Assembly: GCA_020724845.1 (NCBI GenBank)
Contig: DYGE01000001.1
Coordinates: 122,664-186,663 of the forward strand
Origin: Candidatus Paceibacter sp.
GTDB lineage: Bacteria; Patescibacteriota; Minisyncoccia; UBA6257; 02-FULL-45-10c
DNA length: 64,000 nucleotides
Direction of reading: 5' to 3'
Shown: piece by piece, positions 1 to 64,000 of the stretch
How the letters are laid out: every line of letters begins with the position of its first letter
How positions within the stretch are numbered: position 1 is the stretch's first letter
Made by a program: the position numbers and the translations under genes
Notes under the pieces: model-generated
Databases searched by the model: none
What the model saw: only the letters and a program-made list of their open reading frames with translations
Told to the model about the DNA's origin: nothing

Positions 1-403
1 CTCGTTTGCCGGCATTTTTTTCCTCTTCGGTTTCGCCAATGCACAAGATTGGAACCAAGCCAGTGTCAGTAGCTGCTTTTAATTTTTTTGCCACTATTTC
101 ATCAGTTTCTCCAAGTTTGTGCCGCCGCTCTGAATGGCCGACAATCACATACTCAACGCATAGATTTTTTAGCTCTTGAGCGGATACCTCGCCGGTAAAA
201 GCTCCTCCGCCGGCTGGCGGATTCTCCCAGAACACATCCTGCGCTCCCAAGCGCGCCTTTTTCAGAACTTTCGCAACTTCCTCTATAAAAACAAAGGGCG
301 GGGCAATAACGATATTCTCCTGATCACTGGCCTTGGCTAAAGAAATGGCTTCTTCCAAAGTCGCCGGGTTCATTTTCCAATTAAAAACTAAAAGTTTTGA
401 CAT
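1..403 (-). CDS. tpiA: Triosephosphate isomerase, N-terminal part; the gene runs past the window start
   Basis: Hand translation of the reverse strand from the ATG at 403-401 gives MSKLLVFNWKMNPAT...IVGHSERRH...ILCIGETEEEK, the classic TIM signature (NWKMN, GHSERR). It is not in the ORF track because it is truncated by the window edge. Confidence 0.85.
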   Translation of the reverse strand, partial: MSKLLVFNWKMNPATLEEAISLAKASDQENIVIAPPFVFIEEVAKVLKKARLGAQDVFWENPPAGGGAFTGEVSAQELKNLCVEYVIVGHSERRHKLGETDEIVAKKLKAATDTGLVPILCIGETEEEKNAGKR

Positions 404-435
404 ACGCTTATTTTATCATAAAAAATCCCCGATGA

Positions 436-1038
436 TTATCGGGGGTGTTGAAGTATCCACTCTGGGAACATCTCAAACGTAAGCGGAGGATCTTGTAAAG
501 TCCGAAGCGGCCAGAATGAATCAAGCGCGTTATTGCTGTCCAGCACGACTACCTCGCGCTCCACATCTTCAAGATAAGGAGGCAATGGATCGCTGGTCAT
601 CGCCCGCTCATACGCCTGTAAATTCTCAAATCTTGCCGACACAATAACTCTACCGGAAGATCTGTTAAAGGAGAGCGCGATTTTCTTCTCATCAAGTTCT
701 CTTCTCTGCTCCGCGCTCACCGCGAAGGCGCCTCGCTTTTCGTACTTGTAATGAATTTCTACAATGCCTACGGTAGTTTTTCTCATCGCTTCCCGCGCAG
801 CAGCAAGGTCGGAAAAAACAAGCTCAATTTTTCTTCTCCTAACTCTTGCTCCGCCGCTTTTTAGCTTATCCACCATCGCATTCAACTCGTGTTCCGGATA
901 ATCCGCCTCATGTTTTTTGGAAATAATAAAATGGGGAATTCCCTGTACGTTATAGATATCAAGCGCTTTCCATTCTTTCCCTAAAAGCGACGTATCCAAA
1001 GTTTTCGGATCAACCGTGATGTGCAGGTCGTAGGCCAT
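436..1038 (-). CDS. Hypothetical protein of 200 aa, function unknown
   Basis: ORF-track ORF with no motif I can assign confidently. Confidence 0.35.
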   Translation of the reverse strand: MAYDLHITVDPKTLDTSLLGKEWKALDIYNVQGIPHFIISKKHEADYPEHELNAMVDKLKSGGARVRRRKIELVFSDLAAAREAMRKTTVGIVEIHYKYEKRGAFAVSAEQRRELDEKKIALSFNRSSGRVIVSARFENLQAYERAMTSDPLPPYLEDVEREVVVLDSNNALDSFWPLRTLQDPPLTFEMFPEWILQHPR

Positions 1039-1108
1039 TTGAGCCTAGTTGTAAAACGACGCTACGTTATAAATATCAGATCATCTCCTTGAAGTCAAAT
1101 AGAAATTT

Positions 1109-1600
1109 CTAAATAAGAAAATTCCCTACTCCAGTCGTAAGCGCAAGCACAATCACACCTGCGGTGAGCACTCCAAGCGAGATGAATGTCACCGCTTTGC
1201 CGAAGTCCACCCCGAACACGAACGCGGCGACGGACGCGCTCCAGGCGCCGGTAAGCGGAAGCGGAATCGCGGTAAAGAGAAAAAGCGCCAGCGAGCCCCA
1301 GACCTCAAACTTCCTAGTATGCTCCCGCCTGGTCTTTTCAAAAAGCCAAGTCAAAAACTGGTGCGCGTAATAGTTGTGATGCATTAAATATTCTGAAAAA
1401 AAGCGGAGGCCTAAAAGAACTGGCGCAATGGGGAGCAAATTTCCAAGCACGCTCAACGCATACGCTTTAAGCGGAGAAAACTGAAAGGCTCCAATCGCGA
1501 TTGGAATTGCTCCTCGAAGCTCCACAATCGGAGAAGCTGAAATTATAATTGTCCAAAGCTCATTCGTCATTGATAAGTCGATTATAATAATACCACTCAA
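1109..1600 (-). CDS. Small polytopic membrane protein, possibly COG2426 (small multidrug export-like)
   Basis: The 163 aa product is hydrophobic with several predicted TM segments and a Gly/Ala-rich helix pattern. Confidence 0.4.
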   Translation of the reverse strand: MSGIIIIDLSMTNELWTIIISASPIVELRGAIPIAIGAFQFSPLKAYALSVLGNLLPIAPVLLGLRFFSEYLMHHNYYAHQFLTWLFEKTRREHTRKFEVWGSLALFLFTAIPLPLTGAWSASVAAFVFGVDFGKAVTFISLGVLTAGVIVLALTTGVGNFLI

Positions 1601-3428
1601 TGACGTCTTTCCCCACCGGCACCGCGTTTAAGCTTCCTTCTTTCGCGTCCTCAATTAAAACCAGGATCGCTATTTCCGGATTCTCCGCCGGCGCGTACCC
1701 CACAAAGAAAGCGTTTGTTTTGGTATTGTTGGCAATTTGGGCGCTTCCGGTTTTAGCCGCGGAAGTTACCGGCAGATTAGCGAGTAAATGCGCCGTGCCG
1801 TAATATTCAGAAACCGCGTCTTTCATGCCCTCCTGCACCTCTTTTATAGCATCTCCCAAATAAGAAAAATTCATGCTTATTTCCGGCTCCCGTTCTTTTA
1901 CTAAGTTCCCCTCGCCATCTACTACGCCTTTAACCAAATGAGGAGTATAGAGCATTCCGCCGTTCGCAATTACAGTGATGTAATTTAAAAGCTGAATCGG
2001 AGTCACCAGCAAATCGCCCTGGCCAATGGATACATTGTATGTGTCGCCGAGGCGCCAGATATCATTTTTGACTTCTTCTTTGATTTCCGGATCCGGCAAA
2101 AAACCAGCCTGTTCGCCGTCTAAATCTATCCCGGTTTTAGAGCCAAAACCAAATTCCTTCCAATACTCTTTCAATTTGTCTATGCCTAAACCGGAAACTT
2201 CCTCGAAACCTCCTCCAACGGCATAGAAATAAACGTTGCTGGATCTCGCTAACGCGGAACGAAGATCCACCCAGCCGTGCGGCTTCCAGTCTAAAAATCT
2301 GCTCGGCTGGTCCGGAAAATATGGATTAGGTATCTCAATGTATCCTTTGGAATATATCTCCTTTTTACTATCGATGAGATTCTCCGAAAGCGCGGCCAAA
2401 GCCACCAATGGCTTTATAGTGGATCCGGGAGCATAAGCTCCGGAAATTGCCCGATTAAAAAGAGGATTAGAAAATGAATTAAGCAGATTCGCCCTGTCGC
2501 TGGAACGATCGGCTTCGGTAAAAGCATTGCTATCAAACGCCGGCAATGAAACCAGCGCCAAAACTTCGCCATTCCTAGGGTCCAGCGCTATCCCAACCGC
2601 CGCAGTCCTCTCCAGCCGCCAGAGGGCCTGCTGCAAGCTGTCATAAAAATATTCTTGCAGGCCGCTATCAATTGTCGTTTGAATATGCTCACCGTTTTCC
2701 GGAGCTTCAAGCAATTTCTCGTCCAAAATATCCAAACGGGCGTTTCTGTAAACCAAACGAACGCCATCACTGCCGGCCAGCACGGAATCATAATATCTTT
2801 CCAGACCGGCTTTGCCGCTTACGTCATTAAACTTCGCAAGCCCGGTATACCCAAGAACATGTGAAAATGCCGGTCCGTTAAGATAGTGCCGCCGATAGTC
2901 ATCGTGCACTTCCAAGACAGAGTCATTAAGATCTTCCACTGCCTCAACTTGGTCGGGAGATATATTTCTGGCCAAGGTGATAAGAGCGCTCTTTTCCAGA
3001 TTGGCTTTCTCCACTAACTCTCTCAATTCCGCTTGCTCAACTTTTAATATAACGCTAACTTCCGCTAAAAGAGCGTCCAGATTAACTGAATTCCTTTTTG
3101 CCAAACCGGAATTCAGCACTAATCTGTAAGCGGATTCATTCTCAACTAATTGCTTTCCGTGGCGATCATAAATAATTCCTCTGACTGCCGGTATGGTAAT
3201 TGGCTGTTCAACGTTCATCGCCGACCTCGCTTCATAAAAATCGCCTTTTAGATAAGTGATATGGGCAATTCTGGCAAACACCGCGGCGCCGGCTAATATC
3301 GCGAAAAAGACCAAAAGGAAAAAAGTTTTCCTGGAAAGCGGAAGCTCCAAAGTTTCCAGGCCATTGCCTCTTTCCTCAAGAATGGCGTGCTCCAGATCAA
3401 ATTCTTCCTTTGGCTTGTGCATGACCAA
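1560..3428 (-). CDS. mrdA: Penicillin-binding protein 2 (peptidoglycan D,D-transpeptidase)
   Basis: N-terminal TM anchor, then the transpeptidase motifs STIKP (SxxK), SSN and KTGSA (KTG) at typical spacing. It is co-located with mreB. Confidence 0.85.
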   Translation of the reverse strand: MVMHKPKEEFDLEHAILEERGNGLETLELPLSRKTFFLLVFFAILAGAAVFARIAHITYLKGDFYEARSAMNVEQPITIPAVRGIIYDRHGKQLVENESAYRLVLNSGLAKRNSVNLDALLAEVSVILKVEQAELRELVEKANLEKSALITLARNISPDQVEAVEDLNDSVLEVHDDYRRHYLNGPAFSHVLGYTGLAKFNDVSGKAGLERYYDSVLAGSDGVRLVYRNARLDILDEKLLEAPENGEHIQTTIDSGLQEYFYDSLQQALWRLERTAAVGIALDPRNGEVLALVSLPAFDSNAFTEADRSSDRANLLNSFSNPLFNRAISGAYAPGSTIKPLVALAALSENLIDSKKEIYSKGYIEIPNPYFPDQPSRFLDWKPHGWVDLRSALARSSNVYFYAVGGGFEEVSGLGIDKLKEYWKEFGFGSKTGIDLDGEQAGFLPDPEIKEEVKNDIWRLGDTYNVSIGQGDLLVTPIQLLNYITVIANGGMLYTPHLVKGVVDGEGNLVKEREPEISMNFSYLGDAIKEVQEGMKDAVSEYYGTAHLLANLPVTSAAKTGSAQIANNTKTNAFFVGYAPAENPEIAILVLIEDAKEGSLNAVPVGKDVIEWYYYNRLINDE

Positions 3429-3468
3429 ATTTTAATATAAAAAAAGCCCTATTGAAAGAGGAGGTTGT

Positions 3469-3798
3469 AAAACCAAGAAGATGTCCTTTCTTTAGACCGC
3501 CTCCATCTGCTAAACATAACCAGAAAGTATCCTCTGTGCGGCAACTGACGGAATCCTGATTTGCTCGGTTCGTCCGCCAGCTGGCGGACGAAAATCAGGG
3601 TGAGACGTAGGCGGAGTTATCACCCCGTGTTGGAAGGCAGGCCGCTATGCTATAGCATAGCGGTCGTCGGAAACCTGGAGGTGTCCGAGACGGGGGTCGG
3701 GGTGAGAATCTGGGACGGTAAGAGGATACTTTCTGGTTATGACACTTTGTCCCCACCGCGCAGCCCGAGTCTAAAGAAAGGACATCTTCTTGGTTTTG
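3469..3798. repeat. Nested-palindrome element, copy 1
   Basis: A perfect outer inverted repeat of about 27 bp (accaagaagatgtcctttctttagac / gtctaaagaaaggacatcttcttggt) encloses conserved flanks. Inside those is a 20 bp inverted repeat cataaccagaaagtatcctc / gaggatactttctggttatg. The core shared with the copy at 60220-60462 is ctgtgcggcaactgacggaatcctgattt...aaaatcagg.tgagacgtaggcgg. The element lies between the mreB stop (3810) and the mrdA start (3428). Confidence 0.6.
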
Positions 3799-3809
3799 GT
3801 AAAATCAGT

Positions 3810-4856
3810 TTAAATCTTTATGTCTTTAGGCCGCATCGGATTATTTACCACCTGATAGTACTTATCAAATTGCTCTACCGCTATTCCAGCGCCCCTCACA
3901 ACCGCGGTCAATGGATCATCAATCACTTTCACAGGAACCATAAATTCCTTTTCAAATAATTTGTCTAAACCCTTCAATAAGCTTCCGCCGCCGCAGAGCT
4001 GAACTCCATTCTTCAGAATATCGCCTACCAATTCCGGCGGCGTGGCTTCAATAACCTGCCTGATAGATTCAACCATTTCTTTCAGTGAACGGCTCATAGC
4101 CGCGCGGACATGGCTATCTTTAAGCACAACCTCTTTAGGCAAGCCGGTCGCCATATCTCTTCCCCGAATAGCCAATTCCAATTTTTGATCGATCGGCATA
4201 GCCGTTCCAATTACCATTTTCAATTCTTCAGCAGTCGGTTCGCCAATCGCGAGCTTATACTCTTCCCGCACAAATCGAATTATATCGTTATTTAGGCGGT
4301 CGCCGGCAATCTTTAAGCTTTCAGATGTGACAATGCCGCCCATTGAAATAACGGCTATTTCAGTCGTGCCTCCGCCGATATCCACTATCGCGCTGGCAGT
4401 CGGCTCATCAATCGGAAGGCGGGCTCCGATAGCGGCCGCCAGCGGCTCTTCCACCACATAGGCCTTATTAGCCCCGGCCCCAATCACCGCGTCCTCTACT
4501 GACTTTCTTTCCACTTCGGTCAGGTTGCTTGGCACTCCGATAACTGCCCGATTATAAGTCAAAAAGCTATTAGAAGCTCCAATTTTCCTAAAGAAATGCT
4601 TCAGCATCTCTTGCGTCATTTCAAAATCAGAAATAACGCCATTTATAAGAGGGCGGATGATATTAATATGCGCCGGGGTCCTGCCAACCATTTTCTTAGC
4701 CTCATCCCCGACTGCCAGAATCTGTCCGGTTTTGCTGTTCACAGCCGCGACTGATGGTTCATTAATAACTATTCCGCGCCCCGCGACGTAAACCAAAGAA
4801 TTCGCCGTGCCTAAATCAACTCCTATACCTTTTGAAAAATAATTAAAAAATTTCAT
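3810..4856 (-). CDS. mreB: Rod shape-determining actin homolog MreB
   Basis: N-terminal phosphate-1 motif GIGVDLGTANSLVYV and overall MreB architecture. I chose the start at the second Met (MKFFNYF...) to avoid overlap with the upstream ORF. Confidence 0.85.
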   Translation of the reverse strand: MKFFNYFSKGIGVDLGTANSLVYVAGRGIVINEPSVAAVNSKTGQILAVGDEAKKMVGRTPAHINIIRPLINGVISDFEMTQEMLKHFFRKIGASNSFLTYNRAVIGVPSNLTEVERKSVEDAVIGAGANKAYVVEEPLAAAIGARLPIDEPTASAIVDIGGGTTEIAVISMGGIVTSESLKIAGDRLNNDIIRFVREEYKLAIGEPTAEELKMVIGTAMPIDQKLELAIRGRDMATGLPKEVVLKDSHVRAAMSRSLKEMVESIRQVIEATPPELVGDILKNGVQLCGGGSLLKGLDKLFEKEFMVPVKVIDDPLTAVVRGAGIAVEQFDKYYQVVNNPMRPKDIKI

Positions 4857-4863
4857 ATAAAAT

Positions 4864-5385
4864 TTATTCGCCTTGTGAATAATCCTCGTATTCTTGCTGT
4901 AAACTCTTTTCAATTTCTTCTGGAGTTTCTTCTTCGGCAGTCATTATACCCCGGCTCTTCTTGGATTGGAACCTTTCGAAAACCCTTAAAGCTTCTTCCA
5001 AGGCCTCTTTGTAGTCTTCCGGAGATCGCTTTTTCTTTAAATCCTCAAGGGCATCTTCAAGGGCGGATTTGAATTCTTCCTGGGATTGATTTTCTAGAGC
5101 TTTAGCAAGGCGGTCTTGTGATTTCAATCTCTCGCCTAGCAAGTATTCTCTCTCAAATTCTCTAACAATCTCCTCGGCAGTTCGCTGCTTGGGTTCTAAT
5201 GACCCTCCCCACTCCTGTCTTTTATTAACTTCTTCAGCGTATTTCGATAAGTCCTCCGTAGAAACTATCCTTGATTCTTCTTTCCCTACCCGTCTTCCAT
5301 GCTTTCGCTTTAGCTCTCCAAGTTTCTCTTCCGCTAATTTTTCAAATTCTTCCAATATTGCCGGCCTTTTTTCAGGATTTTCCAT
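4864..5385 (-). CDS. Hypothetical acidic, charged coiled-coil protein
   Basis: The 173 aa product is E/K-rich with no recognisable catalytic motif. Confidence 0.35.
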   Translation of the reverse strand: MENPEKRPAILEEFEKLAEEKLGELKRKHGRRVGKEESRIVSTEDLSKYAEEVNKRQEWGGSLEPKQRTAEEIVREFEREYLLGERLKSQDRLAKALENQSQEEFKSALEDALEDLKKKRSPEDYKEALEEALRVFERFQSKKSRGIMTAEEETPEEIEKSLQQEYEDYSQGE

Positions 5386-5399
5386 GATAAACAGTCGCG

Positions 5400-6668
5400 T
5401 TATTTTTTTAAGTTTACATTATTAGCTACCGCTCTAAAAAATTCTTCCTCATTAACCAGTTGCGACTCGCCTTCTGATCGGCGCTTGAGTTCCACTTTCT
5501 TGGCTGCCAGCGTTTTCTCACTGACCACCACACGCCATGGAATTCCCAATAAATCCGAGTCATTAAGCTTCTCTCCGGCTGATGCCTTTCTTTCGTCATA
5601 TAATACCTCGAATTCCCCAAAATGTCTAACCAGACTCTCATATACCTTGCTCGCCGCTTCGGTTACTTCTCCAGAATCTCCAAGGGATACAAGATGGACT
5701 TTAAAAGGTGCGACGCTCTCGGGCCATAATATGCCTTTTTCATCATTATGCACTTCTACAATGGTGGCCATTAATCTGCTTACGCCTATGCCGTACGCCC
5801 CCATGATGACCGGATGCTTTTCTCCTTTCTCATCAGTAAAATAAAGGCCTAAACTTTCAGAGTATTTTGTGCCTTGATTAAAAATATTGCCGACTTCAAT
5901 AGATTTTTTCATAGCTATCGCCCCGGAGCACTTGGGGCAAGCGTCTCCTCCCTTGAGCTTTGATATTTCTTCGTTCTCCGCGTACCCGCATTCTTCGCAT
6001 AGAAAGATTGTATCCTCTCCCACATCTGAAAGAACTTGGAATTCATGGGTAAATTTATCAGTAAATACTCCTCCGCCGGCGAGAGTATAAAACGATTTCA
6101 AACCGCATCTTTCGAACACTTTAAAATATGCCTCTTTTGCCCTTTCGTAATATGACTCCAGATCGCTTTCGGTCGCGTGAAAACTATAGAGATCTTTCAT
6201 CATAAATTCTCTCCCCCGCAGAAGGCCTGATTTTGCCCGAGCCTCATTTCTGAACTTAGTTTGGATCTGATACGCGGCAAAAGGAAGATCTTTGTAGGAA
6301 TGCACATGCTTGGAAGCAATAGCGGTTAGAACTTCTTCGTGCGACCAGCCCAGCACAAAATGCGGCTCTTTATCTCTCAAGCCCTTTGCGAAAAATCCGA
6401 CATCCAGATTCCATCGGCTGGTCGGCTCCATGTATTTCTTTTCTATCAATGCCGGCATAAACATTTCCTGGCCGCCAATCGCGTTCATTTCTTCTCTTAT
6501 GATATCCATCACTTTCTGAGCGACTTTCCACCCAAGAGGCAGGAATGAATATATGCCCGCGGAATTTTTGAACACAAATCCCCCCTTTATTAAAAGCTGG
6601 GCGTTTCTAGCCTCTTCCCCTTCTGGAGAGTTTTTAGTAGTTTTTGAGAATAGTTTAGATTGCAGCAT
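5400..6668 (-). CDS. proS: Prolyl-tRNA synthetase, short form without the editing insertion
   Basis: Class II motif 2, FRNEARAKSGLLRGREFMMKDLYSF, and an N-terminus that matches bacterial ProRS. At 422 aa it is far shorter than the roughly 570 aa bacterial type. Confidence 0.8.
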   Translation of the reverse strand: MLQSKLFSKTTKNSPEGEEARNAQLLIKGGFVFKNSAGIYSFLPLGWKVAQKVMDIIREEMNAIGGQEMFMPALIEKKYMEPTSRWNLDVGFFAKGLRDKEPHFVLGWSHEEVLTAIASKHVHSYKDLPFAAYQIQTKFRNEARAKSGLLRGREFMMKDLYSFHATESDLESYYERAKEAYFKVFERCGLKSFYTLAGGGVFTDKFTHEFQVLSDVGEDTIFLCEECGYAENEEISKLKGGDACPKCSGAIAMKKSIEVGNIFNQGTKYSESLGLYFTDEKGEKHPVIMGAYGIGVSRLMATIVEVHNDEKGILWPESVAPFKVHLVSLGDSGEVTEAASKVYESLVRHFGEFEVLYDERKASAGEKLNDSDLLGIPWRVVVSEKTLAAKKVELKRRSEGESQLVNEEEFFRAVANNVNLKK

Positions 6669-6680
6669 AGAGTAATATTA

Positions 6681-7724
6681 TCACAGTAATGTTAATATAT
6701 CCTTCACAGTTATCGCAAGAATCAATAGCAGCAGAAAAGCGAATCCCAAACCATTAGCTACCATTTCAGTTCTAACATCCAGCGGCCTGCCTTTAACTTT
6801 TTCGATCAGCAAGAACAGCAGCCGGCCTCCGTCTAAAGCGGGTATTGGAATAACGTTAAATACCGCCAAATTAAGGGAAATAATGGCAAGGAGCTGAATG
6901 AAATGCGCAACTCCAAGTTTGGTAGTTTGAACAGCCACATTCACAATCCCGACCGGCCCGACAAAACGCTCCAAAACGCTGAAATCAGTAAATAATCCGA
7001 TAACAAGATCGGCTAGGCCGGCGAAAATCAATCCAAGCATCCTGACAGAAGTTAAGAATCCTTGCCAGATGCTTTCCAGAAGCCCAAGCTTCGGCAATCC
7101 GGATTCAACTATAAAAATTCCTAAGTTTCCCTCGCCTTCAGGCACATCCACGCGCGGCGTAACCGTAATTTTAAGATCTTCAGTTTCCCGCCTGACATTT
7201 AACATAACTTCATTGCCTTTATTAGCATCAACAAATTCAAGCAAAGCCGGAACGGTCTGAAAATCAACCAACTGGTCGCCGGATTGGATCCCCGCGGATT
7301 CCGCTATGCTATCCTCGGCAACAGCGGTAATCAATACTGATTGCGGAATCCCAATCATAAAGACTGCCGATATCAGCAACCAGCCAAGCGCGAAATTCAT
7401 CAGCACGCCTGCGGCAATTATTACTGCCCGTTTTAAAATGCCTTGATGGCTAAAACTGCGCGATGAATCCACGCCCGCGGATTCATCTCCGCCGGCTGGC
7501 GGACGCTCGCCGTAAATCTTTACGAATCCGCCGAAAGGAAGCCAATTGATGCTATATAAAGTTTCCCCGATTTTTTTCCCAAAAATTCTTGGCGGCAGTC
7601 CGAAGCCGAACTCTTCCACTAGCAAACCGCCCCACTTGGCAGCAAAAAAATGCCCCGCCTCATGGATGATTATCAGAGCCGAAAGGCCAAAGAATATTAA
7701 GATGACTGACAAGATCTCCAGCAT
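6681..7724 (-). CDS. rseP: RIP zinc metalloprotease RseP (site-2 protease) with a PDZ domain
   Basis: HEAGHFF (HExxH) sits in TM1, followed by a PDZ-like segment and a C-terminal LDGG motif. Confidence 0.8.
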   Translation of the reverse strand: MLEILSVILIFFGLSALIIIHEAGHFFAAKWGGLLVEEFGFGLPPRIFGKKIGETLYSINWLPFGGFVKIYGERPPAGGDESAGVDSSRSFSHQGILKRAVIIAAGVLMNFALGWLLISAVFMIGIPQSVLITAVAEDSIAESAGIQSGDQLVDFQTVPALLEFVDANKGNEVMLNVRRETEDLKITVTPRVDVPEGEGNLGIFIVESGLPKLGLLESIWQGFLTSVRMLGLIFAGLADLVIGLFTDFSVLERFVGPVGIVNVAVQTTKLGVAHFIQLLAIISLNLAVFNVIPIPALDGGRLLFLLIEKVKGRPLDVRTEMVANGLGFAFLLLLILAITVKDILTLL

Positions 7725-7819
7725 TACTTCTAATAATACTATTTTTTGCGTGAAAAATCCCTACGGCCCTCCTATTGCTAAAATGGTAAAAATCTGCTAA
7801 TATATCCAAATCAAGAAAC

Positions 7820-8233
7820 TTGAAAGCGGAGAGTAGGATGGCCGAATCCAGCAACCAGCCTCCAAACTGGCTTTCCGGGCTTCCGGTGATAGGCAAAAAT
7901 ATCTACGCGTATCTTAAATACGACAAGAAAGGCGAAGAGCGTCTTGCCAAAATTCCCGTCGGGAGAATAACCTGCGACAGAAGAATGATCCACCTTGGCT
8001 ATATCGGACCAAGTAGGGTCCTAGGCGACCACCCGGTAATCACCGCAACTATCCCGATGGAATTGGATGAAGTCCTGTTCATTTTTTACAAAGATCTAAA
8101 CGGCGTTGATCAAGTATTGAAGAGCCCGGCCGTTATCTCAACAACTACTATTACTGTTCCGGACGGCAAGCTAATTTTAGCCCAATATCTTGATGGCGAA
8201 GAAAAGAAAATTGCCCAGATTCACTACCCTTAA
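7820..8233 (+). CDS. Hypothetical protein
   Basis: A 137 aa ORF, one of the few on the plus strand; no motif recognised. Confidence 0.3.
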   Translation: MKAESRMAESSNQPPNWLSGLPVIGKNIYAYLKYDKKGEERLAKIPVGRITCDRRMIHLGYIGPSRVLGDHPVITATIPMELDEVLFIFYKDLNGVDQVLKSPAVISTTTITVPDGKLILAQYLDGEEKKIAQIHYP

Positions 8234-8261
8234 ATTTCAAAATGCCCTTTCGGGCATTTTT

Positions 8262-8807
8262 CTATTCCATAATCTCTCTAAGCTTGTTCTCTAACAAAGA
8301 TTCAATTTCTTTATTAGTTTTATCAACTGACTCCTGAATTTTTTCTTTTTCTTTGAAAGCCGCGTCTTCCGAGAGTTTGCCTCCCTCTTCCTGTTTCTTT
8401 ACTTCTTTGTTGGCTTCTTCCCTGGCGCCCCGCACGCGGATTCTTGCCTCTTCGGTCATCTTTCTCAAAACTTTTTCAAATTCTCTTTTTCGCTCGTCTG
8501 TAAGCGGGGGAAGATTTATCCTGATCATATTACCTTCAACGTTAGCCGCCACATTCAAAGACGAGGACTCAATCCCTTTTGCTACCGCGCTCACCGCCCC
8601 CTGATCCCAAACGCTGATTTGAATTTCTTTCGGCGGAATGACCGATATAGAGCCAAGCGCTTTTACCGGCATCTGCTGGCCGTAATAATCAACTTTAATA
8701 TCTTCCACCATCCGAGGAGAAGGCCGGCCGCCGCGAATCGTCTGAAATTCGCTCTTTAACGATTCGGCTACTGACTTTAGTTTTCCTTCAAATTGCTTTA
8801 TATCCAT
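8262..8807 (-). CDS. frr: Ribosome recycling factor
   Basis: Full-length similarity to RRF, including ...IRINLPPLTDERKREFEKVLRKMTEEARIRVRGAREE... Confidence 0.9.
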   Translation of the reverse strand: MDIKQFEGKLKSVAESLKSEFQTIRGGRPSPRMVEDIKVDYYGQQMPVKALGSISVIPPKEIQISVWDQGAVSAVAKGIESSSLNVAANVEGNMIRINLPPLTDERKREFEKVLRKMTEEARIRVRGAREEANKEVKKQEEGGKLSEDAAFKEKEKIQESVDKTNKEIESLLENKLREIME

Positions 8808-8920
8808 ATATTGTAGACCATTAGCCGTTAGTTAATTTAAACCCTGCAAACCAAGGGAAGAAAATAGACCAAAATACCGGCTAGGATCAATAAAATTATT
8901 AGAAAAAATGCTTTGTCCAT

Positions 8921-9715
8921 TTATTGTATAGCTTCTAATTGCAATCGTTTATTAGTATTATAACTCTTTATCAAAAATAATCTATGCAAAACCCCTTTTA
9001 ATACGTCTTTATTTTTTACTGGCTCCGCCCGCAAGCTTATAACTAACTCCTCAAAAAATAGGTCCAGTAAGCCAGGGATCTTCTTTTCCTGATCTATCAA
9101 ATCCTTAATCAGCTTGGATCTTCCCGGCCCTGGCAATTTTAAAAACTTGTCCGCGTAACCGACTGCCTCTTCGGTCAACTCATCGGAAACTAGCCGCATC
9201 GCCCTCCCAGGGCGCCCATATGCTGAAGAGACCGCTTTCATGTTGCTTGTTACTTTTTCCATTTCGCTATCTGCTAACCTGCCAAAATGGATTTTTTGCA
9301 AACGGGACTGAAGAGGGCTTATCAAAGTTTCCGGCTGATGAACTACTAAAATCAAAGTTGCCCTTTCCGGCGGCTCTTCAGTAATCTTTAAGATCGCGTT
9401 CTGCGCCTGCGTAGTAAGGTCGCCGGCATTATCAATTACTACCAGCCGGCGGGAGGAAATAACCGGTTTCTGCCATAAGAAATTTTTCAATTCCCGCATG
9501 GCATCAATGCCAGTAGCATCTTCCAGCAATAAAGAATCTTGAAGCGGTTTTTTGGATAATTCAAACTCCCCTGTTTCCAGAAAATTAGCAAAATGCTCCG
9601 CAAAATAAAATTTCCCCACCTCCGGCTCGCCGAAAAAAATGTAGCCATGGGCTAAATGGTTATTCTTAACCAGCTTTTTGAAATCTTTTACCAGATGAGA
9701 ATGGCCAATTATCAT
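8921..9715 (-). CDS. holB: DNA polymerase III delta-prime-like clamp-loader subunit
   Basis: AAA+ clamp-loader N-terminus (GHSHLV...GYIFFGEPEVGKFYFAEHFANFL) and a size of 264 aa. Confidence 0.6.
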   Translation of the reverse strand: MIIGHSHLVKDFKKLVKNNHLAHGYIFFGEPEVGKFYFAEHFANFLETGEFELSKKPLQDSLLLEDATGIDAMRELKNFLWQKPVISSRRLVVIDNAGDLTTQAQNAILKITEEPPERATLILVVHQPETLISPLQSRLQKIHFGRLADSEMEKVTSNMKAVSSAYGRPGRAMRLVSDELTEEAVGYADKFLKLPGPGRSKLIKDLIDQEKKIPGLLDLFFEELVISLRAEPVKNKDVLKGVLHRLFLIKSYNTNKRLQLEAIQ

Positions 9716-10722
9716 TATCTCTTATTCAGAAGAGTTCTCTTGTAGACATCCAGATGGCTCAAGATAATGCCGGCGCCTTTGGCTACGCAAAATAGCGGCT
9801 CTTCGGCAATATAAGTTTCCACGCCAGTCATTCGCTTGAAGAATTCGTCAATGTAGCGCAATTGCGCTCCGCCCCCGGAAACGATAATCCCCTTTTCCAT
9901 GATATCAGCGACTAATTCCGGCGGAGTTTCGTTGAAAACGCTTTTTACTGAAGCAGCAATGTCAATCAAGTGCTGATTAAGCGCCTCGGAAATTTCATTA
10001 GAATTCACAACTATATCTTTCGGCAGGCCGGAAACCATATCCCGTCCGCGAATTTGGATCTCTAACTTTTCTTTGGATGGAAGCGCGGACCCGACTTCCA
10101 ATTTTATTAATTCAGCAGTTTGCTCTCCGATATGGAGCGAGTATTTTTTCTTAATATAATCCATAATCGCTTGGTCAAATTTATTGCCGGCAACCCTCAA
10201 ACTTGACCAGGCGACAATTCCGCCAAGGGAAATAACGGCTACTTCAGCGGTCCCGCCTCCAATATTAATAATCATATTGCCGGAATAAGAGTTGATCGGA
10301 ATGCCGGCGCCAAGAGCGGCTAAAAGCGGCTCTTTGACTATATAAGCTTCTTTCGCGCCGGCTTCTTTCGCGGCATTCATTATCGCTCTGCGCTCGGTTG
10401 GAGTAATCCCCGCGGGAGCGGAAATCACTACGTCCGGCCGGATTATATTAAACGAACCGGTAGCTTTGGCAATAAAGTACTTTAACATTGCCTTGGTTAT
10501 GTAATAGTCGGCAATGACGCCCTCTCGCAGAGGCCTGTAAGCGGCAATATCATCAGGCGTTCTGCCGATCATGTCCTTAGCTTCTCTGCCGACAGCCAGA
10601 ACGCCATTATCCGGCAAACTCAAAGCAACGATAGTCGGCTCGTTGATAATGAAACCTTTGCCCGGAACAAAAACGATGGTATTCGCGGTCCCGAGATCTA
10701 TTCCTATTTTTCTAGTAAACAT
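9715..10722 (-). CDS. Second MreB-like actin homolog (MreB paralog)
   Basis: IGIDLGTANTIVFV phosphate-1 motif and MreB-like length. This is the second copy in the window. Confidence 0.8.
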   Translation of the reverse strand: MFTRKIGIDLGTANTIVFVPGKGFIINEPTIVALSLPDNGVLAVGREAKDMIGRTPDDIAAYRPLREGVIADYYITKAMLKYFIAKATGSFNIIRPDVVISAPAGITPTERRAIMNAAKEAGAKEAYIVKEPLLAALGAGIPINSYSGNMIINIGGGTAEVAVISLGGIVAWSSLRVAGNKFDQAIMDYIKKKYSLHIGEQTAELIKLEVGSALPSKEKLEIQIRGRDMVSGLPKDIVVNSNEISEALNQHLIDIAASVKSVFNETPPELVADIMEKGIIVSGGGAQLRYIDEFFKRMTGVETYIAEEPLFCVAKGAGIILSHLDVYKRTLLNKR

Positions 10723-10728
10723 ATCCTA

Positions 10729-11988
10729 TTATTTTCTTAAAATATCGGCCCCTATTGCCCTTAGGCGCTCATCTAATTTTTCGTACCCGCGGTCAATTTG
10801 CTCAATATTATCCAGCTCCGATTCGCCTTTAGCGACCAAGGCCGCAATAACCAAAGTAGCGCCGGCGCGCAGATCTAAACTTCCTATCTTTGCGCCATGA
10901 AGCTGTGTCGGGCCGGAAATGAGCGCTCGGTGCGGATCTAAGATAACCGCGTCCGCGCCCATTTTTTTGAGTTCATCAATATATTTTAATCTATTTTCGT
11001 ACATAGTGTCAAAAATTAAAGAACCTCCTTGGGCTTGAGTCGCTAGTATTCCGAACGGCGCCTGCAGATCAGTCGGCAACCCAGGGTGCGGCATAGTCTT
11101 AACTTTAGCCGCCCGCAGTGAAGATTTTTGTCCGTTAACTATCAAGACATCGCCCTTAAAACTAAAAACGACGCCGAATTCTTTCAATTTCTGTAAAAAA
11201 GAGTCTAGGTGTGATTCTTCCGCTCCGACGATATTCAGATTGCTTTTAGTAGCCGCGCTCAAAATGGCAAAAGTCCCGGCCTCTATCGGATCATTGATAA
11301 TTTCGTACTCAATAAGACCGGCGGCTTCGCGATTACCAGGGGAAATTGAGAATTCATGGCTGGCAGTATTCTCTACAACCGTTCCTAACTCTCTTAAAAA
11401 CCCGATTAAATCCCAGACATGCGGCTCAATAGCTGCCAGCTTAATTTTAAAAGGGTGAGCGAATCCGAGCATTAAAAGATTCTCCGTAGCCGTAACGCTT
11501 AACTCCTTGAGGGTGATGCTCGGCAGTTTTACTTTCCCCAGCTGCATCAGGTAAACTCCGGAATCGGAATCAAAATTTACGCCCGCGCCCAGCTCGGCAA
11601 AAGCCTCCAAATGAGTGTCAATTGGACGCGCGCCGATATTGCATCCGCCCGGCATCACGAACGAAATTTTCCCAAAGCGGGCAAGCATGGGCCCAATCAG
11701 CAATATTGAGGAGCGGATTTGCCCCATCAATTCCTGGTCCAATTTCTCCGGATCAAGATCCTTATTGTCAATCTCAATAACATGTTCAGACAGCCAACGC
11801 TGCCTTGACCCCATACTCTTTAGAATTTCCAGAATTTTTAAAACATCGCCGATTCTTGGGATATTTTTCAGTACGCATGTTCGGCTGGTCAGCAGAGTGG
11901 CCGCGATAATCGGGGTTGCCGAATTCTTAAATCCGCCTACCTCAATATCTCCCCGCAGCGGCGCTCCGCCATTAATGATGAATTTCAT
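10729..11988 (-). CDS. murA: UDP-N-acetylglucosamine 1-carboxyvinyltransferase
   Basis: MurA N-terminus MKFIINGGAPLRGDIEV and the EPSP-synthase-fold length of 419 aa. Confidence 0.9.
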   Translation of the reverse strand: MKFIINGGAPLRGDIEVGGFKNSATPIIAATLLTSRTCVLKNIPRIGDVLKILEILKSMGSRQRWLSEHVIEIDNKDLDPEKLDQELMGQIRSSILLIGPMLARFGKISFVMPGGCNIGARPIDTHLEAFAELGAGVNFDSDSGVYLMQLGKVKLPSITLKELSVTATENLLMLGFAHPFKIKLAAIEPHVWDLIGFLRELGTVVENTASHEFSISPGNREAAGLIEYEIINDPIEAGTFAILSAATKSNLNIVGAEESHLDSFLQKLKEFGVVFSFKGDVLIVNGQKSSLRAAKVKTMPHPGLPTDLQAPFGILATQAQGGSLIFDTMYENRLKYIDELKKMGADAVILDPHRALISGPTQLHGAKIGSLDLRAGATLVIAALVAKGESELDNIEQIDRGYEKLDERLRAIGADILRK

Positions 11989-12082
11989 TAATTAAATAAT
12001 ACCTCAATTCCACTGCCACTTTCCAATCTCTTTACGTTTGGTTAAAAAAGTTGTAAAGTATTGAAGAACAGAATCCAGATCT

Positions 12083-13405
12083 ATGACTCTAAGAACAAGA
12101 AGAATAATTTTTTATCTTTTCGCGGCGCTCTTCATACTAATAGGCGCGGTATCAATTTTTTATTCCAGCGGCTGGCGATTTGACCTAGAAACCTTTGAAA
12201 TAAACAAGCTCGGCGCGCTTTTTTTAAACATAACTCCGGAGGGCGCGACCATCGCGATTGATAAAAATACGTTTGACTTCAGCCCAAGTTTTTTAAAATC
12301 CGGCACTTTAATTGCCAACCTCTTTCCCAAGACATACACGGTAAAGGTTATGAAAGAGGGCTATCAGCCATGGACTAAAGAGATCCAGGTGTATCCTTCT
12401 TTGGTGACAGAGGTTCCCTCAGTCGTATTATTGCCGGAAAAGTTGGATTTAGGAGATCCAATTAACGAAGAAGTTACTAACTTTTGGATCGGTCCGAAAA
12501 ATATAATCGTTCTAAAAAATGGGAGATTGGAATTCCAGTCCCATAGAATTTTAGGCGCGGAGGTTTGGAAATGGTCAAATTCTGGAACAGCAGTTATCAC
12601 TAAACAAGATGGCAACTATTTCTTCATAGACCTGGAAAAACCGACCAGCGCGTTAAATCTGAAACTGGTCTTTGATAATTTAAACAAAGCCGGAGACGGA
12701 CAAATTTTGGACATAGATTTCCATCCTGCGCAAGATAATAAATTTATTGTGTTAGCCAGCGATGGACTGCATATTTTAGACGCTCAAAAGCTAACTTTAT
12801 CACTAATTGAAGCGGGAGCCGTTAATACATTCTCAACCCAAAACAACGAATTATTTTATGAGAAAACCGGGCAAATTTTTGCCTATAACCTGACTATCCA
12901 CTCCAATAGCCTTTTAACAGAGCAAGTTTTTGACGGCATTAGAAAAATCCAAGTATCTCCGTCCGGATATTATTTGTCCATTTTGGAAAACTCCGGAGCG
13001 CTCTATGTCTTCGACCGAAAGTCTTTAACCGCCTCTAAAATATCAGAGAATGCCGCTTATTCATTATTCTCGCCCAATAGCAAAAAAATAGCCTCGGTTA
13101 ACTCAAATCAGGAGTTAACCGTCTATCCGCTCAATGAGCCGGTTGAAGGGCTAAAAAACAGTTGGCAAGGGCCGGCCAATTTCCGTATCGGATCTCTCAA
13201 GAAAAATTCTATTTCCTGGCATGCAAATTCCGCCTATCTATTTATCAAATATCCGTCCACTCTGTATCTTTTAGAAGCAAATAACCTCCCCCCTATTAAC
13301 TTCCAAGTTATTGATCTGGAAAACTCTCAATATCAATACCGCGCGAGCTCTAACACTCTCTACCTTCTTAAAGGAGGCAGCTTATATAAACTAGCTCTTG
13401 GGTAA
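12083..13405 (+). CDS. Membrane-anchored protein with a PEGA-like domain followed by repeats
   Basis: N-terminal TM helix and the motif NITPEGATIAIDKNTF. Confidence 0.4.
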   Translation: MTLRTRRIIFYLFAALFILIGAVSIFYSSGWRFDLETFEINKLGALFLNITPEGATIAIDKNTFDFSPSFLKSGTLIANLFPKTYTVKVMKEGYQPWTKEIQVYPSLVTEVPSVVLLPEKLDLGDPINEEVTNFWIGPKNIIVLKNGRLEFQSHRILGAEVWKWSNSGTAVITKQDGNYFFIDLEKPTSALNLKLVFDNLNKAGDGQILDIDFHPAQDNKFIVLASDGLHILDAQKLTLSLIEAGAVNTFSTQNNELFYEKTGQIFAYNLTIHSNSLLTEQVFDGIRKIQVSPSGYYLSILENSGALYVFDRKSLTASKISENAAYSLFSPNSKKIASVNSNQELTVYPLNEPVEGLKNSWQGPANFRIGSLKKNSISWHANSAYLFIKYPSTLYLLEANNLPPINFQVIDLENSQYQYRASSNTLYLLKGGSLYKLALG

Positions 13406-13825
13406 GGGACGGTTTTTAATCAAAAAATAAAGCCAGCCGGCGGATAATCCGCCCAGCAAATCCATAAGGAGATCAGACAAGGTATCATCCAAGGTCATTT
13501 CAAAGGCCTGCAGAAAATAATTGATCAAATATTCGTAAAATTCCCACATTACGCCGATTAAAGCCGTGAAGGATAATACGATGACTAGGAGTACAAACTT
13601 ATGTTCGGATAATATTCGGCTGCCTTCTTGGCCTTCAAAAAAAGATAAAAATAAGGCGGCTACTAGCCATCCGCCAAAAAAATGCAAAACCTCATCAAAC
13701 CACCAAAGCGCTTCTTCCATGCCAACTAGCGCCTGATGCCAGACGAATTGCGCGGCGATAAGAAGCAAAGCAATCAAAATTATTATTCTTTTGTCAGTAA
13801 TCCAGGTCATAATCAAGCTCCTCAA
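13391..13825 (-). CDS. Hypothetical polytopic membrane protein
   Basis: The 144 aa product has several hydrophobic helices. Confidence 0.35.
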   Translation of the reverse strand: MRSLIMTWITDKRIIILIALLLIAAQFVWHQALVGMEEALWWFDEVLHFFGGWLVAALFLSFFEGQEGSRILSEHKFVLLVIVLSFTALIGVMWEFYEYLINYFLQAFEMTLDDTLSDLLMDLLGGLSAGWLYFLIKNRPLPKS

Positions 13826-13877
13826 ATATAAAACGAGACCAACAATAAGTTTGTCTCGTTTTATGTTCTCTGCATCT

Positions 13878-14354
13878 TTATCTCTTTGCCCATTGGGGCG
13901 CCCTCCTTGCTTTTCTTAATCCGTATTTCTTTCGCTCAACCATTCTGGCATCGCGAGTTAGGAATCCGGAACGTCTTAGCCTTTTTCTGAAATCCTCATT
14001 AAAAATGGTCAAAGCCCTAGCTATGCCGTGCCTTACCGCCTCCGCCTGGCCCCTAAGCCCGCCTCCGGCTACTTTTACCGTAGCGCCAAGTTTATCCCTG
14101 ACATTCATAGTTTCCAAAGGCTTGAGCACTTCGTTCTGCAGATGCGTATCTCGGAAGTAATCTTTGAAATCTTTGCCGTTGACTACGATATCTCCCTGGG
14201 CGCTTGTAAACAAGCGGACTCGGGCAACCGCGGTCTTTCTTCCGCCCTTAGCTTCATAATATCTGGACTGTTTAGTGTCTCTCGGTTCTTCCTTCTGCGC
14301 GCTCTTTGCCGGTTTCGCTGCTGTTTTTTTAGTTTTTGCTTCTTTTTTAACCAT
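13878..14354 (-). CDS. rpsI: 30S ribosomal protein S9 with a Lys-rich N-terminal extension
   Basis: The C-terminus GFLTRDARMVERKKYGLRKARRAPQWAKR matches the S9 signature. Confidence 0.85.
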   Translation of the reverse strand: MVKKEAKTKKTAAKPAKSAQKEEPRDTKQSRYYEAKGGRKTAVARVRLFTSAQGDIVVNGKDFKDYFRDTHLQNEVLKPLETMNVRDKLGATVKVAGGGLRGQAEAVRHGIARALTIFNEDFRKRLRRSGFLTRDARMVERKKYGLRKARRAPQWAKR

Positions 14355-14356
14355 AA

Positions 14357-14698
14357 TTATTTGATGATCAATCTTTTAATGCGCTTTGCCTGCAGGAAAT
14401 TTTTCGGGAGCATACGTTCTACGGCATGCCTTAACACTTTCTCCGGGCTTTTTACAAAACGCTCTTTCAGCGTCGCGGATTTCAGGTGGCCCATGTAGCC
14501 GGTATGGCGATAATATTTCTTTCCTTCAAGCTTATCCCCGGTAAAAACCAAATCTTTGACGTTTTCAACCACTACCGTGTCGCTTCCTTCAAGATTTGGC
14601 GCGTAACGAGGGCTCTTTTTGCCCTGCAAAACTAAAGCTATATCCGAAGCCAATCGTCCCAATTTTTTATTTTTTGCGTCAAATTTATATTCTGCCAT
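14357..14698 (-). CDS. rplM: 50S ribosomal protein L13
   Basis: KLGRLAS...YYRHTGYMG...MLPKN matches L13, and the gene is adjacent to rpsI as in the conserved operon. Confidence 0.8.
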   Translation of the reverse strand: MAEYKFDAKNKKLGRLASDIALVLQGKKSPRYAPNLEGSDTVVVENVKDLVFTGDKLEGKKYYRHTGYMGHLKSATLKERFVKSPEKVLRHAVERMLPKNFLQAKRIKRLIIK

Positions 14699-14711
14699 GT
14701 CTTTATAAAAA

Positions 14712-15044
14712 TTAAACGAATTCTATAACTGCCTGCCTGGCTGCGTCTCTTTTGCGCCGTTCCGCAGTCTTGAGGATGCGCAAATATCCGCCAGCTCGGT
14801 CTTTATACCTCGGAGCAATATCATAGTAAAGCTTGGAAGCGGAATCCTTCGGCAGCCGAGACAACAAAAGCCGCAAGCTGGCTAAATTCTGCTTTTTCGC
14901 TAAGGTAACCAATTTTTCCACTTTCGGGCGGAGCTCCTTCGCTCTTGCCTCTGTGGTCTGGATGCGTTCTTTCAGTATTAAGTTATTAGCCAAGGTTTTG
15001 GTGAAAGATTTTCGCCTACCTCGGATCCTTCCAAACTTGCGCAT
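14712..15044 (-). CDS. rplQ: 50S ribosomal protein L17
   Basis: MRKFGRIRGRRKSFTKTLANNLILKERIQTT matches the L17 N-terminus. Confidence 0.9.
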   Translation of the reverse strand: MRKFGRIRGRRKSFTKTLANNLILKERIQTTEARAKELRPKVEKLVTLAKKQNLASLRLLLSRLPKDSASKLYYDIAPRYKDRAGGYLRILKTAERRKRDAARQAVIEFV

Positions 15045-15832
15045 TATTTTTTCTTAGATTTTTTAGCTGTTTTGGTCGCGGCCTTTTTCTTAGCAGCTGG
15101 TTTTTTTGGCGCCGCAGGCTCCTTTTCTTCTACTTCCTTGACTTCAACGCTGGAAACCTTGTCAAAGTGGTCTTTCAAGATGTTAGCCGCTTTATGCAGC
15201 GCGGAAGACGGGGTAATACTGCCATCAGTCGCCAAAGTAATGATTAAGCGGTTATAATCGGTTCTGTCTCCGACACGCATATTTTCCACTGAAAAATTGG
15301 CCTTGACTACCGGGGAGAAAGACGCGTCTATGGCCATCGTGCCGATAGGGAGCTTATCCGACTTTCTAGCTTCAACCGGCACGTATCCCAAGCCTCTTTC
15401 CACGGTAAGCTCCATTTCCAGCTCCGCGGACTTGCTGCTTAGATTGGCAATGTGCGCGCCTGGATTAATAACCTCAACCTCCGCATTGGATTCAATATCG
15501 GCGGCAGTAACAGCCCTTTCCCCCTTAACTTTCAATGTTAAAGTTTGAGGCTCGTCGGTATGGGCTCGAAATCGGACTTTTTTCAAATTAAGGCCGATCT
15601 CTACGACGTCTTCAATAACATTAGGAATGGTTGAAAATTCGTGCTGAACTCCCTTTATCTTAAATTGGGTTACAGCTGCGCCCGGCAATGAAGAAAACAG
15701 AACCCTGCGAAGGGCATTGCCCATAGTAATTCCATACCCGGTGTAAAGACCTTCTATCTCAAATCTCCCCTCGGTATCGGTTTCGGAGACCTTTTTAATA
15801 GTGACTGACTCACTTAAATATGCGAACTGCAT
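15044..15832 (-). CDS. rpoA: RNA polymerase alpha subunit: N-terminal domain only, ending in a Lys/Ala-rich tail
   Basis: The alpha-NTD motifs are present (GYGITMGNALRRVLFSSLPGAAVT). The 262 aa protein ends in KKPAAKKKAATKTAKKSKKK and has no helical alpha-CTD. Confidence 0.85.
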   Translation of the reverse strand: MQFAYLSESVTIKKVSETDTEGRFEIEGLYTGYGITMGNALRRVLFSSLPGAAVTQFKIKGVQHEFSTIPNVIEDVVEIGLNLKKVRFRAHTDEPQTLTLKVKGERAVTAADIESNAEVEVINPGAHIANLSSKSAELEMELTVERGLGYVPVEARKSDKLPIGTMAIDASFSPVVKANFSVENMRVGDRTDYNRLIITLATDGSITPSSALHKAANILKDHFDKVSSVEVKEVEEKEPAAPKKPAAKKKAATKTAKKSKKK

Positions 15833-15864
15833 TGTTTATTAATTATTAATGATATTAATTAATT

Positions 15865-16476
15865 TTATTTTGAGTAATAGTCAACGACCATATTGACGTC
15901 AAATGGCACTTCCACTTCTTGCGGCAAAGCCACCATCTCTCCTTCCAACTTATCTTTATCCAGCTTCAGCCAAGTCGGAACTTCATATTTCTTAAGCCTT
16001 TCCGAAAGATCTTTCAGAGGGCCGGCATCATTGGATTCTTTTCTAATGCCTATTTTATCGCCTACTTTAACGATATAAGAAGGAACGGATACTTTGCGGC
16101 CATTCACGGTAACATGCCCATGCCCCGCAAGCTGCCTGCCGACAGATCTTGAGGGGGCGAAGCCCAAGCGGAACAAGACATTATCTAACCTGCTTTCCAG
16201 AAGCTGGATCATCACCAAACCGGTTACGTCGCTCTTTTTGGATGCCTCTTGAAACACTTTAAGCATTTGCGATTCTCTGATTCCGTAACTGAATTTGATC
16301 TTCTGCTTCTCATTCAGCTGCTGCCCCACTTCAGATGAGGAATGCCTGGCTTGCCCATGAAGGCCCGGCCGATGCGGCCGCCTTACCGTGGCGCATTTGG
16401 CAGAATTACAACGATGAGCTTTTAAGAAAAGCTTGGTTCCTAGGGCTCTTTCCTTTTTTTCTCTAGTATTAAACAT
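15865..16476 (-). CDS. rpsD: 30S ribosomal protein S4
   Basis: N-terminal Cys-containing segment and an S4 domain, in the conserved position between rpsK and rpoA. Confidence 0.85.
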   Translation of the reverse strand: MFNTREKKERALGTKLFLKAHRCNSAKCATVRRPHRPGLHGQARHSSSEVGQQLNEKQKIKFSYGIRESQMLKVFQEASKKSDVTGLVMIQLLESRLDNVLFRLGFAPSRSVGRQLAGHGHVTVNGRKVSVPSYIVKVGDKIGIRKESNDAGPLKDLSERLKKYEVPTWLKLDKDKLEGEMVALPQEVEVPFDVNMVVDYYSK

Positions 16477-16478
16477 GT

Positions 16479-16928
16479 TTAAACTCGTCTAACTTTTTTA
16501 GGCCTTGGGCCGTTATGTGGTATCGGAGTTACGTCTTTAATTGATGTTATATTAAAACCTTGATTTCCAAAAGAGCGAATGGAGGAATCACGGCCGCTGC
16601 CAACGCCGTTAACGTAAATATCCACATCCGAGAGTCCAGTCTTCTTAAGTTTCTCGGCAATTGCTGAAACTACTTTTGAAGCGGCGAAAGGGGTAGCTTT
16701 CTTCGGTCCGGAAAAGCCCAAAGATCCCGCGGAAGCCCAGGCAACGGTATTTCCCTGTTGGTCAGTTACCGTAATAATAGTGTTATTATACGAAGCTCCA
16801 ATATAAACATTGCCCCGGCCTAATTTCTTGCCGGAACCCTTAGAGGCTTTCGCCATAGTAGCCTCTAGCGCGTCTTTTTCTTTTAATACCTCCTCTTGAG
16901 TTTGTTGTGCTATTTTTTTCTTTCCCAT
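16479..16928 (-). CDS. rpsK: 30S ribosomal protein S11
   Basis: GNVYIGASYNNTIITVTD...PHNGPRPKKVRRV matches the S11 signature. Confidence 0.9.
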   Translation of the reverse strand: MGKKKIAQQTQEEVLKEKDALEATMAKASKGSGKKLGRGNVYIGASYNNTIITVTDQQGNTVAWASAGSLGFSGPKKATPFAASKVVSAIAEKLKKTGLSDVDIYVNGVGSGRDSSIRSFGNQGFNITSIKDVTPIPHNGPRPKKVRRV

Positions 16929-16995
16929 GTGAATAATATATTAATTTGGACACCAAGCACATAATGCTTTATATGCTCGGTTTCGCTGCAGTATG

Positions 16996-17379
16996 CTACT
17001 TCAGCTCAACCTTTCTCTTTCCACTGCCGGCAGTCTTTCTTACGTTGCCTCGCACGGTTCGAGAGTTAGTTTTAGTCCTCTGCCCTCTGACAGGCAAATT
17101 TCGCATGTGCCGAATCCCCCTATACGCTTTCAAATCCTTCAGGAGATTGATATTTTGTTTGACAACCTGGCGCAACTCTCCTTCAATCTTATAGTTTTTT
17201 TCTATAAACTCTTTGATCTTGCTAACTTCATCCGGGGTTAAATCTTTCGCCCGCTTATCCGAATCAATCTTGGTCGCGCCTAAGATTCTTTTAGATAAAG
17301 TTGGGCCGATACCATAAATATAGGTCAGAGACACCTCCACCTTTTTATTATCTGGTATATTTATTCCTGAAATTCTCAT
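16996..17379 (-). CDS. rpsM: 30S ribosomal protein S13
   Basis: MRISGINIPDNKKVEVSLTYIYGIGPT matches S13. Confidence 0.9.
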   Translation of the reverse strand: MRISGINIPDNKKVEVSLTYIYGIGPTLSKRILGATKIDSDKRAKDLTPDEVSKIKEFIEKNYKIEGELRQVVKQNINLLKDLKAYRGIRHMRNLPVRGQRTKTNSRTVRGNVRKTAGSGKRKVELK

Positions 17380-17397
17380 GTTGCTTGTAACTTATTG

Positions 17398-17511
17398 CTA
17401 TCCCTGCCTTTGTTTATGTTTTTTAATTTTGCAAACAATATAAACCCTGCTTTTTCTTCGCACGACTTGGCAATCTTTGCATATTTTTTTTACTGATGCT
17501 CGTACTTTCAT
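17398..17511 (-). CDS. rpmJ: 50S ribosomal protein L36 (37 aa); below the ORF-track length cutoff
   Basis: Hand translation gives [37 protein letters not shown], the L36 zinc-ribbon pattern. The gene sits between infA and rpsM as in the canonical order. Confidence 0.8.
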
Positions 17512-17627
17512 CCCGTTAGAGGCAGGTCGCGGTCTTTGTTATCCCGGCATGCCTTAATTCAATCAAAATAATTATATTAAATATTATTCTCTCTAATCCC
17601 ACCAGCGACCGCGGCCTCTAACGGGAT
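17510..17627. promoter_or_regulatory. Long imperfect hairpin between infA and rpmJ
   Basis: Roughly 21 bp arms (atcccgttagaggc(aggt)cgcggtc / gaccgcggcctctaacgggat) around an AT-rich loop of about 70 nt that contains a TATAAT-like box on the minus strand. The 5' arm overlaps the rpmJ start codon. Confidence 0.4.
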
Positions 17628-17643
17628 TCGTTCCTGACGATAA

Positions 17644-17886
17644 TTAAAGTCTCCTTACAATCCTTCCTCTTTTATCATCATAAGGAGTCATCTCCATAAT
17701 AACCTTATCTCCAGGGAGGATTTTAATATAAAACATCCTCATCTTCCCGGAAAGGTGGGCTAAGACTAATTTCCCATCATAGGTCTTAACACGAAAAGAA
17801 GCACCCGGTAGGGCCTCTTCAACGATTCCTTCAACCTTGATAACGTTCTTCTTTGAAGACTTATCCTTTTCTTGATTCTGTGTCAC
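17644..17886 (-). CDS. infA: Translation initiation factor IF-1
   Basis: S1-like OB fold of 80 aa: [33 protein letters not shown]... Confidence 0.9.
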
Positions 17887-17920
17887 TGATATAAAAGTAT
17901 ATCATTATAGGGCTAAAATT

Positions 17921-18000
17921 GTCAACCCCACACATAACTTAGGCCACATGAGGCAAAACAACTCTTGGAGTTGCTAGTCTAAGTTATGTGTGGGGTCAGC
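17921..18000. repeat. GTCAACCCC-foot hairpin repeat H1
   Basis: gtcaacccc followed by a 17 bp arm ccccacacataacttag, a 35 nt loop and the arm ctaagttatgtgtgggg. It is intergenic, just upstream of infA. Confidence 0.6.
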
Positions 18001-18047
18001 CCCTTATGCAACAAAGAAAAATCGGCATTTTTGCCGATGTATTAATA

Positions 18048-19127
18048 TTATTCCCGAACCACTAATCCCTTAGCCGCTTTAATGGTTACTTCCTTAAGCC
18101 CTCTTCTAACCTTGAAAGTCATTTCTTGGCCGACAGGCGCAGCGCGTATTCTTTCTATCGCCTGCCAGGATCCTTCTACCGGCTCACCGTCAATTTCCTC
18201 AATCAAGTCCTTCGGCTCAAAGCCGGCTCTTTCCGCCTCCGAATTCGGGAAAACCTGGATAACCTGTGCCGGAACGTTACCGCACTTAATATCGCTAGGA
18301 CAATTAAAGTGGACGCCTAGTCCCAAAAATCTCCTTCGATGTATAGTATCAATTCTAAATTTATCGCCGCTGATAACCGAGAGCTTCAAGAACGATTCTT
18401 TTTCCAAAGAATATTTTTCAGTGCCGGCGAGCGACTCCCTATCGGCAAATGTTCTTATGAAAACATCGTAGGCTTTTCCCGCATTATCAAATGACACGTC
18501 ACCTTTGTACAAAACCTTGCTCTTAAAAGCCGGCACTAAAGAAAGCAGCAAGTATTTGTATCCCTCGCCGTCCGCAAAAAATCCATGAACCAGCTGATCG
18601 CCCGCCTTAAAACCGGAACGGTCCGCCCAGCTTCCTTCCGTGACCGAACTAACCTTTGCGGAACCGATTTCTACCGGAATTTGGCTAAAAACTAGCTGCT
18701 CCAGCAATTCCTTGCTTGGGAAACTGTATGTTTTGACTTTAAAATCCTTCGGGCTATAGAACGCCAGCCGGGCATCTTCCCGCAAAGAAGCAAGGCGCGC
18801 GGATACGTCGGTTTCTGCCGGAACAACTTTGCCGTTGACTGCCAGCAGAAGGTCTCCGGCGCGAATATTTTCTCGAGAGAGATCTGACATATCATCGCCA
18901 GGCTGTAAATTGCCAAAATCGGCGTACCTGGAAGTTTCTTGAGGGGCTGCCTTCACGGCGGACAGGCGTAAATTAGAATTCTCTAAAACAAGGCCGATCT
19001 GTTTACGCAGGATATTCGCTTTCTGTTCCTGATTCAACGAAACGTGCAGCTGACGCGACTTCACGCGCATGGAGGCGCAGCCGCTGAAAACAACAGTAAG
19101 AGTAACGGCAACCAAGATTCTCTTCAT
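18048..19127 (-). CDS. Putative lipoprotein with PDZ domains
   Basis: The lipobox-like signal VVFSGC and two PDZ-like GD..LL/I motifs. Confidence 0.4.
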   Translation of the reverse strand: MKRILVAVTLTVVFSGCASMRVKSRQLHVSLNQEQKANILRKQIGLVLENSNLRLSAVKAAPQETSRYADFGNLQPGDDMSDLSRENIRAGDLLLAVNGKVVPAETDVSARLASLREDARLAFYSPKDFKVKTYSFPSKELLEQLVFSQIPVEIGSAKVSSVTEGSWADRSGFKAGDQLVHGFFADGEGYKYLLLSLVPAFKSKVLYKGDVSFDNAGKAYDVFIRTFADRESLAGTEKYSLEKESFLKLSVISGDKFRIDTIHRRRFLGLGVHFNCPSDIKCGNVPAQVIQVFPNSEAERAGFEPKDLIEEIDGEPVEGSWQAIERIRAAPVGQEMTFKVRRGLKEVTIKAAKGLVVRE

Positions 19128-19198
19128 TTCCTTTTCTCCTTTTCAAAAGATGGATACTGGCTGTAGGTTAATACAAATTATTCTTTTCGTCAACCCCG

Positions 19199-19327
19199 CA
19201 CCTTTGCGAAATAGAAATCTCCACGGGCTTCGATTTAGATAATCCCAATAGATATGTGGCATATTGACTGCTTCGGGGCTCTTTTCTGTATTTGTACTGA
19301 AAAGCAATCTCGCAAAGGTGCGGGGAA
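19199..19327. repeat. GTCAACCCC-foot hairpin repeat H2
   Basis: gtcaaccccgcacctttgcga ... tcgcaaaggtgcgggg with a loop of about 88 nt. It is an inverted homolog of H3. Confidence 0.6.
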
Positions 19328-19383
19328 ACTTTAAAAACAAAAAAGCCGCGTATTTACGCGGCGCGCCATAAAATCAGGGCTGG

Positions 19384-19541
19384 CTACTTTTTAGGGAGAA
19401 ACGGCAAAAGTAATCTCAAAAGATCCATCAGATCCCCAAAAACCTTTTTAAACCAGGGCTTGATCACCCAATAGAATACGCCCAAAGACAGAACGACACC
19501 CATCCCAAGCCCCACAAGAAGAAGGACCAAAGAAGTGAGCA
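19384..19541 (-). CDS. Possible small membrane protein (52 aa)
   Basis: Hand translation gives MLTSLVLLLVGLGMGVVLSLGVFYWVIKPWFKK.... There is a GAGGAA upstream, and a hairpin-plus-T-run terminator downstream at 19347-19372. It is below the ORF-track cutoff. Confidence 0.3.
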
Positions 19542-19666
19542 TGCTGTTCCTCAATGCGTGGAATGATGTACTGAGTTAAATAATATCCGAAATATCCAGC
19601 GGTGTCAATCTCTTGATTAGCTCCCCAACCCCTTCCCGCATTTTATACCGGAAGGTTCCGCTAATA

Positions 19667-21316
19667 TCACTCAACAGTAATGTTAATCTTGTCAGGATTT
19701 GTTGGCACGGTCTTTACCCAAAATGGCCATAGGGATATCGTCGCGCTTTCCAGGCCGGGCAAGGAAAAGACCGCGGTTTTTAGTTCTGTTTCTGATTTCC
19801 CTAAAATCCTGGACTGTAAATCATCAATATCAATGCGCTTTGCAAGGACCGCCTTGAAATCCACCGGGAAAGACAGGATGCCTTTTCCGAAATCAACCCT
19901 CGCCAGCCCGAACTCAATCTCCGAAGATCGGATGTCAAAATCTTCCCCATTGTCTCTTTTCGCTCTTAAAGCTAGCAGTTCCTGCAAGTCCTCTTCCTTG
20001 AAAGCCACCGCAGTCATTTTTGCTTCCGTAAAAATCCCAAATTCCCCATTCTCATCCGCCTCTTCATCAATTGCCTGCTCTAGCACCTCATACTCTGTTG
20101 CGCCATCAAGTACTTTGAACTCTTGGGGAATTTGAGTTAGCAAAGCGGCTTTTAGCCCACCCTCCAGCTCGTCCCCAGCTTTAGATCTTGCCTGGGCAAT
20201 ATCTTCGGAAGTCGGATAAGCAACTTCTCCAATAAAGCCTCCGGACATGTCGCCAGTAGATTCTCCATAAAAAGACTGATATTTGGGCGTTCCTTTAAAT
20301 CCGGGGATAGTAAATAGTTTCACCGGACCGATGTTAAATTCCGGCCCCGGCTCGTCGGCAATAACTTCCGCGTCAATGTTAGAAGGCACGATCTTACCTT
20401 CAATGATTTTGGCTCCCGGCACGGTTATGCCGTCAGCTAACCTATACATTTTTCCATCCGGACTTATAAAACGGGTTCGCTCAACCAATGGCTGCGGATC
20501 GGAACTGTAGCTGTTGTATACGGTAATTACGCCAGTCGCGTGCCGTTCAACTTGGCGCCTGCCAGTCGCGGGAAACTTGAGATGAAGATTCTTGCTTTCC
20601 GAAAAAATCTGGTTCGGAATACTCATGCTCCCGACATCTAAACCTATGCCGGTGTTGGTGTTGATGGAATCATTATAATTCCAATCCTTGGTCTGTGCCA
20701 CGATAGTAACCGCGGCCCGCGGCAAAACTACGGCTCCCGCCCAGCCGGCCAAAGCCAAAGCGGCGGCAACGATAAATATACTCAACCAGCGAGAGCTTGG
20801 CAAAGATAATTTAGGCATAGAAATTTTCGGCAAAGGCAATCGTCTTCCTTCCGTTGGCTTCTTTTCCTCCCCCTTTGACAGCTTGCCAAAAATAGTGAGC
20901 GGGCTCACCGGAGAGATAAATGGCTTTTCAGCTTCCGCTTCAATCGCCTTCGGCTCCTCCGCTTCTTCAACTTCCTCTTCCTGGAAAACTTTTGCTACCG
21001 GCTTTCTTTTCTTGGCCTTGCCTGCTTTTGGGGCGACTATGTCGGAAAACTGGCGCTTATTCTTAGTAAAGAATGGATTAACTGCTGACAGGCCGCTCAT
21101 TTCAGCTAATTCGATGACATGATCATCAACTGATTCAATAGAAATTTTTTTATCTAAGGCGTCGGCTTCCCGTTTCAAGAGGTGAAAATTACTCAAAGAC
21201 TCTCCTAGATGAGAAAACCTGGGTATGCTTAAAATAACCTCGTTATCAGGAGTATCGATAATTTTCTCAACGATGACCGCTACCTCATCGCTTTTGTTAA
21301 CTGAAATTTTCTTCAT
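19667..21316 (-). CDS. Bitopic membrane protein with a large extracytoplasmic domain; function unknown
   Basis: K/E-rich cytoplasmic N-terminus, one TM helix (WLSIFIVAAALALAGWAGAVV), then a roughly 330 aa outside domain. Confidence 0.4.
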   Translation of the reverse strand: MKKISVNKSDEVAVIVEKIIDTPDNEVILSIPRFSHLGESLSNFHLLKREADALDKKISIESVDDHVIELAEMSGLSAVNPFFTKNKRQFSDIVAPKAGKAKKRKPVAKVFQEEEVEEAEEPKAIEAEAEKPFISPVSPLTIFGKLSKGEEKKPTEGRRLPLPKISMPKLSLPSSRWLSIFIVAAALALAGWAGAVVLPRAAVTIVAQTKDWNYNDSINTNTGIGLDVGSMSIPNQIFSESKNLHLKFPATGRRQVERHATGVITVYNSYSSDPQPLVERTRFISPDGKMYRLADGITVPGAKIIEGKIVPSNIDAEVIADEPGPEFNIGPVKLFTIPGFKGTPKYQSFYGESTGDMSGGFIGEVAYPTSEDIAQARSKAGDELEGGLKAALLTQIPQEFKVLDGATEYEVLEQAIDEEADENGEFGIFTEAKMTAVAFKEEDLQELLALRAKRDNGEDFDIRSSEIEFGLARVDFGKGILSFPVDFKAVLAKRIDIDDLQSRILGKSETELKTAVFSLPGLESATISLWPFWVKTVPTNPDKINITVE

Positions 21317-21338
21317 TCTGTTAAAGATAGAAATCGTT

Positions 21339-22604
21339 TTATGTTACTAACCACCTCACTCTCCTGTTAGCCAAATGGCTCATCTTATCATTCTGCGGCA
21401 GGAAATTTATCTCGAAAAAAGCCGACAGCAAGGAGAACAGATTCCTTACCCTGACCGTTTTTTTCAATTGTACATCATATCCCAGCTTTTCAGTAATAAG
21501 ATTTGTGGATAAAGGAACTAGTTTCAATGATTTCTCAAAGCGGCTCTGAAATCTCCCGGAAAATACGATCGGGGGCATGGTAAAAAAGGAATTTACATAC
21601 ACCAAAGACACGCCGTCATTCGCGAGCGTCTCCAACCCGTTGGCGAATAATTGCAATTCCTTCACTAGGATATTTTCAAACCTTCTAAGAAATACCTGGG
21701 AAGCGTTATCCTCGGCATAATTTTGGATTATCTGCCTGGCGACCGGCGGATCAACTCGAAAATATCTGGCCAGCAAGTGGACTAAATCATTCTCCCCCCA
21801 GCCAAAATTGTCTAAATGAGCCAAGCGGCCATTTAAAGCGGAAAAAACAGAGGTTTGGTTTGGGAAAAGATTCGCCACTAAGAATTGGTTTTCCTCGAGA
21901 ACACGATTCAGCACATGGCTCATTGCCGTGCCCGATTCGGTTATAAGCGCTATATTGTCTTTCGGCAAAAGATCGCGTATTCCGCGCATCAACTCCCTAA
22001 TAATGAAAGTCTGGCTGAAAAATATTTCCACGGATTTCGCTTTGAAGCCGATTGGATTGACGATCTTGTGGCCGTCCAGCTTGATGCCGCGGATCCGGAC
22101 ATCGCTTAGCAGAACATCCACGTCATCAATATTCATTTTTCTGGCGACTCTCAATCGCTTGCGGTCAAAAAATCTCCAAATGGCCTGGGAAATCAAATTA
22201 TCAATATCCGCCTCATCAATAGTCTCTTTGCGATTCGGACGGACTAAAGAAACCGATGAATGGATCGTGGTGGCAAAGTCAGAATCTAGACTTAAAATAA
22301 TCTTATACCTCTCCAGCTTGCGGACTTTTTTCAGGCCCGCCTCCAGCTCGCGCAAAATTCCGGAGATGTTGAAATCCGCTACAGGAAGGATCCAATTTTT
22401 TTTGATATAAATTTTCCTGCGCTCCAAGCTAGCCTTTAAAACAGTTATTTGCACGTAATGATTCAGGACTTCTATGAGAAGGTAATTATCTCCGTATAAA
22501 AAGTGCAGAAGATGCTCCCTAGTCCGATTAAAACCCTTCTTCAAAGAAGAAAGAATGAGCGGAGTATTCTCCCTAATCGGATTTATGTAATTTAAGTCCA
22601 ACAC
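21339..22604 (-). CDS. Hypothetical protein, possibly a degenerate actin-fold FtsA/PilM-like protein
   Basis: Only weak resemblance to actin-like phosphate motifs (ILSLDSDFATT, LITESGTAMS). The call is speculative. Confidence 0.3.
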   Translation of the reverse strand: MLDLNYINPIRENTPLILSSLKKGFNRTREHLLHFLYGDNYLLIEVLNHYVQITVLKASLERRKIYIKKNWILPVADFNISGILRELEAGLKKVRKLERYKIILSLDSDFATTIHSSVSLVRPNRKETIDEADIDNLISQAIWRFFDRKRLRVARKMNIDDVDVLLSDVRIRGIKLDGHKIVNPIGFKAKSVEIFFSQTFIIRELMRGIRDLLPKDNIALITESGTAMSHVLNRVLEENQFLVANLFPNQTSVFSALNGRLAHLDNFGWGENDLVHLLARYFRVDPPVARQIIQNYAEDNASQVFLRRFENILVKELQLFANGLETLANDGVSLVYVNSFFTMPPIVFSGRFQSRFEKSLKLVPLSTNLITEKLGYDVQLKKTVRVRNLFSLLSAFFEINFLPQNDKMSHLANRRVRWLVT

Positions 22605-22649
22605 CCTTAATTATACCATAAAAACAAAATCGGCTCGCCTTGAGCCGAT

Positions 22650-23297
22650 TCAAACCTTGCGAGCCAGTATGGCGCGCGATAATTCGTCAAATTTAACGTC
22701 CGAGTTAGCTATTTGATACATAATCCCCTTGGTAGCATGCCAAAGCCCGAACAAATGCCCTTGTTCGTGGGCGGTAACCAAGGCCAGCTTCAAGCGATAA
22801 TCCAGGCGGCTAAAATCAGTTACTGGTAGCGCGTACCCGTTAATGGATTGCGCGTCATCGGTCCCCACAACCATCACTCCGTTGCCAGCGGCTTTACCCT
22901 TATGTATAGGCGCAAAGCCATTACCGGTGAGCATCAGGCCGCTCAAAAACAGACTGACGTTTGTCCTATCCTCGCCGCGAAGCAAGATCGCTTCTTCAAA
23001 CAAAATTAAATCCAGCTCCTTTTTGCAGACTTGATAGAAAAAAGATACTTTCGCGAGCGTTCTCAAGAAAAAAATCCACGCTTCCGCAAGGAAATCCCTT
23101 TTCCAATGCTTAACCTTGACGCGGTCAAGATCATATCTTAGCATCAGCCCGTTCTCAACTTGATATATGCGCATCACCTCTTCCAAAATATCTTTTGGAG
23201 TAACCTTGTGAGCATACAAATCTTCTCCCGCTTTCGCGTCCACATAAACAGTAACTGTCCTAAGCAGCCCCAAAGGACTGTAGTCGCTATCAGGCAA
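22650..23297 (-). CDS. Metzincin-type zinc metallopeptidase (archaemetzincin/M54-like)
   Basis: The extended zinc-binding motif HEQGHLFGLWH (HExxHxxGxxH) lies near the C-terminus of the 215 aa protein. Confidence 0.5.
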   Translation of the reverse strand: MPDSDYSPLGLLRTVTVYVDAKAGEDLYAHKVTPKDILEEVMRIYQVENGLMLRYDLDRVKVKHWKRDFLAEAWIFFLRTLAKVSFFYQVCKKELDLILFEEAILLRGEDRTNVSLFLSGLMLTGNGFAPIHKGKAAGNGVMVVGTDDAQSINGYALPVTDFSRLDYRLKLALVTAHEQGHLFGLWHATKGIMYQIANSDVKFDELSRAILARKV

Positions 23298-23364
23298 CTA
23301 TCCCCCGTATTTAGCTATAAAGAATCGTTATCTGTAAAATAACTCAATATCCAGAGCGAGTCAA

Positions 23365-23398
23365 AAGAAAAATAGTAAAAGCTCCGATTACTCGGAGC
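23365..23398 (-). terminator. Intrinsic terminator after the TelA-like gene
   Basis: Hairpin gctccgagtaatcggagc followed by a T-run on the minus strand. Confidence 0.55.
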
Positions 23399-23408
23399 TT
23401 GTGTAAAG

Positions 23409-24485
23409 TTAAGAATCCTGCCCGCCGTCCACGACCTCGGCGTCCACGACATTCGTCTTGTCCACCTTTTCGTTTTTCGGCTTCACCTCTTCCACTATCA
23501 CTTCGCCTTCTTCCCGGTCTCCATCTCCATCCTGATCGGCGCCACCCTTGTCCTTGTTGGGGCCGGTCAGCTGCTTCATGTTATCCTTACGCTTCTGCTT
23601 GAACTCCAGCAGTTCCTTATCCAGCGTCTTTCTGCCCTGGTCCAGCAGCTGGAGCATTGCCCCGGAGGTGATGGAATACTTATCCACCAACTGCGCCGCC
23701 TTAACCGAATGGTTGATCGCCTCGAGAGAAGCAATGAACACTTCGCTCAAAACACCCCTAGCGGCGAACATGGCTTGGCTCGTCTTAGTGAGCTCGCGCG
23801 CGGTATCCCGCAAAGCGCTCATCTCGCGCTGCGCCTGGGTGAAGTCATGATATTGCTTCATGCCTTGCCGGAAAACAGTGAGGCCGGCAATCGCCGAACG
23901 CCTCAACGTTTCCAGAAGCGCGTTGCCAATCACGATATTGCCTTTAAGGTTGTTGAGGATATCCTGCTTCTGCTCTTCTCTTTCCTCTTCTGTCAGCGCT
24001 TCAAACTCCTCGTCAAGCAGCTGCACCACCTCATCAAAGATCTCAATTCCAGCTTTCTCCGCCATGTAATTCTGAAGCTCTTGAGCGCTCCAATTTTCCT
24101 TTTCAGCGCGCTTGATGTCCTCTTCCAATTGCTGAAGCTCTTCTTTCTTTTTGATCGTAACCTGCGCGATAGTACGCAACGCTTCCTGGGTATTGTTCAG
24201 ATTCCCTTCCATCTGAGACTCCATCATGTTCATGACATCCGTCTCTTCCATAATGTAACGAGAAACCCGAGCCGGGAGTGCGGGCATCCAACTCTTAGGA
24301 GTAACTTTGGCTAGGGCTTTTGCAAGGATACCCCTGCCGTTACCACCATCCAAATTCAGCGCCTCTTTGATATCATCATTGATGCCCTGAAGGTTAGTAC
24401 CGCTCTCTTGCAACTTCTTGACAGCGGACCGCAAATCCGCATCCGACTGGATCTTCTTCAGCTCCTTCTTTTGGTTCTCGGACAT
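23409..24485 (-). CDS. Coiled-coil stress-type protein, TelA/PspA-like (toxic anion resistance family?)
   Basis: About 360 aa, strongly helical with heptad repeats, and a strong AGGAGG RBS before the MSENQKK start. The gene has about 57% GC against roughly 45% in its surroundings. The family assignment is tentative. Confidence 0.4.
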   Translation of the reverse strand: MSENQKKELKKIQSDADLRSAVKKLQESGTNLQGINDDIKEALNLDGGNGRGILAKALAKVTPKSWMPALPARVSRYIMEETDVMNMMESQMEGNLNNTQEALRTIAQVTIKKKEELQQLEEDIKRAEKENWSAQELQNYMAEKAGIEIFDEVVQLLDEEFEALTEEEREEQKQDILNNLKGNIVIGNALLETLRRSAIAGLTVFRQGMKQYHDFTQAQREMSALRDTARELTKTSQAMFAARGVLSEVFIASLEAINHSVKAAQLVDKYSITSGAMLQLLDQGRKTLDKELLEFKQKRKDNMKQLTGPNKDKGGADQDGDGDREEGEVIVEEVKPKNEKVDKTNVVDAEVVDGGQDS

Positions 24486-24583
24486 CGTGCCTTCCTCCTT
24501 CTTCCTTTTACAGATTTTAACTTCTTGATGCTGGTCATATATTAGCATATTACTTAAAAGGCGTCAAGGACATTCAGGCCCAA

Positions 24584-24609
24584 AGAAAAACCACCCTGTG
24601 TCAGGGTGG
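24584..24609 (-). terminator. Intrinsic terminator
   Basis: Hairpin ccaccctgacacagggtgg followed by a T-run on the minus strand. Confidence 0.55.
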
Positions 24610-24620
24610 CCCGATAAGAG

Positions 24621-24869
24621 TTATCGGAAGAAAGTGTTGCCGTTCCGCACCGCATACCAGATGTAAGCGAGTACGAGAACAACCGCTAAAGGAAGGGCAA
24701 ACGAGGAGAATAAGCCAATCACCAGAGCCAGCGCCCAGAATACTCCGTAAGCGCTGACTAAGAAGAGAATGGCCCGCATCAGCAAGCCGCCGGAGGATCC
24801 CTTCAGCAGGTACTTGAGAAGCGCCAAAACGAGCGGATTCAGTAAGAGCTTACGCAGGATCGGAGGCAT
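24621..24869 (-). CDS. Small two-TM membrane protein (82 aa)
   Basis: Two hydrophobic helices. It lies in the GC-rich cassette and overlaps the upstream ORF by 20 nt. Confidence 0.4.
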   Translation of the reverse strand: MPPILRKLLLNPLVLALLKYLLKGSSGGLLMRAILFLVSAYGVFWALALVIGLFSSFALPLAVVLVLAYIWYAVRNGNTFFR

Positions 24870-25200
24870 TGCCCTCCGCGCCTCCTTTGTCGATCTTGGT
24901 CTCCTCAGCGGTCGTCTCGATCACCTGATCCGTCTGACCGACCTCTTTGACGTAGCCCTCCAAAGCCGCCCTGGCGCCGGCGACAACCGACTCCACGGCT
25001 TCGCTGTGGGTCTGGCCCACCTTGCGAAGCGGCTCGTAACGCCCGTAGAGCAGGCGCTTCAGCTGAAGGTTCGGATCCACCGAACGCTTCGCCGTCTCCA
25101 CCACTTCGGCGCCGGCTCGCTTCGCGAGACCGAGTATGTCCTGTCCGACTTTCAGCGCCGCCTGTCCGAGCGATTCCTTCCCGGGTCTTCCTCCCGTCAT
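24850..25200 (-). CDS. Small soluble Ala/Gly/Val-rich hypothetical protein (116 aa)
   Basis: GC-rich coding region; the AAAGGAGAGG RBS sits 7 nt upstream of the ATG. Confidence 0.4.
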   Translation of the reverse strand: MTGGRPGKESLGQAALKVGQDILGLAKRAGAEVVETAKRSVDPNLQLKRLLYGRYEPLRKVGQTHSEAVESVVAGARAALEGYVKEVGQTDQVIETTAEETKIDKGGAEGNASDPA

Positions 25201-25262
25201 ATTCTCACCTCTCCTTTGCAGTTTCCACTAGCTGTCAAACTATGCTGCTTTGCATATACTAA

Positions 25263-25298
25263 CAAAAAAGCCATCTCCCGTCAAGAGCGAGAGATGGC
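25263..25298 (-). terminator. Intrinsic terminator
   Basis: Hairpin gccatctctcgctcttgacgggagatggc followed by TTTTTT on the minus strand. Confidence 0.55.
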
Positions 25299-25314
25299 TC
25301 GGTAATTTCCAGCG

Positions 25315-26130
25315 CTACCAACGCTTCCAATCAAAGACAGCCGCGGTTACTAAACTCTGAAGCTTCTCAAGTTCAAAATACTTGGTGCTCTCCTGAAAAA
25401 CTTGCTCAACCTCAACAGCGTTCCCGATCTTCAGCGCGCACTCGGCTGTTAAAACTATGACGCCATCATCAAGCAGACGACTCTCCCTTTTAACCTCAAA
25501 ATGGTGCTCCAGGAATTTCCTATCGCCTGATCGAATGGCGACCAATTGCTTGATGCGCAGCCGATCTTTTTCGTCAACTTTCAAAATAGTCTGCAGCATA
25601 ATCTTATAAGATACCGTACGGCTTTTAAAAGCGCCTAAAAATCCTCCTTCCCCGCAGCTGCAGGATATGGTCTCCTCCGATAAAACCGCCCACTCGGTGA
25701 AAGAATTAAGAAGAGCAGCCAACGTAGGATTGCTCACCCTTTTACCGGCGCTAATTTCTCTTGGCGCGGCTGGATTTTTCCAATCAAGATAACTCGCTAT
25801 ATCCGCTACCACAGATCCAGGCGAAGGCAGCTTAGTGGCCTTATCCCAGGCAATCTTACGATTAATTAAGTCGTCATTCAGATACCTAATCGTTTCTGCC
25901 TGCGCCTTGAGCGCTGCATAAAACATCACCAGAAGATAAGAAGTGCTTGCGTTCTCTTTGCAAAACCTCTTGATCTTCCCGCAAATCCGCTGCAGCCTCC
26001 GGATTGACTTATGGTAGTCAACGAAATCCCGGGGCAGATCTTTTTGAGCGAGCTTAACCTGATCTGGCGCCGCTTGGCCGTTTGTCGATTTCGGTATTCT
26101 CCCCTCTATATCTCCACCATAGTATACCAT
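25315..26130 (-). CDS. Hypothetical protein
   Basis: A 271 aa ORF containing a CSCGEGG cysteine cluster; no family assigned. Confidence 0.35.
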   Translation of the reverse strand: MVYYGGDIEGRIPKSTNGQAAPDQVKLAQKDLPRDFVDYHKSIRRLQRICGKIKRFCKENASTSYLLVMFYAALKAQAETIRYLNDDLINRKIAWDKATKLPSPGSVVADIASYLDWKNPAAPREISAGKRVSNPTLAALLNSFTEWAVLSEETISCSCGEGGFLGAFKSRTVSYKIMLQTILKVDEKDRLRIKQLVAIRSGDRKFLEHHFEVKRESRLLDDGVIVLTAECALKIGNAVEVEQVFQESTKYFELEKLQSLVTAAVFDWKRW

Positions 26131-26132
26131 TC

Positions 26133-26738
26133 TTAACCCTCCGGATCCGATTCAGATTCAACAATCTTCTTTGGTTTGCGCGCGGTAAGTTCATGGCGCA
26201 GCTCCTTAAAAGGAAAAAACTCCTGGCCATCAAGCGAATGCGATTTTAGCAGTTCATGGCATCGGAAATACACGAGACTGTCAGCTTGGTAAATAATCGC
26301 AGTCAAAACAACTGTTGCGATGAATGTTCCCATGCCACCGAAAAACCAGAAGGCGGCATCTCCTAGAAAGAAGCCCATTTTCAGATACAAGGATACCAGA
26401 GAAATACTGACCAAGGGGTATGAAATCCTTTGAAGGATCGCCCAGGGCTTCGCTTTTTCAGCGAGAAAATCAGCTAATTCTCTCAACTGGCCCTCGTTGA
26501 AAGCCCGTAAATTCTTTCTGCGCACCCCCTCAAAGTGGCGCGCCGTTTCAATGAAAGCTTTCACGAATTTTTCCTTACGCTCGCGCAATTCTCCGCTCAT
26601 AACCTTTATTGCGGCTATCCTCCGCGTCCGTTCGTTGCCCTCTCTCACGCTTCGCAAAGTCTCCAACAACTGCTCGCGCTCCCTCTGCTTGACCAGATTG
26701 GCTTCCGGCCTTTGGACCATAGCTTGCTCGCCTGGCAT
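26133..26738 (-). CDS. Membrane protein with a cytoplasmic helical N-domain and a C-terminal TM bundle
   Basis: The 201 aa architecture is shared with the ORF at 27003-27659 and may be paralogous. Confidence 0.4.
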   Translation of the reverse strand: MPGEQAMVQRPEANLVKQREREQLLETLRSVREGNERTRRIAAIKVMSGELRERKEKFVKAFIETARHFEGVRRKNLRAFNEGQLRELADFLAEKAKPWAILQRISYPLVSISLVSLYLKMGFFLGDAAFWFFGGMGTFIATVVLTAIIYQADSLVYFRCHELLKSHSLDGQEFFPFKELRHELTARKPKKIVESESDPEG

Positions 26739-26797
26739 ACTTCCTCCTTTTCACTTCTCAAGAAGATTACCTGACTGTTTCATATTATATAATAATA

Positions 26798-26950
26798 ATT
26801 GTAAAAGGTCAACCCCGCACCTTTCAAGGATTGCTTTTCAGAATAGACGCTGAAAAGAGGATAACGATTTATCTATAACAATCTTTAACTAAAATACCTT
26901 ACTGAATTCACGTATGGGTGAATTCTTATCCTTGAAAGGCGCGGGTCAAT
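26798..26950. repeat. GTCAACCCC-foot hairpin repeat H3
   Basis: gtcaaccccgcacctttcaaggat ... atccttgaaaggcgcgggtcaat with a loop of about 105 nt. Confidence 0.6.
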
Positions 26951-27002
26951 AAAAAAGCCTCAAGGATTGTTATCCTTGAGGCGGCTGAAACAAAAGCGGT
27001 TA

Positions 27003-27659
27003 TTACTTCTTCGCTTCCTGACGATTCTGGTTCCACCCAAGACAAGCGGCAAATTTTTCCACTGGAAAGTAATTCTGCCCGTAATGCCTTTTCAGCAAAG
27101 AACGGAAATAAAAGAACCTTAGGCCAGTGATAACCGAATTCTTGCTGTAAAAGACGATTCTACCCGCGGATTTCAACAGGCCTCCGACAAATGAAAGAAG
27201 CTGTCCTTGTAGAATTTTTCTGCCCAAAACCAGGGGAAAAACAACCGCTATCACTAAAGATATCAATAACAAAGGAAGTAAGACCGGAGCTAAAATCAGA
27301 GAACCGATTCCTAAGATCGGAACATAAAGCCCCGTCTTCATAATAAACCACACAACCAGGAAGCCGGCGCCAAGTTCGAGCGGCGCCCAAACGGCCATGC
27401 TCCTCATTACCTTTCTGGCGAGCAGATTGGCTGTTTCTGACAGCTGTTCCTGATTAAATCCGGTTAAGTCGGTTATATGGCCAATGACTTTATGGGCTCT
27501 GGCCAGCTTAAGAAAATCTGCCATAAACTGATCCCTGGCCCCCGATAACTTCAGCTGCAACTCTCTCTGCTGTCTCTCGGAAGATTTGCTAGCCAGCTTA
27601 GAAATGGTTGCCTCGCGCGGAGTGGACTTGATCAGCTTGAATGATCGCTCTTCGTCCAT
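27003..27659 (-). CDS. Membrane protein with a cytoplasmic helical N-domain and a TM bundle
   Basis: A 218 aa ORF. The terminator hairpin gcctcaaggataacaatccttgaggc sits downstream at 26946-26975. Confidence 0.4.
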   Translation of the reverse strand: MDEERSFKLIKSTPREATISKLASKSSERQQRELQLKLSGARDQFMADFLKLARAHKVIGHITDLTGFNQEQLSETANLLARKVMRSMAVWAPLELGAGFLVVWFIMKTGLYVPILGIGSLILAPVLLPLLLISLVIAVVFPLVLGRKILQGQLLSFVGGLLKSAGRIVFYSKNSVITGLRFFYFRSLLKRHYGQNYFPVEKFAACLGWNQNRQEAKK

Positions 27660-27740
27660 CTTTTCCCTCCATATTCGGATTTTCCTGTACCGAGATACAT
27701 GATAACATATTTTTCTAAAAAAGCAAAATTTAAAAACGCC

Positions 27741-28358
27741 TCATTCTTGAGGCGCTAAATGAATTTCTTTTGCTTCCTTTATAACTTTTTCCAGCTCATC
27801 CGCCAGCTCCTCGCTGACACTCTTGACCATCCGCTTATTGGAACGCCAGCGATTTTGGATAATCTCTCTGTTTATCTCTATCACTTTCAAATGCGGCACT
27901 TTAACCTCTCTCAACTCTCCATCAATCCATTTCACAACCGTTTTAATGCCATCGGGCAATTTTACCGATAATACAGCTCTTAAACGCTCCTTATTTTTAC
28001 CTAATTTAGGCCGATATTCCATTTTAACGGAGACAAAGTGCGGCACATGCTCCGAATTCGGCACAGCCCGGTAATCAACTAAACTATGCTTGCGGCTCTT
28101 TAACTCTTCCTGCAGCGAATCAAGCAATTTCGCCGCTATTTTCTCTTGCTCCTTATACTTATCGGAAGACACCTCGTTTCCTTCCGCCCAGCGGACTATC
28201 CTTGAGTCTTTAACTTCTAAATTCTGGTAAACATCAACGTAACCCAAGACTATCATATAGCCGGCCGCTGGCGATACATTCATGGCCATCAAACTGAAAG
28301 ATAAAATCCCTGCCAGTATCGCTTTCTGGCGGCTTGCCATTTGCCTGCCTGCCTTCAA
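27741..28358 (-). CDS. Signal-anchored hypothetical protein
   Basis: N-terminal hydrophobic segment and a charged C-terminal domain (205 aa). Confidence 0.35.
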   Translation of the reverse strand: MKAGRQMASRQKAILAGILSFSLMAMNVSPAAGYMIVLGYVDVYQNLEVKDSRIVRWAEGNEVSSDKYKEQEKIAAKLLDSLQEELKSRKHSLVDYRAVPNSEHVPHFVSVKMEYRPKLGKNKERLRAVLSVKLPDGIKTVVKWIDGELREVKVPHLKVIEINREIIQNRWRSNKRMVKSVSEELADELEKVIKEAKEIHLAPQE

Positions 28359-28430
28359 ATTATTTTCAAGCTACAAAAAAAATTTTACAAAAAATCCAAG
28401 AAGATGGCAAATGAAGCTGCCGAGTAAATC

Positions 28431-30173
28431 TCATTCTACGTCAGCGCGGATACGCTTCACCCCCGCGCCGACGGATTCTTGTTTAGTAATTTTAAATTTG
28501 CCGACCTTCAACGTATTGGTTACATGAGGGCCGCCGCAGAATTCTTTGCTAAAAGCATCATCCAAATTATGGCCGGCATAATATACTTTTACCCGATCAG
28601 GGTATTTTTCTTTGAAGAAGAACAGAGCGCCGGTTTCCTTGGCCTCTTCTAGCGGCATTTCTTTATAGCTCATCAGCAAATCCTTTTGGACAACCTCATT
28701 CACCAAGTCCTCAACTTTCTGCAGTTCTTCCGACGTTAATTTTCGAGGAAAAGAGAAATCAAATCTTAATCTTTCCGCGGTAATGTCCGATCCCATCTGC
28801 TTCACCTCGTCACCAACGACCTTTCTCAAAGCCGCCTGCAAAAGATGGGTAGCGGTATGAAGGCGGGTAACTTTTTCCAGCTCTTCTTGAGTGGAGGCCT
28901 TTAACTCTCCGGTATCTAAAATCAAGCCGTGGCCGCCAAATTTCTTTTCCAAGCCGGCGCGCGAGATTTCCTGGTGTTTCTCAAATTCTTTATCAAAATC
29001 TTCTTTTTTCAACTCCCCCGTCTTATCCGGAACCAATTCTTTCTGAAGCTCAAAGGGCAAGCCGAATGTTTCATAAATATAGAATGCATCTTTGGCTGAA
29101 ATCGCGTCGTATTTTTCTATCTCCTTAACGCCTTGCGCGAGCGCTTTCTCAAATTTGGACTTCTCATCCATCATCACATTTAAAATCTCCCTGTCATTCT
29201 CCATTTCCGGATACCATTTTGCATATTGGTTTTTAATTACCGGAACAGCCAACGCAAAAAGCTCGGCGTGAATGTCATGCTTAATTTCATAGACTAAGAC
29301 TCTGCGAAGCAATCTGCGCAAAATATATCCGGCTTCTTTATTGGAAGGCCGCACGCCATCGGCAATCAAAAATATGGCTGACCGCAAGTGATCCGCAAGC
29401 ACCCTGACAATCCTGTCTTCTAAACCCGGCTTAGCTTCCCGAATAACCGATGCCAGCGGATGAAAAAGATCAGTTTCAAAGACATTGCCAGATCCCTGCA
29501 GCATTACCGCCAACCTTTCCAAGCCCATTCCCGTGTCCACTCCCGGCATTTCTAATTTTTCCAAGGATTTATCGGATCTGCAGTAATACTCGTTAAACAC
29601 CAAATTCCAGATCTCCACTCCATCTACATAGATCTCCGTAGTCGGACCGCAAGGCCCTTCATTTCCAGTCGGGCCCCAAAAATTATCCTCTCTCCCATGC
29701 TTTTTGATATTCTCCTCCGGCAAACCGACTTCTTTATGCCAAATATCATATGATTCCTTATCAAAAGGCACTTCCTCGTCTCCGCCAAAGACAGTCACAT
29801 AGATCCTATCCCTGCTTAACCCAAGGATATTCACGACAAAATCGTAGGCCCAATTTATCGCCTTTCTTTTGAAATACCCGCCGAAAGAAAAATTGCCCAG
29901 CATTTCAAAAAATGTCAGGTGAGTTTTATCGCCCACCTCGTCTATGTCGGAAGTCCTAAAACACTTCTGGACGGAAGCAGTATTCCTGCTCCCAAACTCT
30001 TTCATCGGATCGGCTTTTCCTATGTAATACGGTTTGAATTGCTGCATGCCGGCGGTAGTCAAAAGCACCGACGGGTCATCGGGAATTAATGACGAGGACT
30101 TGACCACTGCGTGCCCCCGCTCTTCAAAAAATTGCAGAAATTTTTTGCGAATTTCACTGGATTCCATAGACAA
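28431..30173 (-). CDS. alaS: Alanyl-tRNA synthetase, short form (catalytic and editing domains, no C-Ala domain)
   Basis: The N-terminus ...FLQFFEERGH..SSSLIP.DPSVLLTTAGMQQFKPYY matches AlaRS, and the editing-domain motif HTATHLL is present. At 580 aa it is far shorter than the typical 870 aa. Confidence 0.8.
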   Translation of the reverse strand: MSMESSEIRKKFLQFFEERGHAVVKSSSLIPDDPSVLLTTAGMQQFKPYYIGKADPMKEFGSRNTASVQKCFRTSDIDEVGDKTHLTFFEMLGNFSFGGYFKRKAINWAYDFVVNILGLSRDRIYVTVFGGDEEVPFDKESYDIWHKEVGLPEENIKKHGREDNFWGPTGNEGPCGPTTEIYVDGVEIWNLVFNEYYCRSDKSLEKLEMPGVDTGMGLERLAVMLQGSGNVFETDLFHPLASVIREAKPGLEDRIVRVLADHLRSAIFLIADGVRPSNKEAGYILRRLLRRVLVYEIKHDIHAELFALAVPVIKNQYAKWYPEMENDREILNVMMDEKSKFEKALAQGVKEIEKYDAISAKDAFYIYETFGLPFELQKELVPDKTGELKKEDFDKEFEKHQEISRAGLEKKFGGHGLILDTGELKASTQEELEKVTRLHTATHLLQAALRKVVGDEVKQMGSDITAERLRFDFSFPRKLTSEELQKVEDLVNEVVQKDLLMSYKEMPLEEAKETGALFFFKEKYPDRVKVYYAGHNLDDAFSKEFCGGPHVTNTLKVGKFKITKQESVGAGVKRIRADVE

Positions 30174-30276
30174 AATTTTATCATGAAATTCGCAAACCAG
30201 GAAGTGAAAATTTTGATTATCGAATTTCTACTTCCTGAAAACAAAAAGGCGCATACGCAGCGCCCTTATTTAAGGT

Positions 30277-31077
30277 TTACGGCCCAACACTTATGGACCA
30301 ATTATAAAAGCCTTTTATGTGATATATCCCGCCTCTAGCAAAATGGAAATGTATAGATTTCGCAGTTCTTGAGCGTAAATCTAATTCAGATAACAACTTT
30401 CTGTTTCTCCTAAAAAGATCTCTAATTTCAATTACTTTTTCTTTTCTCTTAGTTGTGCCAAGGCCGCCTTCATACTCGATCCTAAAGATTATATCGCCCT
30501 CTTGAAATCCTGCCTTATGCGCAAAACTCTCCGGAACCACATGATTCACAACAGCCTCTCCGCTCAAATTAGTAACTTCCAAATCGGAAGCTGCCAGTTT
30601 CGCGACCTCGTCGTTGGAAATATACTTAGTTCCCGAAAGGCCAGTGATTTTATCAATCACCTCCACAGTGATAAATTCATGCTCCTTATAATACGAGCAT
30701 TGATTTCCGGTTGTGGATTTATGAAAAATCTGCAGGACCTCTTCGGGCGTCTTATGCAAAGCAGATTCAAATGTAACTTCGCCAGAACCGCCGCCTTTCG
30801 ACCAACAGCTAACAGAAATCGCCAGGATAAGGTCTCCGCTCCGTAGCGGAGCAGAACCTATTCCGGTATGTTTTTCTCGCAGGGTGGCATCCTTTGATGA
30901 ATATTTAATCGCAGGAACTAGTTTAGGAGACGAAGATGCATCTACCAAGCTCATGCCATAATCATAATAGAAAAGCAAATACGGCCTGTCCGCGAACTGG
31001 GCAGATGCTTGATTCGTAAAAAACAACACCGCGACTGCTAGGATTATCTCTCTCACCACACACCTCTCAAAGGACAA
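30277..31077 (-). CDS. Secreted PDZ-domain protein
   Basis: Signal peptide, then a PDZ-like segment VVPESFAHKAGFQEGDIIFRIE. Confidence 0.4.
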   Translation of the reverse strand: MSFERCVVREIILAVAVLFFTNQASAQFADRPYLLFYYDYGMSLVDASSSPKLVPAIKYSSKDATLREKHTGIGSAPLRSGDLILAISVSCWSKGGGSGEVTFESALHKTPEEVLQIFHKSTTGNQCSYYKEHEFITVEVIDKITGLSGTKYISNDEVAKLAASDLEVTNLSGEAVVNHVVPESFAHKAGFQEGDIIFRIEYEGGLGTTKRKEKVIEIRDLFRRNRKLLSELDLRSRTAKSIHFHFARGGIYHIKGFYNWSISVGP

Positions 31078-31188
31078 CTTCCGTCAAATTTCTCTGACCA
31101 CCATAATATACAGCTAATATATCACTATGTCAATAAAAAGCGCCCACATCGGGGTTTTTCCATTTTTCCGTTGCTAGCCAAATATTCT

Positions 31189-32742
31189 TTATTTCAAAAC
31201 TCTCTGAATTAGGGGGCGAGCCGCTTTTTCCCGGTCAAATTTTTCTTTGAGCTCCGCAATAAGCCCATTCAGTTCCAATTCCAACTGCCAAAGCAATACT
31301 TTGGAATTCCTCAAAACAGGCATAATCTTGTCTATCCCAGCCTCTTCCGCCGCCAAGTCCGAAAGCTCCACCAATACCCGCTCCGAAAGAGCCAGTAACT
31401 CAAAGAGGCGCTGGTTACTTTCTTGATTAAGACTATTATCGGCCGCTTGACTGAATAACGAATCGTATTTATTCCTAAGCTCTCCCATTTCGTAACTCAA
31501 ATTGTCCGTAAAAGAAATTCGATTAAGGGAATTCTTAGCCGCGGCAGCCGCCACGCTGGCTTGCCCGAAAGAAGAAGCATATTGTCCGATGGCAAAAGAT
31601 TCTTCCGCCTGCTCCAAGTTAAATTCCGCGTTTGCCAAAAGCTCATTTAAAGATTTGCTTCGCAAATTTTCTTTTTGGATTTTGTTCTCTAAAAATTCGG
31701 CGGTTTTTGAAGCTCTCGCCAGCATGTGTTCCGCCTCTGTTTTGCCTATTTTCCTAGAATTCTCTGAAAGCTCTAAAAGAAGCTGTCTTACCAAACTGAA
31801 GTCATTTTTTAATTCCTGATCGGTAAAATACTCGCGGCTTTCATCCATAACCCTAATCCTCGCGGAAGAATCCCCCGGCAGGCGCTCTAACAAAGCTGGC
31901 AAAACAGAATTAAGTTCACTAATAACTATCCTGGCTTGAGTTTCCAATAACAGATCTTCCTTGGATTGCAGGAGCAGCTCGCTTAGCCATTCATTTAATG
32001 GAAGCGACCCTTCCCAGCTATCTAATATTTCAGCAGATCTTAACGCCTTAAAAGCTCCGCCAGGCTGATTCGCTAACACGGAAGCAAAACGGATTCTGGA
32101 GCTTTCCTGGTTGTCTAGCTTAATTAAAGCGCTGGTAACAACCGCCCCGAGCTTCTTTTCTAAAGAGCTAAGCTTTCGGCTTCCTGCCGGATCGTTATCC
32201 GGCTCCAACTGATCAAATAACTTACTATGCTTCAATCCGGCATCCAGCAGGCGATTTAATAAATCGCTAAGGCCTGCGTTTCTGTCATCTCTTTCAATTC
32301 GCGCCAAATAATATCCGAGGTTATCCAGGGTGGCTTCATATGCATCAAGCGCCGAGACTAGGACCTCGCTATTATCCGGAATAATCTCTTCTAATCGCTT
32401 TAATTCCGCCGCCTTTTCATTTAAAGTATTAAGTTCAAATTCCGCTTTCTCCACGGCATTAAATTTAAAAGCGCGCAGAGTAGTCCTGCGAAACTGCTTC
32501 ATAAAATAAAACGGATTGGTGTTCAATATCCCAGGGTTAATCACTCCTAAGTCTTCCAAATCCACAGCCTCTTCTTCTATCAACCTTAGAACCAGGCTAT
32601 TTTGGACCTCCTGGGCGTTAGCAATCGGGCTTCCAAACATGGCTGGATTTAAAGCGGCGCTAGCCATCAGAGGCGCTGAAACCAAGCCGAAAACGGCTGT
32701 TAAAATAGATATTTTATTGCGTTTACCCATGAATTTCGGCAA
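31189..32742 (-). CDS. Secreted coiled-coil hypothetical protein
   Basis: Signal peptide and long helical repeats (517 aa). Confidence 0.35.
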   Translation of the reverse strand: MPKFMGKRNKISILTAVFGLVSAPLMASAALNPAMFGSPIANAQEVQNSLVLRLIEEEAVDLEDLGVINPGILNTNPFYFMKQFRRTTLRAFKFNAVEKAEFELNTLNEKAAELKRLEEIIPDNSEVLVSALDAYEATLDNLGYYLARIERDDRNAGLSDLLNRLLDAGLKHSKLFDQLEPDNDPAGSRKLSSLEKKLGAVVTSALIKLDNQESSRIRFASVLANQPGGAFKALRSAEILDSWEGSLPLNEWLSELLLQSKEDLLLETQARIVISELNSVLPALLERLPGDSSARIRVMDESREYFTDQELKNDFSLVRQLLLELSENSRKIGKTEAEHMLARASKTAEFLENKIQKENLRSKSLNELLANAEFNLEQAEESFAIGQYASSFGQASVAAAAAKNSLNRISFTDNLSYEMGELRNKYDSLFSQAADNSLNQESNQRLFELLALSERVLVELSDLAAEEAGIDKIMPVLRNSKVLLWQLELELNGLIAELKEKFDREKAARPLIQRVLK

Positions 32743-32856
32743 TTAAGCCAATAAAAAAAGCCTATTCAAATAAGCTTTCAGATATAGTTTCACGATAAAA
32801 ATGACCTTATTTACTTAAGGTCATTATACCATATCGACTCCCAAAAGTCACCTCTT

Positions 32857-34104
32857 CTAGTAACCCTCTATCGTGTGGGATTTGCCATGCTGGCGAATAC
32901 GACTCAATGCTTTAGCTTCAATTTGCCTGATGCGCTCGCGAGTGACCGCAAATTCTTTGCCTACTTCTTCAAGGGTATGAGTAATACCGTCTTCCAGGCC
33001 GAAGCGCATTTGTAGAATCTTCTGCTCTCTTGGAGTCAGGTCAACCAAGATTTCTTTAATTCTTTCCCTAAGCAAGGTTTGAGAAGCGATCTGGGACGGC
33101 GTTAAGCTGTGAGTATCTTCAATAAATTCAGACAAAGACGACTCGTCATCCTCCTCGCCGACAGGCGCTTCCAAAGAAACCACTTCTTGCGAAATCTTTT
33201 GGATATGATGGACCTTTTCGACCGGAATACTCATTTCAATCGCTATTTCCTCTGGAAGAGGGTCGCGGCCAAGTTCCTGAATAAGGTGCCGCTTCGCTTG
33301 CGTGTATTTTGAGATAGTTTCCACCATATGCACCGGGATGCGAATAGTTCTGGACTGATCAGCCAAAGCGCGGGTAATCGCCTGCCTGATCCACCAAGTT
33401 GCGTAAGTTGAGAATTTAAAGCCGCGGCGATAGTCAAATTTAGATACCGCTCTAGCCAAGCCAATATTGCCTTCCTGAATAAGGTCCAAAATGCCCAAGT
33501 GCGGACTTCGGTTCACATAACGCTTCGCGATTGAAACTACTAAACGCAAATTAGCTTTTATGAATCTCTGCCTGGCCTCCTTATCCCCTTTCTCTATTCT
33601 CTTGGCCAATTCTCGCTCTTCTTCCGTTGTGAGAAGGTCGGTACGGCCTATTTCTTTAAGATAAGTCTGCACCGAATCGGGTAATTCCGCGCCCCCTCGG
33701 TCAACTTCCTCCAATTCCTTCTTGCTGATCTCATCTTTCGGCAATTCAATCAACTGACTAGTCTCCACAACCTTAATATTGGCAGTTTCCAGCTGGGTAT
33801 AGATCTCTTCCAAGAAAGCCACGTCGTCTTCAACGCGCGGGAAATAGTGGAGCACCTCGGTATCCGTTACAAATCCTCGGCTGCGGCCCCTGTCAATAAG
33901 CTCTTCAAGATTCTGTTCATCAGTCCCGGATTTTTTCGCTGGCCTTGCTGCCTTTTTCGGCTCTTTCGCCCCGCCCTTTCTGGCCTTTTTTCTAGCAGAC
34001 GCCTTCTTACCCTTTTTAAGAGGCTTTTTCTTGGCTTTAGGCTTCACCGCCTTCCTTTTTGCCTTAGAGCGCTTAGATTTTTTTAACTTATTTTTTTTCA
34101 TCAT
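32857..34104 (-). CDS. rpoD: RNA polymerase primary sigma factor
   Basis: Region 2 ([40 protein letters not shown]), regions 3 and 4, and a Lys-rich N-terminus. Confidence 0.9.
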
Positions 34105-34237
34105 AAATTTTAAGCCTTCCTATATTAGTTCCTACTATTAGAATATCCGCGCTTAATTCGTATATTCGGAAAGTCTACTTGCTTAATTTTGATTCCTTTC
34201 AGTGGAAAAAGCAATACTTGGCCTAGAACGCGCCTTC

Positions 34238-35977
34238 CTATCGTAAGGCATTTAACTCGCTTGAAAGGGCGGCGTATTCCTCCATGGCTTCTTGGAGGCC
34301 CTGATCGCTCCCTGACTGCTCCAGACGGTGGATTAACTCGCTTACTTCTTGCCGCCTTTCCTTTAAATATTCAACTTTCAATTCCCGCAGTAGGTTTTGC
34401 ATCTCTTTCTTTAAAGTCTCCGCCTCAAAATCCTGGTTTTCCAAGCTAAACTTCAAGCTAATCGTGTTCATAATCTCCCGAAGCTCGTCTTTGGTCTCAT
34501 TCGCATCGCTGACTAGGCTCTCATAAACCCGGAGATGTTCTTTCGGGAAGTACCGCAAGCTCTCCTCTAGCAAGCGCAAGTCATCTTTAAGATGCATCAT
34601 TACGCCTAGAAGCCTTTCGGAAAGCAATTCCCTTCTGGAAAGCTTTCTGGAGTCGGACTGGCTGGCAGCGGCATCCAACTGTCTCTCTAGCGCATTAACC
34701 CCCTTAAGCATTTCCATCTCTTCCGCTAAAATACTTTCCTCTATCCTGACAATAGCTGACAACTCCTTTAGCCAATGGTTTCTGTCAATCGGACTGGCTA
34801 AGCGTTTTATCTTTGAAAGAACAATACGGAGGTTTTTCTTTTTTGATTTAACGTCCGCAGGCGCGTTCTTTGCGTATTTATGGAAATAATATTCCATTGC
34901 TGATTTCGCTTGCTCCGCCAAAGACTTTATTATCCCGGGTTTCTTCTTGACCACATCAGCCGGATCCTTTAAATCCTTATCGTCAATAGTCAAAAGCCGA
35001 ACAGCGAAATCGTGCGCGCCGGCAAGGTCAATCGCGCGCTCAGCCGCTAACTCTCCCGCCTCGTCAGCATCAAAACTCAAAACCAGCTCATCTGCCAATC
35101 TGCGCAAAGCTTGCAGATGATCTTCGGTAAGCGAGGTGCCGGAGGTAGCGATAACGTTCTTAATGCCGTCTTGCCAAACCATCAAAAAATCCATCTGGCC
35201 CTCCACCAGTACCGCGGTTTTAGTTTCCCTGATCTCATTTTTAGTCTTGTAAAATCCGTATAATATTTTTGATTTTTGGAAAATGGGGGTTTCCGGGCTG
35301 TTAACATACTTGCCGACATTAGGATTGTCCGCGCCCGGAAGAATCCTGCCGGTAAAAGCGACTACTTTGCCGAAATGGTTATGAATAGGAAACATCAGGC
35401 GGGAACGAAAACGATCCCAATAAGTGCCCCTTTCGGTTTTGATGGTCAGTCCGGCTTTTTCTATATCCAGGATATTATATCCGAGCTTGAGCAAATGCCT
35501 GGTTAAAGCGTCAGAAACGCCAGGCGCCAAACCAAGTTCAAATTCTTGGACTGTTTCCAGCTTCAGCCCGCGCTCCCTTAAATAAGCATTAACTTCCTGG
35601 GACTTGTCCAAACTCGCTTTAAAGAAATTCTTCGCCTCTTCCATTATTTTATAAAGCGAATTATAGGACTGAAAATCCCGGTTGGCGCCGCCTTTCAGCT
35701 CTACCCCGGCTTTCTCCGCTAGAATTTTAAGGGCGTCATAGAACTCAATATTTTCATATTTCATTAAGAATTTAATAATGTCTCCGCCCTCGCCGCAAGA
35801 ACCAAAACAATGCCAGGATTGCCGCTCTGGAGACACTATGAAAGAAGGAGTTTTTTCCCTATGGAACGGGCAAAGGGCTTTGAAATTTTTGCCAGCTGGT
35901 TTCAGTTCCAGGTATTGTTTTAGAAAATCAACGATATCCAGCTTTTCTTTTATAATTTGAGCAGTGTCGGATGACAT
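34238..35977 (-). CDS. dnaG: DNA primase
   Basis: Zinc-binding domain CPFHREKTPSFIVSPERQSWHCFGSCGEGGD and a TOPRIM domain. It is followed by rpoD, the classic operon arrangement. Confidence 0.9.
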   Translation of the reverse strand: MSSDTAQIIKEKLDIVDFLKQYLELKPAGKNFKALCPFHREKTPSFIVSPERQSWHCFGSCGEGGDIIKFLMKYENIEFYDALKILAEKAGVELKGGANRDFQSYNSLYKIMEEAKNFFKASLDKSQEVNAYLRERGLKLETVQEFELGLAPGVSDALTRHLLKLGYNILDIEKAGLTIKTERGTYWDRFRSRLMFPIHNHFGKVVAFTGRILPGADNPNVGKYVNSPETPIFQKSKILYGFYKTKNEIRETKTAVLVEGQMDFLMVWQDGIKNVIATSGTSLTEDHLQALRRLADELVLSFDADEAGELAAERAIDLAGAHDFAVRLLTIDDKDLKDPADVVKKKPGIIKSLAEQAKSAMEYYFHKYAKNAPADVKSKKKNLRIVLSKIKRLASPIDRNHWLKELSAIVRIEESILAEEMEMLKGVNALERQLDAAASQSDSRKLSRRELLSERLLGVMMHLKDDLRLLEESLRYFPKEHLRVYESLVSDANETKDELREIMNTISLKFSLENQDFEAETLKKEMQNLLRELKVEYLKERRQEVSELIHRLEQSGSDQGLQEAMEEYAALSSELNALR

Positions 35978-36017
35978 ACCAGAATTTTAATCCAAATTTT
36001 GGCTAATTAAAAGACTT

Positions 36018-36088
36018 GGCCCCACACATAACCGGAGTTAGCACTAAGTACGCAAACTTTACCGCTCTGGTTATGTGTGGGGTTGACA
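36018..36088. repeat. GTCAACCCC-foot hairpin repeat H4, in inverted orientation
   Basis: ccccacacataacc ... ggttatgtgtggggttgac. It lies in the divergent dnaG/rpmB intergenic region. Confidence 0.6.
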
Positions 36089-36123
36089 TAGACAGTTTTC
36101 AACTATAAGATAAAAGCTAACTT

Positions 36124-36312
36124 ATGAAACAGTGCGCGATGTGCGCCAAAAGCTATTTGAGCGGCGGAACCCGCAAATTGCTTCGCGGCCACTACAATCC
36201 AACTAATCAGACTAGAAAACAACCTAATCTCCAATGGGCAAACAACCCGGATGGACCAGGGCGAATTAAAGTCTGCGTAAAATGCAAAAGGAAACTAAAA
36301 AAATCGGCCTAA
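36124..36312 (+). CDS. rpmB: 50S ribosomal protein L28
   Basis: CxxC ... PNLQ ... VCVKC pattern typical of L28, in a 62 aa protein. Confidence 0.75.
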   Translation: MKQCAMCAKSYLSGGTRKLLRGHYNPTNQTRKQPNLQWANNPDGPGRIKVCVKCKRKLKKSA

Positions 36313-36374
36313 AAGCCGGTTTTTTTATCAACAAAAAGGGCTCCGCGTGATGATAATCACGGGAGCCCAATGCG

Positions 36375-37295
36375 CTAAGCGCCGCTCTTTCTAATACCCA
36401 CGCATTCCAGAAAACTGTAATCCCTTGTATGGTAAGCCGTAAACCATTGGCGGCTGACTTCCTGAAATCCGGCCACCTTGAGTTCTTCTTCGATCCCTCT
36501 GAGGTGGGCGGCGCCCCAAATAGTAACGACATGACCGTTGGCCAGATGTTTCTTAATGCCGCGAACTGCCACTTCATTTCTCACATCAAGAATGAGCGCT
36601 TCAGTCAACCTCTTCTTTTTGGAAAAGGAAGCCAATGCCTTGAAAAGAACAGAGAAAGCAGGGAGTTGACTGAACAGCTTGTTGATTATCCATCTCAAAA
36701 ACAGCTGAGCGGATTTATCCCGCGACAGGTCAACAGCTGCCAGAGCCGCCTGCTCCTCTTTCTTAATAAGAAAAAGATCATGCTCCGCAAAGGCCTTAAT
36801 AAGCTGAGACATTCTTAAATCTGTATTAATCCAGGCAGGATCGTAGGATAGGCCCTTCTTCTGGTGCTGCAAACCCATCACGTCACAAACCCGCTCAAGA
36901 TACTTAAACAGCAGGCTGCAGCCCCCTGCTACGGCACGCTCTTTTTTAGTTAGGCCGGCTTCCTCTTCAGCAGATAATTTCTCAACCCTTTCAAAAAGAA
37001 CCGTGTATCCGGGGAGAGAATCAATCAACTGCTGAAGCTTCCGATAGTACTCCTGCTCTGCCATATGTATGACAGCAACAAATACTACTCTCCGCTTGGT
37101 CACTGGATGTTCATAGAAAATCGCTGGAGTTTCCAGCTTCCCGTCAACAGTACGAATTCCGTTGACGCCAACGGTATTCACCATCCAAACGAACAGGCGC
37201 CACAAAGGATAGAGCAGCGCCAAACCGCTTAGCATCGCCGCAGATTTCAGCAACGACCACAACGAGCTTATCACGCCCATCTTCTTGCTTCCCAC
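36375..37295 (-). CDS. Hypothetical protein, possibly TraB/GumN family
   Basis: N-terminal TM segment and a C-terminal IWGAAHL motif reminiscent of TraB-family GAGH. The assignment is tentative. Confidence 0.3.
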   Translation of the reverse strand: MGSKKMGVISSLWSLLKSAAMLSGLALLYPLWRLFVWMVNTVGVNGIRTVDGKLETPAIFYEHPVTKRRVVFVAVIHMAEQEYYRKLQQLIDSLPGYTVLFERVEKLSAEEEAGLTKKERAVAGGCSLLFKYLERVCDVMGLQHQKKGLSYDPAWINTDLRMSQLIKAFAEHDLFLIKKEEQAALAAVDLSRDKSAQLFLRWIINKLFSQLPAFSVLFKALASFSKKKRLTEALILDVRNEVAVRGIKKHLANGHVVTIWGAAHLRGIEEELKVAGFQEVSRQWFTAYHTRDYSFLECVGIRKSGA

Positions 37296-37412
37296 CTAGT
37301 CCTCCTTTATGCTGATTTTGTCATAGAACTGTTAATGAATATAATAACAAATATAATAAAATATGTCAAGTTCAACTAAAAACCCGCCTAAAAACTGGCG
37401 GGTTTCAATATG

Positions 37413-37483
37413 TCGGGCTGCTGGGAATCGAACCCAGACTAAATCCACCCCATGGACTCGTACTACCACTATACTACAGCCCG
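37413..37483 (-). tRNA. tRNA-Pro (anticodon GGG); no CCA encoded
   Basis: The hand-folded cloverleaf has a 7 bp acceptor stem (CGGGCTG/CAGCCCG), D-arm GTAT/GTAC, anticodon stem AGTCC/GGATT with loop ATGGGGT, T-arm CTGGG-TTCGATT-CCCAG and discriminator A. Confidence 0.75.
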
Positions 37484-37601
37484 AAAAATTTCTAACGGGA
37501 CCAGTGCGCGTAAGCTGCCACTACCCCATACTCCGATATCCAATAACTTAATATAAACCGAAGCATGCGATACCGCAACAAAAAATCCGCCAGCTGGCGG
37601 A

Positions 37602-38579
37602 TTACTTCAACAGAGGAACAATCGCGTCAAACACCTTTTGCCTGTCAGCTTCACTACGATCCAGCACTATTCGCGTATGAGGAATGTGCTTATGCGTGTC
37701 AGCAAGTATAAAATTCTTCGCATCATCCAGAATGACCTTTTGCTTCGCCGAGTCGACTATCCCGCGCTGCCTCATATTCTTTAGAAGCACCGCTTCGGAT
37801 GCAGGAATCAGATTAATGAAAACAACGTTTATCTCCAGCCGGCATTCGTACAGGGCTTGCGCTCCGCTAGGAGTCATAGCGCAGATCGCGTTCTTAGTTT
37901 TCAGGACTCTTTTTATCTCATCCAGAGAAGAGCCGTAATAATCTCCGTACTTATGCACGCTCTCCAAGAACCGGCAACTCTTCTTCGCCGCCTCAAATTG
38001 CTCCTTGGTAACATGATGATAGTATTTCTTGTCATTTTCGTCGCGCGGACCGCGAGTCGTGAACGTTTTTACTCTAGCAAGCTTGTTCGCGAAATGCTTC
38101 ATAAGCTCTTCTATCCAATGAGTCTTCCCGCCGGCGCGATTGGCGACTAATACGGCCAGGGTATGAGAGCCGCGCAATTCCCGGAAGGGATCCCCTAAAA
38201 CTTTAGACCACTTTTCGTGATTTTCTCCCCAGAGAGGATCAAACTGCGGGAAAACCCTAATCCTCTTTTCCGGATCCCAGTCCAAACGATCCCAAACTTC
38301 TTTATAAACCCCCTCGGAGGCGCCGTAAACGCGAGTCCCGCCGGGAGCTAAGCGCTGTAAACCAAAGGTAAAAAACTGAATGGTATCTTCCCTGCCAACC
38401 GGACCGCCCTCAAAATCCTCGTATGGGCCGGCGGCAAAAGTCTGTATTGGAGCAAATCCGGCTTGCCTAGTATGCTCGGCAAATTCGTGGAAGCGATCTT
38501 GCATAGTTCGCCTAGACGGAGCGGCAATATAAACAATCGCCTCCTTTCCCCGAACCGGCTTCAGCATTTCCGCGACCAT
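37602..38579 (-). CDS. Two-domain protein: an N-terminal Rossmann-like domain (nucleoside deoxyribosyltransferase-like?) fused to a guanylate-kinase-like domain with a degenerate P-loop
   Basis: The C-terminal half carries the guanylate kinase pattern TTRGPR..E..Y..V....F......FLE......YYGS, but the P-loop reads VANRAGGKTH instead of GPSGxGKS/T. The N-terminus contains IVYIAAP. Confidence 0.45.
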   Translation of the reverse strand: MVAEMLKPVRGKEAIVYIAAPSRRTMQDRFHEFAEHTRQAGFAPIQTFAAGPYEDFEGGPVGREDTIQFFTFGLQRLAPGGTRVYGASEGVYKEVWDRLDWDPEKRIRVFPQFDPLWGENHEKWSKVLGDPFRELRGSHTLAVLVANRAGGKTHWIEELMKHFANKLARVKTFTTRGPRDENDKKYYHHVTKEQFEAAKKSCRFLESVHKYGDYYGSSLDEIKRVLKTKNAICAMTPSGAQALYECRLEINVVFINLIPASEAVLLKNMRQRGIVDSAKQKVILDDAKNFILADTHKHIPHTRIVLDRSEADRQKVFDAIVPLLK

Positions 38580-38854
38580 ATTTCCTCCTGTCTACGAGCT
38601 ATTTTTAAAATACACCAACCCCGACAAACTTTCAAATTAAAACCCCGCCCTATCGTTCCCTGCATTGAAACAGGTGGGTGGGCTCATCATTAACGCCACG
38701 GCGCTAAGAAATTTGCCCTCCCTTTATAAACGACTTGTCAGGAAAATGGGCGGGATTCACTATTAAAATAACATATTCCCGAGGCGCAAGCTACCTTGCG
38801 AAGTGCATAACTTTTGGCCTATATTAAAGTAAATTGTTCTTTAAATGAGGCAGA

Positions 38855-39445
38855 ATGATTTTTGGGGCACTGCTTTTGACAGTGGTACTGCCAGTGATAG
38901 GCATCACCGCTTGCGTCGGCATCCATCATTACAAAGAGAATAAACTGCTGGAAATTTTCTTGGTCATTGCCGAGAAATCAATTAACCAAAAAATCAAAGA
39001 TGAGCAGGCGGACAAAGCCATAAACATTCTGCATAACAACAAGAAAATACCCGCGCCGAATCCGATCCAGATAAACATCTACAACCCAGACGGAGCCATA
39101 GTGGCCTTTTATCTCTTTAAGGCCGAAATACGATACCTGCTGGATTGCATAGATAAGCGCCGAAATCAGAGAAAATACCTTTCCTCGCTGTCTCCCAGGG
39201 CTAGAGGTGACGTACTTAAATTCATTGATAACACAAAGAGATTTCTAAAATTCATTGACTTTGATCATATGGATTTTGAACTGCGATCCCTGTTTCTGCA
39301 CAAAACCTATCGCGCAACCGTGCTGATGTGCCGAAAAATCCCGGATGAAAACAATTATCCTGAGCTGGATTTCATCCCGCTTTTTGAAATTGTTGATAAA
39401 AGCCCCACTAGAACCGTACGACTACTGCCTTACTTCCCTACTTAA
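38855..39445 (+). CDS. Hypothetical signal-anchored protein
   Basis: N-terminal TM helix (196 aa). Confidence 0.35.
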   Translation: MIFGALLLTVVLPVIGITACVGIHHYKENKLLEIFLVIAEKSINQKIKDEQADKAINILHNNKKIPAPNPIQINIYNPDGAIVAFYLFKAEIRYLLDCIDKRRNQRKYLSSLSPRARGDVLKFIDNTKRFLKFIDFDHMDFELRSLFLHKTYRATVLMCRKIPDENNYPELDFIPLFEIVDKSPTRTVRLLPYFPT

Positions 39446-39518
39446 TCCCACACATAACTAAGGTTAGCGCCATAGGCGCAAGTTTTAACTGTCTTAGTTG
39501 CGTGTGGGATTTTTGATT
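39446..39518. repeat. Hairpin repeat H5 (cacacataac family, degenerate foot)
   Basis: atcccacacataactaag ... cttagttgcgtgtgggat. It sits between convergent gene ends and overlaps the last codons of the exonuclease gene. Confidence 0.55.
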
Positions 39519-40102
39519 GGCAATTCTTTAATGGATTTATAAACGTCGTAAGCGGCTCTGGCGCCGTTAATAGCGCGGTGCGGCAATGGCTCCGGGTGAA
39601 GTCCTAGAAATTCTGCCAGCCGGCTTAATCGGTATTTTTCCAGCTCATACCCCTTGGCCTCCAAAGCCGCCTTAGCGTGGCTTAAAAGGTCAATCCGATG
39701 ATAATCTAAGGAAGTCTTAATACCAGTCAGCGCATAAGCTATGTCCATGAAGCCCCAGTCCCAGGTGACATTATGCGCGGTGAACACTGCCTCCTTAACT
39801 TTTTCGTTGTACAAGGCCATCGCCTCTTTTAGGCTAAGCGCGTCCTTCCAATCTGCCTCATCATAGCCATTAACTTCTTGAGCGCCGGGATCCATGCGTT
39901 CCGGATGCTCAATCTTAACTTTGACATTGAGTTCGTCCATAACCGTCAGAGTTTTCTGATCAGCCAGTATCAGGCCAATCTCGCAGATTTCGTGCCAGGG
40001 CTGAAAAATTCCGTTTTCGTAACGGAACATTTCCAGGCCGGTCATTTCCAAGTCGGTAAACGCCAGCGGCCTGTCTAAAAAACTCATTTTATCTTCTTGC
40101 AT
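39494..40102 (-). CDS. DEDD-family 3'-5' exonuclease (DnaQ / oligoribonuclease-like)
   Basis: Exo I motif FTDLEMTGLE and the FTAHNVTWDWGF segment (202 aa). Confidence 0.65.
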   Translation of the reverse strand: MQEDKMSFLDRPLAFTDLEMTGLEMFRYENGIFQPWHEICEIGLILADQKTLTVMDELNVKVKIEHPERMDPGAQEVNGYDEADWKDALSLKEAMALYNEKVKEAVFTAHNVTWDWGFMDIAYALTGIKTSLDYHRIDLLSHAKAALEAKGYELEKYRLSRLAEFLGLHPEPLPHRAINGARAAYDVYKSIKELPIKNPTRN

Positions 40103-40105
40103 GTT

Positions 40106-40633
40106 CTATTCGGCTATATCGTCCAGGTTTATATCGTATAATATTTTTTCTCTGACGCTCTTATACTCAACTAACTCATTCTCACTGAACCAAACTTTGG
40201 TTTCCTTTTCCGCGTCTTCCGGACTGGAAGAAGCATGCACCAAATTCCTGACCGCTCTGCCGGCGCCTTCGCTATCCGCCAAATCATATGAATCAATCGT
40301 GAAATCTCCCCTAATGGTTCCGACATCCGATTTTAGCGGTTCCGTCGCGCCCACTAACTTGCGGACTACCGGAATCGCCTTGTTGCCCTCAAGCACCATC
40401 GCCACCACCGGGCTGGCAGAAAGGAAATAAGCCAAATGATCTAAAATATTCTGCGGCAAATTCGGATTTATTTTGTAATGCGTATAGGCCTGCTCTTTGG
40501 TCGGCAGCAAAAACTTCATCGCCACAATCTTCAAGCCGGCGCGCTCAAAACGACCGATTATTTCCCCGACCAAATTTCTCTGCACCGCGTCGGGTTTTAA
40601 TAAAACTAGTGTCCTCTCTTTTGGATTCGCCAT
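40106..40633 (-). CDS. ndk: Nucleoside diphosphate kinase
   Basis: ERTLVLLKPDAVQRNLVGEIIGRFERAGLKIVAMKF matches the NDK signature. Confidence 0.9.
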   Translation of the reverse strand: MANPKERTLVLLKPDAVQRNLVGEIIGRFERAGLKIVAMKFLLPTKEQAYTHYKINPNLPQNILDHLAYFLSASPVVAMVLEGNKAIPVVRKLVGATEPLKSDVGTIRGDFTIDSYDLADSEGAGRAVRNLVHASSSPEDAEKETKVWFSENELVEYKSVREKILYDINLDDIAE

Positions 40634-40648
40634 AAATTAAAATTTTCT

Positions 40649-41386
40649 TTAGGTAATAATAGTACCAATAAATTTATTGTTTTTAAAGTACTTATCCAAA
40701 TTATCTAGATCATTGCCTTTTAGAAGTGCCACTTTCAAGCCAAGCTTTTCCGCTTTCTTTGAGGCAATCGGGTCAAATGGCACGTTCATCCCCGGCCGCC
40801 ATTCCTGGTCAACAAATTGCCTAAGTTCTTTCCAGGTTATCTTATCAATCGGCTTCGCATCCGGAAATTGCTTCGGATCCTTATCATAAAGCCGATCTAT
40901 GTTGGATAAATTCATGACAGTATTAATTTTATATTTCTCGCATAAAAGCACGGCGTCATAATCGGTAGACCACCCCGGCTTCCAGCCGGCGCCGATCACC
41001 ACAGGAGCTTTTGCTTCTTTGAGATTCTCATAGTCCTTAATGATCGCTGGATCGGCTAAATCCCGAAAAATCGTCCTGATTAAATGCGCGTTAAGTCTGG
41101 TAGTATGGATACCCAGCCAGTCCAGATCTTCCGAAGTCAACATCGGGCCCAAAACCTCCTTGCTAACATCCCGGTATTGCCTAGCGACTTTGCCGCCTCC
41201 GGTAATAATAAAAAACTGATAACTATTGTTATCAGCCAATTTTTTACGGATAAATTTATTGAATTCGGAGAGAAATTCGGTATCAAGGCCTTGATCAGTA
41301 AAAATCAAACTGCCCCCTAAAGAAATTACTACTCTATCTTTCTGGTTATTTTTATCCATTGTTTTTTTCAGTTTCTTCTTTGGCAA
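40649..41386 (-). CDS. pyrH: Amino-acid-kinase-family enzyme, probably UMP kinase (archaeal type)
   Basis: VVISLGGSLIF and ITGGGKVARQY are AAK-fold motifs, and the gene is next to ndk. Confidence 0.5.
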   Translation of the reverse strand: MPKKKLKKTMDKNNQKDRVVISLGGSLIFTDQGLDTEFLSEFNKFIRKKLADNNSYQFFIITGGGKVARQYRDVSKEVLGPMLTSEDLDWLGIHTTRLNAHLIRTIFRDLADPAIIKDYENLKEAKAPVVIGAGWKPGWSTDYDAVLLCEKYKINTVMNLSNIDRLYDKDPKQFPDAKPIDKITWKELRQFVDQEWRPGMNVPFDPIASKKAEKLGLKVALLKGNDLDNLDKYFKNNKFIGTIIT

Positions 41387-42782
41387 TTTTTATTCCCAGC
41401 TCTTTAAGCTGCTCTTTACTGACATCGCTCGGAGCGCCCATCAGCAGATCCCGGCCGTCGCCGGTTTTTGGAAACGCGATCACCTCCCGGATATTCGGTT
41501 CGTTTTGAAGAATCATTACTATTCTGTCCAATCCCGGAGCAATGCCGCCGTGCGGAGGAACGCCATAAGTAAACGCTTTTAATAAATGCCCAAATTTTTC
41601 CCGCACGTCTTCCGGCTTGTTGCCCATAGCCTCGAAAACTGCCGCTAACAATTCCGGGTCGTGTATTCTGATGGAGCCGCCGCCTACTTCATAGCCGTTC
41701 AAAACAAAGTCGTATTGATCAGCCATAATTTCTCCAGGATTTTTCTCGAATACCGCTCGAAATTCCGCAGCATCCTTCACTTTTGGTTTGGTAAATGGAT
41801 GGTGCACAGCATCCCACCTCTTTTCAGTTTCTTTCCATTCAAATGCAGGAAAATCCACGACAAAAAGAAACGCTAATTCGTCAGGGTCATTTTTGTCGCC
41901 CCTGACATCCGGCTTGTCGGTATTGTATTTCTCCATTACCTCTTTGTAAGGCACCCTGGGAATCCTACCATTCGCATCCAGTTTCAGCTTCTTGTTGGGA
42001 TACAATTTTCTGACCATCCCTAAAAATAATTCTTCGGTCAAATTCAAAATATCATCTTCAGTAACAAAACTCATCTCAATATCCAATTGGGTAAACTCCG
42101 GCTGGCGGTCGCCGCGGGTATCTTCATCGCGGAAACATCGAGGAAATTGAAAATACCGTTCCAAGCCAGCTACCATCAGCAACTGCTTGTATTGCTGAGG
42201 CGACTGCGGCAAAGCATAGAATTTTCCATGATGCAGGCGGGAGGGAACCAAATAGTCCCGGGCGCCCTCTGGGGTGGATTTTCCAAGAACAGGAGTTTCT
42301 ACTTCCACAAAATCCTTTTCCGTCAAAAAGTCCCTTACGTATTTAGTAATTCTATGGCGGGCCTTAAGGTTGTTTTTAAGCCGGGAACGGCGAAGGTCCA
42401 AATAACGATATTCCATCCTATGATCTTCGCCTATTTCGTAGCCATCGCCGGAAACGTCAATCGGCGGAGTTTCGGCCTGGTTCAGAACCTCTAATCCTTC
42501 GGCCAAAACTTCGTACTCGCCGGTAGCCAAATCTTTATTGACTAAATTTTCCGGCCGCTTGTTTATCTGGCCGGTAATTTTTACCACCCACTCCTGCCTT
42601 AGGGTGCTCGCAATCTCATACAATTCCTTCGGCTTGCTCAAAAAAACTACCTGGCACTTGCCGCTCCTGTCTCGAAGATCAATAAAAATTATTTTACCGT
42701 GATCGCGCCGGACATCCACCCAGCCTTTCAGTTCAACTTTCTCGCCTTCTTTTTTTGTAATGTCGTTTATAAGGGTTCTCAT
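41352..42782 (-). CDS. aspS: Aspartyl-tRNA synthetase (type 2 / archaeal-like; could be AsnRS)
   Basis: N-terminal OB domain (VELKGWVDVRRDHGKIIFIDLRD), class II motif 2 FRDEDTRGDRQPEFTQLDIEMSF, motif 3 GGIAPGLDR; 476 aa. Confidence 0.7.
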   Translation of the reverse strand: MRTLINDITKKEGEKVELKGWVDVRRDHGKIIFIDLRDRSGKCQVVFLSKPKELYEIASTLRQEWVVKITGQINKRPENLVNKDLATGEYEVLAEGLEVLNQAETPPIDVSGDGYEIGEDHRMEYRYLDLRRSRLKNNLKARHRITKYVRDFLTEKDFVEVETPVLGKSTPEGARDYLVPSRLHHGKFYALPQSPQQYKQLLMVAGLERYFQFPRCFRDEDTRGDRQPEFTQLDIEMSFVTEDDILNLTEELFLGMVRKLYPNKKLKLDANGRIPRVPYKEVMEKYNTDKPDVRGDKNDPDELAFLFVVDFPAFEWKETEKRWDAVHHPFTKPKVKDAAEFRAVFEKNPGEIMADQYDFVLNGYEVGGGSIRIHDPELLAAVFEAMGNKPEDVREKFGHLLKAFTYGVPPHGGIAPGLDRIVMILQNEPNIREVIAFPKTGDGRDLLMGAPSDVSKEQLKELGIKIAKEETEKNNG

Positions 42783-42849
42783 TTGTTTTTATTTTGATTA
42801 TCAGTCAATAACAAATATAACCTAATTTTTGAAAAAGAAAAAGGCGCCT

Positions 42850-43107
42850 TTACAAGGCGCCGAAAGACCGTTGGTCTTTCTTCTTAAGGTTCAAACGGGA
42901 TTCCAGCGTATCCCCTACAACCGCGAAAATCCAGACAAAAGCCAGCAATCCGATCCCAATCAAGGCTAGATCGCTGATTCCCTTCATCTTCGCCCAGAGA
43001 ATAAGCGCTCCGATCGGAGCAGACAAAACGGATCCGTACCGAATGCTCTGCTTCTGAATCATCAGCCGCATACCAGGCCTCCTTTGCGATTTTTTATAAT
43101 ATAACAT
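42850..43107 (-). CDS. Small membrane protein
   Basis: An 85 aa ORF with one or two TM helices. Confidence 0.3.
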   Translation of the reverse strand: MLYYKKSQRRPGMRLMIQKQSIRYGSVLSAPIGALILWAKMKGISDLALIGIGLLAFVWIFAVVGDTLESRLNLKKKDQRSFGAL

Positions 43108-43178
43108 ATTTCTCTCTATTTTGTCAAATTAAAAAGGCCCTGCCGCCAGTTTGTAACTGACAGCAGGGCTTTGGGAGA

Positions 43179-43490
43179 TCACGCGGGAATCTTCTTCTCC
43201 ATAATCTCCCGAGCTAGCTCTGATTCGCTGTTTCCGCATCGGTAGCAATGAATCATCGCGGCTCGGCCGCTCTTGCCCGACTTAGCGTATGTCAGGCAAC
43301 TGCCGCACTTCCGGCATCTGGGCGTCATAGCCCAGTTCAGGAAGAACATCAGTACGATCAGCCCTAATCCAGCGATCACTCCCACGCAAAGAGTAATCAC
43401 GAAGGCCTGCAGAATCGCGCTCATCATTTCCTCCCCCAGCCATATTTTATAGACTATAGCATTGTAACACACATTATTCCAAATTGTCAA
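43179..43490 (-). CDS. Membrane protein with a C-terminal CxxC...CxxC zinc ribbon
   Basis: CRKCGSC...CYRCG; GC-rich coding region. Confidence 0.35.
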   Translation of the reverse strand: MTIWNNVCYNAIVYKIWLGEEMMSAILQAFVITLCVGVIAGLGLIVLMFFLNWAMTPRCRKCGSCLTYAKSGKSGRAAMIHCYRCGNSESELAREIMEKKIPA

Positions 43491-43542
43491 ATCAAAAAAT
43501 AAGGCCCACCTTGCGGTGAGCCTTTGTGATAAAAGTCAATTA

Positions 43543-44208
43543 CTACTTAGTAACCTGAAGCGGGTCCATCGTGCCGGTCTCGTAAGCCTCGCGCGTGCTC
43601 TTAGTAAGCACGATCAGATACATCTGCTCGCGAGCCTCCGTGCCGCGCAGGACCTTGGTTCCAATCCTGGCCTCCAATCCCTGGCTGGGGAAACCCAGCC
43701 AACCCACGACCCGGCTCCGAACCAACCCCTTCTCGCGCCACACGTCATAGCCGCGAAGCTGATCCAGAAGCTTGGTCTGCTTGTTCTTATACGCCTCCCG
43801 AAGAGAGGCGACCAAGCTGCCAACACGGTCGTAGATGTCCAGGCCTTTCAGATCTGGATAGGCCTCCATGATCGCCGAAAAGAACGGCGTTCCTTGGCCA
43901 TATCCCATCTTTCCGTTCTCCCCTTCGTAGCGGCCTTTCACCGCGTCCGAGAGAATCTGGTCGAACTTCTCCGACTTCAGATTGGCAATGCCGATCTGCT
44001 CGTGGAAGTTCGAGATCAGGTTGGAGAGCTCGTTCTGGTTGTCCGAGTACTGCGCGTTCAGCTGCTTCTCGCGGGCGATTCCTTCGTTACGAACGCCGTC
44101 CACATAGAAGAAGAGCACCGCGCCCGCGGCCAAAAGGACCGCGAGCAGGCCGCCGAGCGCCACCAGACCGACTACCAGCGCGCTGCCACTGTCTTTCCCG
44201 TTCTTCAT
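43543..44208 (-). CDS. lemA: LemA family protein
   Basis: N-terminal TM helix plus a LemA-like helical domain (GIAREKQLNAQYSDNQNELSNLIS...). The coding GC is about 60%, an outlier for this window. Confidence 0.75.
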   Translation of the reverse strand: MKNGKDSGSALVVGLVALGGLLAVLLAAGAVLFFYVDGVRNEGIAREKQLNAQYSDNQNELSNLISNFHEQIGIANLKSEKFDQILSDAVKGRYEGENGKMGYGQGTPFFSAIMEAYPDLKGLDIYDRVGSLVASLREAYKNKQTKLLDQLRGYDVWREKGLVRSRVVGWLGFPSQGLEARIGTKVLRGTEAREQMYLIVLTKSTREAYETGTMDPLQVTK

Positions 44209-44282
44209 GATTTTTCTCCTCTTTGCTCCAGCATCTGCCGGAGCGGTTCTTGTCCCGACTCAACATCGGGACAGCCCAGCGA

Positions 44283-45767
44283 TCAGCGATAAGTTCTTCG
44301 CCACCGCGGGGCGTACGGCCACGCTCTTTCCCCTACTAGAATCGCCGCAATCCATGCCAGCATAGAAGCCAAGAAGGCCCCGATAGCAATCCAGATTTTC
44401 TGCTTCCTCGTAAGCTCTATTTCACTCTTAAGGTATTCAAACCCGCGCATGCGCACCCTTTGAAACTTGCTACTCGGATCATCCAGGCCCCAAAAGATGC
44501 GGTTAAGCATGCCTTTGCCATGGACCAGCTCCGCAGTCTGGTGCCGCAGATTGTTCTCGCTCATCCGAAAGACGAATTTCCCCTGAATCTTTCCGATCAA
44601 CGATTCCGGAGTCAAAGGGCTGCCTGACAGAGATTCCCTTATGGTAGCCGTCATATGCTCATTGCCAAGGGGCATGCCGGTAATGGCTCTCGCCCAACTC
44701 ACCGAATTGCCGTCACTGGTACCCACCAGAACAATAATGCTGTTCTTGCTGATAGCGTTCTTTTGAAAAAACTTCGGATTCTGCCAGTAGGCCTTAAGCG
44801 CCAACAGGTACTCGTCCGGATTGGCGGACACTTCGTCGTTTTTCACAATGACTAAGTGCAAGTCGCCTTCCAGTTCGGTGCCGATACCGGCGTTCAAATA
44901 AGACAAACTCTTCTGCCAGCCGTAATCATTGCCGGGGTTAAATCCAACGAAATACGCCTTACGCGCGTGATAAAAATCATGCACATCAGTCGTAAGCGCC
45001 GGAAGCAACCCTTTGGCTAGATACTTCTCAATCGCGCCGGAATGCTGCTGCAAGATGGTTCTCTCGCTTGCCAAAATGAAGTTGTCGTATCTGGCCCGCG
45101 TGGTAACCGGCCCCGGTTCTCCGGAACTGACTCTCTCCTGGACTCTCTCCCAGAAAGGCGGGATGCCTGTACCAGCCCTGCTAATCACATAATCCGGAAC
45201 ATTGACCCCAGTCCGCCAGCGATGAGCCTGCGGGTTATCCGGGAGACGATGCTCGCTGATCGTGTAATCACCGAGCGTCGTTTGAACTGTGTAAGTCGTC
45301 TCCTGATCAACATAAGGACAGCTATGATACCGCTTCTCTCTGCGCGTGCAAGTCTTATGAACCCGACGCCTATTCTCCCCGCTACCGGTATAGTAGCTAC
45401 AGTCGTAGCTTACAGTAACCCAGTACGGATCGCAGTCGTATTCGTAACGGCAAGGGCCGTCGCGAGTACAGCGGTAAACCTTGGTCAAGGCCTTCAGCTC
45501 CCAACCATTCCGGTATTCATAGAACCCGAGGTTGTTCGCTTGCGCCATTTTCCAGCCCCCGTAGAGGCTCAACGGAACGAGAAGGACGCTAATAGCGGCT
45601 AAGCCAATGGCGTACTCCGTCCAGGTGATCTCCTTATCGCTATTGGAAGAGTCCAAAGCGAACTTAACCAACAAACCTGCGATAGCAGCGGCAATGACCG
45701 CTAAGATCGCTAGAGCAAACATCGGCATGCCATACACCTCCCCTATAGGATTTTTCAGGTGCTGCAA
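44283..45767 (-). CDS. LemA-associated membrane protein (N- and C-terminal TM; DUF2207/TPM-like?)
   Basis: A 494 aa protein with TM helices at both ends, adjacent to lemA, with elevated GC. Confidence 0.4.
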   Translation of the reverse strand: MQHLKNPIGEVYGMPMFALAILAVIAAAIAGLLVKFALDSSNSDKEITWTEYAIGLAAISVLLVPLSLYGGWKMAQANNLGFYEYRNGWELKALTKVYRCTRDGPCRYEYDCDPYWVTVSYDCSYYTGSGENRRRVHKTCTRREKRYHSCPYVDQETTYTVQTTLGDYTISEHRLPDNPQAHRWRTGVNVPDYVISRAGTGIPPFWERVQERVSSGEPGPVTTRARYDNFILASERTILQQHSGAIEKYLAKGLLPALTTDVHDFYHARKAYFVGFNPGNDYGWQKSLSYLNAGIGTELEGDLHLVIVKNDEVSANPDEYLLALKAYWQNPKFFQKNAISKNSIIVLVGTSDGNSVSWARAITGMPLGNEHMTATIRESLSGSPLTPESLIGKIQGKFVFRMSENNLRHQTAELVHGKGMLNRIFWGLDDPSSKFQRVRMRGFEYLKSEIELTRKQKIWIAIGAFLASMLAWIAAILVGERAWPYAPRWRRTYR

Positions 45768-45811
45768 ACTGACGATATTATAGCTTAAATTTAATATAAT
45801 GTCAAATTATT

Positions 45812-46687
45812 TTACTCTCCGGAAAAGACCCGTATTTTGCCGTCATTCGCTGTAATTTTCACTAGTCCGTTCAGGTCAGTCCTGTAAATCTGCGAGCCGA
45901 AACTGGCTAACCTAGCCAACGTCTGGCCGGTAGGATGGCCGTAACTATTCTTCCCTACCTCAATCACGGATATCAGCGGAGTAACCGAGCTTAGAAACTT
46001 CCAATCGGAGGAATATTTTGAGCCGTGATGGCTGACTTTCAAAATATCCGCGTCCACATCGTACTTATCAGCGATCCGCCTTTCGGTTTCATCGCTAATA
46101 TCCCCGGTAAACAAAACTTTAGCCCCTTCGCTCTCAAGCAGCGCGACCAAGCTTAAATCATTAACATCCCTGGCCCATCCGTTTTTCTCGGGTGATAAGA
46201 TGCTAATTTGAGAATCCAGATATTTTATCCTGTCTCCGGAAAAGAGAGTTATCCTCGCTACCTCTTTTTCTCTGATAACCAGTTCCAATTCCTGCCAAGC
46301 GGAGCTCTGGCTAGTTTGCCCGCCCAGCAATACCGCGCCTACTTTATAATCCTTTACAAGCTCAACGAAACCGCCGAAATGATCCAACTGCGGATGAGAA
46401 ATCATCACTAAATCTATATAACGGTCATTAACGGGCAGAATATTTTCCAGATTGGCCTGCAGCTTGCCATTCGGTTGCCCGCCGTCAATTAAAAGCTTCG
46501 GCCCGCCGGGCATAATGATCAACGAACTGTCCCCTTGCCCGACGTCTAAAAAATACAGCTCTAAATCTTGGGAGTCTGCCGGAAAAATAATTAAAAACCA
46601 AACCAGCGCGTCCAACGCTACCAGCGAGGCAACGACAATCTTGAGATGCTTGATATTATCTTCTCCTTTCATAAAATAAAAATCCAA
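45812..46687 (-). CDS. comEC: ComEC C-terminal metallo-beta-lactamase domain as a separate ORF
   Basis: LDVGQGDSSLI...DGG is the MBL fold typical of the ComEC/Rec2 C-terminus. It overlaps the upstream ORF by 32 nt. Confidence 0.7.
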   Translation of the reverse strand: MDFYFMKGEDNIKHLKIVVASLVALDALVWFLIIFPADSQDLELYFLDVGQGDSSLIIMPGGPKLLIDGGQPNGKLQANLENILPVNDRYIDLVMISHPQLDHFGGFVELVKDYKVGAVLLGGQTSQSSAWQELELVIREKEVARITLFSGDRIKYLDSQISILSPEKNGWARDVNDLSLVALLESEGAKVLFTGDISDETERRIADKYDVDADILKVSHHGSKYSSDWKFLSSVTPLISVIEVGKNSYGHPTGQTLARLASFGSQIYRTDLNGLVKITANDGKIRVFSGE

Positions 46688-48071
46688 TTAAAAATAAATA
46701 ATACAATGCCGCGGCAAAAAATCCAAAAGATTCGGTGACTATCGCCAAACTTATTTTTGAAAATAAATCTATGACCCAAAGCTCATATGACAAGAGCAAG
46801 TTCAAGGCCACTCCCACAATGCCGGCTAAAAAATCGGAAAAAAGTCCAAGACCGCCCATTATGAAACCAAGGCCCATAGTAACAGGGATAACGGAGAGGA
46901 TAAGGATGTTGGCAAGAAAGGAAGTCAGCGAGAACATGCCGAAATTGCCAAGCAGAAGCGGTACGACCGCCAGCTGGGCGGAAACCGTGGTAAGCATATT
47001 CTCTTTCCAATCCAGCCGACCCTTACCATGCATCCCGGACACATCCTGCAGAACCGGCATTAAATAAACGATTCCCAACAAAGCGGCAAAGGAGAGCTGA
47101 AATCCCAAGTCAAACGCCAAAATCCTCGGATTAAATAGGGCCATCGCGAACGCGGCTATGACGATCGCGTTTCGCATGCTGTAAAGACGCTCAGTCTCTT
47201 TCGCCAAAAGCGCTATGATACCCATAATGGCCGCCCTGATGATGGACGCTTCTCCACCGGTCATCAGCACAAATAAAATAATCACTAAGACGCTTAAATA
47301 AAAAGTGGCGCTTCTTGAAAAATAAACGCCGAAAAATCCGGCTGCCACCATAGCGATAACGGAAATATTATATCCGGAAAGAGCAACCAGATGAGTCGTG
47401 CCGCTAAGCGACATCTTCTCCTCAAATTCTTTTGAGAACTCCTGCCGTTCGCCCAAAGTAATGCCGGCCAAAAAAGCGGCTTTTTGCGATGGCAAGCTGC
47501 TCTTGAAAACCCTTATTATCCTGTTTTTCAGGCGCAGCAATGCCGCTTTAACAAAATTGCCCCGGCCGGATTCCAGCAGCTCGATTTGGGCATAGTTAGA
47601 TATGCCGGCTATGTTTTCTTTTTGATAATAATCCAGGAAATCGCCCTCCGGCCGCTTAATAATGCCGCTTATTTTTAGGGAATCGCCGTATTCAAAATCC
47701 GGATATCGCGCGGCGTTAACCTGTATTTGCCCTTTATGCGGGTCGCGCAAATTCACCAGCAGTCTCTGTCGGGATTGGAAATGTTCGGCTTTTCTGACTA
47801 CGCCGGTAACCTCTGACGACTCATCAAAAGGAATTTCTATAAATCCCCGCGCGTAATCAAAAACGAAAAAATATAATCCGCCAATTAACAGCGCCAGCGA
47901 CAAAAAAGCAATCAGAAATTTCCTGAAAAATAAAAAATAGGCTGGCAACAGCAAGCCCAGCAGCAAAACCGCCGACAAACTATTAAAGACGCTAGCGAGG
48001 AAAATTCCTAAGAGGAAAAAGGCGCAAAACCAGAAAGCTAGGTCATGAAGATGCATCCCTCTAAAATACAA
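46656..48071 (-). CDS. comEC: ComEC/Rec2 competence channel, N-terminal membrane portion
   Basis: Polytopic membrane protein of 471 aa with the competence-domain pattern, immediately upstream of the MBL ORF. Confidence 0.65.
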   Translation of the reverse strand: MYFRGMHLHDLAFWFCAFFLLGIFLASVFNSLSAVLLLGLLLPAYFLFFRKFLIAFLSLALLIGGLYFFVFDYARGFIEIPFDESSEVTGVVRKAEHFQSRQRLLVNLRDPHKGQIQVNAARYPDFEYGDSLKISGIIKRPEGDFLDYYQKENIAGISNYAQIELLESGRGNFVKAALLRLKNRIIRVFKSSLPSQKAAFLAGITLGERQEFSKEFEEKMSLSGTTHLVALSGYNISVIAMVAAGFFGVYFSRSATFYLSVLVIILFVLMTGGEASIIRAAIMGIIALLAKETERLYSMRNAIVIAAFAMALFNPRILAFDLGFQLSFAALLGIVYLMPVLQDVSGMHGKGRLDWKENMLTTVSAQLAVVPLLLGNFGMFSLTSFLANILILSVIPVTMGLGFIMGGLGLFSDFLAGIVGVALNLLLSYELWVIDLFSKISLAIVTESFGFFAAALYYLFLIGFLFYERRR

Positions 48072-48111
48072 AAAGGCCCGCCTTGTTACAAGCGCGGGCC
48101 AGAAAAAACAA

Positions 48112-48540
48112 CTAAAGCGTATCAGCGGATCGGGTTAGAAAACTGCCGTCAGGCAACAGAACCGTTATTTCTTGAACTGCCGGGAAAAGCCGGAAAATAG
48201 TATCGGTGTGCTTTTCAGCGGCAAGCAAGATTCTGTCCAGTCGCTCCTCCTCTTGTCTTTCTTTGCATTCCTCTAGGAGACGATCCGCGGCCGCCTTCAG
48301 CTGCTCTTTATGGCGCTGAAGGACCCAAGCAACGGTTTCCTTTCTCTGCCTTGCCAAATCCTTCTCCAGTTCGCCACGATAATACCGATCGGCGTCGCGG
48401 TGCTTTTCCAGCCGCACTCTCTTCAGCCATTCGGCGTGGCTTTGCGAAATTCTTAGAGCGCGCGCCACTTCCTGGACGCTCGCCCCTCTACGGAACAGCA
48501 GGTCGGACTCGCTGTAAAGATCGCTCTGTTTTAGCCTCAC
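48112..48540 (-). CDS. Hypothetical protein with an N-terminal HTH-like segment
   Basis: QEVARALRISQSHAEWL, in a 142 aa ORF. Confidence 0.3.
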   Translation of the reverse strand: MRLKQSDLYSESDLLFRRGASVQEVARALRISQSHAEWLKRVRLEKHRDADRYYRGELEKDLARQRKETVAWVLQRHKEQLKAAADRLLEECKERQEEERLDRILLAAEKHTDTIFRLFPAVQEITVLLPDGSFLTRSADTL

Positions 48541-48611
48541 AGCTTACCTCCAAAGATTGTACGGCCTTGCACTAGCGATATAATAACACGAAAAGTAACT
48601 TAATGCAAGAT

Positions 48612-48908
48612 CTACCGCGCTTGCTTGCCGATTTTTAAAAAGTCCTTCATTTCCCTTATTAAACCATCCCATTCTTCATCCCGAATCTGGCTTAAACCGG
48701 GGACTTTATCCTCTAAAAATTTATTGATCTCTGTGGCGCTGCCGCTTTCGGCTAACTGGTTAAACTCCGCCTGGTCCTCCTTGTTTAATTTCTCATAAAC
48801 CCTTAATAAGAGCCGCCTTAAAAGCGAATCCGCCAGCTGAACCATCACCTGATTCTTTTCTTCTTCGGTAAATTTTTCCAATCCGAGTTCTTTAATTAAA
48901 TCCGCCAT
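48612..48908 (-). CDS. Hypothetical small protein
   Basis: A 98 aa ORF. Confidence 0.3.
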   Translation of the reverse strand: MADLIKELGLEKFTEEEKNQVMVQLADSLLRRLLLRVYEKLNKEDQAEFNQLAESGSATEINKFLEDKVPGLSQIRDEEWDGLIREMKDFLKIGKQAR

Positions 48909-48949
48909 ATATTCATTATACTAGATTGTTGTCAGTTGTTAATTGTTTC

Positions 48950-50980
48950 CTAGTACCATGGGGTCGGCATCCTCTGTAAAAACTGCTCAATAGTTAAATT
49001 CGCTTTGTCAGCTGAATACCACGGCCTCAATAAATCGGCTAATTTTCTCTGCCTGAATATTTCTTCTGCCCTGGCTTCTTGCGGGCTGGCAAAAGGTATC
49101 TCTTTAGAGAAGAAGTAGTCGCCCCACCAGGATCTTCCTCGATGAGCCATAAATTCCTTGACTGTCATATTTTTAACCGCGTCGTACTGCTCCAAGCTTA
49201 GCCTGGTATTCCGCCAAATGTAATCATTATAGCCCTCCACCGCGTTCGCGTAAGATTCCGCGTTGCTGAACTCCGCGAATAAATCAGAAAAATCTTTACC
49301 GCCTTCTTCCGGTACCACCTCTCCCATCTTGTCAAATAGGCCCTTTAAGATATCTTCTTTTTCTCCTAAATTGCCATGCTCAAAATGGAAGCGAAGATTG
49401 CGGATTTCATTAGCGTCGAGCTGATTATCTCTGAAAGCTTCCGCGGCGTCTTCAGCAACAGCCGTTTCTAGCCACTTCGGCGGCTGTTTTCCGGCCTGTT
49501 CATACATAGCGTATAAATCCTGATTCGTGCCAATAGAAAGCTTATCTTTTACATCAATGACTTCAAAATGGCCCGGCCCGCCTCCTTCTCCGACGATAAA
49601 ACGAACCTGATCGCCCTCATGAACCAAAGCAATGTCTTTAATAGGAACTTTAACGCCATCAACTTCAACCGTGGAGTTTTCCCAAGCGGCCCGAAATTCT
49701 TCCGGAGACATTTTCGCTTCCGCCGCCAGCGCTTGAGCGGCTCCAGAAACGCTTCCGCCTTTTTCTATAGTGTGCAAATATTCTAAAGTTTCGCTTGCCT
49801 TGATAGCCTCTTCCGACGAAGATCCTTCAGGAATAATCGGTGATTTCTCTTTAGCAATTTCTTCAGGAGAAACTACAACGCCTTCCGGGCTTCCGCCGAA
49901 AAGCTTCATAACATTTTCAACAGCATGCATTGCTACTCCAGACCCGACTAAAGTGCCAAGCGTACCCGCCATTAAATAACGCCTGAAACGCATCTTATTT
50001 TCCCACTCCTTAAGATCGCCCATAACTCCCGCCATCTTACTCTCCAAAGCCGCATCACTTAATTTCAGGTAATTCACCATATCAGTAGCTGTTTTGACTT
50101 CCCTTTTTTCCAAGCTTTCCGATACCGCTCTTTGGTATTGCTCAATCGCTTCCACATTCAATGCTTTTTCCTGAGACTTTTTCAGCCAGCTTTCTAAACC
50201 GACGCTTAATGCGCCACTTGCCAAAACCTTCTGGAGAGCATATTCGCCGGTTATCAGCGCTCCAAGGGCCAATCCGACTCCCCCGCCAGTTCCTGCCGCG
50301 ACAACCGTTCCACCGACCAATGCGCCGGCCAAGACCAGTTTTGTCTTTAGAGGAGCGCTCTTATAATCCTCTGCCAGCTTTCTAAAGAAACCCAAAAACT
50401 TATTTCCAGCGCTAACTTCCTTGGTCTTAGCTTCGGCCTCAAATTGGCTTTTGAGATTGTATACCTTAGTAAATTCACTAACCAAAAATTGGGTGCCGCC
50501 TTTTTCCAATTCCGCCTTCCTTTCTTCATCTTTCAGCCCCTTTTCATCCATTTCCTTTTCCGCTGCGTTCAATCTCTGCTGAAGATAAATTTGCCTTTCC
50601 GTAAAGTATTCCTTTTGAGCCGCTTCCAAATCCGCCAGCATCTGCTTGGCTTTAGGGTCAATTTCAAAATGCCTGGCCTTTTCTTCTTCAGTTAAGCTAG
50701 TACTTTCTAAACCTTCCTTCCTTTTATCAATCTGCAATTTAGCCCGCAGGTATTTTTCGCGCGCCTGATCTAAAAACTCTTCCGGAGCTTTTTCTTGAAT
50801 CTCCGGCTCCGCGCCTTCTTCCCAAGCTGGCACCAATTCTGGTTCCTCCGAAGTTTCTCCGGTTGTCCTGACTTTAATTTCGGGGAGATCATCGCTTTCC
50901 ACGGTCGGCAAAACCGGCCTTTCTTTCGGCTTTTCTTCTTGTGGATTTAGCTGGGGATTTTTTGGAATTTCCGCGGCCAT
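48950..50980 (-). CDS. Large hypothetical protein with a central Gly-rich TM segment
   Basis: A 676 aa helical, charged protein with a central LVLAGALVGGTVVAAGTGGGVGLALGALITG segment. Confidence 0.35.
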   Translation of the reverse strand: MAAEIPKNPQLNPQEEKPKERPVLPTVESDDLPEIKVRTTGETSEEPELVPAWEEGAEPEIQEKAPEEFLDQAREKYLRAKLQIDKRKEGLESTSLTEEEKARHFEIDPKAKQMLADLEAAQKEYFTERQIYLQQRLNAAEKEMDEKGLKDEERKAELEKGGTQFLVSEFTKVYNLKSQFEAEAKTKEVSAGNKFLGFFRKLAEDYKSAPLKTKLVLAGALVGGTVVAAGTGGGVGLALGALITGEYALQKVLASGALSVGLESWLKKSQEKALNVEAIEQYQRAVSESLEKREVKTATDMVNYLKLSDAALESKMAGVMGDLKEWENKMRFRRYLMAGTLGTLVGSGVAMHAVENVMKLFGGSPEGVVVSPEEIAKEKSPIIPEGSSSEEAIKASETLEYLHTIEKGGSVSGAAQALAAEAKMSPEEFRAAWENSTVEVDGVKVPIKDIALVHEGDQVRFIVGEGGGPGHFEVIDVKDKLSIGTNQDLYAMYEQAGKQPPKWLETAVAEDAAEAFRDNQLDANEIRNLRFHFEHGNLGEKEDILKGLFDKMGEVVPEEGGKDFSDLFAEFSNAESYANAVEGYNDYIWRNTRLSLEQYDAVKNMTVKEFMAHRGRSWWGDYFFSKEIPFASPQEARAEEIFRQRKLADLLRPWYSADKANLTIEQFLQRMPTPWY

Positions 50981-51008
50981 TATTTAAATAATAGTACAGG
51001 CCGGTTTT

Positions 51009-52343
51009 TTAGACAATCACGCCTCCGCCAAGCATCATTATAGAATTTGAACCCTCCTTCGCTGAAGCTTCCGCCTTCGCCAAGGCTTCGGCGGACAGGT
51101 CGGCGGGCAAGTAAAACACCGCCGATTGCCCAGAGGCAACAAATTTTTGAGGTTGGCTAAATACAAGCTTGAATAAAGAATTATGAATCACGAATGATGC
51201 GGGAACTAGCGGCTGCCTATAGCGCACTCGCGCTAAAACTGGAACGCTTAATTCCTTATTCTTAATTCCCCTGCCGCCTGCCCGGCCAGGGGGCAGGCTT
51301 AATTCCATATTTACAAGATTCACATCTCTTAACTCAATCTCCTTTTTGTAAAGCATCGGGTCGTCCTCCGAAGCTATAACGACAGTATTAGTTTTCACAT
51401 CCTTGCTCGCCACATAAAATGGTTGTTGGTTATTAGTTGTCGGTTGTAAGTTCACCCCTATGCGCCTTTGGCCGATCGTATAAAAATACGCTCCGCTATG
51501 CTTTCCGACTGTTTCGCCAGCGGAATTCAAGACTAAGCCCATTTTTTCCGGAATGTAATTACCCAAAAAATCCTTAAGCGTAACCTGCCCAAGAAAACAA
51601 ATCCCCTGCGAATCCTTTTTCTCGGCGTTCGGCAAGCCAAATTTCTTTGCCAGCTTCCTCACCTCCGGCTTGGTATATTCACCAATCGGAAACAAACAAT
51701 GCCGTAGCTGCTCCTGCGTCAGCGTCCATAAAAAATAGCTTTGATCTTTATTTTTGTCTTTAGCGATATATAAAGAAAAAATATTTTGGGTCAATCTGCC
51801 GAATTGTCGTGGAGAAACTACGGAAGCGCCAAAAGATTGGTTTCCGCTGAAGGCGGAATTTTGGCGCTGAGGCGTAGCGGGCACTCGCCGCTGGAGCGAG
51901 TGAACCGCGGTTCTCGCAGACGATTCGACTGAGCGACTTCTGCCCAAGCGGACATAGTGCCCGGTCGCCACATAGTCCGCCCCCATTTCCAATGCCTTCT
52001 GCAGAAACAATCCAAACTTAATCTCCTTATTGCACATCACATCCGGATTCGGCGTAAGACCTTTGCGATATCCGTCAACCATATATTCAACCACTTTATC
52101 TTTATATTCCTGCTCCATGTCAAAAACATAAAATGGAATGCCTAAAACCTCCGCCGCTCTTCGCGCGTCCTCCGCATCCTGTTCCGCGCAACCGTCAACG
52201 TTGTAGCACTTTAAATGCGCGCCAACCACGTCAAAACCGCGCTCTTTCAAAAGCGCCGCCGCAACAGACGAATCCACTCCCCCGCTCATTCCCACGAATA
52301 CCTTTTTGATCTTTTTACTTTTTGGCATAGCTATAAAATACAA
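51009..52343 (-). CDS. mnmA: tRNA-specific 2-thiouridylase, with a low-complexity insertion of about 60 aa
   Basis: PP-loop VGMSGGVDSS, then CNKEIKFG, ATGHY and DQSYFL motifs. An Ser/Arg/Gln-rich insert lies between HYVR and DQSYFL. Confidence 0.8.
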   Translation of the reverse strand: MYFIAMPKSKKIKKVFVGMSGGVDSSVAAALLKERGFDVVGAHLKCYNVDGCAEQDAEDARRAAEVLGIPFYVFDMEQEYKDKVVEYMVDGYRKGLTPNPDVMCNKEIKFGLFLQKALEMGADYVATGHYVRLGRSRSVESSARTAVHSLQRRVPATPQRQNSAFSGNQSFGASVVSPRQFGRLTQNIFSLYIAKDKNKDQSYFLWTLTQEQLRHCLFPIGEYTKPEVRKLAKKFGLPNAEKKDSQGICFLGQVTLKDFLGNYIPEKMGLVLNSAGETVGKHSGAYFYTIGQRRIGVNLQPTTNNQQPFYVASKDVKTNTVVIASEDDPMLYKKEIELRDVNLVNMELSLPPGRAGGRGIKNKELSVPVLARVRYRQPLVPASFVIHNSLFKLVFSQPQKFVASGQSAVFYLPADLSAEALAKAEASAKEGSNSIMMLGGGVIV

Positions 52344-52395
52344 TCATTTTTAATGAAAAGCAAATATATTTTTCGTTATCTATTATGGCCGTTCG

Positions 52396-53697
52396 TTATT
52401 TATCAGTTGTAAGTTGCGGGTCGTTTGTCACTTTGTATACATCCCCCGCGCCCATAGCGATAATCATGTCTCCTTTCTTCGCCTCTAATATTAGAGCCGC
52501 GCGCGCATCAGCAAAAGAACTTACGTATCGCGCGTTTTTGTGGAATTTCTGCATTTTCTCCACCAAATCCCGCGAGTGGGTGCCATCGTCTTTTTCCCGC
52601 GCCGCGTAAATGTCCGCCACCAGCACCGCGTCCGCGTCACCAAAGCTTTTCGCAAAATCATTCATTAATAATTTCGTCCGGCTGAAAAGATGCGGCTGGA
52701 ACACACAAAAAACCTTGCGTTTACCCTGGGCTTGTCGAAGGGCCGCTAATGTGGCTCTGATCTCCGTCGGATGATGGCCGTAGTCGTCATACACCAGCGC
52801 GCCGCTTTTAGTCTTTCCTTTGTATTCAAATCTCCGCCAGGTGCCGCCGAACTCCTTCAGCGATTTTGCGGCCTGCTTCACATTCGCTCCAAGAATTTTA
52901 GCCACCGCCAGCGCCGCCTGCGCGTTTTCCTGATTGTGCCTGCCGATCAGTTTCAAATTTAGATTCCGCGGCATCTTGGTATAGTCAACCACAGTACAAC
53001 GCGTGCTCCTTACTATTGGAGCAAGATATTTCCCATTCGGATTGCATACGATAAAGCCATCCGGACCGGCCTTCTTCACAAATTCAGTAAACGCCTTCTG
53101 GATATTTTGAACCGTCCCATAATAATCCAAATGGTCGTTATCAATGTTGGTAACCACCGCGATCTTCGGATGAAGGTTGAGGAAAGATTTTTTATACTCG
53201 CACGCTTCCACCACAAAATAATTGCTTTTGCCGGCAACAAAGTTACTTTCTCGCCCTGAGCCAGTCGAAGGGTCTCCTTTAAGGAGGCTGCCGACAATAA
53301 TCGTCGGATCCAATCTTAAATCCCGAAGCATAGTGCCAATCATCGCCGTAGTAGTTGTTTTTCCATGAGAACCGGATACCGCGATAGTATATTTGTCTTT
53401 GGAAATTTCACCAAGCATTTCAGGATACGACAACGTTCGAATGCCAAGATTTTTTGCTTTAATCAATTCCGGATTATCTTCGCGGATCGCCGGCGAGTAC
53501 ACCACCAGATCAACATCCTTATGTAAATTTTTCTCGTCATGCCCAAAATAAATTTTCGCCCCAAGTTTTTGCAACTCTTCCGTAATCTCCGACCGGGACA
53601 TATCCGAACCAGTGACGCTTTTGTTTTTCGCTAGCATCATCCTCGCAATCGCCGAAACCCCGATGCCTCCGACGCCTATGAAATGTGCTCTTTTCAT
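52396..53697 (-). CDS. murC: UDP-N-acetylmuramate--L-alanine ligase
   Basis: HFIGVGGIGVSAIA N-terminus and a Mur ligase P-loop GSHGKTTTT. I chose the start at MKRAHF. Confidence 0.85.
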   Translation of the reverse strand: MKRAHFIGVGGIGVSAIARMMLAKNKSVTGSDMSRSEITEELQKLGAKIYFGHDEKNLHKDVDLVVYSPAIREDNPELIKAKNLGIRTLSYPEMLGEISKDKYTIAVSGSHGKTTTTAMIGTMLRDLRLDPTIIVGSLLKGDPSTGSGRESNFVAGKSNYFVVEACEYKKSFLNLHPKIAVVTNIDNDHLDYYGTVQNIQKAFTEFVKKAGPDGFIVCNPNGKYLAPIVRSTRCTVVDYTKMPRNLNLKLIGRHNQENAQAALAVAKILGANVKQAAKSLKEFGGTWRRFEYKGKTKSGALVYDDYGHHPTEIRATLAALRQAQGKRKVFCVFQPHLFSRTKLLMNDFAKSFGDADAVLVADIYAAREKDDGTHSRDLVEKMQKFHKNARYVSSFADARAALILEAKKGDMIIAMGAGDVYKVTNDPQLTTDK

Positions 53698-54431
53698 AAA
53701 CCCCACCCCTTTATTGCCTTTTCCCACCTCTGCAAATTCCCACAGTCAAACCATTTGCCGCTTGATTTATAAGCCGCCAGCTTACGCTCCGCCGCTAGCT
53801 TGGGAAACAAGTCTTTTTCAATCATTAAAAATTTCTCCCCGGCTTGGATTTTGCCAGCCAGATGTTCGCGAACCTTCGGATCAATCAGATAAAGGCCGGA
53901 AGAAATAAAATTCGTCGGCGGATTTTCCGGTTTTTCTAAAAAATTACAAATGTGATCGCCCTCACAAATTAATACGCCATATTCGTTCGGGTTCGGCACC
54001 TCCACCGCCGCAATCGTCGCCAGCCCACGAACTTTTTGATGATGCGCAGCCATCGCAGAAAGATCTACTTCTTTCAACTCATCGCCGTTCGTCAAAAAGA
54101 ACGGCTCATCTCCGGTCCAGGTATGAAGCTGGTGCGCCCAATAGCCGAAAGTGCCCATCGGCTCCTCTTCCGCCATCAGATTAATCCATAGTCCGTTAAA
54201 ATTATTCTGATAACGCCTTAGCCACCAGGAAAAATCCTCCAGATCATCTTTACGTACGGTAATCGCCACCTCCTCTACCCCGTGCGCCTTAAACATTCCA
54301 ATGAGGTAGTTGATGATCGGCTTTTTATTCACCGTAAGTAGCGGCTTAGGAGTTTCCAAAGTAACCGGATAAAGCCGAGTTCCTTTCCCGCCGGCAAGAA
54401 TAATCGCCTTTTTAATTCTTATTCCGTTCAT
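53694..54431 (-). CDS. Sugar-phosphate nucleotidyltransferase (G1P thymidylyl/uridylyl- or mannose-1-P guanylyltransferase-like)
   Basis: N-terminal AIILAGGKGTRLYPVT motif. Confidence 0.7.
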   Translation of the reverse strand: MNGIRIKKAIILAGGKGTRLYPVTLETPKPLLTVNKKPIINYLIGMFKAHGVEEVAITVRKDDLEDFSWWLRRYQNNFNGLWINLMAEEEPMGTFGYWAHQLHTWTGDEPFFLTNGDELKEVDLSAMAAHHQKVRGLATIAAVEVPNPNEYGVLICEGDHICNFLEKPENPPTNFISSGLYLIDPKVREHLAGKIQAGEKFLMIEKDLFPKLAAERKLAAYKSSGKWFDCGNLQRWEKAIKGWGL

Positions 54432-54471
54432 ACACCTAAATATAACCTATTTCCGGTCTGCAGGGTTAACC

Positions 54472-54499
54472 AAAAAAATATCCACGTCCGAAGACGTGG
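54472..54499 (-). terminator. Intrinsic terminator ending the GC-rich non-coding transcript
   Basis: On the minus strand CCACGUCUUCGGACGUGG is followed by AUAUUUUUUU. Confidence 0.65.
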
Positions 54500-55100
54500 A
54501 TGAAGGGGGTCGGAAAACGCACTTGGCGATCCTGAAAGGCGAGGTTTTCCCTGGCCTTAATCAAGTTCGCTTATCAGTATCCAGCTTGCCCCGATGTTAT
54601 GGGTAAGCGGGCGGGAATCAGATGTTGAAGGCCAGAGATCCGGCGCGCGCGATTGGCGCGCGGCCCATGGATTGCCTTCTTCCGAGGATTCCCACTGGAT
54701 ACTTGTCACCCTGCATTTCGCAAGGCTGCGTTTTCCGGTGAAGGTACGAAAGAGAAGTGGCTTTTGCCGGTGCTTGATTTACTCGCGTGCTTCAGACGCA
54801 TTTGCGAAGTAAATCCCGACAGGCCCGGATGTCGCGACACCCGAGACGCTCCATATGGGAACACAGCCCATAGAAGCGAAGCCGACCTGATGCGCCGAGG
54901 GAGCGAGTCACGGGGGATCGTGCCCGTTCCTTTGTACCCCACCAACTCCGCCTCAATTGCGGTAGCTGGACTCGGTGACCAGGTTCTAACCATCCCAGAG
55001 CGTTGTTGCGCCCTGGGTGCATTCTCCGCGGCGCCAGCCGACGCCCCCGTATCGGGAGGGCCAGCTCGTTCTGCGCCTGACCGGAGAAGATTTTCAAGGT
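54500..55100 (-). ncRNA. Candidate large structured ncRNA, or an unusually long attenuator-type leader, of about 620 nt; identity unknown
   Basis: About 58% GC against about 45% around it. It has no credible ORF in any frame; the six-frame ORFs here are Arg/Ser/Pro-rich artefacts that overlap on both strands. It is bounded by a consensus promoter (55108-55135) and the intrinsic terminator (54472-54499), and contains many local GC helices. Confidence 0.45.
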
Positions 55101-55107
55101 TAGGGAC

Positions 55108-55135
55108 ATTATAGCATAATAACAGAATCTGTCAA
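55108..55135 (-). promoter_or_regulatory. Consensus sigma70 promoter firing leftward
   Basis: On the minus strand TTGACA (55135-55130), a 16 nt spacer, then TGCTATAAT, an extended -10 (55116-55108). The -35 hexamer is supplied by the GGGGTTGACA end of hairpin repeat H6. Confidence 0.55.
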
Positions 55136-55215
55136 CCCCTTAGTAGAACTTCGGCTAGGCCGCCTTTAGCGGCCTTATCGCTGAAAGCCACCGAAGTTTC
55201 ACTAAGGGGTCAAGC
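55131..55215. repeat. GTCAACCCC-foot hairpin repeat H6
   Basis: gtcaacccc-ttagtagaacttcgg ... ccgaagtttcactaagggg-tcaagc, with an inner hairpin ggccgcctttagcggcc. Confidence 0.55.
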
Positions 55216-55318
55216 TCTATGACCAAAAACTCTTTGTAATTCACCTTCACAATGTTCGGAAATAAAGAAGGAGGCTCGCTGTTGAAAATTTTTTAGTAGG
55301 ATACTATAATTCAAAAAC

Positions 55319-55891
55319 ATGCTTAGTTATAATGAATTAAAAATTGGAACAATTTTTGAACTGGACGGCCAGCCGTATGAAGTTTTGTCATACGAATTTT
55401 TGCGCATGCAGCAGAGAAAACCGGTCGCCAAGACCAAAATTAAGAATTTAGTCACCGGTCAGGTGCTGGACAGAAACTTCCACCAGAACGAAACTTTCAG
55501 CGAAGCAGAGGTAGATAAACAAGAAGTTACTTATCTTTACAACCACCGCGGGGAATATTGGTTTTGCGAGAAAGGAAATCCAAAAAACCGATTCTCTCTC
55601 ACCGAAGAACAGCTCGGGAGCGCGGCTCAATTCTTGAAAGCTAATACCGACGTAACTGCGCTGAAATGGGAAGAAAAAATCCTGAACATCAAGCCGGCTA
55701 TCAAAGTTGACCTAGAAGTTACCGAAGCGCCGCCAGCCGAACGGGGCAATACTGCCCAGGGGGGCAACAAGCTGGTAACTCTGGAAACCGGAGCTAAAGT
55801 CACGACTCCGATGTTCATAAATACTGGTGACATCGTCAGGGTCAATACGGAAACCGGGCAATATGTGGAAAGAGTGGAAAAGGCCAAATAA
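55319..55891 (+). CDS. efp: Translation elongation factor P
   Basis: Full-length similarity to EF-P: N-terminal KIGTIFELDGQPYEVL and C-terminal GDIVRVNTETGQYVERV. Confidence 0.9.
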   Translation: MLSYNELKIGTIFELDGQPYEVLSYEFLRMQQRKPVAKTKIKNLVTGQVLDRNFHQNETFSEAEVDKQEVTYLYNHRGEYWFCEKGNPKNRFSLTEEQLGSAAQFLKANTDVTALKWEEKILNIKPAIKVDLEVTEAPPAERGNTAQGGNKLVTLETGAKVTTPMFINTGDIVRVNTETGQYVERVEKAK

Positions 55892-55894
55892 AAA

Positions 55895-55927
55895 AACCGC
55901 TAGTTCAAAAACTGGGCGGTTTTTTAT
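55895..55927. terminator. Bidirectional intrinsic terminator shared by efp and the convergent ATPase gene
   Basis: Hairpin aaccgc...ggcggtt flanked by an A-run and a T-run. Confidence 0.55.
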
Positions 55928-57609
55928 TATTCTGGCGCGATTTCATCTAAATCATCCTGGTCGCTTTGCTTGCTTAAAGACTTTTCCAAAGCCGCGCGCA
56001 ATTCGCTAAGGTCGGCTTTCTGCTCTGGCCGCCTGTCCGGCCTTTCCGGCTTTGGAGCGATAGGCGGAGGGGCTGGCGCCCGCGGCGGCCTGCTCGGCTC
56101 CTTCTCTTGGACCGGCTTCAATACATCGGCTAGCGGCCGTTCATGTTTCTTAGGCGGCCGTTCAGTTCTTGGCTGTCCCTCGTCTTTTCTTGGCGGCCTT
56201 TGGAAGCGCTGTTCCGCGCCTCGGTTGTAACTTGGGCGAAGCATCCTGGACATCGGCTGTTCCTGCCTCCTGCCCGGCCGATCAGAGCCAGCCCCTTCCG
56301 GCGCCGACTGCTTGCTTCGTTCCAGCCAATCTTCCGCGATCTTTCCTTCTATCACCTCTCTAGGCGTTCCGTAGTTTTTTCTAGTGTTTTGAATAATCAA
56401 TTCTTTGAAATTTTTCTCCGGGGTCGGATGCGGCGGAATAGTCATGGCCGAAAAAGGCCTGGAAGCAATGCCGTCAATCATCAGCTTAGTGTAGAAATTG
56501 TATTTGGGAAGATTCACGAAATCAATAGCCATGAAATCCGGCTGAAATTCCCTTTCCAGGAATTCCGCGTCTTCCGCGCCGACACGGAAAGAAAGCAATG
56601 TGCCGACGTTTCCGAAAATCGCGTCACGGACTTTAGTGTTGGTATCGCGGACCAGCTGCCTGATATATTGGTGGGCTAAAATCAAACAAAGGCGGTATTT
56701 TCTCGCTTCAGACAAGATGCTGGCGAAAGAATCAGTGGCAAAGTTTTGAAACTCGTCAACATAAAGATAGAAATCTTTTCTTTCGCTTTCCGGGATATCC
56801 ACCCGCGACATAGCGGCCAGCTGCAGCTTGGTAATGACCATTGCCCCTAAAAGCGCGGAGTTGTCCTCGCCGATTTTTCCCTTAGACAAGTTAAAAATCA
56901 GTATCTTTCTCTCATCCATTGCCTTTCTCATATCAATAGAAGAATGGGACTGACCCAGAATATTTCTGATCAAAGGGTTGGTGACCAGTTGGCCGACTTT
57001 GTTCTGAATGGCCGCCGTCGCCTCCGTCTCAAATTTCTGGCTGTATTTCGCGTACTCATTCACCCAAAAACCCTTAACCACCGGGTCTTTTAAATTATCA
57101 ACCACCTTTTTGCGGTAATCCTTGTCGGAAAACATCCGCATGATGCCTAGCAGCGTTGAACCGGGATACTCCAAAAGAGCCAGCAAAGCGTTGTTTAAAA
57201 TGTATTCCATGCGCGCCGACCAAAGATCGGCCCAAATTTTCTTGAAGACGCCCATAATGCCGGAGGCGACCAAATGCCGGAATTCGGTACTGACTTGTTC
57301 CAAGGGATTAAAGGCAATCGGATGCGCCATATCAGAAGGATCAAAATAAATCACGTCCTTTAAGCGCTCTTCCGGAATAAAATCCAAAAGGCGCTCGGCG
57401 AATTCTCCGTGCGGATCCACTACGCCGATTCCATGTCCGGCAAGGATATCAGAAATAACCATATTTTCTAATAAGGTCGTTTTACCGACGCCGGTTTTTC
57501 CGATCACGTACATATGGCGGCGGCGGTCATCTATCTTAATTCCAAACTGGATATTTTGGTTCCGGAAATTGGTTATCCCGAAATTTGTTTTTTTCTCTTG
57601 TTCTAGCAT
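55927..57609 (-). CDS. VirD4/TraG/TraD-like (type IV coupling protein / HerA-FtsK superfamily) P-loop ATPase with a Pro/Arg/Glu-rich disordered C-terminus
   Basis: Walker A YVIGKTGVGKTT, Walker B FYLYVDEFQNF, and a following ILAHQ segment typical of TrwB/TraG-type ATPases; 560 aa. Confidence 0.55.
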   Translation of the reverse strand: MLEQEKKTNFGITNFRNQNIQFGIKIDDRRRHMYVIGKTGVGKTTLLENMVISDILAGHGIGVVDPHGEFAERLLDFIPEERLKDVIYFDPSDMAHPIAFNPLEQVSTEFRHLVASGIMGVFKKIWADLWSARMEYILNNALLALLEYPGSTLLGIMRMFSDKDYRKKVVDNLKDPVVKGFWVNEYAKYSQKFETEATAAIQNKVGQLVTNPLIRNILGQSHSSIDMRKAMDERKILIFNLSKGKIGEDNSALLGAMVITKLQLAAMSRVDIPESERKDFYLYVDEFQNFATDSFASILSEARKYRLCLILAHQYIRQLVRDTNTKVRDAIFGNVGTLLSFRVGAEDAEFLEREFQPDFMAIDFVNLPKYNFYTKLMIDGIASRPFSAMTIPPHPTPEKNFKELIIQNTRKNYGTPREVIEGKIAEDWLERSKQSAPEGAGSDRPGRRQEQPMSRMLRPSYNRGAEQRFQRPPRKDEGQPRTERPPKKHERPLADVLKPVQEKEPSRPPRAPAPPPIAPKPERPDRRPEQKADLSELRAALEKSLSKQSDQDDLDEIAPE

Positions 57610-57614
57610 GTAAT

Positions 57615-58898
57615 TTAAATTGGCAAATTAGCCGGCGGTTCGCCCTTGCGGGTGTCCAAACGGCGCAGTAATGGCGCTTCAACCGTAACCAGCGGGAAGT
57701 GGAAAACTGTAGCTAGTTCCTCGGTATTCAAAATTGACGATTTTATGGGAAACCAGCGCATTTTATAAAGTTCATAGATGACGCGCTTGCGATAATTAAG
57801 CCGTTTCTTCCTAAACCAGCTTTTGTAAGTTAATTTCCTTGAAGTTATAAAGGTCAGCGTATCCGTGATCGGCTTAAAGCCGTTCATATCCTGGGTGCTG
57901 AACTGCTTGAAAGCGCCATTCACCGCCGCGATATTTGCGGGCGTAAAACTGTCTTGCCTATCAATATAAATAAACCTGATGGCAGCTTCATATCCCAGCT
58001 TGGACATTTTATTCTCCACGCCCTCCAGGATGTTCTTCTCGCCCGGAGAAAGGTGTAGCATCTTAATCTTCTCATCTTTCTTAGGGGCCTCTGACCAGAC
58101 AGGATATTCCGCCGGGGCTAAAGTTAGATTCCGCAAAAACTCAAAAAATCCGCCGACAATTACTTCAATCCAACCAGGCTTCTTCTCCTTTTTGCGATCC
58201 ATAATCTTATCCCGAATTTCATCGCCTTCCGCCTTCCATTTGTCCGGCACCGGCTTGAGTAAATATTGCAGCCAGATTGCTTCGCCCTCCTTCAGCCGAG
58301 ACATAACTTCCGTGATGGCGGCAATCGGATCTAAGCGCTGCTCCTCAACATTTGCCTCAAAAAATTCGTAAGTCTTGATAGGATAGACATTCTCTTTAGC
58401 TAGAATAAAATCGTTGCCCCACAAATCATAAGCGTCGTTGGGAAGCGTATCCGGCATCAGCTTAACATAATCTTCCGCTTCATGGAGCTCGGCGTCCGGG
58501 TATTCTGAATAGATCACTGATTCCACAAGATTTCTATGCGTCTCCGGGCAACGAACATAAAAATGCACTCCGCCGGCATAACCGACCAATTCAAAGGTAA
58601 ACCAGCTTAAATCGGATCCTTTGAAATATTTGTCCTCAAAACTCGGGTCGGTAACGTAAATGGCGTGCAGGGCGGAAAAAATATTTTCCATTGCCTTAGG
58701 GGTTTTAAGAATGTTGCGCGGTATCTTTATCTCTAAAAGAACCCACTTGATATCCAGCTTCCAAAGACGATTTAACCCCCACACCCAAAAATCTCGCCAG
58801 ACAAAAAACAAGCCGAGCGGAACAATAATCCACCAGCTGACTAAAAAAACCTCTAGAGTAGACTTGCCTATGCCGAAAAGAACGGTATTGAAATCCAT
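57615..58898 (-). CDS. Membrane protein partner of the VirD4-like ATPase
   Basis: Two N-terminal TM helices and a roughly 350 aa soluble domain. It lies 5 nt upstream of the ATPase gene in the same operon. Confidence 0.4.
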   Translation of the reverse strand: MDFNTVLFGIGKSTLEVFLVSWWIIVPLGLFFVWRDFWVWGLNRLWKLDIKWVLLEIKIPRNILKTPKAMENIFSALHAIYVTDPSFEDKYFKGSDLSWFTFELVGYAGGVHFYVRCPETHRNLVESVIYSEYPDAELHEAEDYVKLMPDTLPNDAYDLWGNDFILAKENVYPIKTYEFFEANVEEQRLDPIAAITEVMSRLKEGEAIWLQYLLKPVPDKWKAEGDEIRDKIMDRKKEKKPGWIEVIVGGFFEFLRNLTLAPAEYPVWSEAPKKDEKIKMLHLSPGEKNILEGVENKMSKLGYEAAIRFIYIDRQDSFTPANIAAVNGAFKQFSTQDMNGFKPITDTLTFITSRKLTYKSWFRKKRLNYRKRVIYELYKMRWFPIKSSILNTEELATVFHFPLVTVEAPLLRRLDTRKGEPPANLPI

Positions 58899-58953
58899 GT
58901 ATTAATTTTAGAACGAACAAGAACTAAAGTAAAAACCCTTGTATAACTAAAAG

Positions 58954-60045
58954 TTAGACAGACTTTACAGTATAACGCCCGTCGTCCAATCTCCTAAAGT
59001 GCTTGCGGTTTTGCAAGTTGATCATTACGGTGTTTTTCTTCAGTAATCGCTCCTTTAACACTAAATTCAACAGCTCTTTCGGAGTTAACGGCCCGTTTTG
59101 CTTAAGAATTCTAGCCATAACTTCCCTGGCAGTGCCCGGCATCAAACCGAACTCCTGCAAGCCGTACATTCCCCTGCCAACCAGAACAAAGCGGTTATCT
59201 TTAATAAGCTCATTATGGACAGTTTGAGGATGGGCGACTTTTTCAGAATTTTTTCTGACTTTATTAATCATCTTGGCAATATCTTGAAAATGGAGCGGTT
59301 TTTCGTTTTTCTTGAGCACTAAATGGGCCCAGTCTCGTACAGTTCTCGGATTAACCTCCGGCCATTGAGCAAGGCCGAAATCTCCGTATTCATTAACGTG
59401 AAATTCTTTGGAGGTGGAAATGTAATTAAGGGCAACCAAATCTTTCAGGTTATGCGGCTTAATTGCTTCGCTGAAAAGCGAATCAACATCCGCGTGGCTG
59501 ACTACCTGGCTCTTCTTGCCCTTCATAAATTTAACGAGTTTAGCCACTAACCCAACGGCCTTCTTCTGGTCTGCTTTATTCAAAGCCCAGTAGCTGTAAA
59601 CATTTTCGTCTTCCGGAACAAAAGTCAGATCTTTGGAGGCTTCTAAAAGAAAGCGGGCCTTGTTGCCAAAATTAGCCGTGTTGGGGTCGGCTACCATGGT
59701 TTTTAAGTCAGCGAACAGAAGGCTCTCCCTTCGGATGCCGCCGACATTCTTCAAGTGGGCCTTAACCAATTCAACAAATGCCTTGCCTTCGTTTTTCTGC
59801 AAAAGCTTATTAAGATCATTCAGGGCCCCGGCCTCAATCTGCCTTACTCTTTCTCGGGTAATACCCTTACTATCGCCGATTTCGGCTAAAGTTTTGGTTT
59901 GGCCGTCTTTCAATCCAAAACGACCCTCCAAAACTTCCCTTTGCCTTTGGTCGAGGGCTGCTAATAAATCACTGACTATTTTTGATACCTTGACGTTCAT
60001 AAAACGATTTATGTAGATAGTACCATAATTCCTTTTGGAATGCAA
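58954..60045 (-). CDS. Hypothetical protein with a sigma-70 region-4-like HTH at the N-terminus
   Basis: TLAEIGDSKGITRERVRQIEAGAL closely resembles the sigma factor region 4.2 HTH. The remaining roughly 280 aa are unassigned. Confidence 0.4.
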   Translation of the reverse strand: MHSKRNYGTIYINRFMNVKVSKIVSDLLAALDQRQREVLEGRFGLKDGQTKTLAEIGDSKGITRERVRQIEAGALNDLNKLLQKNEGKAFVELVKAHLKNVGGIRRESLLFADLKTMVADPNTANFGNKARFLLEASKDLTFVPEDENVYSYWALNKADQKKAVGLVAKLVKFMKGKKSQVVSHADVDSLFSEAIKPHNLKDLVALNYISTSKEFHVNEYGDFGLAQWPEVNPRTVRDWAHLVLKKNEKPLHFQDIAKMINKVRKNSEKVAHPQTVHNELIKDNRFVLVGRGMYGLQEFGLMPGTAREVMARILKQNGPLTPKELLNLVLKERLLKKNTVMINLQNRKHFRRLDDGRYTVKSV

Positions 60046-60219
60046 GTCTTACCTACTAAATATTTAACATCTATATAATAGCATACTTATATGAAAAGCG
60101 CAAGTCCCCACCAAGATTCGCGTAAGATCATCAAATAATCTGCTATCTTTTACGACTATATGTATTTTTTAAAATCACACATAGGATAACAGATTCCAGA
60201 AAAAATGTAAAGAGTCACA

Positions 60220-60462
60220 ACCACCAGAACCTATTTCAGCTGCACGCCTCCACCTGATAAACATAACCAGAAAGTATCCTCTGTGCGGCAACTGACGGAA
60301 TCCTGATTTGCTTGGTTCGCTTGCGAAAATCAGGATGAGACGTAGGCGGCGCTGATCGCAGGAATCAGCGAACGCTGGTGCCGGTAGGAGGATACTTTCT
60401 GGTTATGACACTTTGTCCCCACCGCGCAACCCGACGCAGCTGAAATAGGTTCTGGTGGTTTT
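60220..60462. repeat. Nested-palindrome element, copy 2
   Basis: Perfect outer inverted repeat accaccagaacctatttcagctgc / gcagctgaaataggttctggtgg. It has the same conserved flanks, the same 20 bp inner inverted repeat and the same conserved core as copy 1, with a different variable inner hairpin. It lies 18 nt 3' of the secF stop. Confidence 0.6.
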
Positions 60463-60479
60463 ACCTTCGGATCTAAATT

Positions 60480-61358
60480 TTATTTCCGGTGCAAAAAAGT
60501 AAGAAGTGGGCTGGCTACAAAAATGGAAGAATAAGTCCCGACCAGGGTGCCTATTAAGATGAGAAGCGTGAAAAAGCTTAAGGAAGAAGCGCCGAAGAAG
60601 TACAAGGCAACCAACACTAAAACCAGGGTCAAGGAAGTGTTGACCGATCTCGCCAGGGTCTGATTGATGCTGTCATTTATCACTCCGTCAAAACTGGCGT
60701 TCCTTTTAGAGAGCAAAAGATTTTCGCGTATTCGGTCAAACACAACGATTGTATCGTGGACCGAGAAGCCCATTATCACCAGAATGGCGACGATGAAATT
60801 CGTATCCGCCTCAACGCCGTATTGCCATCCCCAGAAAGCGAACACGCCGGCTGAAATCAGAGCGTCATGAAACAAAGTTACTAAAGTAGTCACTCCGTAC
60901 TTCCAAGAGCTGACCGGATAAGAAACCTTCCTGAAGGCGAAAGCAATATACAGAGATATGCCAATCAAAACCAGAACAAAAGCCAAAAGAGCGCGGCTGC
61001 GAAGCTCGCGTCCGATTGCCGGCCCGATGCTGGCAAAACTCAATTCTTCAAATTCTCCCAATTCCGCCTCAACTAATCCGGCCAGCTCCTGATGCCGTTC
61101 TTCCGAAATGTCTCTCATCCGGATTGAAAAATCTCCGGAGTTTTCGCCTTGCCTGACTAAAGCGTCTTCCTGATTTTCCAGCGCAGCTCTTATCGCGCTT
61201 ATACTAACATCATCAGAGATAAAACGTACCTGCCAGTGAGTTCCTCCAACAAAGTCTATTCCTTGTTTAAATCCGAAAACCGCCATGCTGGCTATGCCCG
61301 CTACAACCAGCAAAGCTGAAACTGTCAGATATATTTTTTTATATTTAATAATTTCCAT
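60480..61358 (-). CDS. secF: Protein translocase subunit SecF
   Basis: GIDFVGGTHWQV and the SecF TM pattern. Confidence 0.85.
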   Translation of the reverse strand: MEIIKYKKIYLTVSALLVVAGIASMAVFGFKQGIDFVGGTHWQVRFISDDVSISAIRAALENQEDALVRQGENSGDFSIRMRDISEERHQELAGLVEAELGEFEELSFASIGPAIGRELRSRALLAFVLVLIGISLYIAFAFRKVSYPVSSWKYGVTTLVTLFHDALISAGVFAFWGWQYGVEADTNFIVAILVIMGFSVHDTIVVFDRIRENLLLSKRNASFDGVINDSINQTLARSVNTSLTLVLVLVALYFFGASSLSFFTLLILIGTLVGTYSSIFVASPLLTFLHRK

Positions 61359-61370
61359 AATCGAAAGTTG

Positions 61371-62675
61371 TTAGTTGCCTGCCCGGCCAGGGTTAGTTGT
61401 TAGTCGCCCGGCAAACGCCCTTAATAATGTCCTAGTAACTGTAATCGCTGTGAACATGCTTACCAAAACACCGATGAGCAAAGTCAGGGCAAACCCCTTA
61501 ACAAAACTGGAAGTGAAATAGAACAGAATAATAGTAGTCAAGATAGTTGTTAAGTTGGAATCGCGGATTGAAGTCCAGGCTCGCTGGAAACCATCCTCCA
61601 CCGCTAATGCCCGGGAAGATCCTTTCGCTAATTCCTCTTTCATGCGCTCAAAAATTAGGATATTAGCGTCCACTGCCATGCCGATAGAAAGAACGAATCC
61701 AGCTATGCCAGCCAGTGTCATAGTTATGGAAAAGACCTTGAAAACTGCCAAAGTCAGAATTACATAAATTCCAAGCGCCATCACAGAAGCAAGTCCAAGC
61801 CCCCAATAATACAAAACCATAAACAGCATCACCGCCAGCGTGCCCCAAGCCCCTGCCATGATCATTTTCTGAAGAGAATCCTGTCCCAGAGACGCCCCAA
61901 CTGTCTGCTGATTGATCAGTTTAATTGGAGCCGGCAAAGCTCCAGCATTAAAGCGCTCCACTAATTCCCTGGCTTCCTGCAGGGTAAATTGGCCGGTAAT
62001 CTGCGCCTGCCCGCCAGTAATCTTTTCCGAAACTCGCGGAGCGCTGATTAAATTATTATCCACAAAGATCGCGAGCGGCTGGCCGACGTTTCTCTCCGTT
62101 ATGGCCTCAAAGAGTTCCGACCCTTCCGAATCAAATTCTATAAATATCTGCGGCTGATTGGTGACATTGTCAAAAACTAACTGGGCTTTTTTAGCGTAAC
62201 GTCCGGTTAATTCGGTCGGCCGGAAAGTCGGCTGATCCACCGTTTCAAAATCCAGGCCTAATTCTTCCGGCACCTCAACTTGCTCAACCGATTCAACCTC
62301 GGCAAAAAATAGAAATGGGGTTTCGCCGATCTGCTGAATGGCTTCGCTGATATTCTGAACTCCGGCCAGCTCAACTAATATCCGATAAGAATCCCCGGCT
62401 TTGGAAGTAACCACATTCGGCTCGCTAACGCCGAACAAATTAACCCGGCGCTCCAAGACATCCCGGAGACCGGACATCACCGGATCGCGATCCGCGAAAT
62501 CAACCCCGGACATATCAACTTCATATATCAATTGGCTTCCGCCAACTAAATCCAAACCAAGCCGCCACGGCAAGAAGCTGTCTATGGCTTTTCCTTGCGG
62601 GTACACAAAATAGCCGGCTAGAACCGTTATCGCCAAAATTACCAAAAGAGTTGAAAATGCTTTCGCGCGAGACAT
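61371..62675 (-). CDS. secD: Protein translocase subunit SecD
   Basis: GLDLVGGSQLIYEVD, the periplasmic domain and the C-terminal TM bundle. Confidence 0.85.
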   Translation of the reverse strand: MSRAKAFSTLLVILAITVLAGYFVYPQGKAIDSFLPWRLGLDLVGGSQLIYEVDMSGVDFADRDPVMSGLRDVLERRVNLFGVSEPNVVTSKAGDSYRILVELAGVQNISEAIQQIGETPFLFFAEVESVEQVEVPEELGLDFETVDQPTFRPTELTGRYAKKAQLVFDNVTNQPQIFIEFDSEGSELFEAITERNVGQPLAIFVDNNLISAPRVSEKITGGQAQITGQFTLQEARELVERFNAGALPAPIKLINQQTVGASLGQDSLQKMIMAGAWGTLAVMLFMVLYYWGLGLASVMALGIYVILTLAVFKVFSITMTLAGIAGFVLSIGMAVDANILIFERMKEELAKGSSRALAVEDGFQRAWTSIRDSNLTTILTTIILFYFTSSFVKGFALTLLIGVLVSMFTAITVTRTLLRAFAGRLTTNPGRAGN

Positions 62676-62784
62676 AATGAATTAACCAACAACCTACAAC
62701 TTGCGACTCACAATATAAAATAAACAATTAGAAATTATTCTACTACAAACAGATAAAAATTGAAAGAGAAAAAGGAAATCAGCT

Positions 62785-63414
<630 letters not shown>

Positions 63415-63526
63415 AGATTAAGTAGCGCTACTTAGGAAACCACAAAGAGTATTTTCTTTGTGGTTTTCTGGCTAGTTGCTTCTATAAAAATAACTCCCTT
63501 TCGGGAGTTATTGCAAGCTGGCTGGC

Positions 63527-63871
63527 TTAATGCCCAAACTCTTCAACCACCTGCTGGCTTTTGAGATAACTAAGAATTTTAGAAGTAACTTCTGGTATTA
63601 TTTCTTCCCAGGCGAACGCGTGAGCAATTTTGATGTGGATGTCGTACTGGTCCAGCCAAATGCTCTGAACACCACTGACCCGAAAAAGCTGTTCGGCCAA
63701 ACCGTAACCCTCATTCGGAAACCCATAAGAATCTACTTGGACCAGATCCCACCTTCGCATATATACTTCCAAACGAGTATTAATTAAAGTCCTAATGCTA
63801 AAAAGCATAATTGACGGGTCTATCGTTCTTATTACATCAATCCTATTCCACTGCGGGTCTCGTTTTTTCAT
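63527..63871 (-). CDS. Hypothetical small protein
   Basis: A 114 aa ORF with a terminator hairpin aactcccgaaagggagtt just downstream. Confidence 0.3.
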   Translation of the reverse strand: MKKRDPQWNRIDVIRTIDPSIMLFSIRTLINTRLEVYMRRWDLVQVDSYGFPNEGYGLAEQLFRVSGVQSIWLDQYDIHIKIAHAFAWEEIIPEVTSKILSYLKSQQVVEEFGH

Positions 63872-64000
63872 TTAGTTTTCAAGTTGAGGCGATCCTGGCT
63901 ATAGATTACCAGAATTTTATTAAAAAATCAAGCGCTTGATTTTTTATTTTCTCCTGCTATCCTTTTATCAGTTCTGAACTTAAGCGAATAAGAGGCAGTT

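Follow-up and report, generated by a model that had tools for sequence, protein, structure and literature searches.

Two adjacent Patescibacteria genes as the probable halves of one membrane-tethered coupling protein

Three co-oriented open reading frames are encoded on the − strand of the window (the whole stretch of 64,000 nucleotides analysed here): an HTH protein gene (58954..60045), a DUF8128 gene (57615..58898) and an ATPase gene (55927..57609). An earlier note had described them as a candidate minimal translocation module, composed of a VirD4/TraG-like ATPase, a dedicated membrane partner and an HTH protein. The question raised by this locus is whether the ATPase and its membrane neighbour form a transport system of their own. 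We consider it probable, though well short of certain, that the two genes encode one membrane-tethered split T4CP motor that descends from Gram-positive conjugation systems.

The ATPase

The ATPase gene (55927..57609, − strand) encodes a VirD4/TrwB-like, T4CP-type P-loop protein of 560 aa without TM segment. The Walker A motif GKTGVGKTT (aa 37-45, 57475..57501) and the Walker B motif YLYVDEFQNF (aa 281-290, 56740..56769), both read from the sequence, were confirmed. In 51 homologues, G37, K38, G40 and K43 of Walker A and the residues V284 through F290 of Walker B were invariant. The two motifs were aligned with the P-loop and with the WLFIDEL segment of TrwB, respectively. The Pfam gathering scores were passed for TrwB_AAD_bind (E = 5.8e-13), DUF87 (1.5e-10), T4SS-DNA_transf (2.2e-10) and TraG-D_C (1e-7). 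The best NCBIfam match was the VirD4-like CD1115 family, and P-loop_TraG (15 bits) stayed below its cut-off of 25.8. No match to the VirB4 models AAA_10 and CagE_TrbE_VirB was obtained. FtsK was rejected as an assignment (FtsK_SpoIIIE, 13.6 bits for a cut-off of 24), and FtsK structures were absent from the top 50 fold matches found with Foldseek. In the same search DotL (E = 1.4e-9), TrwB (8e-8) and Cag-beta (4e-7) ranked above HerA and the VirB4 C-terminal domain. The ATPase is a coupling protein of the VirD4/TraG/TrwB family, as had been claimed.

In the AlphaFold model the core has a pLDDT of 80-97 and contains a helical insert (aa 108-232). The C-terminal tail (aa 426-560, 55930..56334) includes 23 P, 19 R and 16 E among its 135 residues and its pLDDT is <50 over most of aa 432-529; composition and model thus agree with the Pro/Arg/Glu-rich disordered tail described previously. 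The tail ends with a conserved amphipathic helix (aa 534-551, 55957-56010; AlphaFold and conservation), in which L537 is invariant and L545 nearly so despite the variable tail length. The RecA-like domain with its Walker motifs, the inserted helical domain and a C-terminal extension of a kind that can bind adaptors are features shared with the T4CPs VirD4, TrwB, TraD and DotL. Unlike these proteins, the window ATPase lacks a two-TM N-terminal domain, its anchor being the product of a separate VirB4-NTD-like gene; neither a T4SS nor a relaxase is encoded with it, and it is a chromosomal core gene of unusually high conservation.

The DUF8128 protein and its fused relatives

The DUF8128 gene (57615..58898, − strand) ends exactly 5 nt before the start of the ATPase gene and encodes a protein of 427 aa made of a membrane anchor and an alpha/beta domain. 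A precomputed PF26449 (DUF8128) match covers this gene and its homologues, and 3,177 cluster representatives were found by profile search. The size and the gap are those given in the earlier note, but only one of the two TM segments claimed there is confident. It lies inside the hydrophobic N-terminal 45 residues (about aa 13-37, 58788..58862; AlphaFold, Kyte-Doolittle windows up to 2.17), and aa 3-49 form a long helix in the AlphaFold model (pLDDT 82). Two adjacent N-terminal hydrophobic segments, which could form a hairpin, were present in 11/53 homologues. The remaining ~380 residues make up a soluble alpha/beta domain, predicted to be cytoplasmic because basic residues follow the anchor.

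The model was compared with known structures using Foldseek. The top 13 PDB matches were all R388 TrwK/VirB4 (best E = 7.6e-6), with TM-scores of 0.31-0.35. In BFVD, phage G gp156 (2e-17) and the VirB4-like gp155 (7.7e-7) were matched. No PDB chain, VirB4 included, had sequence similarity to DUF8128, and no sequence-level signal was found with the VirB4 N-terminal domain; the likeness is structural only. The predicted fold of DUF8128 resembles this domain. VirB4 (TrwK of R388) and the VirB3-VirB4 fusions have the same layout as the window pair, with a membrane helix, an N-terminal alpha/beta domain and a C-terminal hexameric ATPase, but differ in that the ATPase half of the window pair fails the VirB4 models.

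Homologues in which both parts are fused were then considered. In phrog_5156 (824 positions), DUF8128 matches positions 64-323 and the ATPase positions 397-815 (1.8e-61). With hhalign, the DUF8128 profile was aligned to residues 15-318 of gp156 of phage G, a protein of 825 aa (probability 96.4 percent), and to residues 36-313 of a plasmid protein of 883 aa from Shouchella clausii (97.9 percent, E = 3e-13). The junction of the latter is seamless, since its ATPase part begins at about residue 317. The DUF8128 C-terminal motif SILNTEELATVFHFPLVTVEAPLLRRL (aa 388-414, 57657..57737), delimited by conservation and by alignment to the fused proteins, is aligned with the residues that immediately precede their ATPase domain. 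Its residues E393, E394, A396, H400, P402, V406 and P409 are invariant, and it is predicted to dock on the ATPase or to act as a linker to it. On these alignments DUF8128 corresponds to the N-terminal half and the ATPase to the C-terminal half of one split coupling protein. The two-component variant with a dedicated membrane partner proposed earlier is thus better described, from phrog_5156, phage G and Shouchella, as a single coupling protein split in two.

Fused forms were found in Bacillus phages and on a Shouchella conjugative-type plasmid, and apparently exist in Saccharibacteria also. The Bacillales plasmid and Bacillus phage proteins share both modules and their order with the window pair, and can be aligned with it end to end, at only 20-29 percent identity. 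Whereas the window has two genes, the Shouchella 883-aa protein, phage G gp156, CP-51 gp91 and phrog_5156 are single polypeptides without N-terminal TM anchor. Unlike the window pair, they lie in conjugation or plasmid-maintenance modules (Replic_Relax, Tcp-type genes, VirB4-like ATPase). On the S. clausii plasmid NZ_CP012476 the fused gene is located beside Replic_Relax, TcpC, TcpE and AAA_10 VirB4-like ATPase genes; in phage CP-51 a Replic_Relax gene follows gp91, and in phage G gp156 adjoins gp155. A comparable arrangement exists in pIP501, where the coupling ATPase TraJ has no TM segment and is recruited to the membrane by TraI. The pIP501 pair differs in belonging to a plasmid conjugation system, and its membrane partner is not known to have been split off as the N-terminal domain of a common ancestral protein.

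Gene neighbourhood and conservation

The HTH gene (58954..60045, − strand) encodes a protein with sigma-region-4, HARE-HTH and winged-helix domains (Pfam). Sigma70_r4 was located at nt 59812-59967 (E = 1.6e-14) and HARE-HTH at nt 59149-59346 (E = 4.6e-9); the family profile matched the solved RpoD region 4 with an E of 7e-20. Translation probably starts at the ATG at 60000, for a protein of 348 aa; its homologues have about the same length. The identification as a sigma-70 region 4 protein directly upstream of the pair was therefore correct. Further upstream are secF (60480-61358) and secD (61371-62675), both on the − strand and assigned by Pfam as context only. The comEC gene (46656-48071; Competence domain, E = 6e-46) is about 7.9 kb from the cluster, close to the 8 kb given before, and no significance of this closeness was demonstrated. 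Of the large ORFs of the window, 22 were examined, with Pfam for 10 of them and a motif scan for the other 12. Neither VirB4 nor a further large P-loop ATPase was found among them, and no T4SS gene, relaxase or channel protein was linked to the pair among the large ORFs checked, in agreement with the absence of other T4SS components reported earlier. A minimal self-sufficient translocon is not supported by these results: the anchor amounts to one or two helices, and the pair has no linked channel protein. The setting of the pair is a housekeeping chromosome rather than a mobile element.

Relatives are encoded by at least 593 GTDB species representatives; among those with a name, Candidatus Harrisonbacteria / Paceibacteria are the nearest, rather than Saccharibacteria. 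Synteny was recorded in 80 loci from species-representative genomes spanning the Paceibacteria and ABY1 lineages. In 69-70 of them the gene immediately preceding that of the ATPase was DUF8128, with a median gap of 12 nt, and in about 8 the ATPase had no adjacent DUF8128. Conserved pairing with the membrane gene had been set beforehand as a test, its lack being named as an argument against the module; the pairing proved strongly conserved. The HTH gene was upstream of DUF8128 in 59/80 loci, and secDF upstream of the three-gene cluster in 36-39/80. In the same loci the ATPase had a median identity of 63 percent, compared with 51 for SecD and 43 for SecF. Plasmid coupling proteins are conserved far less strongly, a hint that the role here is one of housekeeping and differs from conjugation.

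According to PMC12102498 (Quinonero-Coronel et al. 2025), 5,713 VirD4-type homologues occur in 2,918/3,035 Patescibacteria genomes and only 148 are near virB4; most genomes have such homologues without linked T4SS genes. The window ATPase belongs to this orphan T4CP population. T4CP homologues are present in 96 percent of the genomes and VirB4 in only 80 percent, and therefore at least some copies may act without a T4SS. In the supplement of PMC10633639 (Wang et al. 2023), S. epibionticum SEML1_0293 has 921 aa with T4CP domains at residues 402-719, and is directly downstream of the sigma-r4/HARE-HTH gene SEML1_0294, which is the window's order of HTH gene then ATPase. From this domain layout and synteny, SEML1_0293 is presumed to be a fused counterpart of the DUF8128/ATPase pair. 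The available parts of these two papers contain no description of the DUF8128 half, of the split or fusion or of a VirB4-NTD-like fold, nor of the conserved secDF-HTH-DUF8128-ATPase string. A literature search for 'DUF8128' returned no paper.

Possible functions of the pair

In the Tn-seq data given in PMC10633639, SEML1_0293 is dispensable for epibiotic growth. SEML1_0294 is essential, and so are, unlike SEML1_0293, the T4SS genes. Since the presumed counterpart is non-essential and the T4SS essential, what makes the T4SS essential cannot depend on the pair. The same data, with the essential HTH neighbour, argue against the central host-association role that had been suggested by analogy with Saccharibacteria, which are not the nearest relatives in any case. 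The HTH protein is indeed a conserved neighbour, in Saccharibacteria too, but the essentiality of SEML1_0294 speaks against a mere module accessory. Most likely the HTH protein is an essential factor that binds RNA polymerase or DNA, and is either co-regulated with the pair or its DNA adaptor.

As a split coupling protein, the pair could function as follows. The ATPase supplies the soluble nucleotide-binding domain, into which an all-helical domain is inserted; the disordered tail with its conserved short helix comes after. The conserved peptide at the C-terminus of DUF8128 would dock on the beta-strands at the N-terminus of the ATPase and so restore the junction that is covalent in the fused homologues, and a hexameric ATPase ring would thereby be tethered to the cytoplasmic membrane. 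The tail helix may recruit an adaptor or the substrate. The substrate would most likely be DNA, but might also be unfolded protein; ATP hydrolysis would drive it to a membrane conduit encoded elsewhere, for which the chromosomal monoderm-type T4SS of Patescibacteria is the best candidate.

Other functions were weighed against this one. The tethered ring might act alone on chromosomal or incoming DNA as a housekeeping motor independent of a T4SS, for instance by pulling DNA behind ComEC, by clearing or segregating it at division or by exporting it, with the sigma-r4/HARE protein as the subunit that recognises DNA, in the manner of the FtsK gamma domain or TraM. The position of the pair among secDF, efp, murC-like, mnmA and comEC genes favours such a motor, as do its near-universality (96 percent of genomes, above VirB4), an ATPase more conserved than SecD or SecF and the linkage to a DNA-binding protein across classes, Saccharimonadia included. 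We find it possible but rather unlikely, given the dispensable presumed counterpart, the HTH protein essential on its own and the FtsK results above. An essential segregation role is already covered in S. epibionticum, because its second FtsK-like P-loop protein, SEML1_0142, is essential (PMC10633639). In addition, comEC is dispensable, and ComEC is not the route by which T4P and T4SS are essential.

More doubtful is a motor for protein substrates, by which effector or surface proteins would be recruited and unfolded for export with the T4SS or alongside Sec, without DNA. The T4SS clusters of Patescibacteria mostly lack relaxases and protein export has been proposed for them; DotL and Cag-beta, among the best fold matches, handle proteins, and the ATPase tail with its helix is reminiscent of the tails by which DotL and TraD bind adaptors. 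The proximity of secDF points the same way, but it is not adjacent in about half of the loci nor in S. epibionticum. The fused relatives adjoin Replic_Relax, primase and partition genes, a DNA-handling context, and the conserved neighbour of the pair binds DNA or RNA polymerase. A HerA-like or mad8-like ATPase of an anti-phage or conflict system appears very improbable: the PADLOC mad8 model was matched (3.6e-16; HerA and DndH more weakly), Foldseek matches included HerA defence complexes and the DndH C-domain, and phages and plasmids carry homologues, but no MADS, Dnd, Sir2 or NurA gene is adjacent, T4CP models and structures outscore those of HerA, and the genes form a syntenic housekeeping block in hundreds of species rather than a variable island.

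The split coupling protein is thus retained as the preferred reading. Its ancestors would be coupling proteins of Gram-positive conjugation and of plasmid-phage modules, from which a core gene pair of Patescibacteria, highly conserved and passed on vertically, would have arisen. Its role may be conditional, such as in DNA exchange, and not essential for growth on the host. Hundreds of Patescibacteria species keep this pair in their core genome beside the HTH gene.

The locus and its surroundings

Three co-oriented ORFs were read from the sequence, all on the reverse strand: a gene (58954–60045) whose product combines Sigma70_r4 and HARE-HTH domains (the HTH protein), the gene of a 427-aa membrane-anchored protein, DUF8128 (57615–58898), and that of a 560-aa VirD4/TrwB-type ATPase (55927–57609). 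The first two are separated by 55 nt and the last two, hereafter called the pair, by 5 nt. The efp gene is convergent at the 3′ end of this run and secD-secF lie upstream. The other genes of the window are housekeeping genes (PBP2, AlaRS, DnaG, an AspRS-type synthetase, a MurC-like ligase, MnmA, EF-P, SecDF), and neither GC content nor GC skew changes abruptly there, both running on continuously from the flanks. Given the ORFs, the motifs, these surroundings and the unbroken GC as read, the three-gene observation is real and no artefact of chance ORFs; a mobile-element origin was also rejected, on the continuous GC content and skew and the housekeeping neighbours. The locus described in the earlier note, with its Walker motifs, Pro/Arg/Glu tail and 5-nt gap, was confirmed in the sequence, and the comEC gene that it had reported in the neighbourhood was placed at 46656–48071. 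No virB4/T4SS or relaxase gene was detected among the large ORFs checked in the 64-kb window. A promoter and terminator scan of the locus gave matches at chance level.

Four large ORFs, all on the reverse strand (48950–50980, 676 aa; 19667–21316, 549 aa; 31189–32742, 517 aa; 44283–45767, 494 aa), had no Pfam hit within an E cut-off of 1e-5, nor do they contain a Walker A motif. They have one to three hydrophobic segments apiece, the 676-aa product having in addition an acidic, Glu/Pro-rich N-terminal region, and are probably lineage-specific envelope proteins.

Two non-coding elements were also observed. The region 54472–55100 (reverse strand, about 630 nt), between efp and an NTP-transferase gene, has no convincing ORF and seems GC-rich by eye. 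Compared with shuffled controls, its folding gave z −6.9 on the reverse and −3.75 on the forward strand, and it ends in a clear intrinsic terminator at about 54472–54505 (hairpin AUCCACGUC-UUCG-GACGUGGAU, then AU7). No Rfam family was found even at E up to 1, no tmRNA by ARAGORN, and no blastn match in the 80 best related loci among species-representative genomes, few of which share the neighbourhood. This region is a candidate large unclassified structured RNA. The second element, a near-perfect palindrome of about 250 nt at 60180–60470 in the 434-nt secF–HTH intergenic region, has perfect stems of 26 bp and 20 bp (MFE −124.7 kcal/mol, z −8.4) and no Rfam match. A second copy at 3498–3768, with 85–96 percent identity, points to a repeat of the MITE type or to a structured RNA that is repeated.

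The ATPase and its detached N-terminal half

The ATPase carries Walker A (GKTGVGKTT, aa 37–45) and Walker B (YLYVDEFQNF, aa 281–290) motifs, invariant in 51 homologues. Its assignment to the VirD4/TraG/TrwB type in the earlier note was borne out by Pfam profiles above their cut-offs: TrwB_AAD_bind at 48.9 bits (cut-off 20.5), T4SS-DNA_transf at 40.4 (20.1), TraG-D_C at 32.4 (22) and DUF87 at 42 bits (gathering score 23.2). The best NCBIfam match was the VirD4-like CD1115 family. An AlphaFold model built on the 51 homologues has a well-predicted core and a helical insert (aa 108–232), i.e. a predicted TrwB-like overall fold with an inserted all-alpha domain. With this model, Foldseek retrieved the type IV coupling proteins (T4CPs) DotL (1.4e-9), TrwB (8e-8, TM-score 0.55 normalised by target) and Cag-beta (4e-7), followed in the ranking by HerA (2.7e-7), the VirB4 C-terminal domain and the DndH C-domain. 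The Pro/Arg/Glu-rich tail of 135 residues was modelled as disordered except for a terminal helix (aa 534–551), whose leucines are conserved despite the varying tail length among homologues. No hydrophobic segment was found in the ATPase, and the N-terminal transmembrane domain of T4CPs is absent from the same polypeptide. Together with the profile and fold matches, this defines a coupling-protein-type ATPase lacking the usual N-terminal membrane domain of its family.

FtsK_SpoIIIE reached 13.6 bits (cut-off 24), over the P-loop only; the gamma domain is absent and no FtsK was found among the top 50 fold matches. The reading as an FtsK replacement was rejected on these grounds. VirB4 models failed as well, with no AAA_10 or CagE_TrbE_VirB match, 15.3 bits for P-loop_TraG (cut-off 25.8) and a TIGR00929 match (E 0.037) limited to the P-loop.

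PF26449 is recorded for the DUF8128 gene of the window and for all 120 listed homologues; no mention of the name DUF8128 was found in the literature searched. The N-terminal 45 residues are hydrophobic, with one confident transmembrane segment by hydropathy. Two adjacent hydrophobic segments, possibly a hairpin, were seen at the N-terminus in 11 of 53 homologues. Of the two-segment protein proposed earlier, the membrane anchor stands, with one confident segment here and two in that minority of homologues. Basic residues follow the transmembrane segment, which would place the other ~380 residues in the cytoplasm.

DUF8128 is the detached N-terminal half of the ATPase protein, as three independent results indicate. 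In phrog_5156, a single phage family profile of 824 positions, DUF8128 matches positions 64–323 and the ATPase positions 397–815. In the 825-aa gp156 of phage G, the DUF8128 profile matches residues 15–318 (probability 96.4 percent) and the C-terminal part matches the ATPase. In an 883-aa protein from a Shouchella clausii plasmid, the DUF8128 profile matches residues 36–313 (probability 97.9 percent, E 3e-13) and residue 10 of the ATPase aligns to residue 326; with DUF8128 ending there at about 315 and the ATPase starting at about 317, the two meet seamlessly. It is exactly at this fusion junction that the conserved motif at the DUF8128 C-terminus (ILNTEELATxYHFP..VEAPLLRRL) falls. The pairing, read in the earlier note as an ATPase with a dedicated membrane partner in a two-component variant, reflects instead a gene split, since both halves align to single fused proteins. 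In VirD4/TrwB/TraD coupling proteins the N-terminal transmembrane domain is on the same polypeptide, whereas here the anchor is supplied in trans by DUF8128.

The AlphaFold model of DUF8128 (pLDDT 82, pTM 0.76) matched R388 TrwK/VirB4 chains in all of its top 13 PDB hits (best E 7.6e-6, probability 1.0, TM-score 0.31–0.35). In the viral structure library, the hits were a 913-aa protein of phage JL (4e-16) and, from phage G, both gp156 (2e-17) and gp155 (7.7e-7), the latter a VirB4/TraG-P-loop-type ATPase. No sequence-level link to VirB4 was detected, either by a profile search of PDB sequences or by comparison with the gp155 N-terminus, so DUF8128 is VirB4-N-terminal-domain-like in predicted structure only; the ATPase, for its part, fails the VirB4 models. 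Taken at face value, the models would make the reconstituted protein a hybrid, in which a membrane helix and a VirB4-like N-terminal domain are followed by a VirD4-like ATPase.

Relatives and conservation

The Shouchella plasmid (31 kb) has a Replic_Relax gene next after the fused gene, then genes for TcpC, TcpE and an 837-aa AAA_10 (VirB4-like) ATPase, and it also encodes a primase, a topoisomerase and a ParM-type partition protein. There the fused protein takes the place that the coupling protein has in a Gram-positive conjugation cluster. In phage CP-51, a Replic_Relax protein comes after the fused gp91, with an actin-like segregation protein nearby, and in phage G gp156 adjoins the VirB4-like gp155. 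Further ATPase homologues (27–39 percent identity) are found on Streptomyces, haloarchaeal, Sulfolobus and alphaproteobacterial plasmids. These settings point to an ancestry in DNA-transfer and plasmid-maintenance machinery. A module made up of the fused gene, Replic_Relax and an actin-like (ALP/ParM) partition protein recurs in Bacillus phage CP-51 (locus 829–6314) and on the Shouchella plasmid (3218–10573), and links plasmid-style segregation to a coupling-protein ATPase.

An ATPase relative is encoded in at least 593 species-representative genomes. The 80 best loci come from Parcubacteria lineages and from Falkow-, Uhr-, Magasanik-, Kerfeld-, Doudna-, Morani- and Buchananbacteria. Among them, DUF8128 is immediately upstream of the ATPase in 69–70 (median gap 12 nt); DUF8128 itself has the HTH gene upstream of it in 59 (median gap 63 nt), and the HTH gene has secD-secF upstream in 36–39. 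Conserved pairing of the two genes across CPR genomes, which the earlier note set as a check, was thus found, and an FtsK assignment fails. Several loci lacking DUF8128 are on truncated contigs; in about eight of the 80, the ATPase is elsewhere, with neither DUF8128 nor the HTH gene. An alternative conserved string, seen at three loci lacking an adjacent DUF8128, consists, in order, of a HIT-family protein, the ATPase, a small CxxC zinc-ribbon protein and mnmA; mnmA is close to the three-gene locus in the window as well (51009–52343). Median identities to the window proteins were 63 percent for the ATPase (somewhat inflated, since loci were chosen by ATPase similarity), 51 for SecD, 43 for SecF, 36 for the HTH protein and 34.5 for DUF8128. 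The DUF8128 profile retrieved 3,177 cluster representatives (E up to 1e-3). The secDF-HTH-DUF8128-ATPase string is a vertically inherited core and not a mobile element.

Public metagenome contigs contain sequence identical to the window. The closest named homologues of all three proteins (70–75 percent identity) belong to Candidatus Harrisonbacteria and other Paceibacteria/Parcubacteria and give no support to the Saccharibacteria framing of the earlier note. Among related MAGs, some bear the title Saccharibacteria, Gammaproteobacteria or Bdellovibrionales; these titles were treated as unreliable because the same Patescibacteria gene string is found inside.

The sigma-70 region 4-like HTH reported upstream of the membrane gene was verified: the N-terminus of the HTH protein closely matches the region 4 found in primary sigma factors (E 7e-20 against that of solved RpoD). 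The Sigma70_r4 match is confined to aa 27–78, the rest being HARE-HTH, the fold of the RNA polymerase delta N-terminal domain (weak TIGR04567 match), and a C-terminal winged helix. No match to sigma region 2 was found and scores were far under every NCBIfam sigma cut-off; as region 2 is missing, the protein is no sigma factor. It was also rejected as an analogue of Replic_Relax, the neighbour of the fused forms (hhalign probability 0.2 percent). It is regarded as an RNA-polymerase- or DNA-binding factor, and as a conserved neighbour of the pair it may be co-regulated with it or serve as an adaptor.

In Saccharibacteria, S. epibionticum has an essential T4SS cluster without recognisable coupling protein or relaxase (Wang et al., PMC10633639). 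According to the supplement of that paper, SEML1_0293 (2,766 nt, T4CP domains at residues 402–719) is non-essential at all time points; directly upstream is SEML1_0294, an essential 349-aa Sigma70_r4 and HARE-HTH protein. Since its T4CP domains start at residue 402, SEML1_0293 has a ~400-residue N-terminal extension. From domain layout, length and synteny, not from sequence alignment, we infer that it is the fused counterpart of the pair. If so, the HTH–ATPase linkage reaches Saccharimonadia, the fused state is probably ancestral, with the split arising in Paceibacteria/ABY1 lineages, the ATPase is dispensable for growth on the host in laboratory conditions, and the essential role of the HTH protein is separate from the ATPase. 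A second P-loop protein, SEML1_0142 (~1,019 aa, named TraM-recognition-domain-containing, FtsK-like ECOD assignment), is essential (PMC10633639 supplement), and this difference from the presumed counterpart further disfavours an FtsK replacement. Patescibacteria thus seem to carry two distinct coupling-protein/FtsK-like ATPases differing in essentiality. This fits the ~two homologues per genome in a survey that counted 5,713 VirD4-type homologues in 2,918 of 3,035 Patescibacteria genomes (Quinonero-Coronel et al., PMC12102498).

Possible roles and meaning

On the best-supported reading, DUF8128 would sit in the membrane as an anchor, its C-terminal peptide docking onto the N-terminus of the ATPase, which may assemble there as a coupling-protein-like hexamer. 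ATP hydrolysis would then drive a substrate towards a conduit encoded elsewhere, and the tail helix may bind an adaptor or the substrate. The genetic contexts of the fused relatives make DNA the likelier substrate, and a protein-export role is less likely. So is a defence role: despite the HerA and DndH fold matches, no NurA, Sir2 or DUF4297 gene neighbours the pair, and the missing partner genes and core syntenic context speak against a HerA-NurA or defence system (mad8, DndH).

The most obvious conduit is a T4SS. A rival to be taken seriously is a DNA motor independent of any T4SS: VirB4, found in 2,417 Patescibacteria genomes, is less widespread than the coupling-protein homologues, the gene stands apart from the T4SS locus, with only 148 of the 5,713 homologues near virB4 (PMC12102498), and SEML1_0293 is dispensable whereas the T4SS is essential. 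In an extension of this rival that we consider improbable, the pair and the essential HTH protein would form a Patescibacteria-specific T4SS-independent machine, in which the HTH protein hands DNA, or nucleic acid bound to RNA polymerase, over to the motor tethered in the membrane, so that nucleic acids are exchanged with the host cell; evolutionarily, the coupling protein would be a surviving VirB4–VirD4 intermediate still bearing the VirB4 N-terminal domain. If true, obligate epibionts would have a new way of moving DNA.

The minimal translocation module proposed earlier reveals no new kind of secretion system. The pair is a new architectural variant of the coupling-protein family; the existence of this variant is already published, its anatomy is not; a possible exaptation of the coupling-protein gene was raised by Quinonero-Coronel et al. 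(PMC12102498). Patescibacteria account for a large part of bacterial diversity, and their ~5,700 orphan coupling-protein homologues, situated outside T4SS loci and functionally unassigned (PMC12102498), can now be described concretely: as a coupling protein encoded by two genes and tethered to the membrane, the uncharacterised DUF8128 forming its N-terminal half, with fused counterparts in Gram-positive conjugation modules and a conserved, essential RNA-polymerase-like HTH neighbour. The role of the orphans becomes testable in S. epibionticum, the sole genetically tractable member, via SEML1_0293 and SEML1_0294. The anatomy also bears on the origin of VirD4-type coupling proteins from VirB4-like ancestors.

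Follow-up and report, generated by a model that had tools for sequence, protein, structure and literature searches.

Parcubacteria carry a previously undescribed family of structured, nested palindromic repeats that is modular in build and that we found in Harrisonbacteria, Wolfebacteria, and Paceibacterota. Three copies lie in the 64-kb stretch of DNA analyzed here (referred to as the window), and relatives hold one or two per 14 to 21 kb. Although Parcubacteria have among the smallest and most streamlined bacterial genomes, the repeat recurs approximately once per 10 to 20 kb of sampled sequence, even inside an essential gene for tRNA modification, mnmA. The family is real, structured, and modular, and it is present in mnmA in both orientations.

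RESULTS

Nested copies in the window

Copy 2 is a nested palindrome of 242 bases at window positions 60219-60460 (Table 1). An initial annotation had placed a second copy of a nested palindrome at 60220-60462 and had given it a 20-bp inner repeat and a core in common with copy 1; the second copy is real within our slightly different limits, and the inner stem, which is the same in both copies, has 21 bp. Copies 1 and 2 share three blocks of 75, 26, and 53 nt that are 96% identical (~170 nt overall). Within the window, a 21-mer from the core and a 17-mer from the 3′ flank occur only at these two copies, for which the chance expectations are 0.00 and 0.18, respectively. The core of copy 1 has a P3 tip that is extended by 16 nt (3573-3588) and a domain of ~100 nt (3615-3715) in place of P4, and the covariance model described below matches it only in part.

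Both long copies are predicted to fold stably and better on the plus strand. Copy 2 reached −124.8 kcal/mol (z = −11 versus shuffles) compared with −118.6 kcal/mol for the minus strand, and copy 1 reached −167.1 versus −152.3 kcal/mol (z of about −11). Across copies of the family, folding z-scores ran from −9 to −11. The outer stem of copy 1 is bordered by AAAA and TTTT. The genes around the window copies are on the minus strand, the leading strand (GC skew, −0.14); all three copies run antisense to them, and none has a sigma-70-like promoter on the element strand. Across the family, orientation relative to neighboring genes is mixed. A rule tied to the replication strand was rejected: the window copies share one orientation, but related contigs L021 and L023 each carry both.

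Table 1. Positions of the three copies and their parts in the window
Feature	Position	Strand	Remarks
Copy 1, long form	3469..3797	+	329 nt; in the mreB-PBP2 intergenic region, 12 nt from the mreB stop codon
Copy 1, outer arms	3469-3497 / 3769-3797	+	29 bp, perfect; sequence unrelated to the copy 2 outer stem
Copy 1, linkers	3498-3514 and 3742-3768	+	
Copy 1, P2	3515-3535 / 3721-3741	+	Sequence identical to the copy 2 inner stem
Copy 2, outer stem, 5′ arm	60219..60243	+	25 nt; 100% complementary to the 3′ arm
Copy 2, outer 5′ arm, parts			~14 distal nt locus specific; ~11 proximal nt (TTTCAGCTGCA) semiconserved in the family (carrier alignment)
Copy 2, 5′ linker, conserved	60244..60261	+	(A)CGCCTCCACCTGATAAA; makes up the 5′ side of the carrier's asymmetric internal loop
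Copy 2, inner stem P2, 5′ arm	60262..60282	+	21 nt; closes the core; all 19 modeled helix-1 pairs covary
Copy 2, core three-way junction	60283..60386	+	Center of ~104 nt; matched by the covariance model at 147 bits
Copy 2, core, 5′ parts in order	P3 hairpin, ~60300-60336		J GTG; P2a CGGCA/TGCCG; AACTGACGGA; P3 hairpin with GCTTGG bulge
Copy 2, core, 3′ parts in order	P4 hairpin, ~60346-60377		GAGACGTAG; P4 hairpin, loop CGCAGGA; GGT
Copy 2, inner stem P2, 3′ arm	60387..60407	+	21-bp stem, one G·U
Copy 2, 3′ linker, conserved	60408..60435	+	ACACTTTGTCCCCACCGCGCAACCCGAC; 3′ side of the internal loop; the "flank" of the initial annotation
Copy 2, outer stem, 3′ arm	60436..60460	+	Followed by TTTT; 19 nt from the secF stop codon (opposite strand)
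Copy 3, short form	51790..51937	+	Core and P2, no carrier; 89 bits with model R1, 127 bits with R2

A covarying three-way junction at the core

With a core covariance model, R1 and then R2, we collected 12 copies from 9 contigs. They define a core of 148 nt that forms a three-way junction with a closing stem of 19 to 21 bp. In the 12-copy alignment, standard pairs fill 96.6% of the pair cells, and double-sided changes are seen in 46 of the 54 pairs of this new and well-supported model; the alignment was fitted to the model, and these covariation figures lean toward it. None of 500 shuffles reached the observed values, and sliding the pairing partners by 1 to 3 columns left only 33 to 42% paired. 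An earlier and independent RNAalifold run on a MAFFT alignment had found compensation in 33 of 63 pairs. Compensatory changes above controls, as in a conserved structured RNA, are thus present in the model-fitted alignment.

The unpaired bases are also conserved. CGUG, AACUACGGA, a UUGG bulge, GAGGCGUAG, and the CGCWGGA loop of P4 are invariant in the junctions and loops, across lineages whose proteins are only 55 to 70% identical. The modeled strand has 20 G·U versus 7 A·C pairs, and the model scores 127 to 135 bits on that strand versus 10 to 21 bits on the other. Therefore, one strand is structured, as RNA or as single-stranded DNA.

We then compared the element with known sequences and structures. 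Rfam 15 gave no match overlapping any copy, even at E values up to 10 (the whole window was searched at the gathering threshold and the copies by E value), and the new model has no counterpart there. The element was not found in phage, plasmid, and viral collections, a full-text search of the literature turned up no description of it, and neither outer arm had a spacer-like match to viruses. Signal recognition particle RNA, 6S RNA, hammerhead, C/D box, and kink-turn identities were judged by eye, and in each the defining motif fails, with no Rfam support. Six genome-contig matches to the pattern GCAACTGACGGN{30,60}GAGACGTAGG came from unrelated phyla, agreed only in blocks of 13 to 14 nt, and had no model score; we attribute them to chance, as we do L016 from the metagenome pattern scan. 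A mini-ORF in the 3′ linker (AGGAGG-13 nt-ATG, MTLCPHRA...) was rejected, as its frame is not conserved in homologues.

The carrier hairpin and nesting

In long forms, a carrier hairpin with a closing stem of 25 to 29 bp and a conserved, asymmetric internal loop bears the core at its tip. The first diverged core in a relative, found by BLAST against the contig of that relative (L004:16423-16570), has neither linkers nor an outer stem. It enabled a tolerant pattern, and a scan of metagenomes with that pattern yielded the full-length long forms in L012, L013, L014, and L015. All four are built alike: within an outer stem of ~25 bp, the linkers (CGCCTCCAyyTATAAA on the 5′ side and one containing GATCCCACCGCCAGCCCGA on the 3′ side) flank a covarying P2 that closes the core. 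CGCCT and TAAA of the 5′ linker are invariant in seven of seven carriers. In the outer stem, the proximal ~11 bp (TTTTCAGACAT / ATGTCTGAAAA) is semiconserved and the distal ~14 bp differs in every copy; conserved terminal inverted repeats are absent, the distal part being unrelated among copies 1 and 2, L012, L014, and L015. Short forms end in covarying P2 stems.

The two modules also occur apart. On the related Harrisonbacteria contig L004, a carrier without a core (17366-17450) has a 15-bp outer stem, both the 5′ and 3′ conserved linkers, and a 6-bp mini-hairpin where P2 and the core normally sit. Cores without a carrier are found in mnmA, in L004, and at L021:17476-17629. From these carrier-only and core-only forms, it follows that the long form consists of a carrier hairpin with a core nested at its tip.

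Inversion and possible recombination at long forms

Contigs L017 and L023 hold a long form at an orthologous locus, with the same outer arm (21 of 25 positions identical), the same adjoining TTGACA-N17-TATAAT promoter, and a flank that is ~80% identical over 190 nt. The interior is inverted between them: beside the shared arm, L017 has the reverse complement of the 5′ linker and L023 has the 3′ linker. Given this inversion and the two orientations in mnmA described below, the comparison shows an interior that can apparently invert, flipping between the inverted repeats that flank it. It also shows that the outer arms are inherited, drift at roughly the pace of coding DNA, and are not hypervariable.

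The copies in L012 (8511-8744) and L013 (4926-5130) are identical from the upstream flank through the 3′ arm of P2 and then have different 3′ linkers, arms, and flanks, such that L013 combines the 5′ half of the L012 copy with a different 3′ half. Either two copies have recombined, or the assembly is chimeric at the repeat. Four contigs, L002, L003, L017, and L023, end within a copy.

A strong TTGACA-N17-TATAAT promoter in L017 and L023 is followed directly by a GC-rich region of ~490 nt (L017, ~100-590; L023, ~190-670) that is 82% identical between the two genomes versus ~75% for coding DNA. It is partly similar to the intergenic region between the EF-P and NTP-transferase genes of L004 (within 15842-16625), has no Rfam match, and carries over part of its length in L017 a called ORF of 144 aa without a Pfam domain. 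An element copy adjoins it in L017 and L023 and adjoins the similar region in L004. We consider this region a candidate large noncoding RNA.

Copies within the mnmA reading frame

Copy 3 sits within the mnmA coding sequence (51009-52343, minus strand), antisense to the gene. It is read through in frame as an insert of ~53 aa between ATGHYVRL and NIFSLYIAKDKNKDQSYFL, which splits the MnmA domain PF03054 (Pfam HUP domain) into two stretches and leaves the ORF open. This surface loop varies in length between 16 and 117 aa among 119 MnmA homologues, and by peptide comparison at least 17 of the 119 contain an element-derived peptide, 15 antisense and 2 sense. At the DNA level, the same loop holds an antisense core in L017, L023, and L024 (Wolfebacteria), a sense core in L019, L020, and L021, and a diverged relative of the element in L025; the ORF is intact in all seven, as in the window. 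A comparison of the DNA of MnmA homologues detected no element in the loops of L026 and L027, and the empty loop of L026 is not palindromic. Remnants were found as well: in L018, the first 11 nt of the element is kept and 138 nt has been lost in frame, and the P0135 MnmA retains 13 aa of the element peptide.

The invariant UGAGGCGUAG has stop codons in two of the three sense frames, and an excess of antisense copies is thus what a requirement for an open ORF would be predicted to produce. Between the window and L017, the mnmA copies are 92.6% identical versus 70 to 78% for the flanking coding sequence, and between the window and L023, they are 62% identical versus 72 to 79% for the flanks. Open frames across cores numbered 17, with ~10 expected, a weak excess that stems from the mnmA copies. 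A search of 1.84 billion representatives with the 53-aa insert peptide yielded one 52-aa protein, and a concatenated six-frame peptide query, intended to catch spurious ORFs annotated over copies, had no hit at E ≤ 1.

Other palindromic inserts lie in frame in relatives. The mnmA gene of L021 (10001-11368) contains a second, unrelated one in the same loop, in tandem with the core copy at 10548 and within the ~150 nt upstream of it; it has a closing stem of ~18 bp (z = −4.9), and the loop here reaches 117 aa. An in-frame insert of ~89 aa within the NTP-transferase gene of L027 (9135-9440 in 8931-9935) is encoded by a large palindrome with a perfect 16-bp closing stem (z = −5) and no match to the core model. 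This insert, from a Harrisonbacteria relative, appears to belong to a further family of palindromic inserts that lie in frame.

Genomic context and boundaries

SecF and MnmA homologues assign the window to Candidatus Harrisonbacteria (Parcubacteria, CPR), and its nearest database relatives have only ~70% protein identity. SecF homologues drop from 100% to ≤70% identity, which leaves no near-identical strain pair for a clean comparison of empty and filled sites. The spacer between secF and a sigma-like gene, in which copy 2 lies, is 434 nt in the window; in L004, L005, L021, and L027, it is 75 to 238 nt with no model match, and a check of these empty sites for a preexisting hairpin found promoters, not palindromes. 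No direct repeat marks the boundaries of six long forms, and at mnmA only an ambiguous recurrence of GGCAGA was seen in the search for target-site duplications.

Long forms lie near stop codons, as at mreB and secF (Table 1) and in L015, where the distance is 53 nt; the L004 carrier starts 4 nt past the NTP-transferase stop codon and is followed by a T-rich tract. A terminator scan found nothing at copy 1 or copy 2, and no T-run follows the stem in L012, L014, or L015. L012 and L015 have a TATAAT-like hexamer 5 to 7 nt upstream of the outer stem.

No transposase, RAYT/IS200-like (Y1_Tnp), reverse transcriptase, or recombinase domain is encoded by the ~58 ORFs of the window. Mobility enzymes are likewise absent from the precomputed Pfam annotation of related loci except for one diversity-generating retroelement (DGR) in L004. 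The latter (18789-20175; bAvd and RVT_1) lies between NTP-transferase and Mur-ligase genes and is absent from the window. No copy has an RVT domain beside it; the L004 DGR is ~2.2 kb off, with two genes between.

Two further features of the window were noted. The two MreB paralogues, 5 kb apart (3810-4913 and 9715-10722), account for an 80-nt direct repeat of 74% identity between 4302-4381 and 10186-10265. Between the NTP-transferase and efp genes, a noncoding stretch of ~650 nt (54460-55100) has 56% GC versus 46% for the window, and neither Rfam (E ≤ 1) nor BLAST against the other loci gave a match; only a 153-aa ORF without a Pfam domain lies inside.

Small hairpins as a separate class

Another family in the window consists of small hairpins, each with a stem (CCCC...GGGG) of 18 to 20 bp, a loop of 27 to 96 nt, and a GTCAA foot (17921-18003, 19189-19325, 26808-26945, 55131-55215 [+], 36018-36087 [−], and 39444-39511). 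Those at 55131 (efp) and 36087 (dnaG, primase) lie between a TATA-like box and the start codon, which suggests 5′-untranslated-region hairpins. Those at 19189-19325 and 26808-26945 are inverted partners over 47 nt (79% complementary, 7.5 kb apart) and bracket ORFs at 19667-26738 without a Pfam match, which may form an island bounded by inverted repeats.

The initial annotation saw in the 3′ flank of copy 2, TTTGTCCCCACCGCGCA, a likeness to the small-hairpin foot GTCAACCCCGCACC. When the flank was aligned with the foot GTCAACCCC(GCACC), the best local alignments spanned 6 to 9 nt. Of composition-preserving shuffles of the flank, 22 to 56% matched or beat them, and 1 to 6% of random windows of the genome equaled or beat them; the likeness does not exceed chance, the outcome that the initial annotation had named as refuting the link. 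The flank of homologues in other genomes is GATCCCACCGCCAGCCCGA, and its "GTC" is thus not conserved. The topology differs as well: the GTCAA foot lies outside its variable stem, whereas the flank of the long element lies inside the outer stem. Run without filters, the 12-sequence covariance model gave the small hairpins only 14 to 18 bits on either strand alike, a score that a generic stem alone accounts for. The GTCAACCCC small hairpins are a class separate from the long element. The idea of a hairpin with a large conserved cargo nevertheless survives in part: the carrier-only and core-only forms bear out such an architecture, with a carrier from outside the GTCAACCCC family.

DISCUSSION

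At about even probability, we propose that the element is a selfish, nonautonomous, structured mobile repeat, similar to the palindromic elements of Rickettsia (RPE), whose fold is recognized by a trans-acting partner. A factor encoded elsewhere would recognize this conserved fold in the modeled strand, be it RNA or single-stranded DNA. With the fold as the recognized part, selection would act on the element's own propagation or retention and not on its termini. Nesting of the core on the carrier tip, and of the carrier in a local stem, together with recombination between the long inverted arms, would then produce the appearance of a nested palindrome and the unrelated outer stems. Immediately past stop codons, the long forms are probably either tolerated or put to use as hairpins of the 3′ end. 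Multiple copies, contigs that end within copies, nonsyntenic sites, mixed orientation, in-frame insertion, deletion remnants, modularity, and inversion all argue for such a selfish repeat. So do the other palindromic families found in frame in mnmA of L021 and the NTP-transferase gene of L027, and the mnmA copies of the window and L023, which are less alike than their flanks and thereby point to exchange or replacement. The lack of a mobilizing enzyme or of a visible target-site duplication, and termini that are the least conserved part, count against it, as do the invariant unpaired bases in distant lineages and the long-form locus retained in L017 and L023. The high identity of the mnmA copies of the window and L017 would also be expected if the host kept the RNA under purifying selection. 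Insertion specifically at hairpin tips is not supported at the empty mnmA site of L026, which is no palindrome.

Several of these observations bear on other explanations. A family of structured noncoding RNAs that work for the host (a protein-binding or sponge RNA, a ribozyme, or a scaffold), with the three-way-junction core as the active part, is possible but doubtful. On this account, the closing stems would only protect the core and so drift, the copies would be paralogous genes, and the mnmA copy would be nested in a tolerant loop. Very strong covariation, invariant unpaired nucleotides, and the one-strand bias in G·U pairs and model score are consistent with a host RNA, and so are conservation across Harrisonbacteria, Wolfebacteria, and Paceibacterota, an mnmA copy more conserved between the window and L017 than the coding sequence around it, the orthologous long-form locus of L017 and L023, and the promoter-like hexamers of L012 and L015. 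However, the window copies are antisense to the surrounding genes with no sigma-70-like promoter on their strand, and the copy density would be unusual for a trans-acting RNA. Both orientations in mnmA, one orthologous locus inverted, deletion remnants, nonsyntenic positions, and the replacement of P4 in copy 1 by an unrelated domain are also hard to reconcile with it. Less probable again is that the long forms are mainly cis-acting structures, either terminators or mRNA-stabilizing hairpins of the upstream gene, with an incidental interior. Their closeness to stop codons (copies 1 and 2, the L004 carrier, and L015), the AAAA and TTTT around the copy 1 stem, and the TTTT after that of copy 2 fit this account, but the terminator scan was empty at both copies, L012, L014, and L015 lack a T-run, and the invariant internal loop, the junction bases, and the mnmA copies would be left unexplained. 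The model of the initial annotation, in which the element is a GTCAACCCC small-hairpin member with cargo in its loop and a RAYT/IS200-like enzyme mobilizes both classes, we consider highly improbable. The two classes are alike in being hairpins whose stems vary and whose adjoining sequence is conserved, and the hairpin-plus-cargo architecture is real, but with a different carrier. The likeness of flank and foot is at the level of chance, the model scores are generic on both strands, and the classes differ in whether the foot falls outside or inside the stem. In addition, no Y1/HUH transposase domain occurs in the window, and the long elements are far larger than REPs and have no conserved foot of the GTAG/CGTC type.

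Tentatively, the core could be a new class of functional nucleic acid machine (a ribozyme, a protein-recruiting scaffold, or a recombination substrate) that is kept by selection in multiple copies, survives either way round in the reading frame of the essential gene mnmA, and spreads or switches by nesting at hairpin tips and by flipping between long inverted repeats. If the core is indeed a functional RNA or a recombination substrate, it would represent a new class, and the repeat would be a new type of structured mobile or invertible element and not decaying selfish DNA. The family also has practical effects: metagenome assemblies break at it, and it adds about 50 residues to predicted MnmA proteins.

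Comparison with known systems

REP/BIME, ERIC, and Correia repeats often lie at the 3′ ends of genes and can act as terminators or as RNA stability or processing sites. Like them, the parcubacterial element is multicopy, intergenic, and hairpin forming. REPs measure 20 to 40 bp, have a conserved GTAG/CGTC foot, and are associated with RAYT; the element described here is 148 to 329 nt, with no such foot and with no Y1_Tnp domain in the ~58 window ORFs. MITEs and Correia elements are marked by target-site duplications and by terminal inverted repeats that are conserved, whereas here the termini are the most variable part, no duplication was seen, and no insertion sequence was found.

The HEARO/OMEGA RNAs of IscB/TnpB, group II intron RNA, and the bridge RNA of IS110 combine a complex covarying fold with many copies, some of them without an ORF. 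The parcubacterial element resembles these mobile-element RNAs in its covarying fold, its many copies, and a conserved scaffold next to a variable segment. Unlike in those systems, the variable segment is a self-complementary stem and not a single-stranded guide, no IscB, TnpB, reverse transcriptase, or recombinase gene is adjacent, and there is no Rfam match. It also differs from retron msr-msd, DGR, and other reverse transcriptase-associated noncoding RNAs, as no reverse transcriptase gene adjoins its copies. With invertons it shares bounding inverted repeats (19 to 29 bp) and the occurrence of both orientations at the same place, including within an ORF that is open either way. However, the two orientations are found in different genomes and not in one population, no invertase is nearby, and the interior is a conserved fold and not an alternative coding sequence.

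The closest parallel is RPE. These interspersed palindromic repeats of Rickettsia are reportedly ~100 to 150 bp long, with a stable predicted fold, and are said to lie both between genes and in frame within them, where the host ORF stays open and the extra peptide is placed in a loop. RPE is not known to have a transposase. The parcubacterial element is likewise an interspersed, multicopy palindrome with a stable fold, of the same ~100- to 150-bp size range, that is intergenic or inserted in frame in genes and for which no transposase was found. It differs from RPE in its phylum, with no sequence relation known and none expected at that distance, and in having a conserved center with variable ends, a three-way junction, invariant unpaired bases, and heavy covariation. 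Moreover, it nests modularly in a carrier, its interior is inverted at an orthologous locus, and it occupies a single gene loop, that of MnmA, across many lineages and in both orientations. The family thus provides a second, phylogenetically remote example of RPE-style in-frame palindromic insertion, and the MnmA loop, with both orientations and remnants, offers a natural system for the spread, flipping, and decay of such elements.
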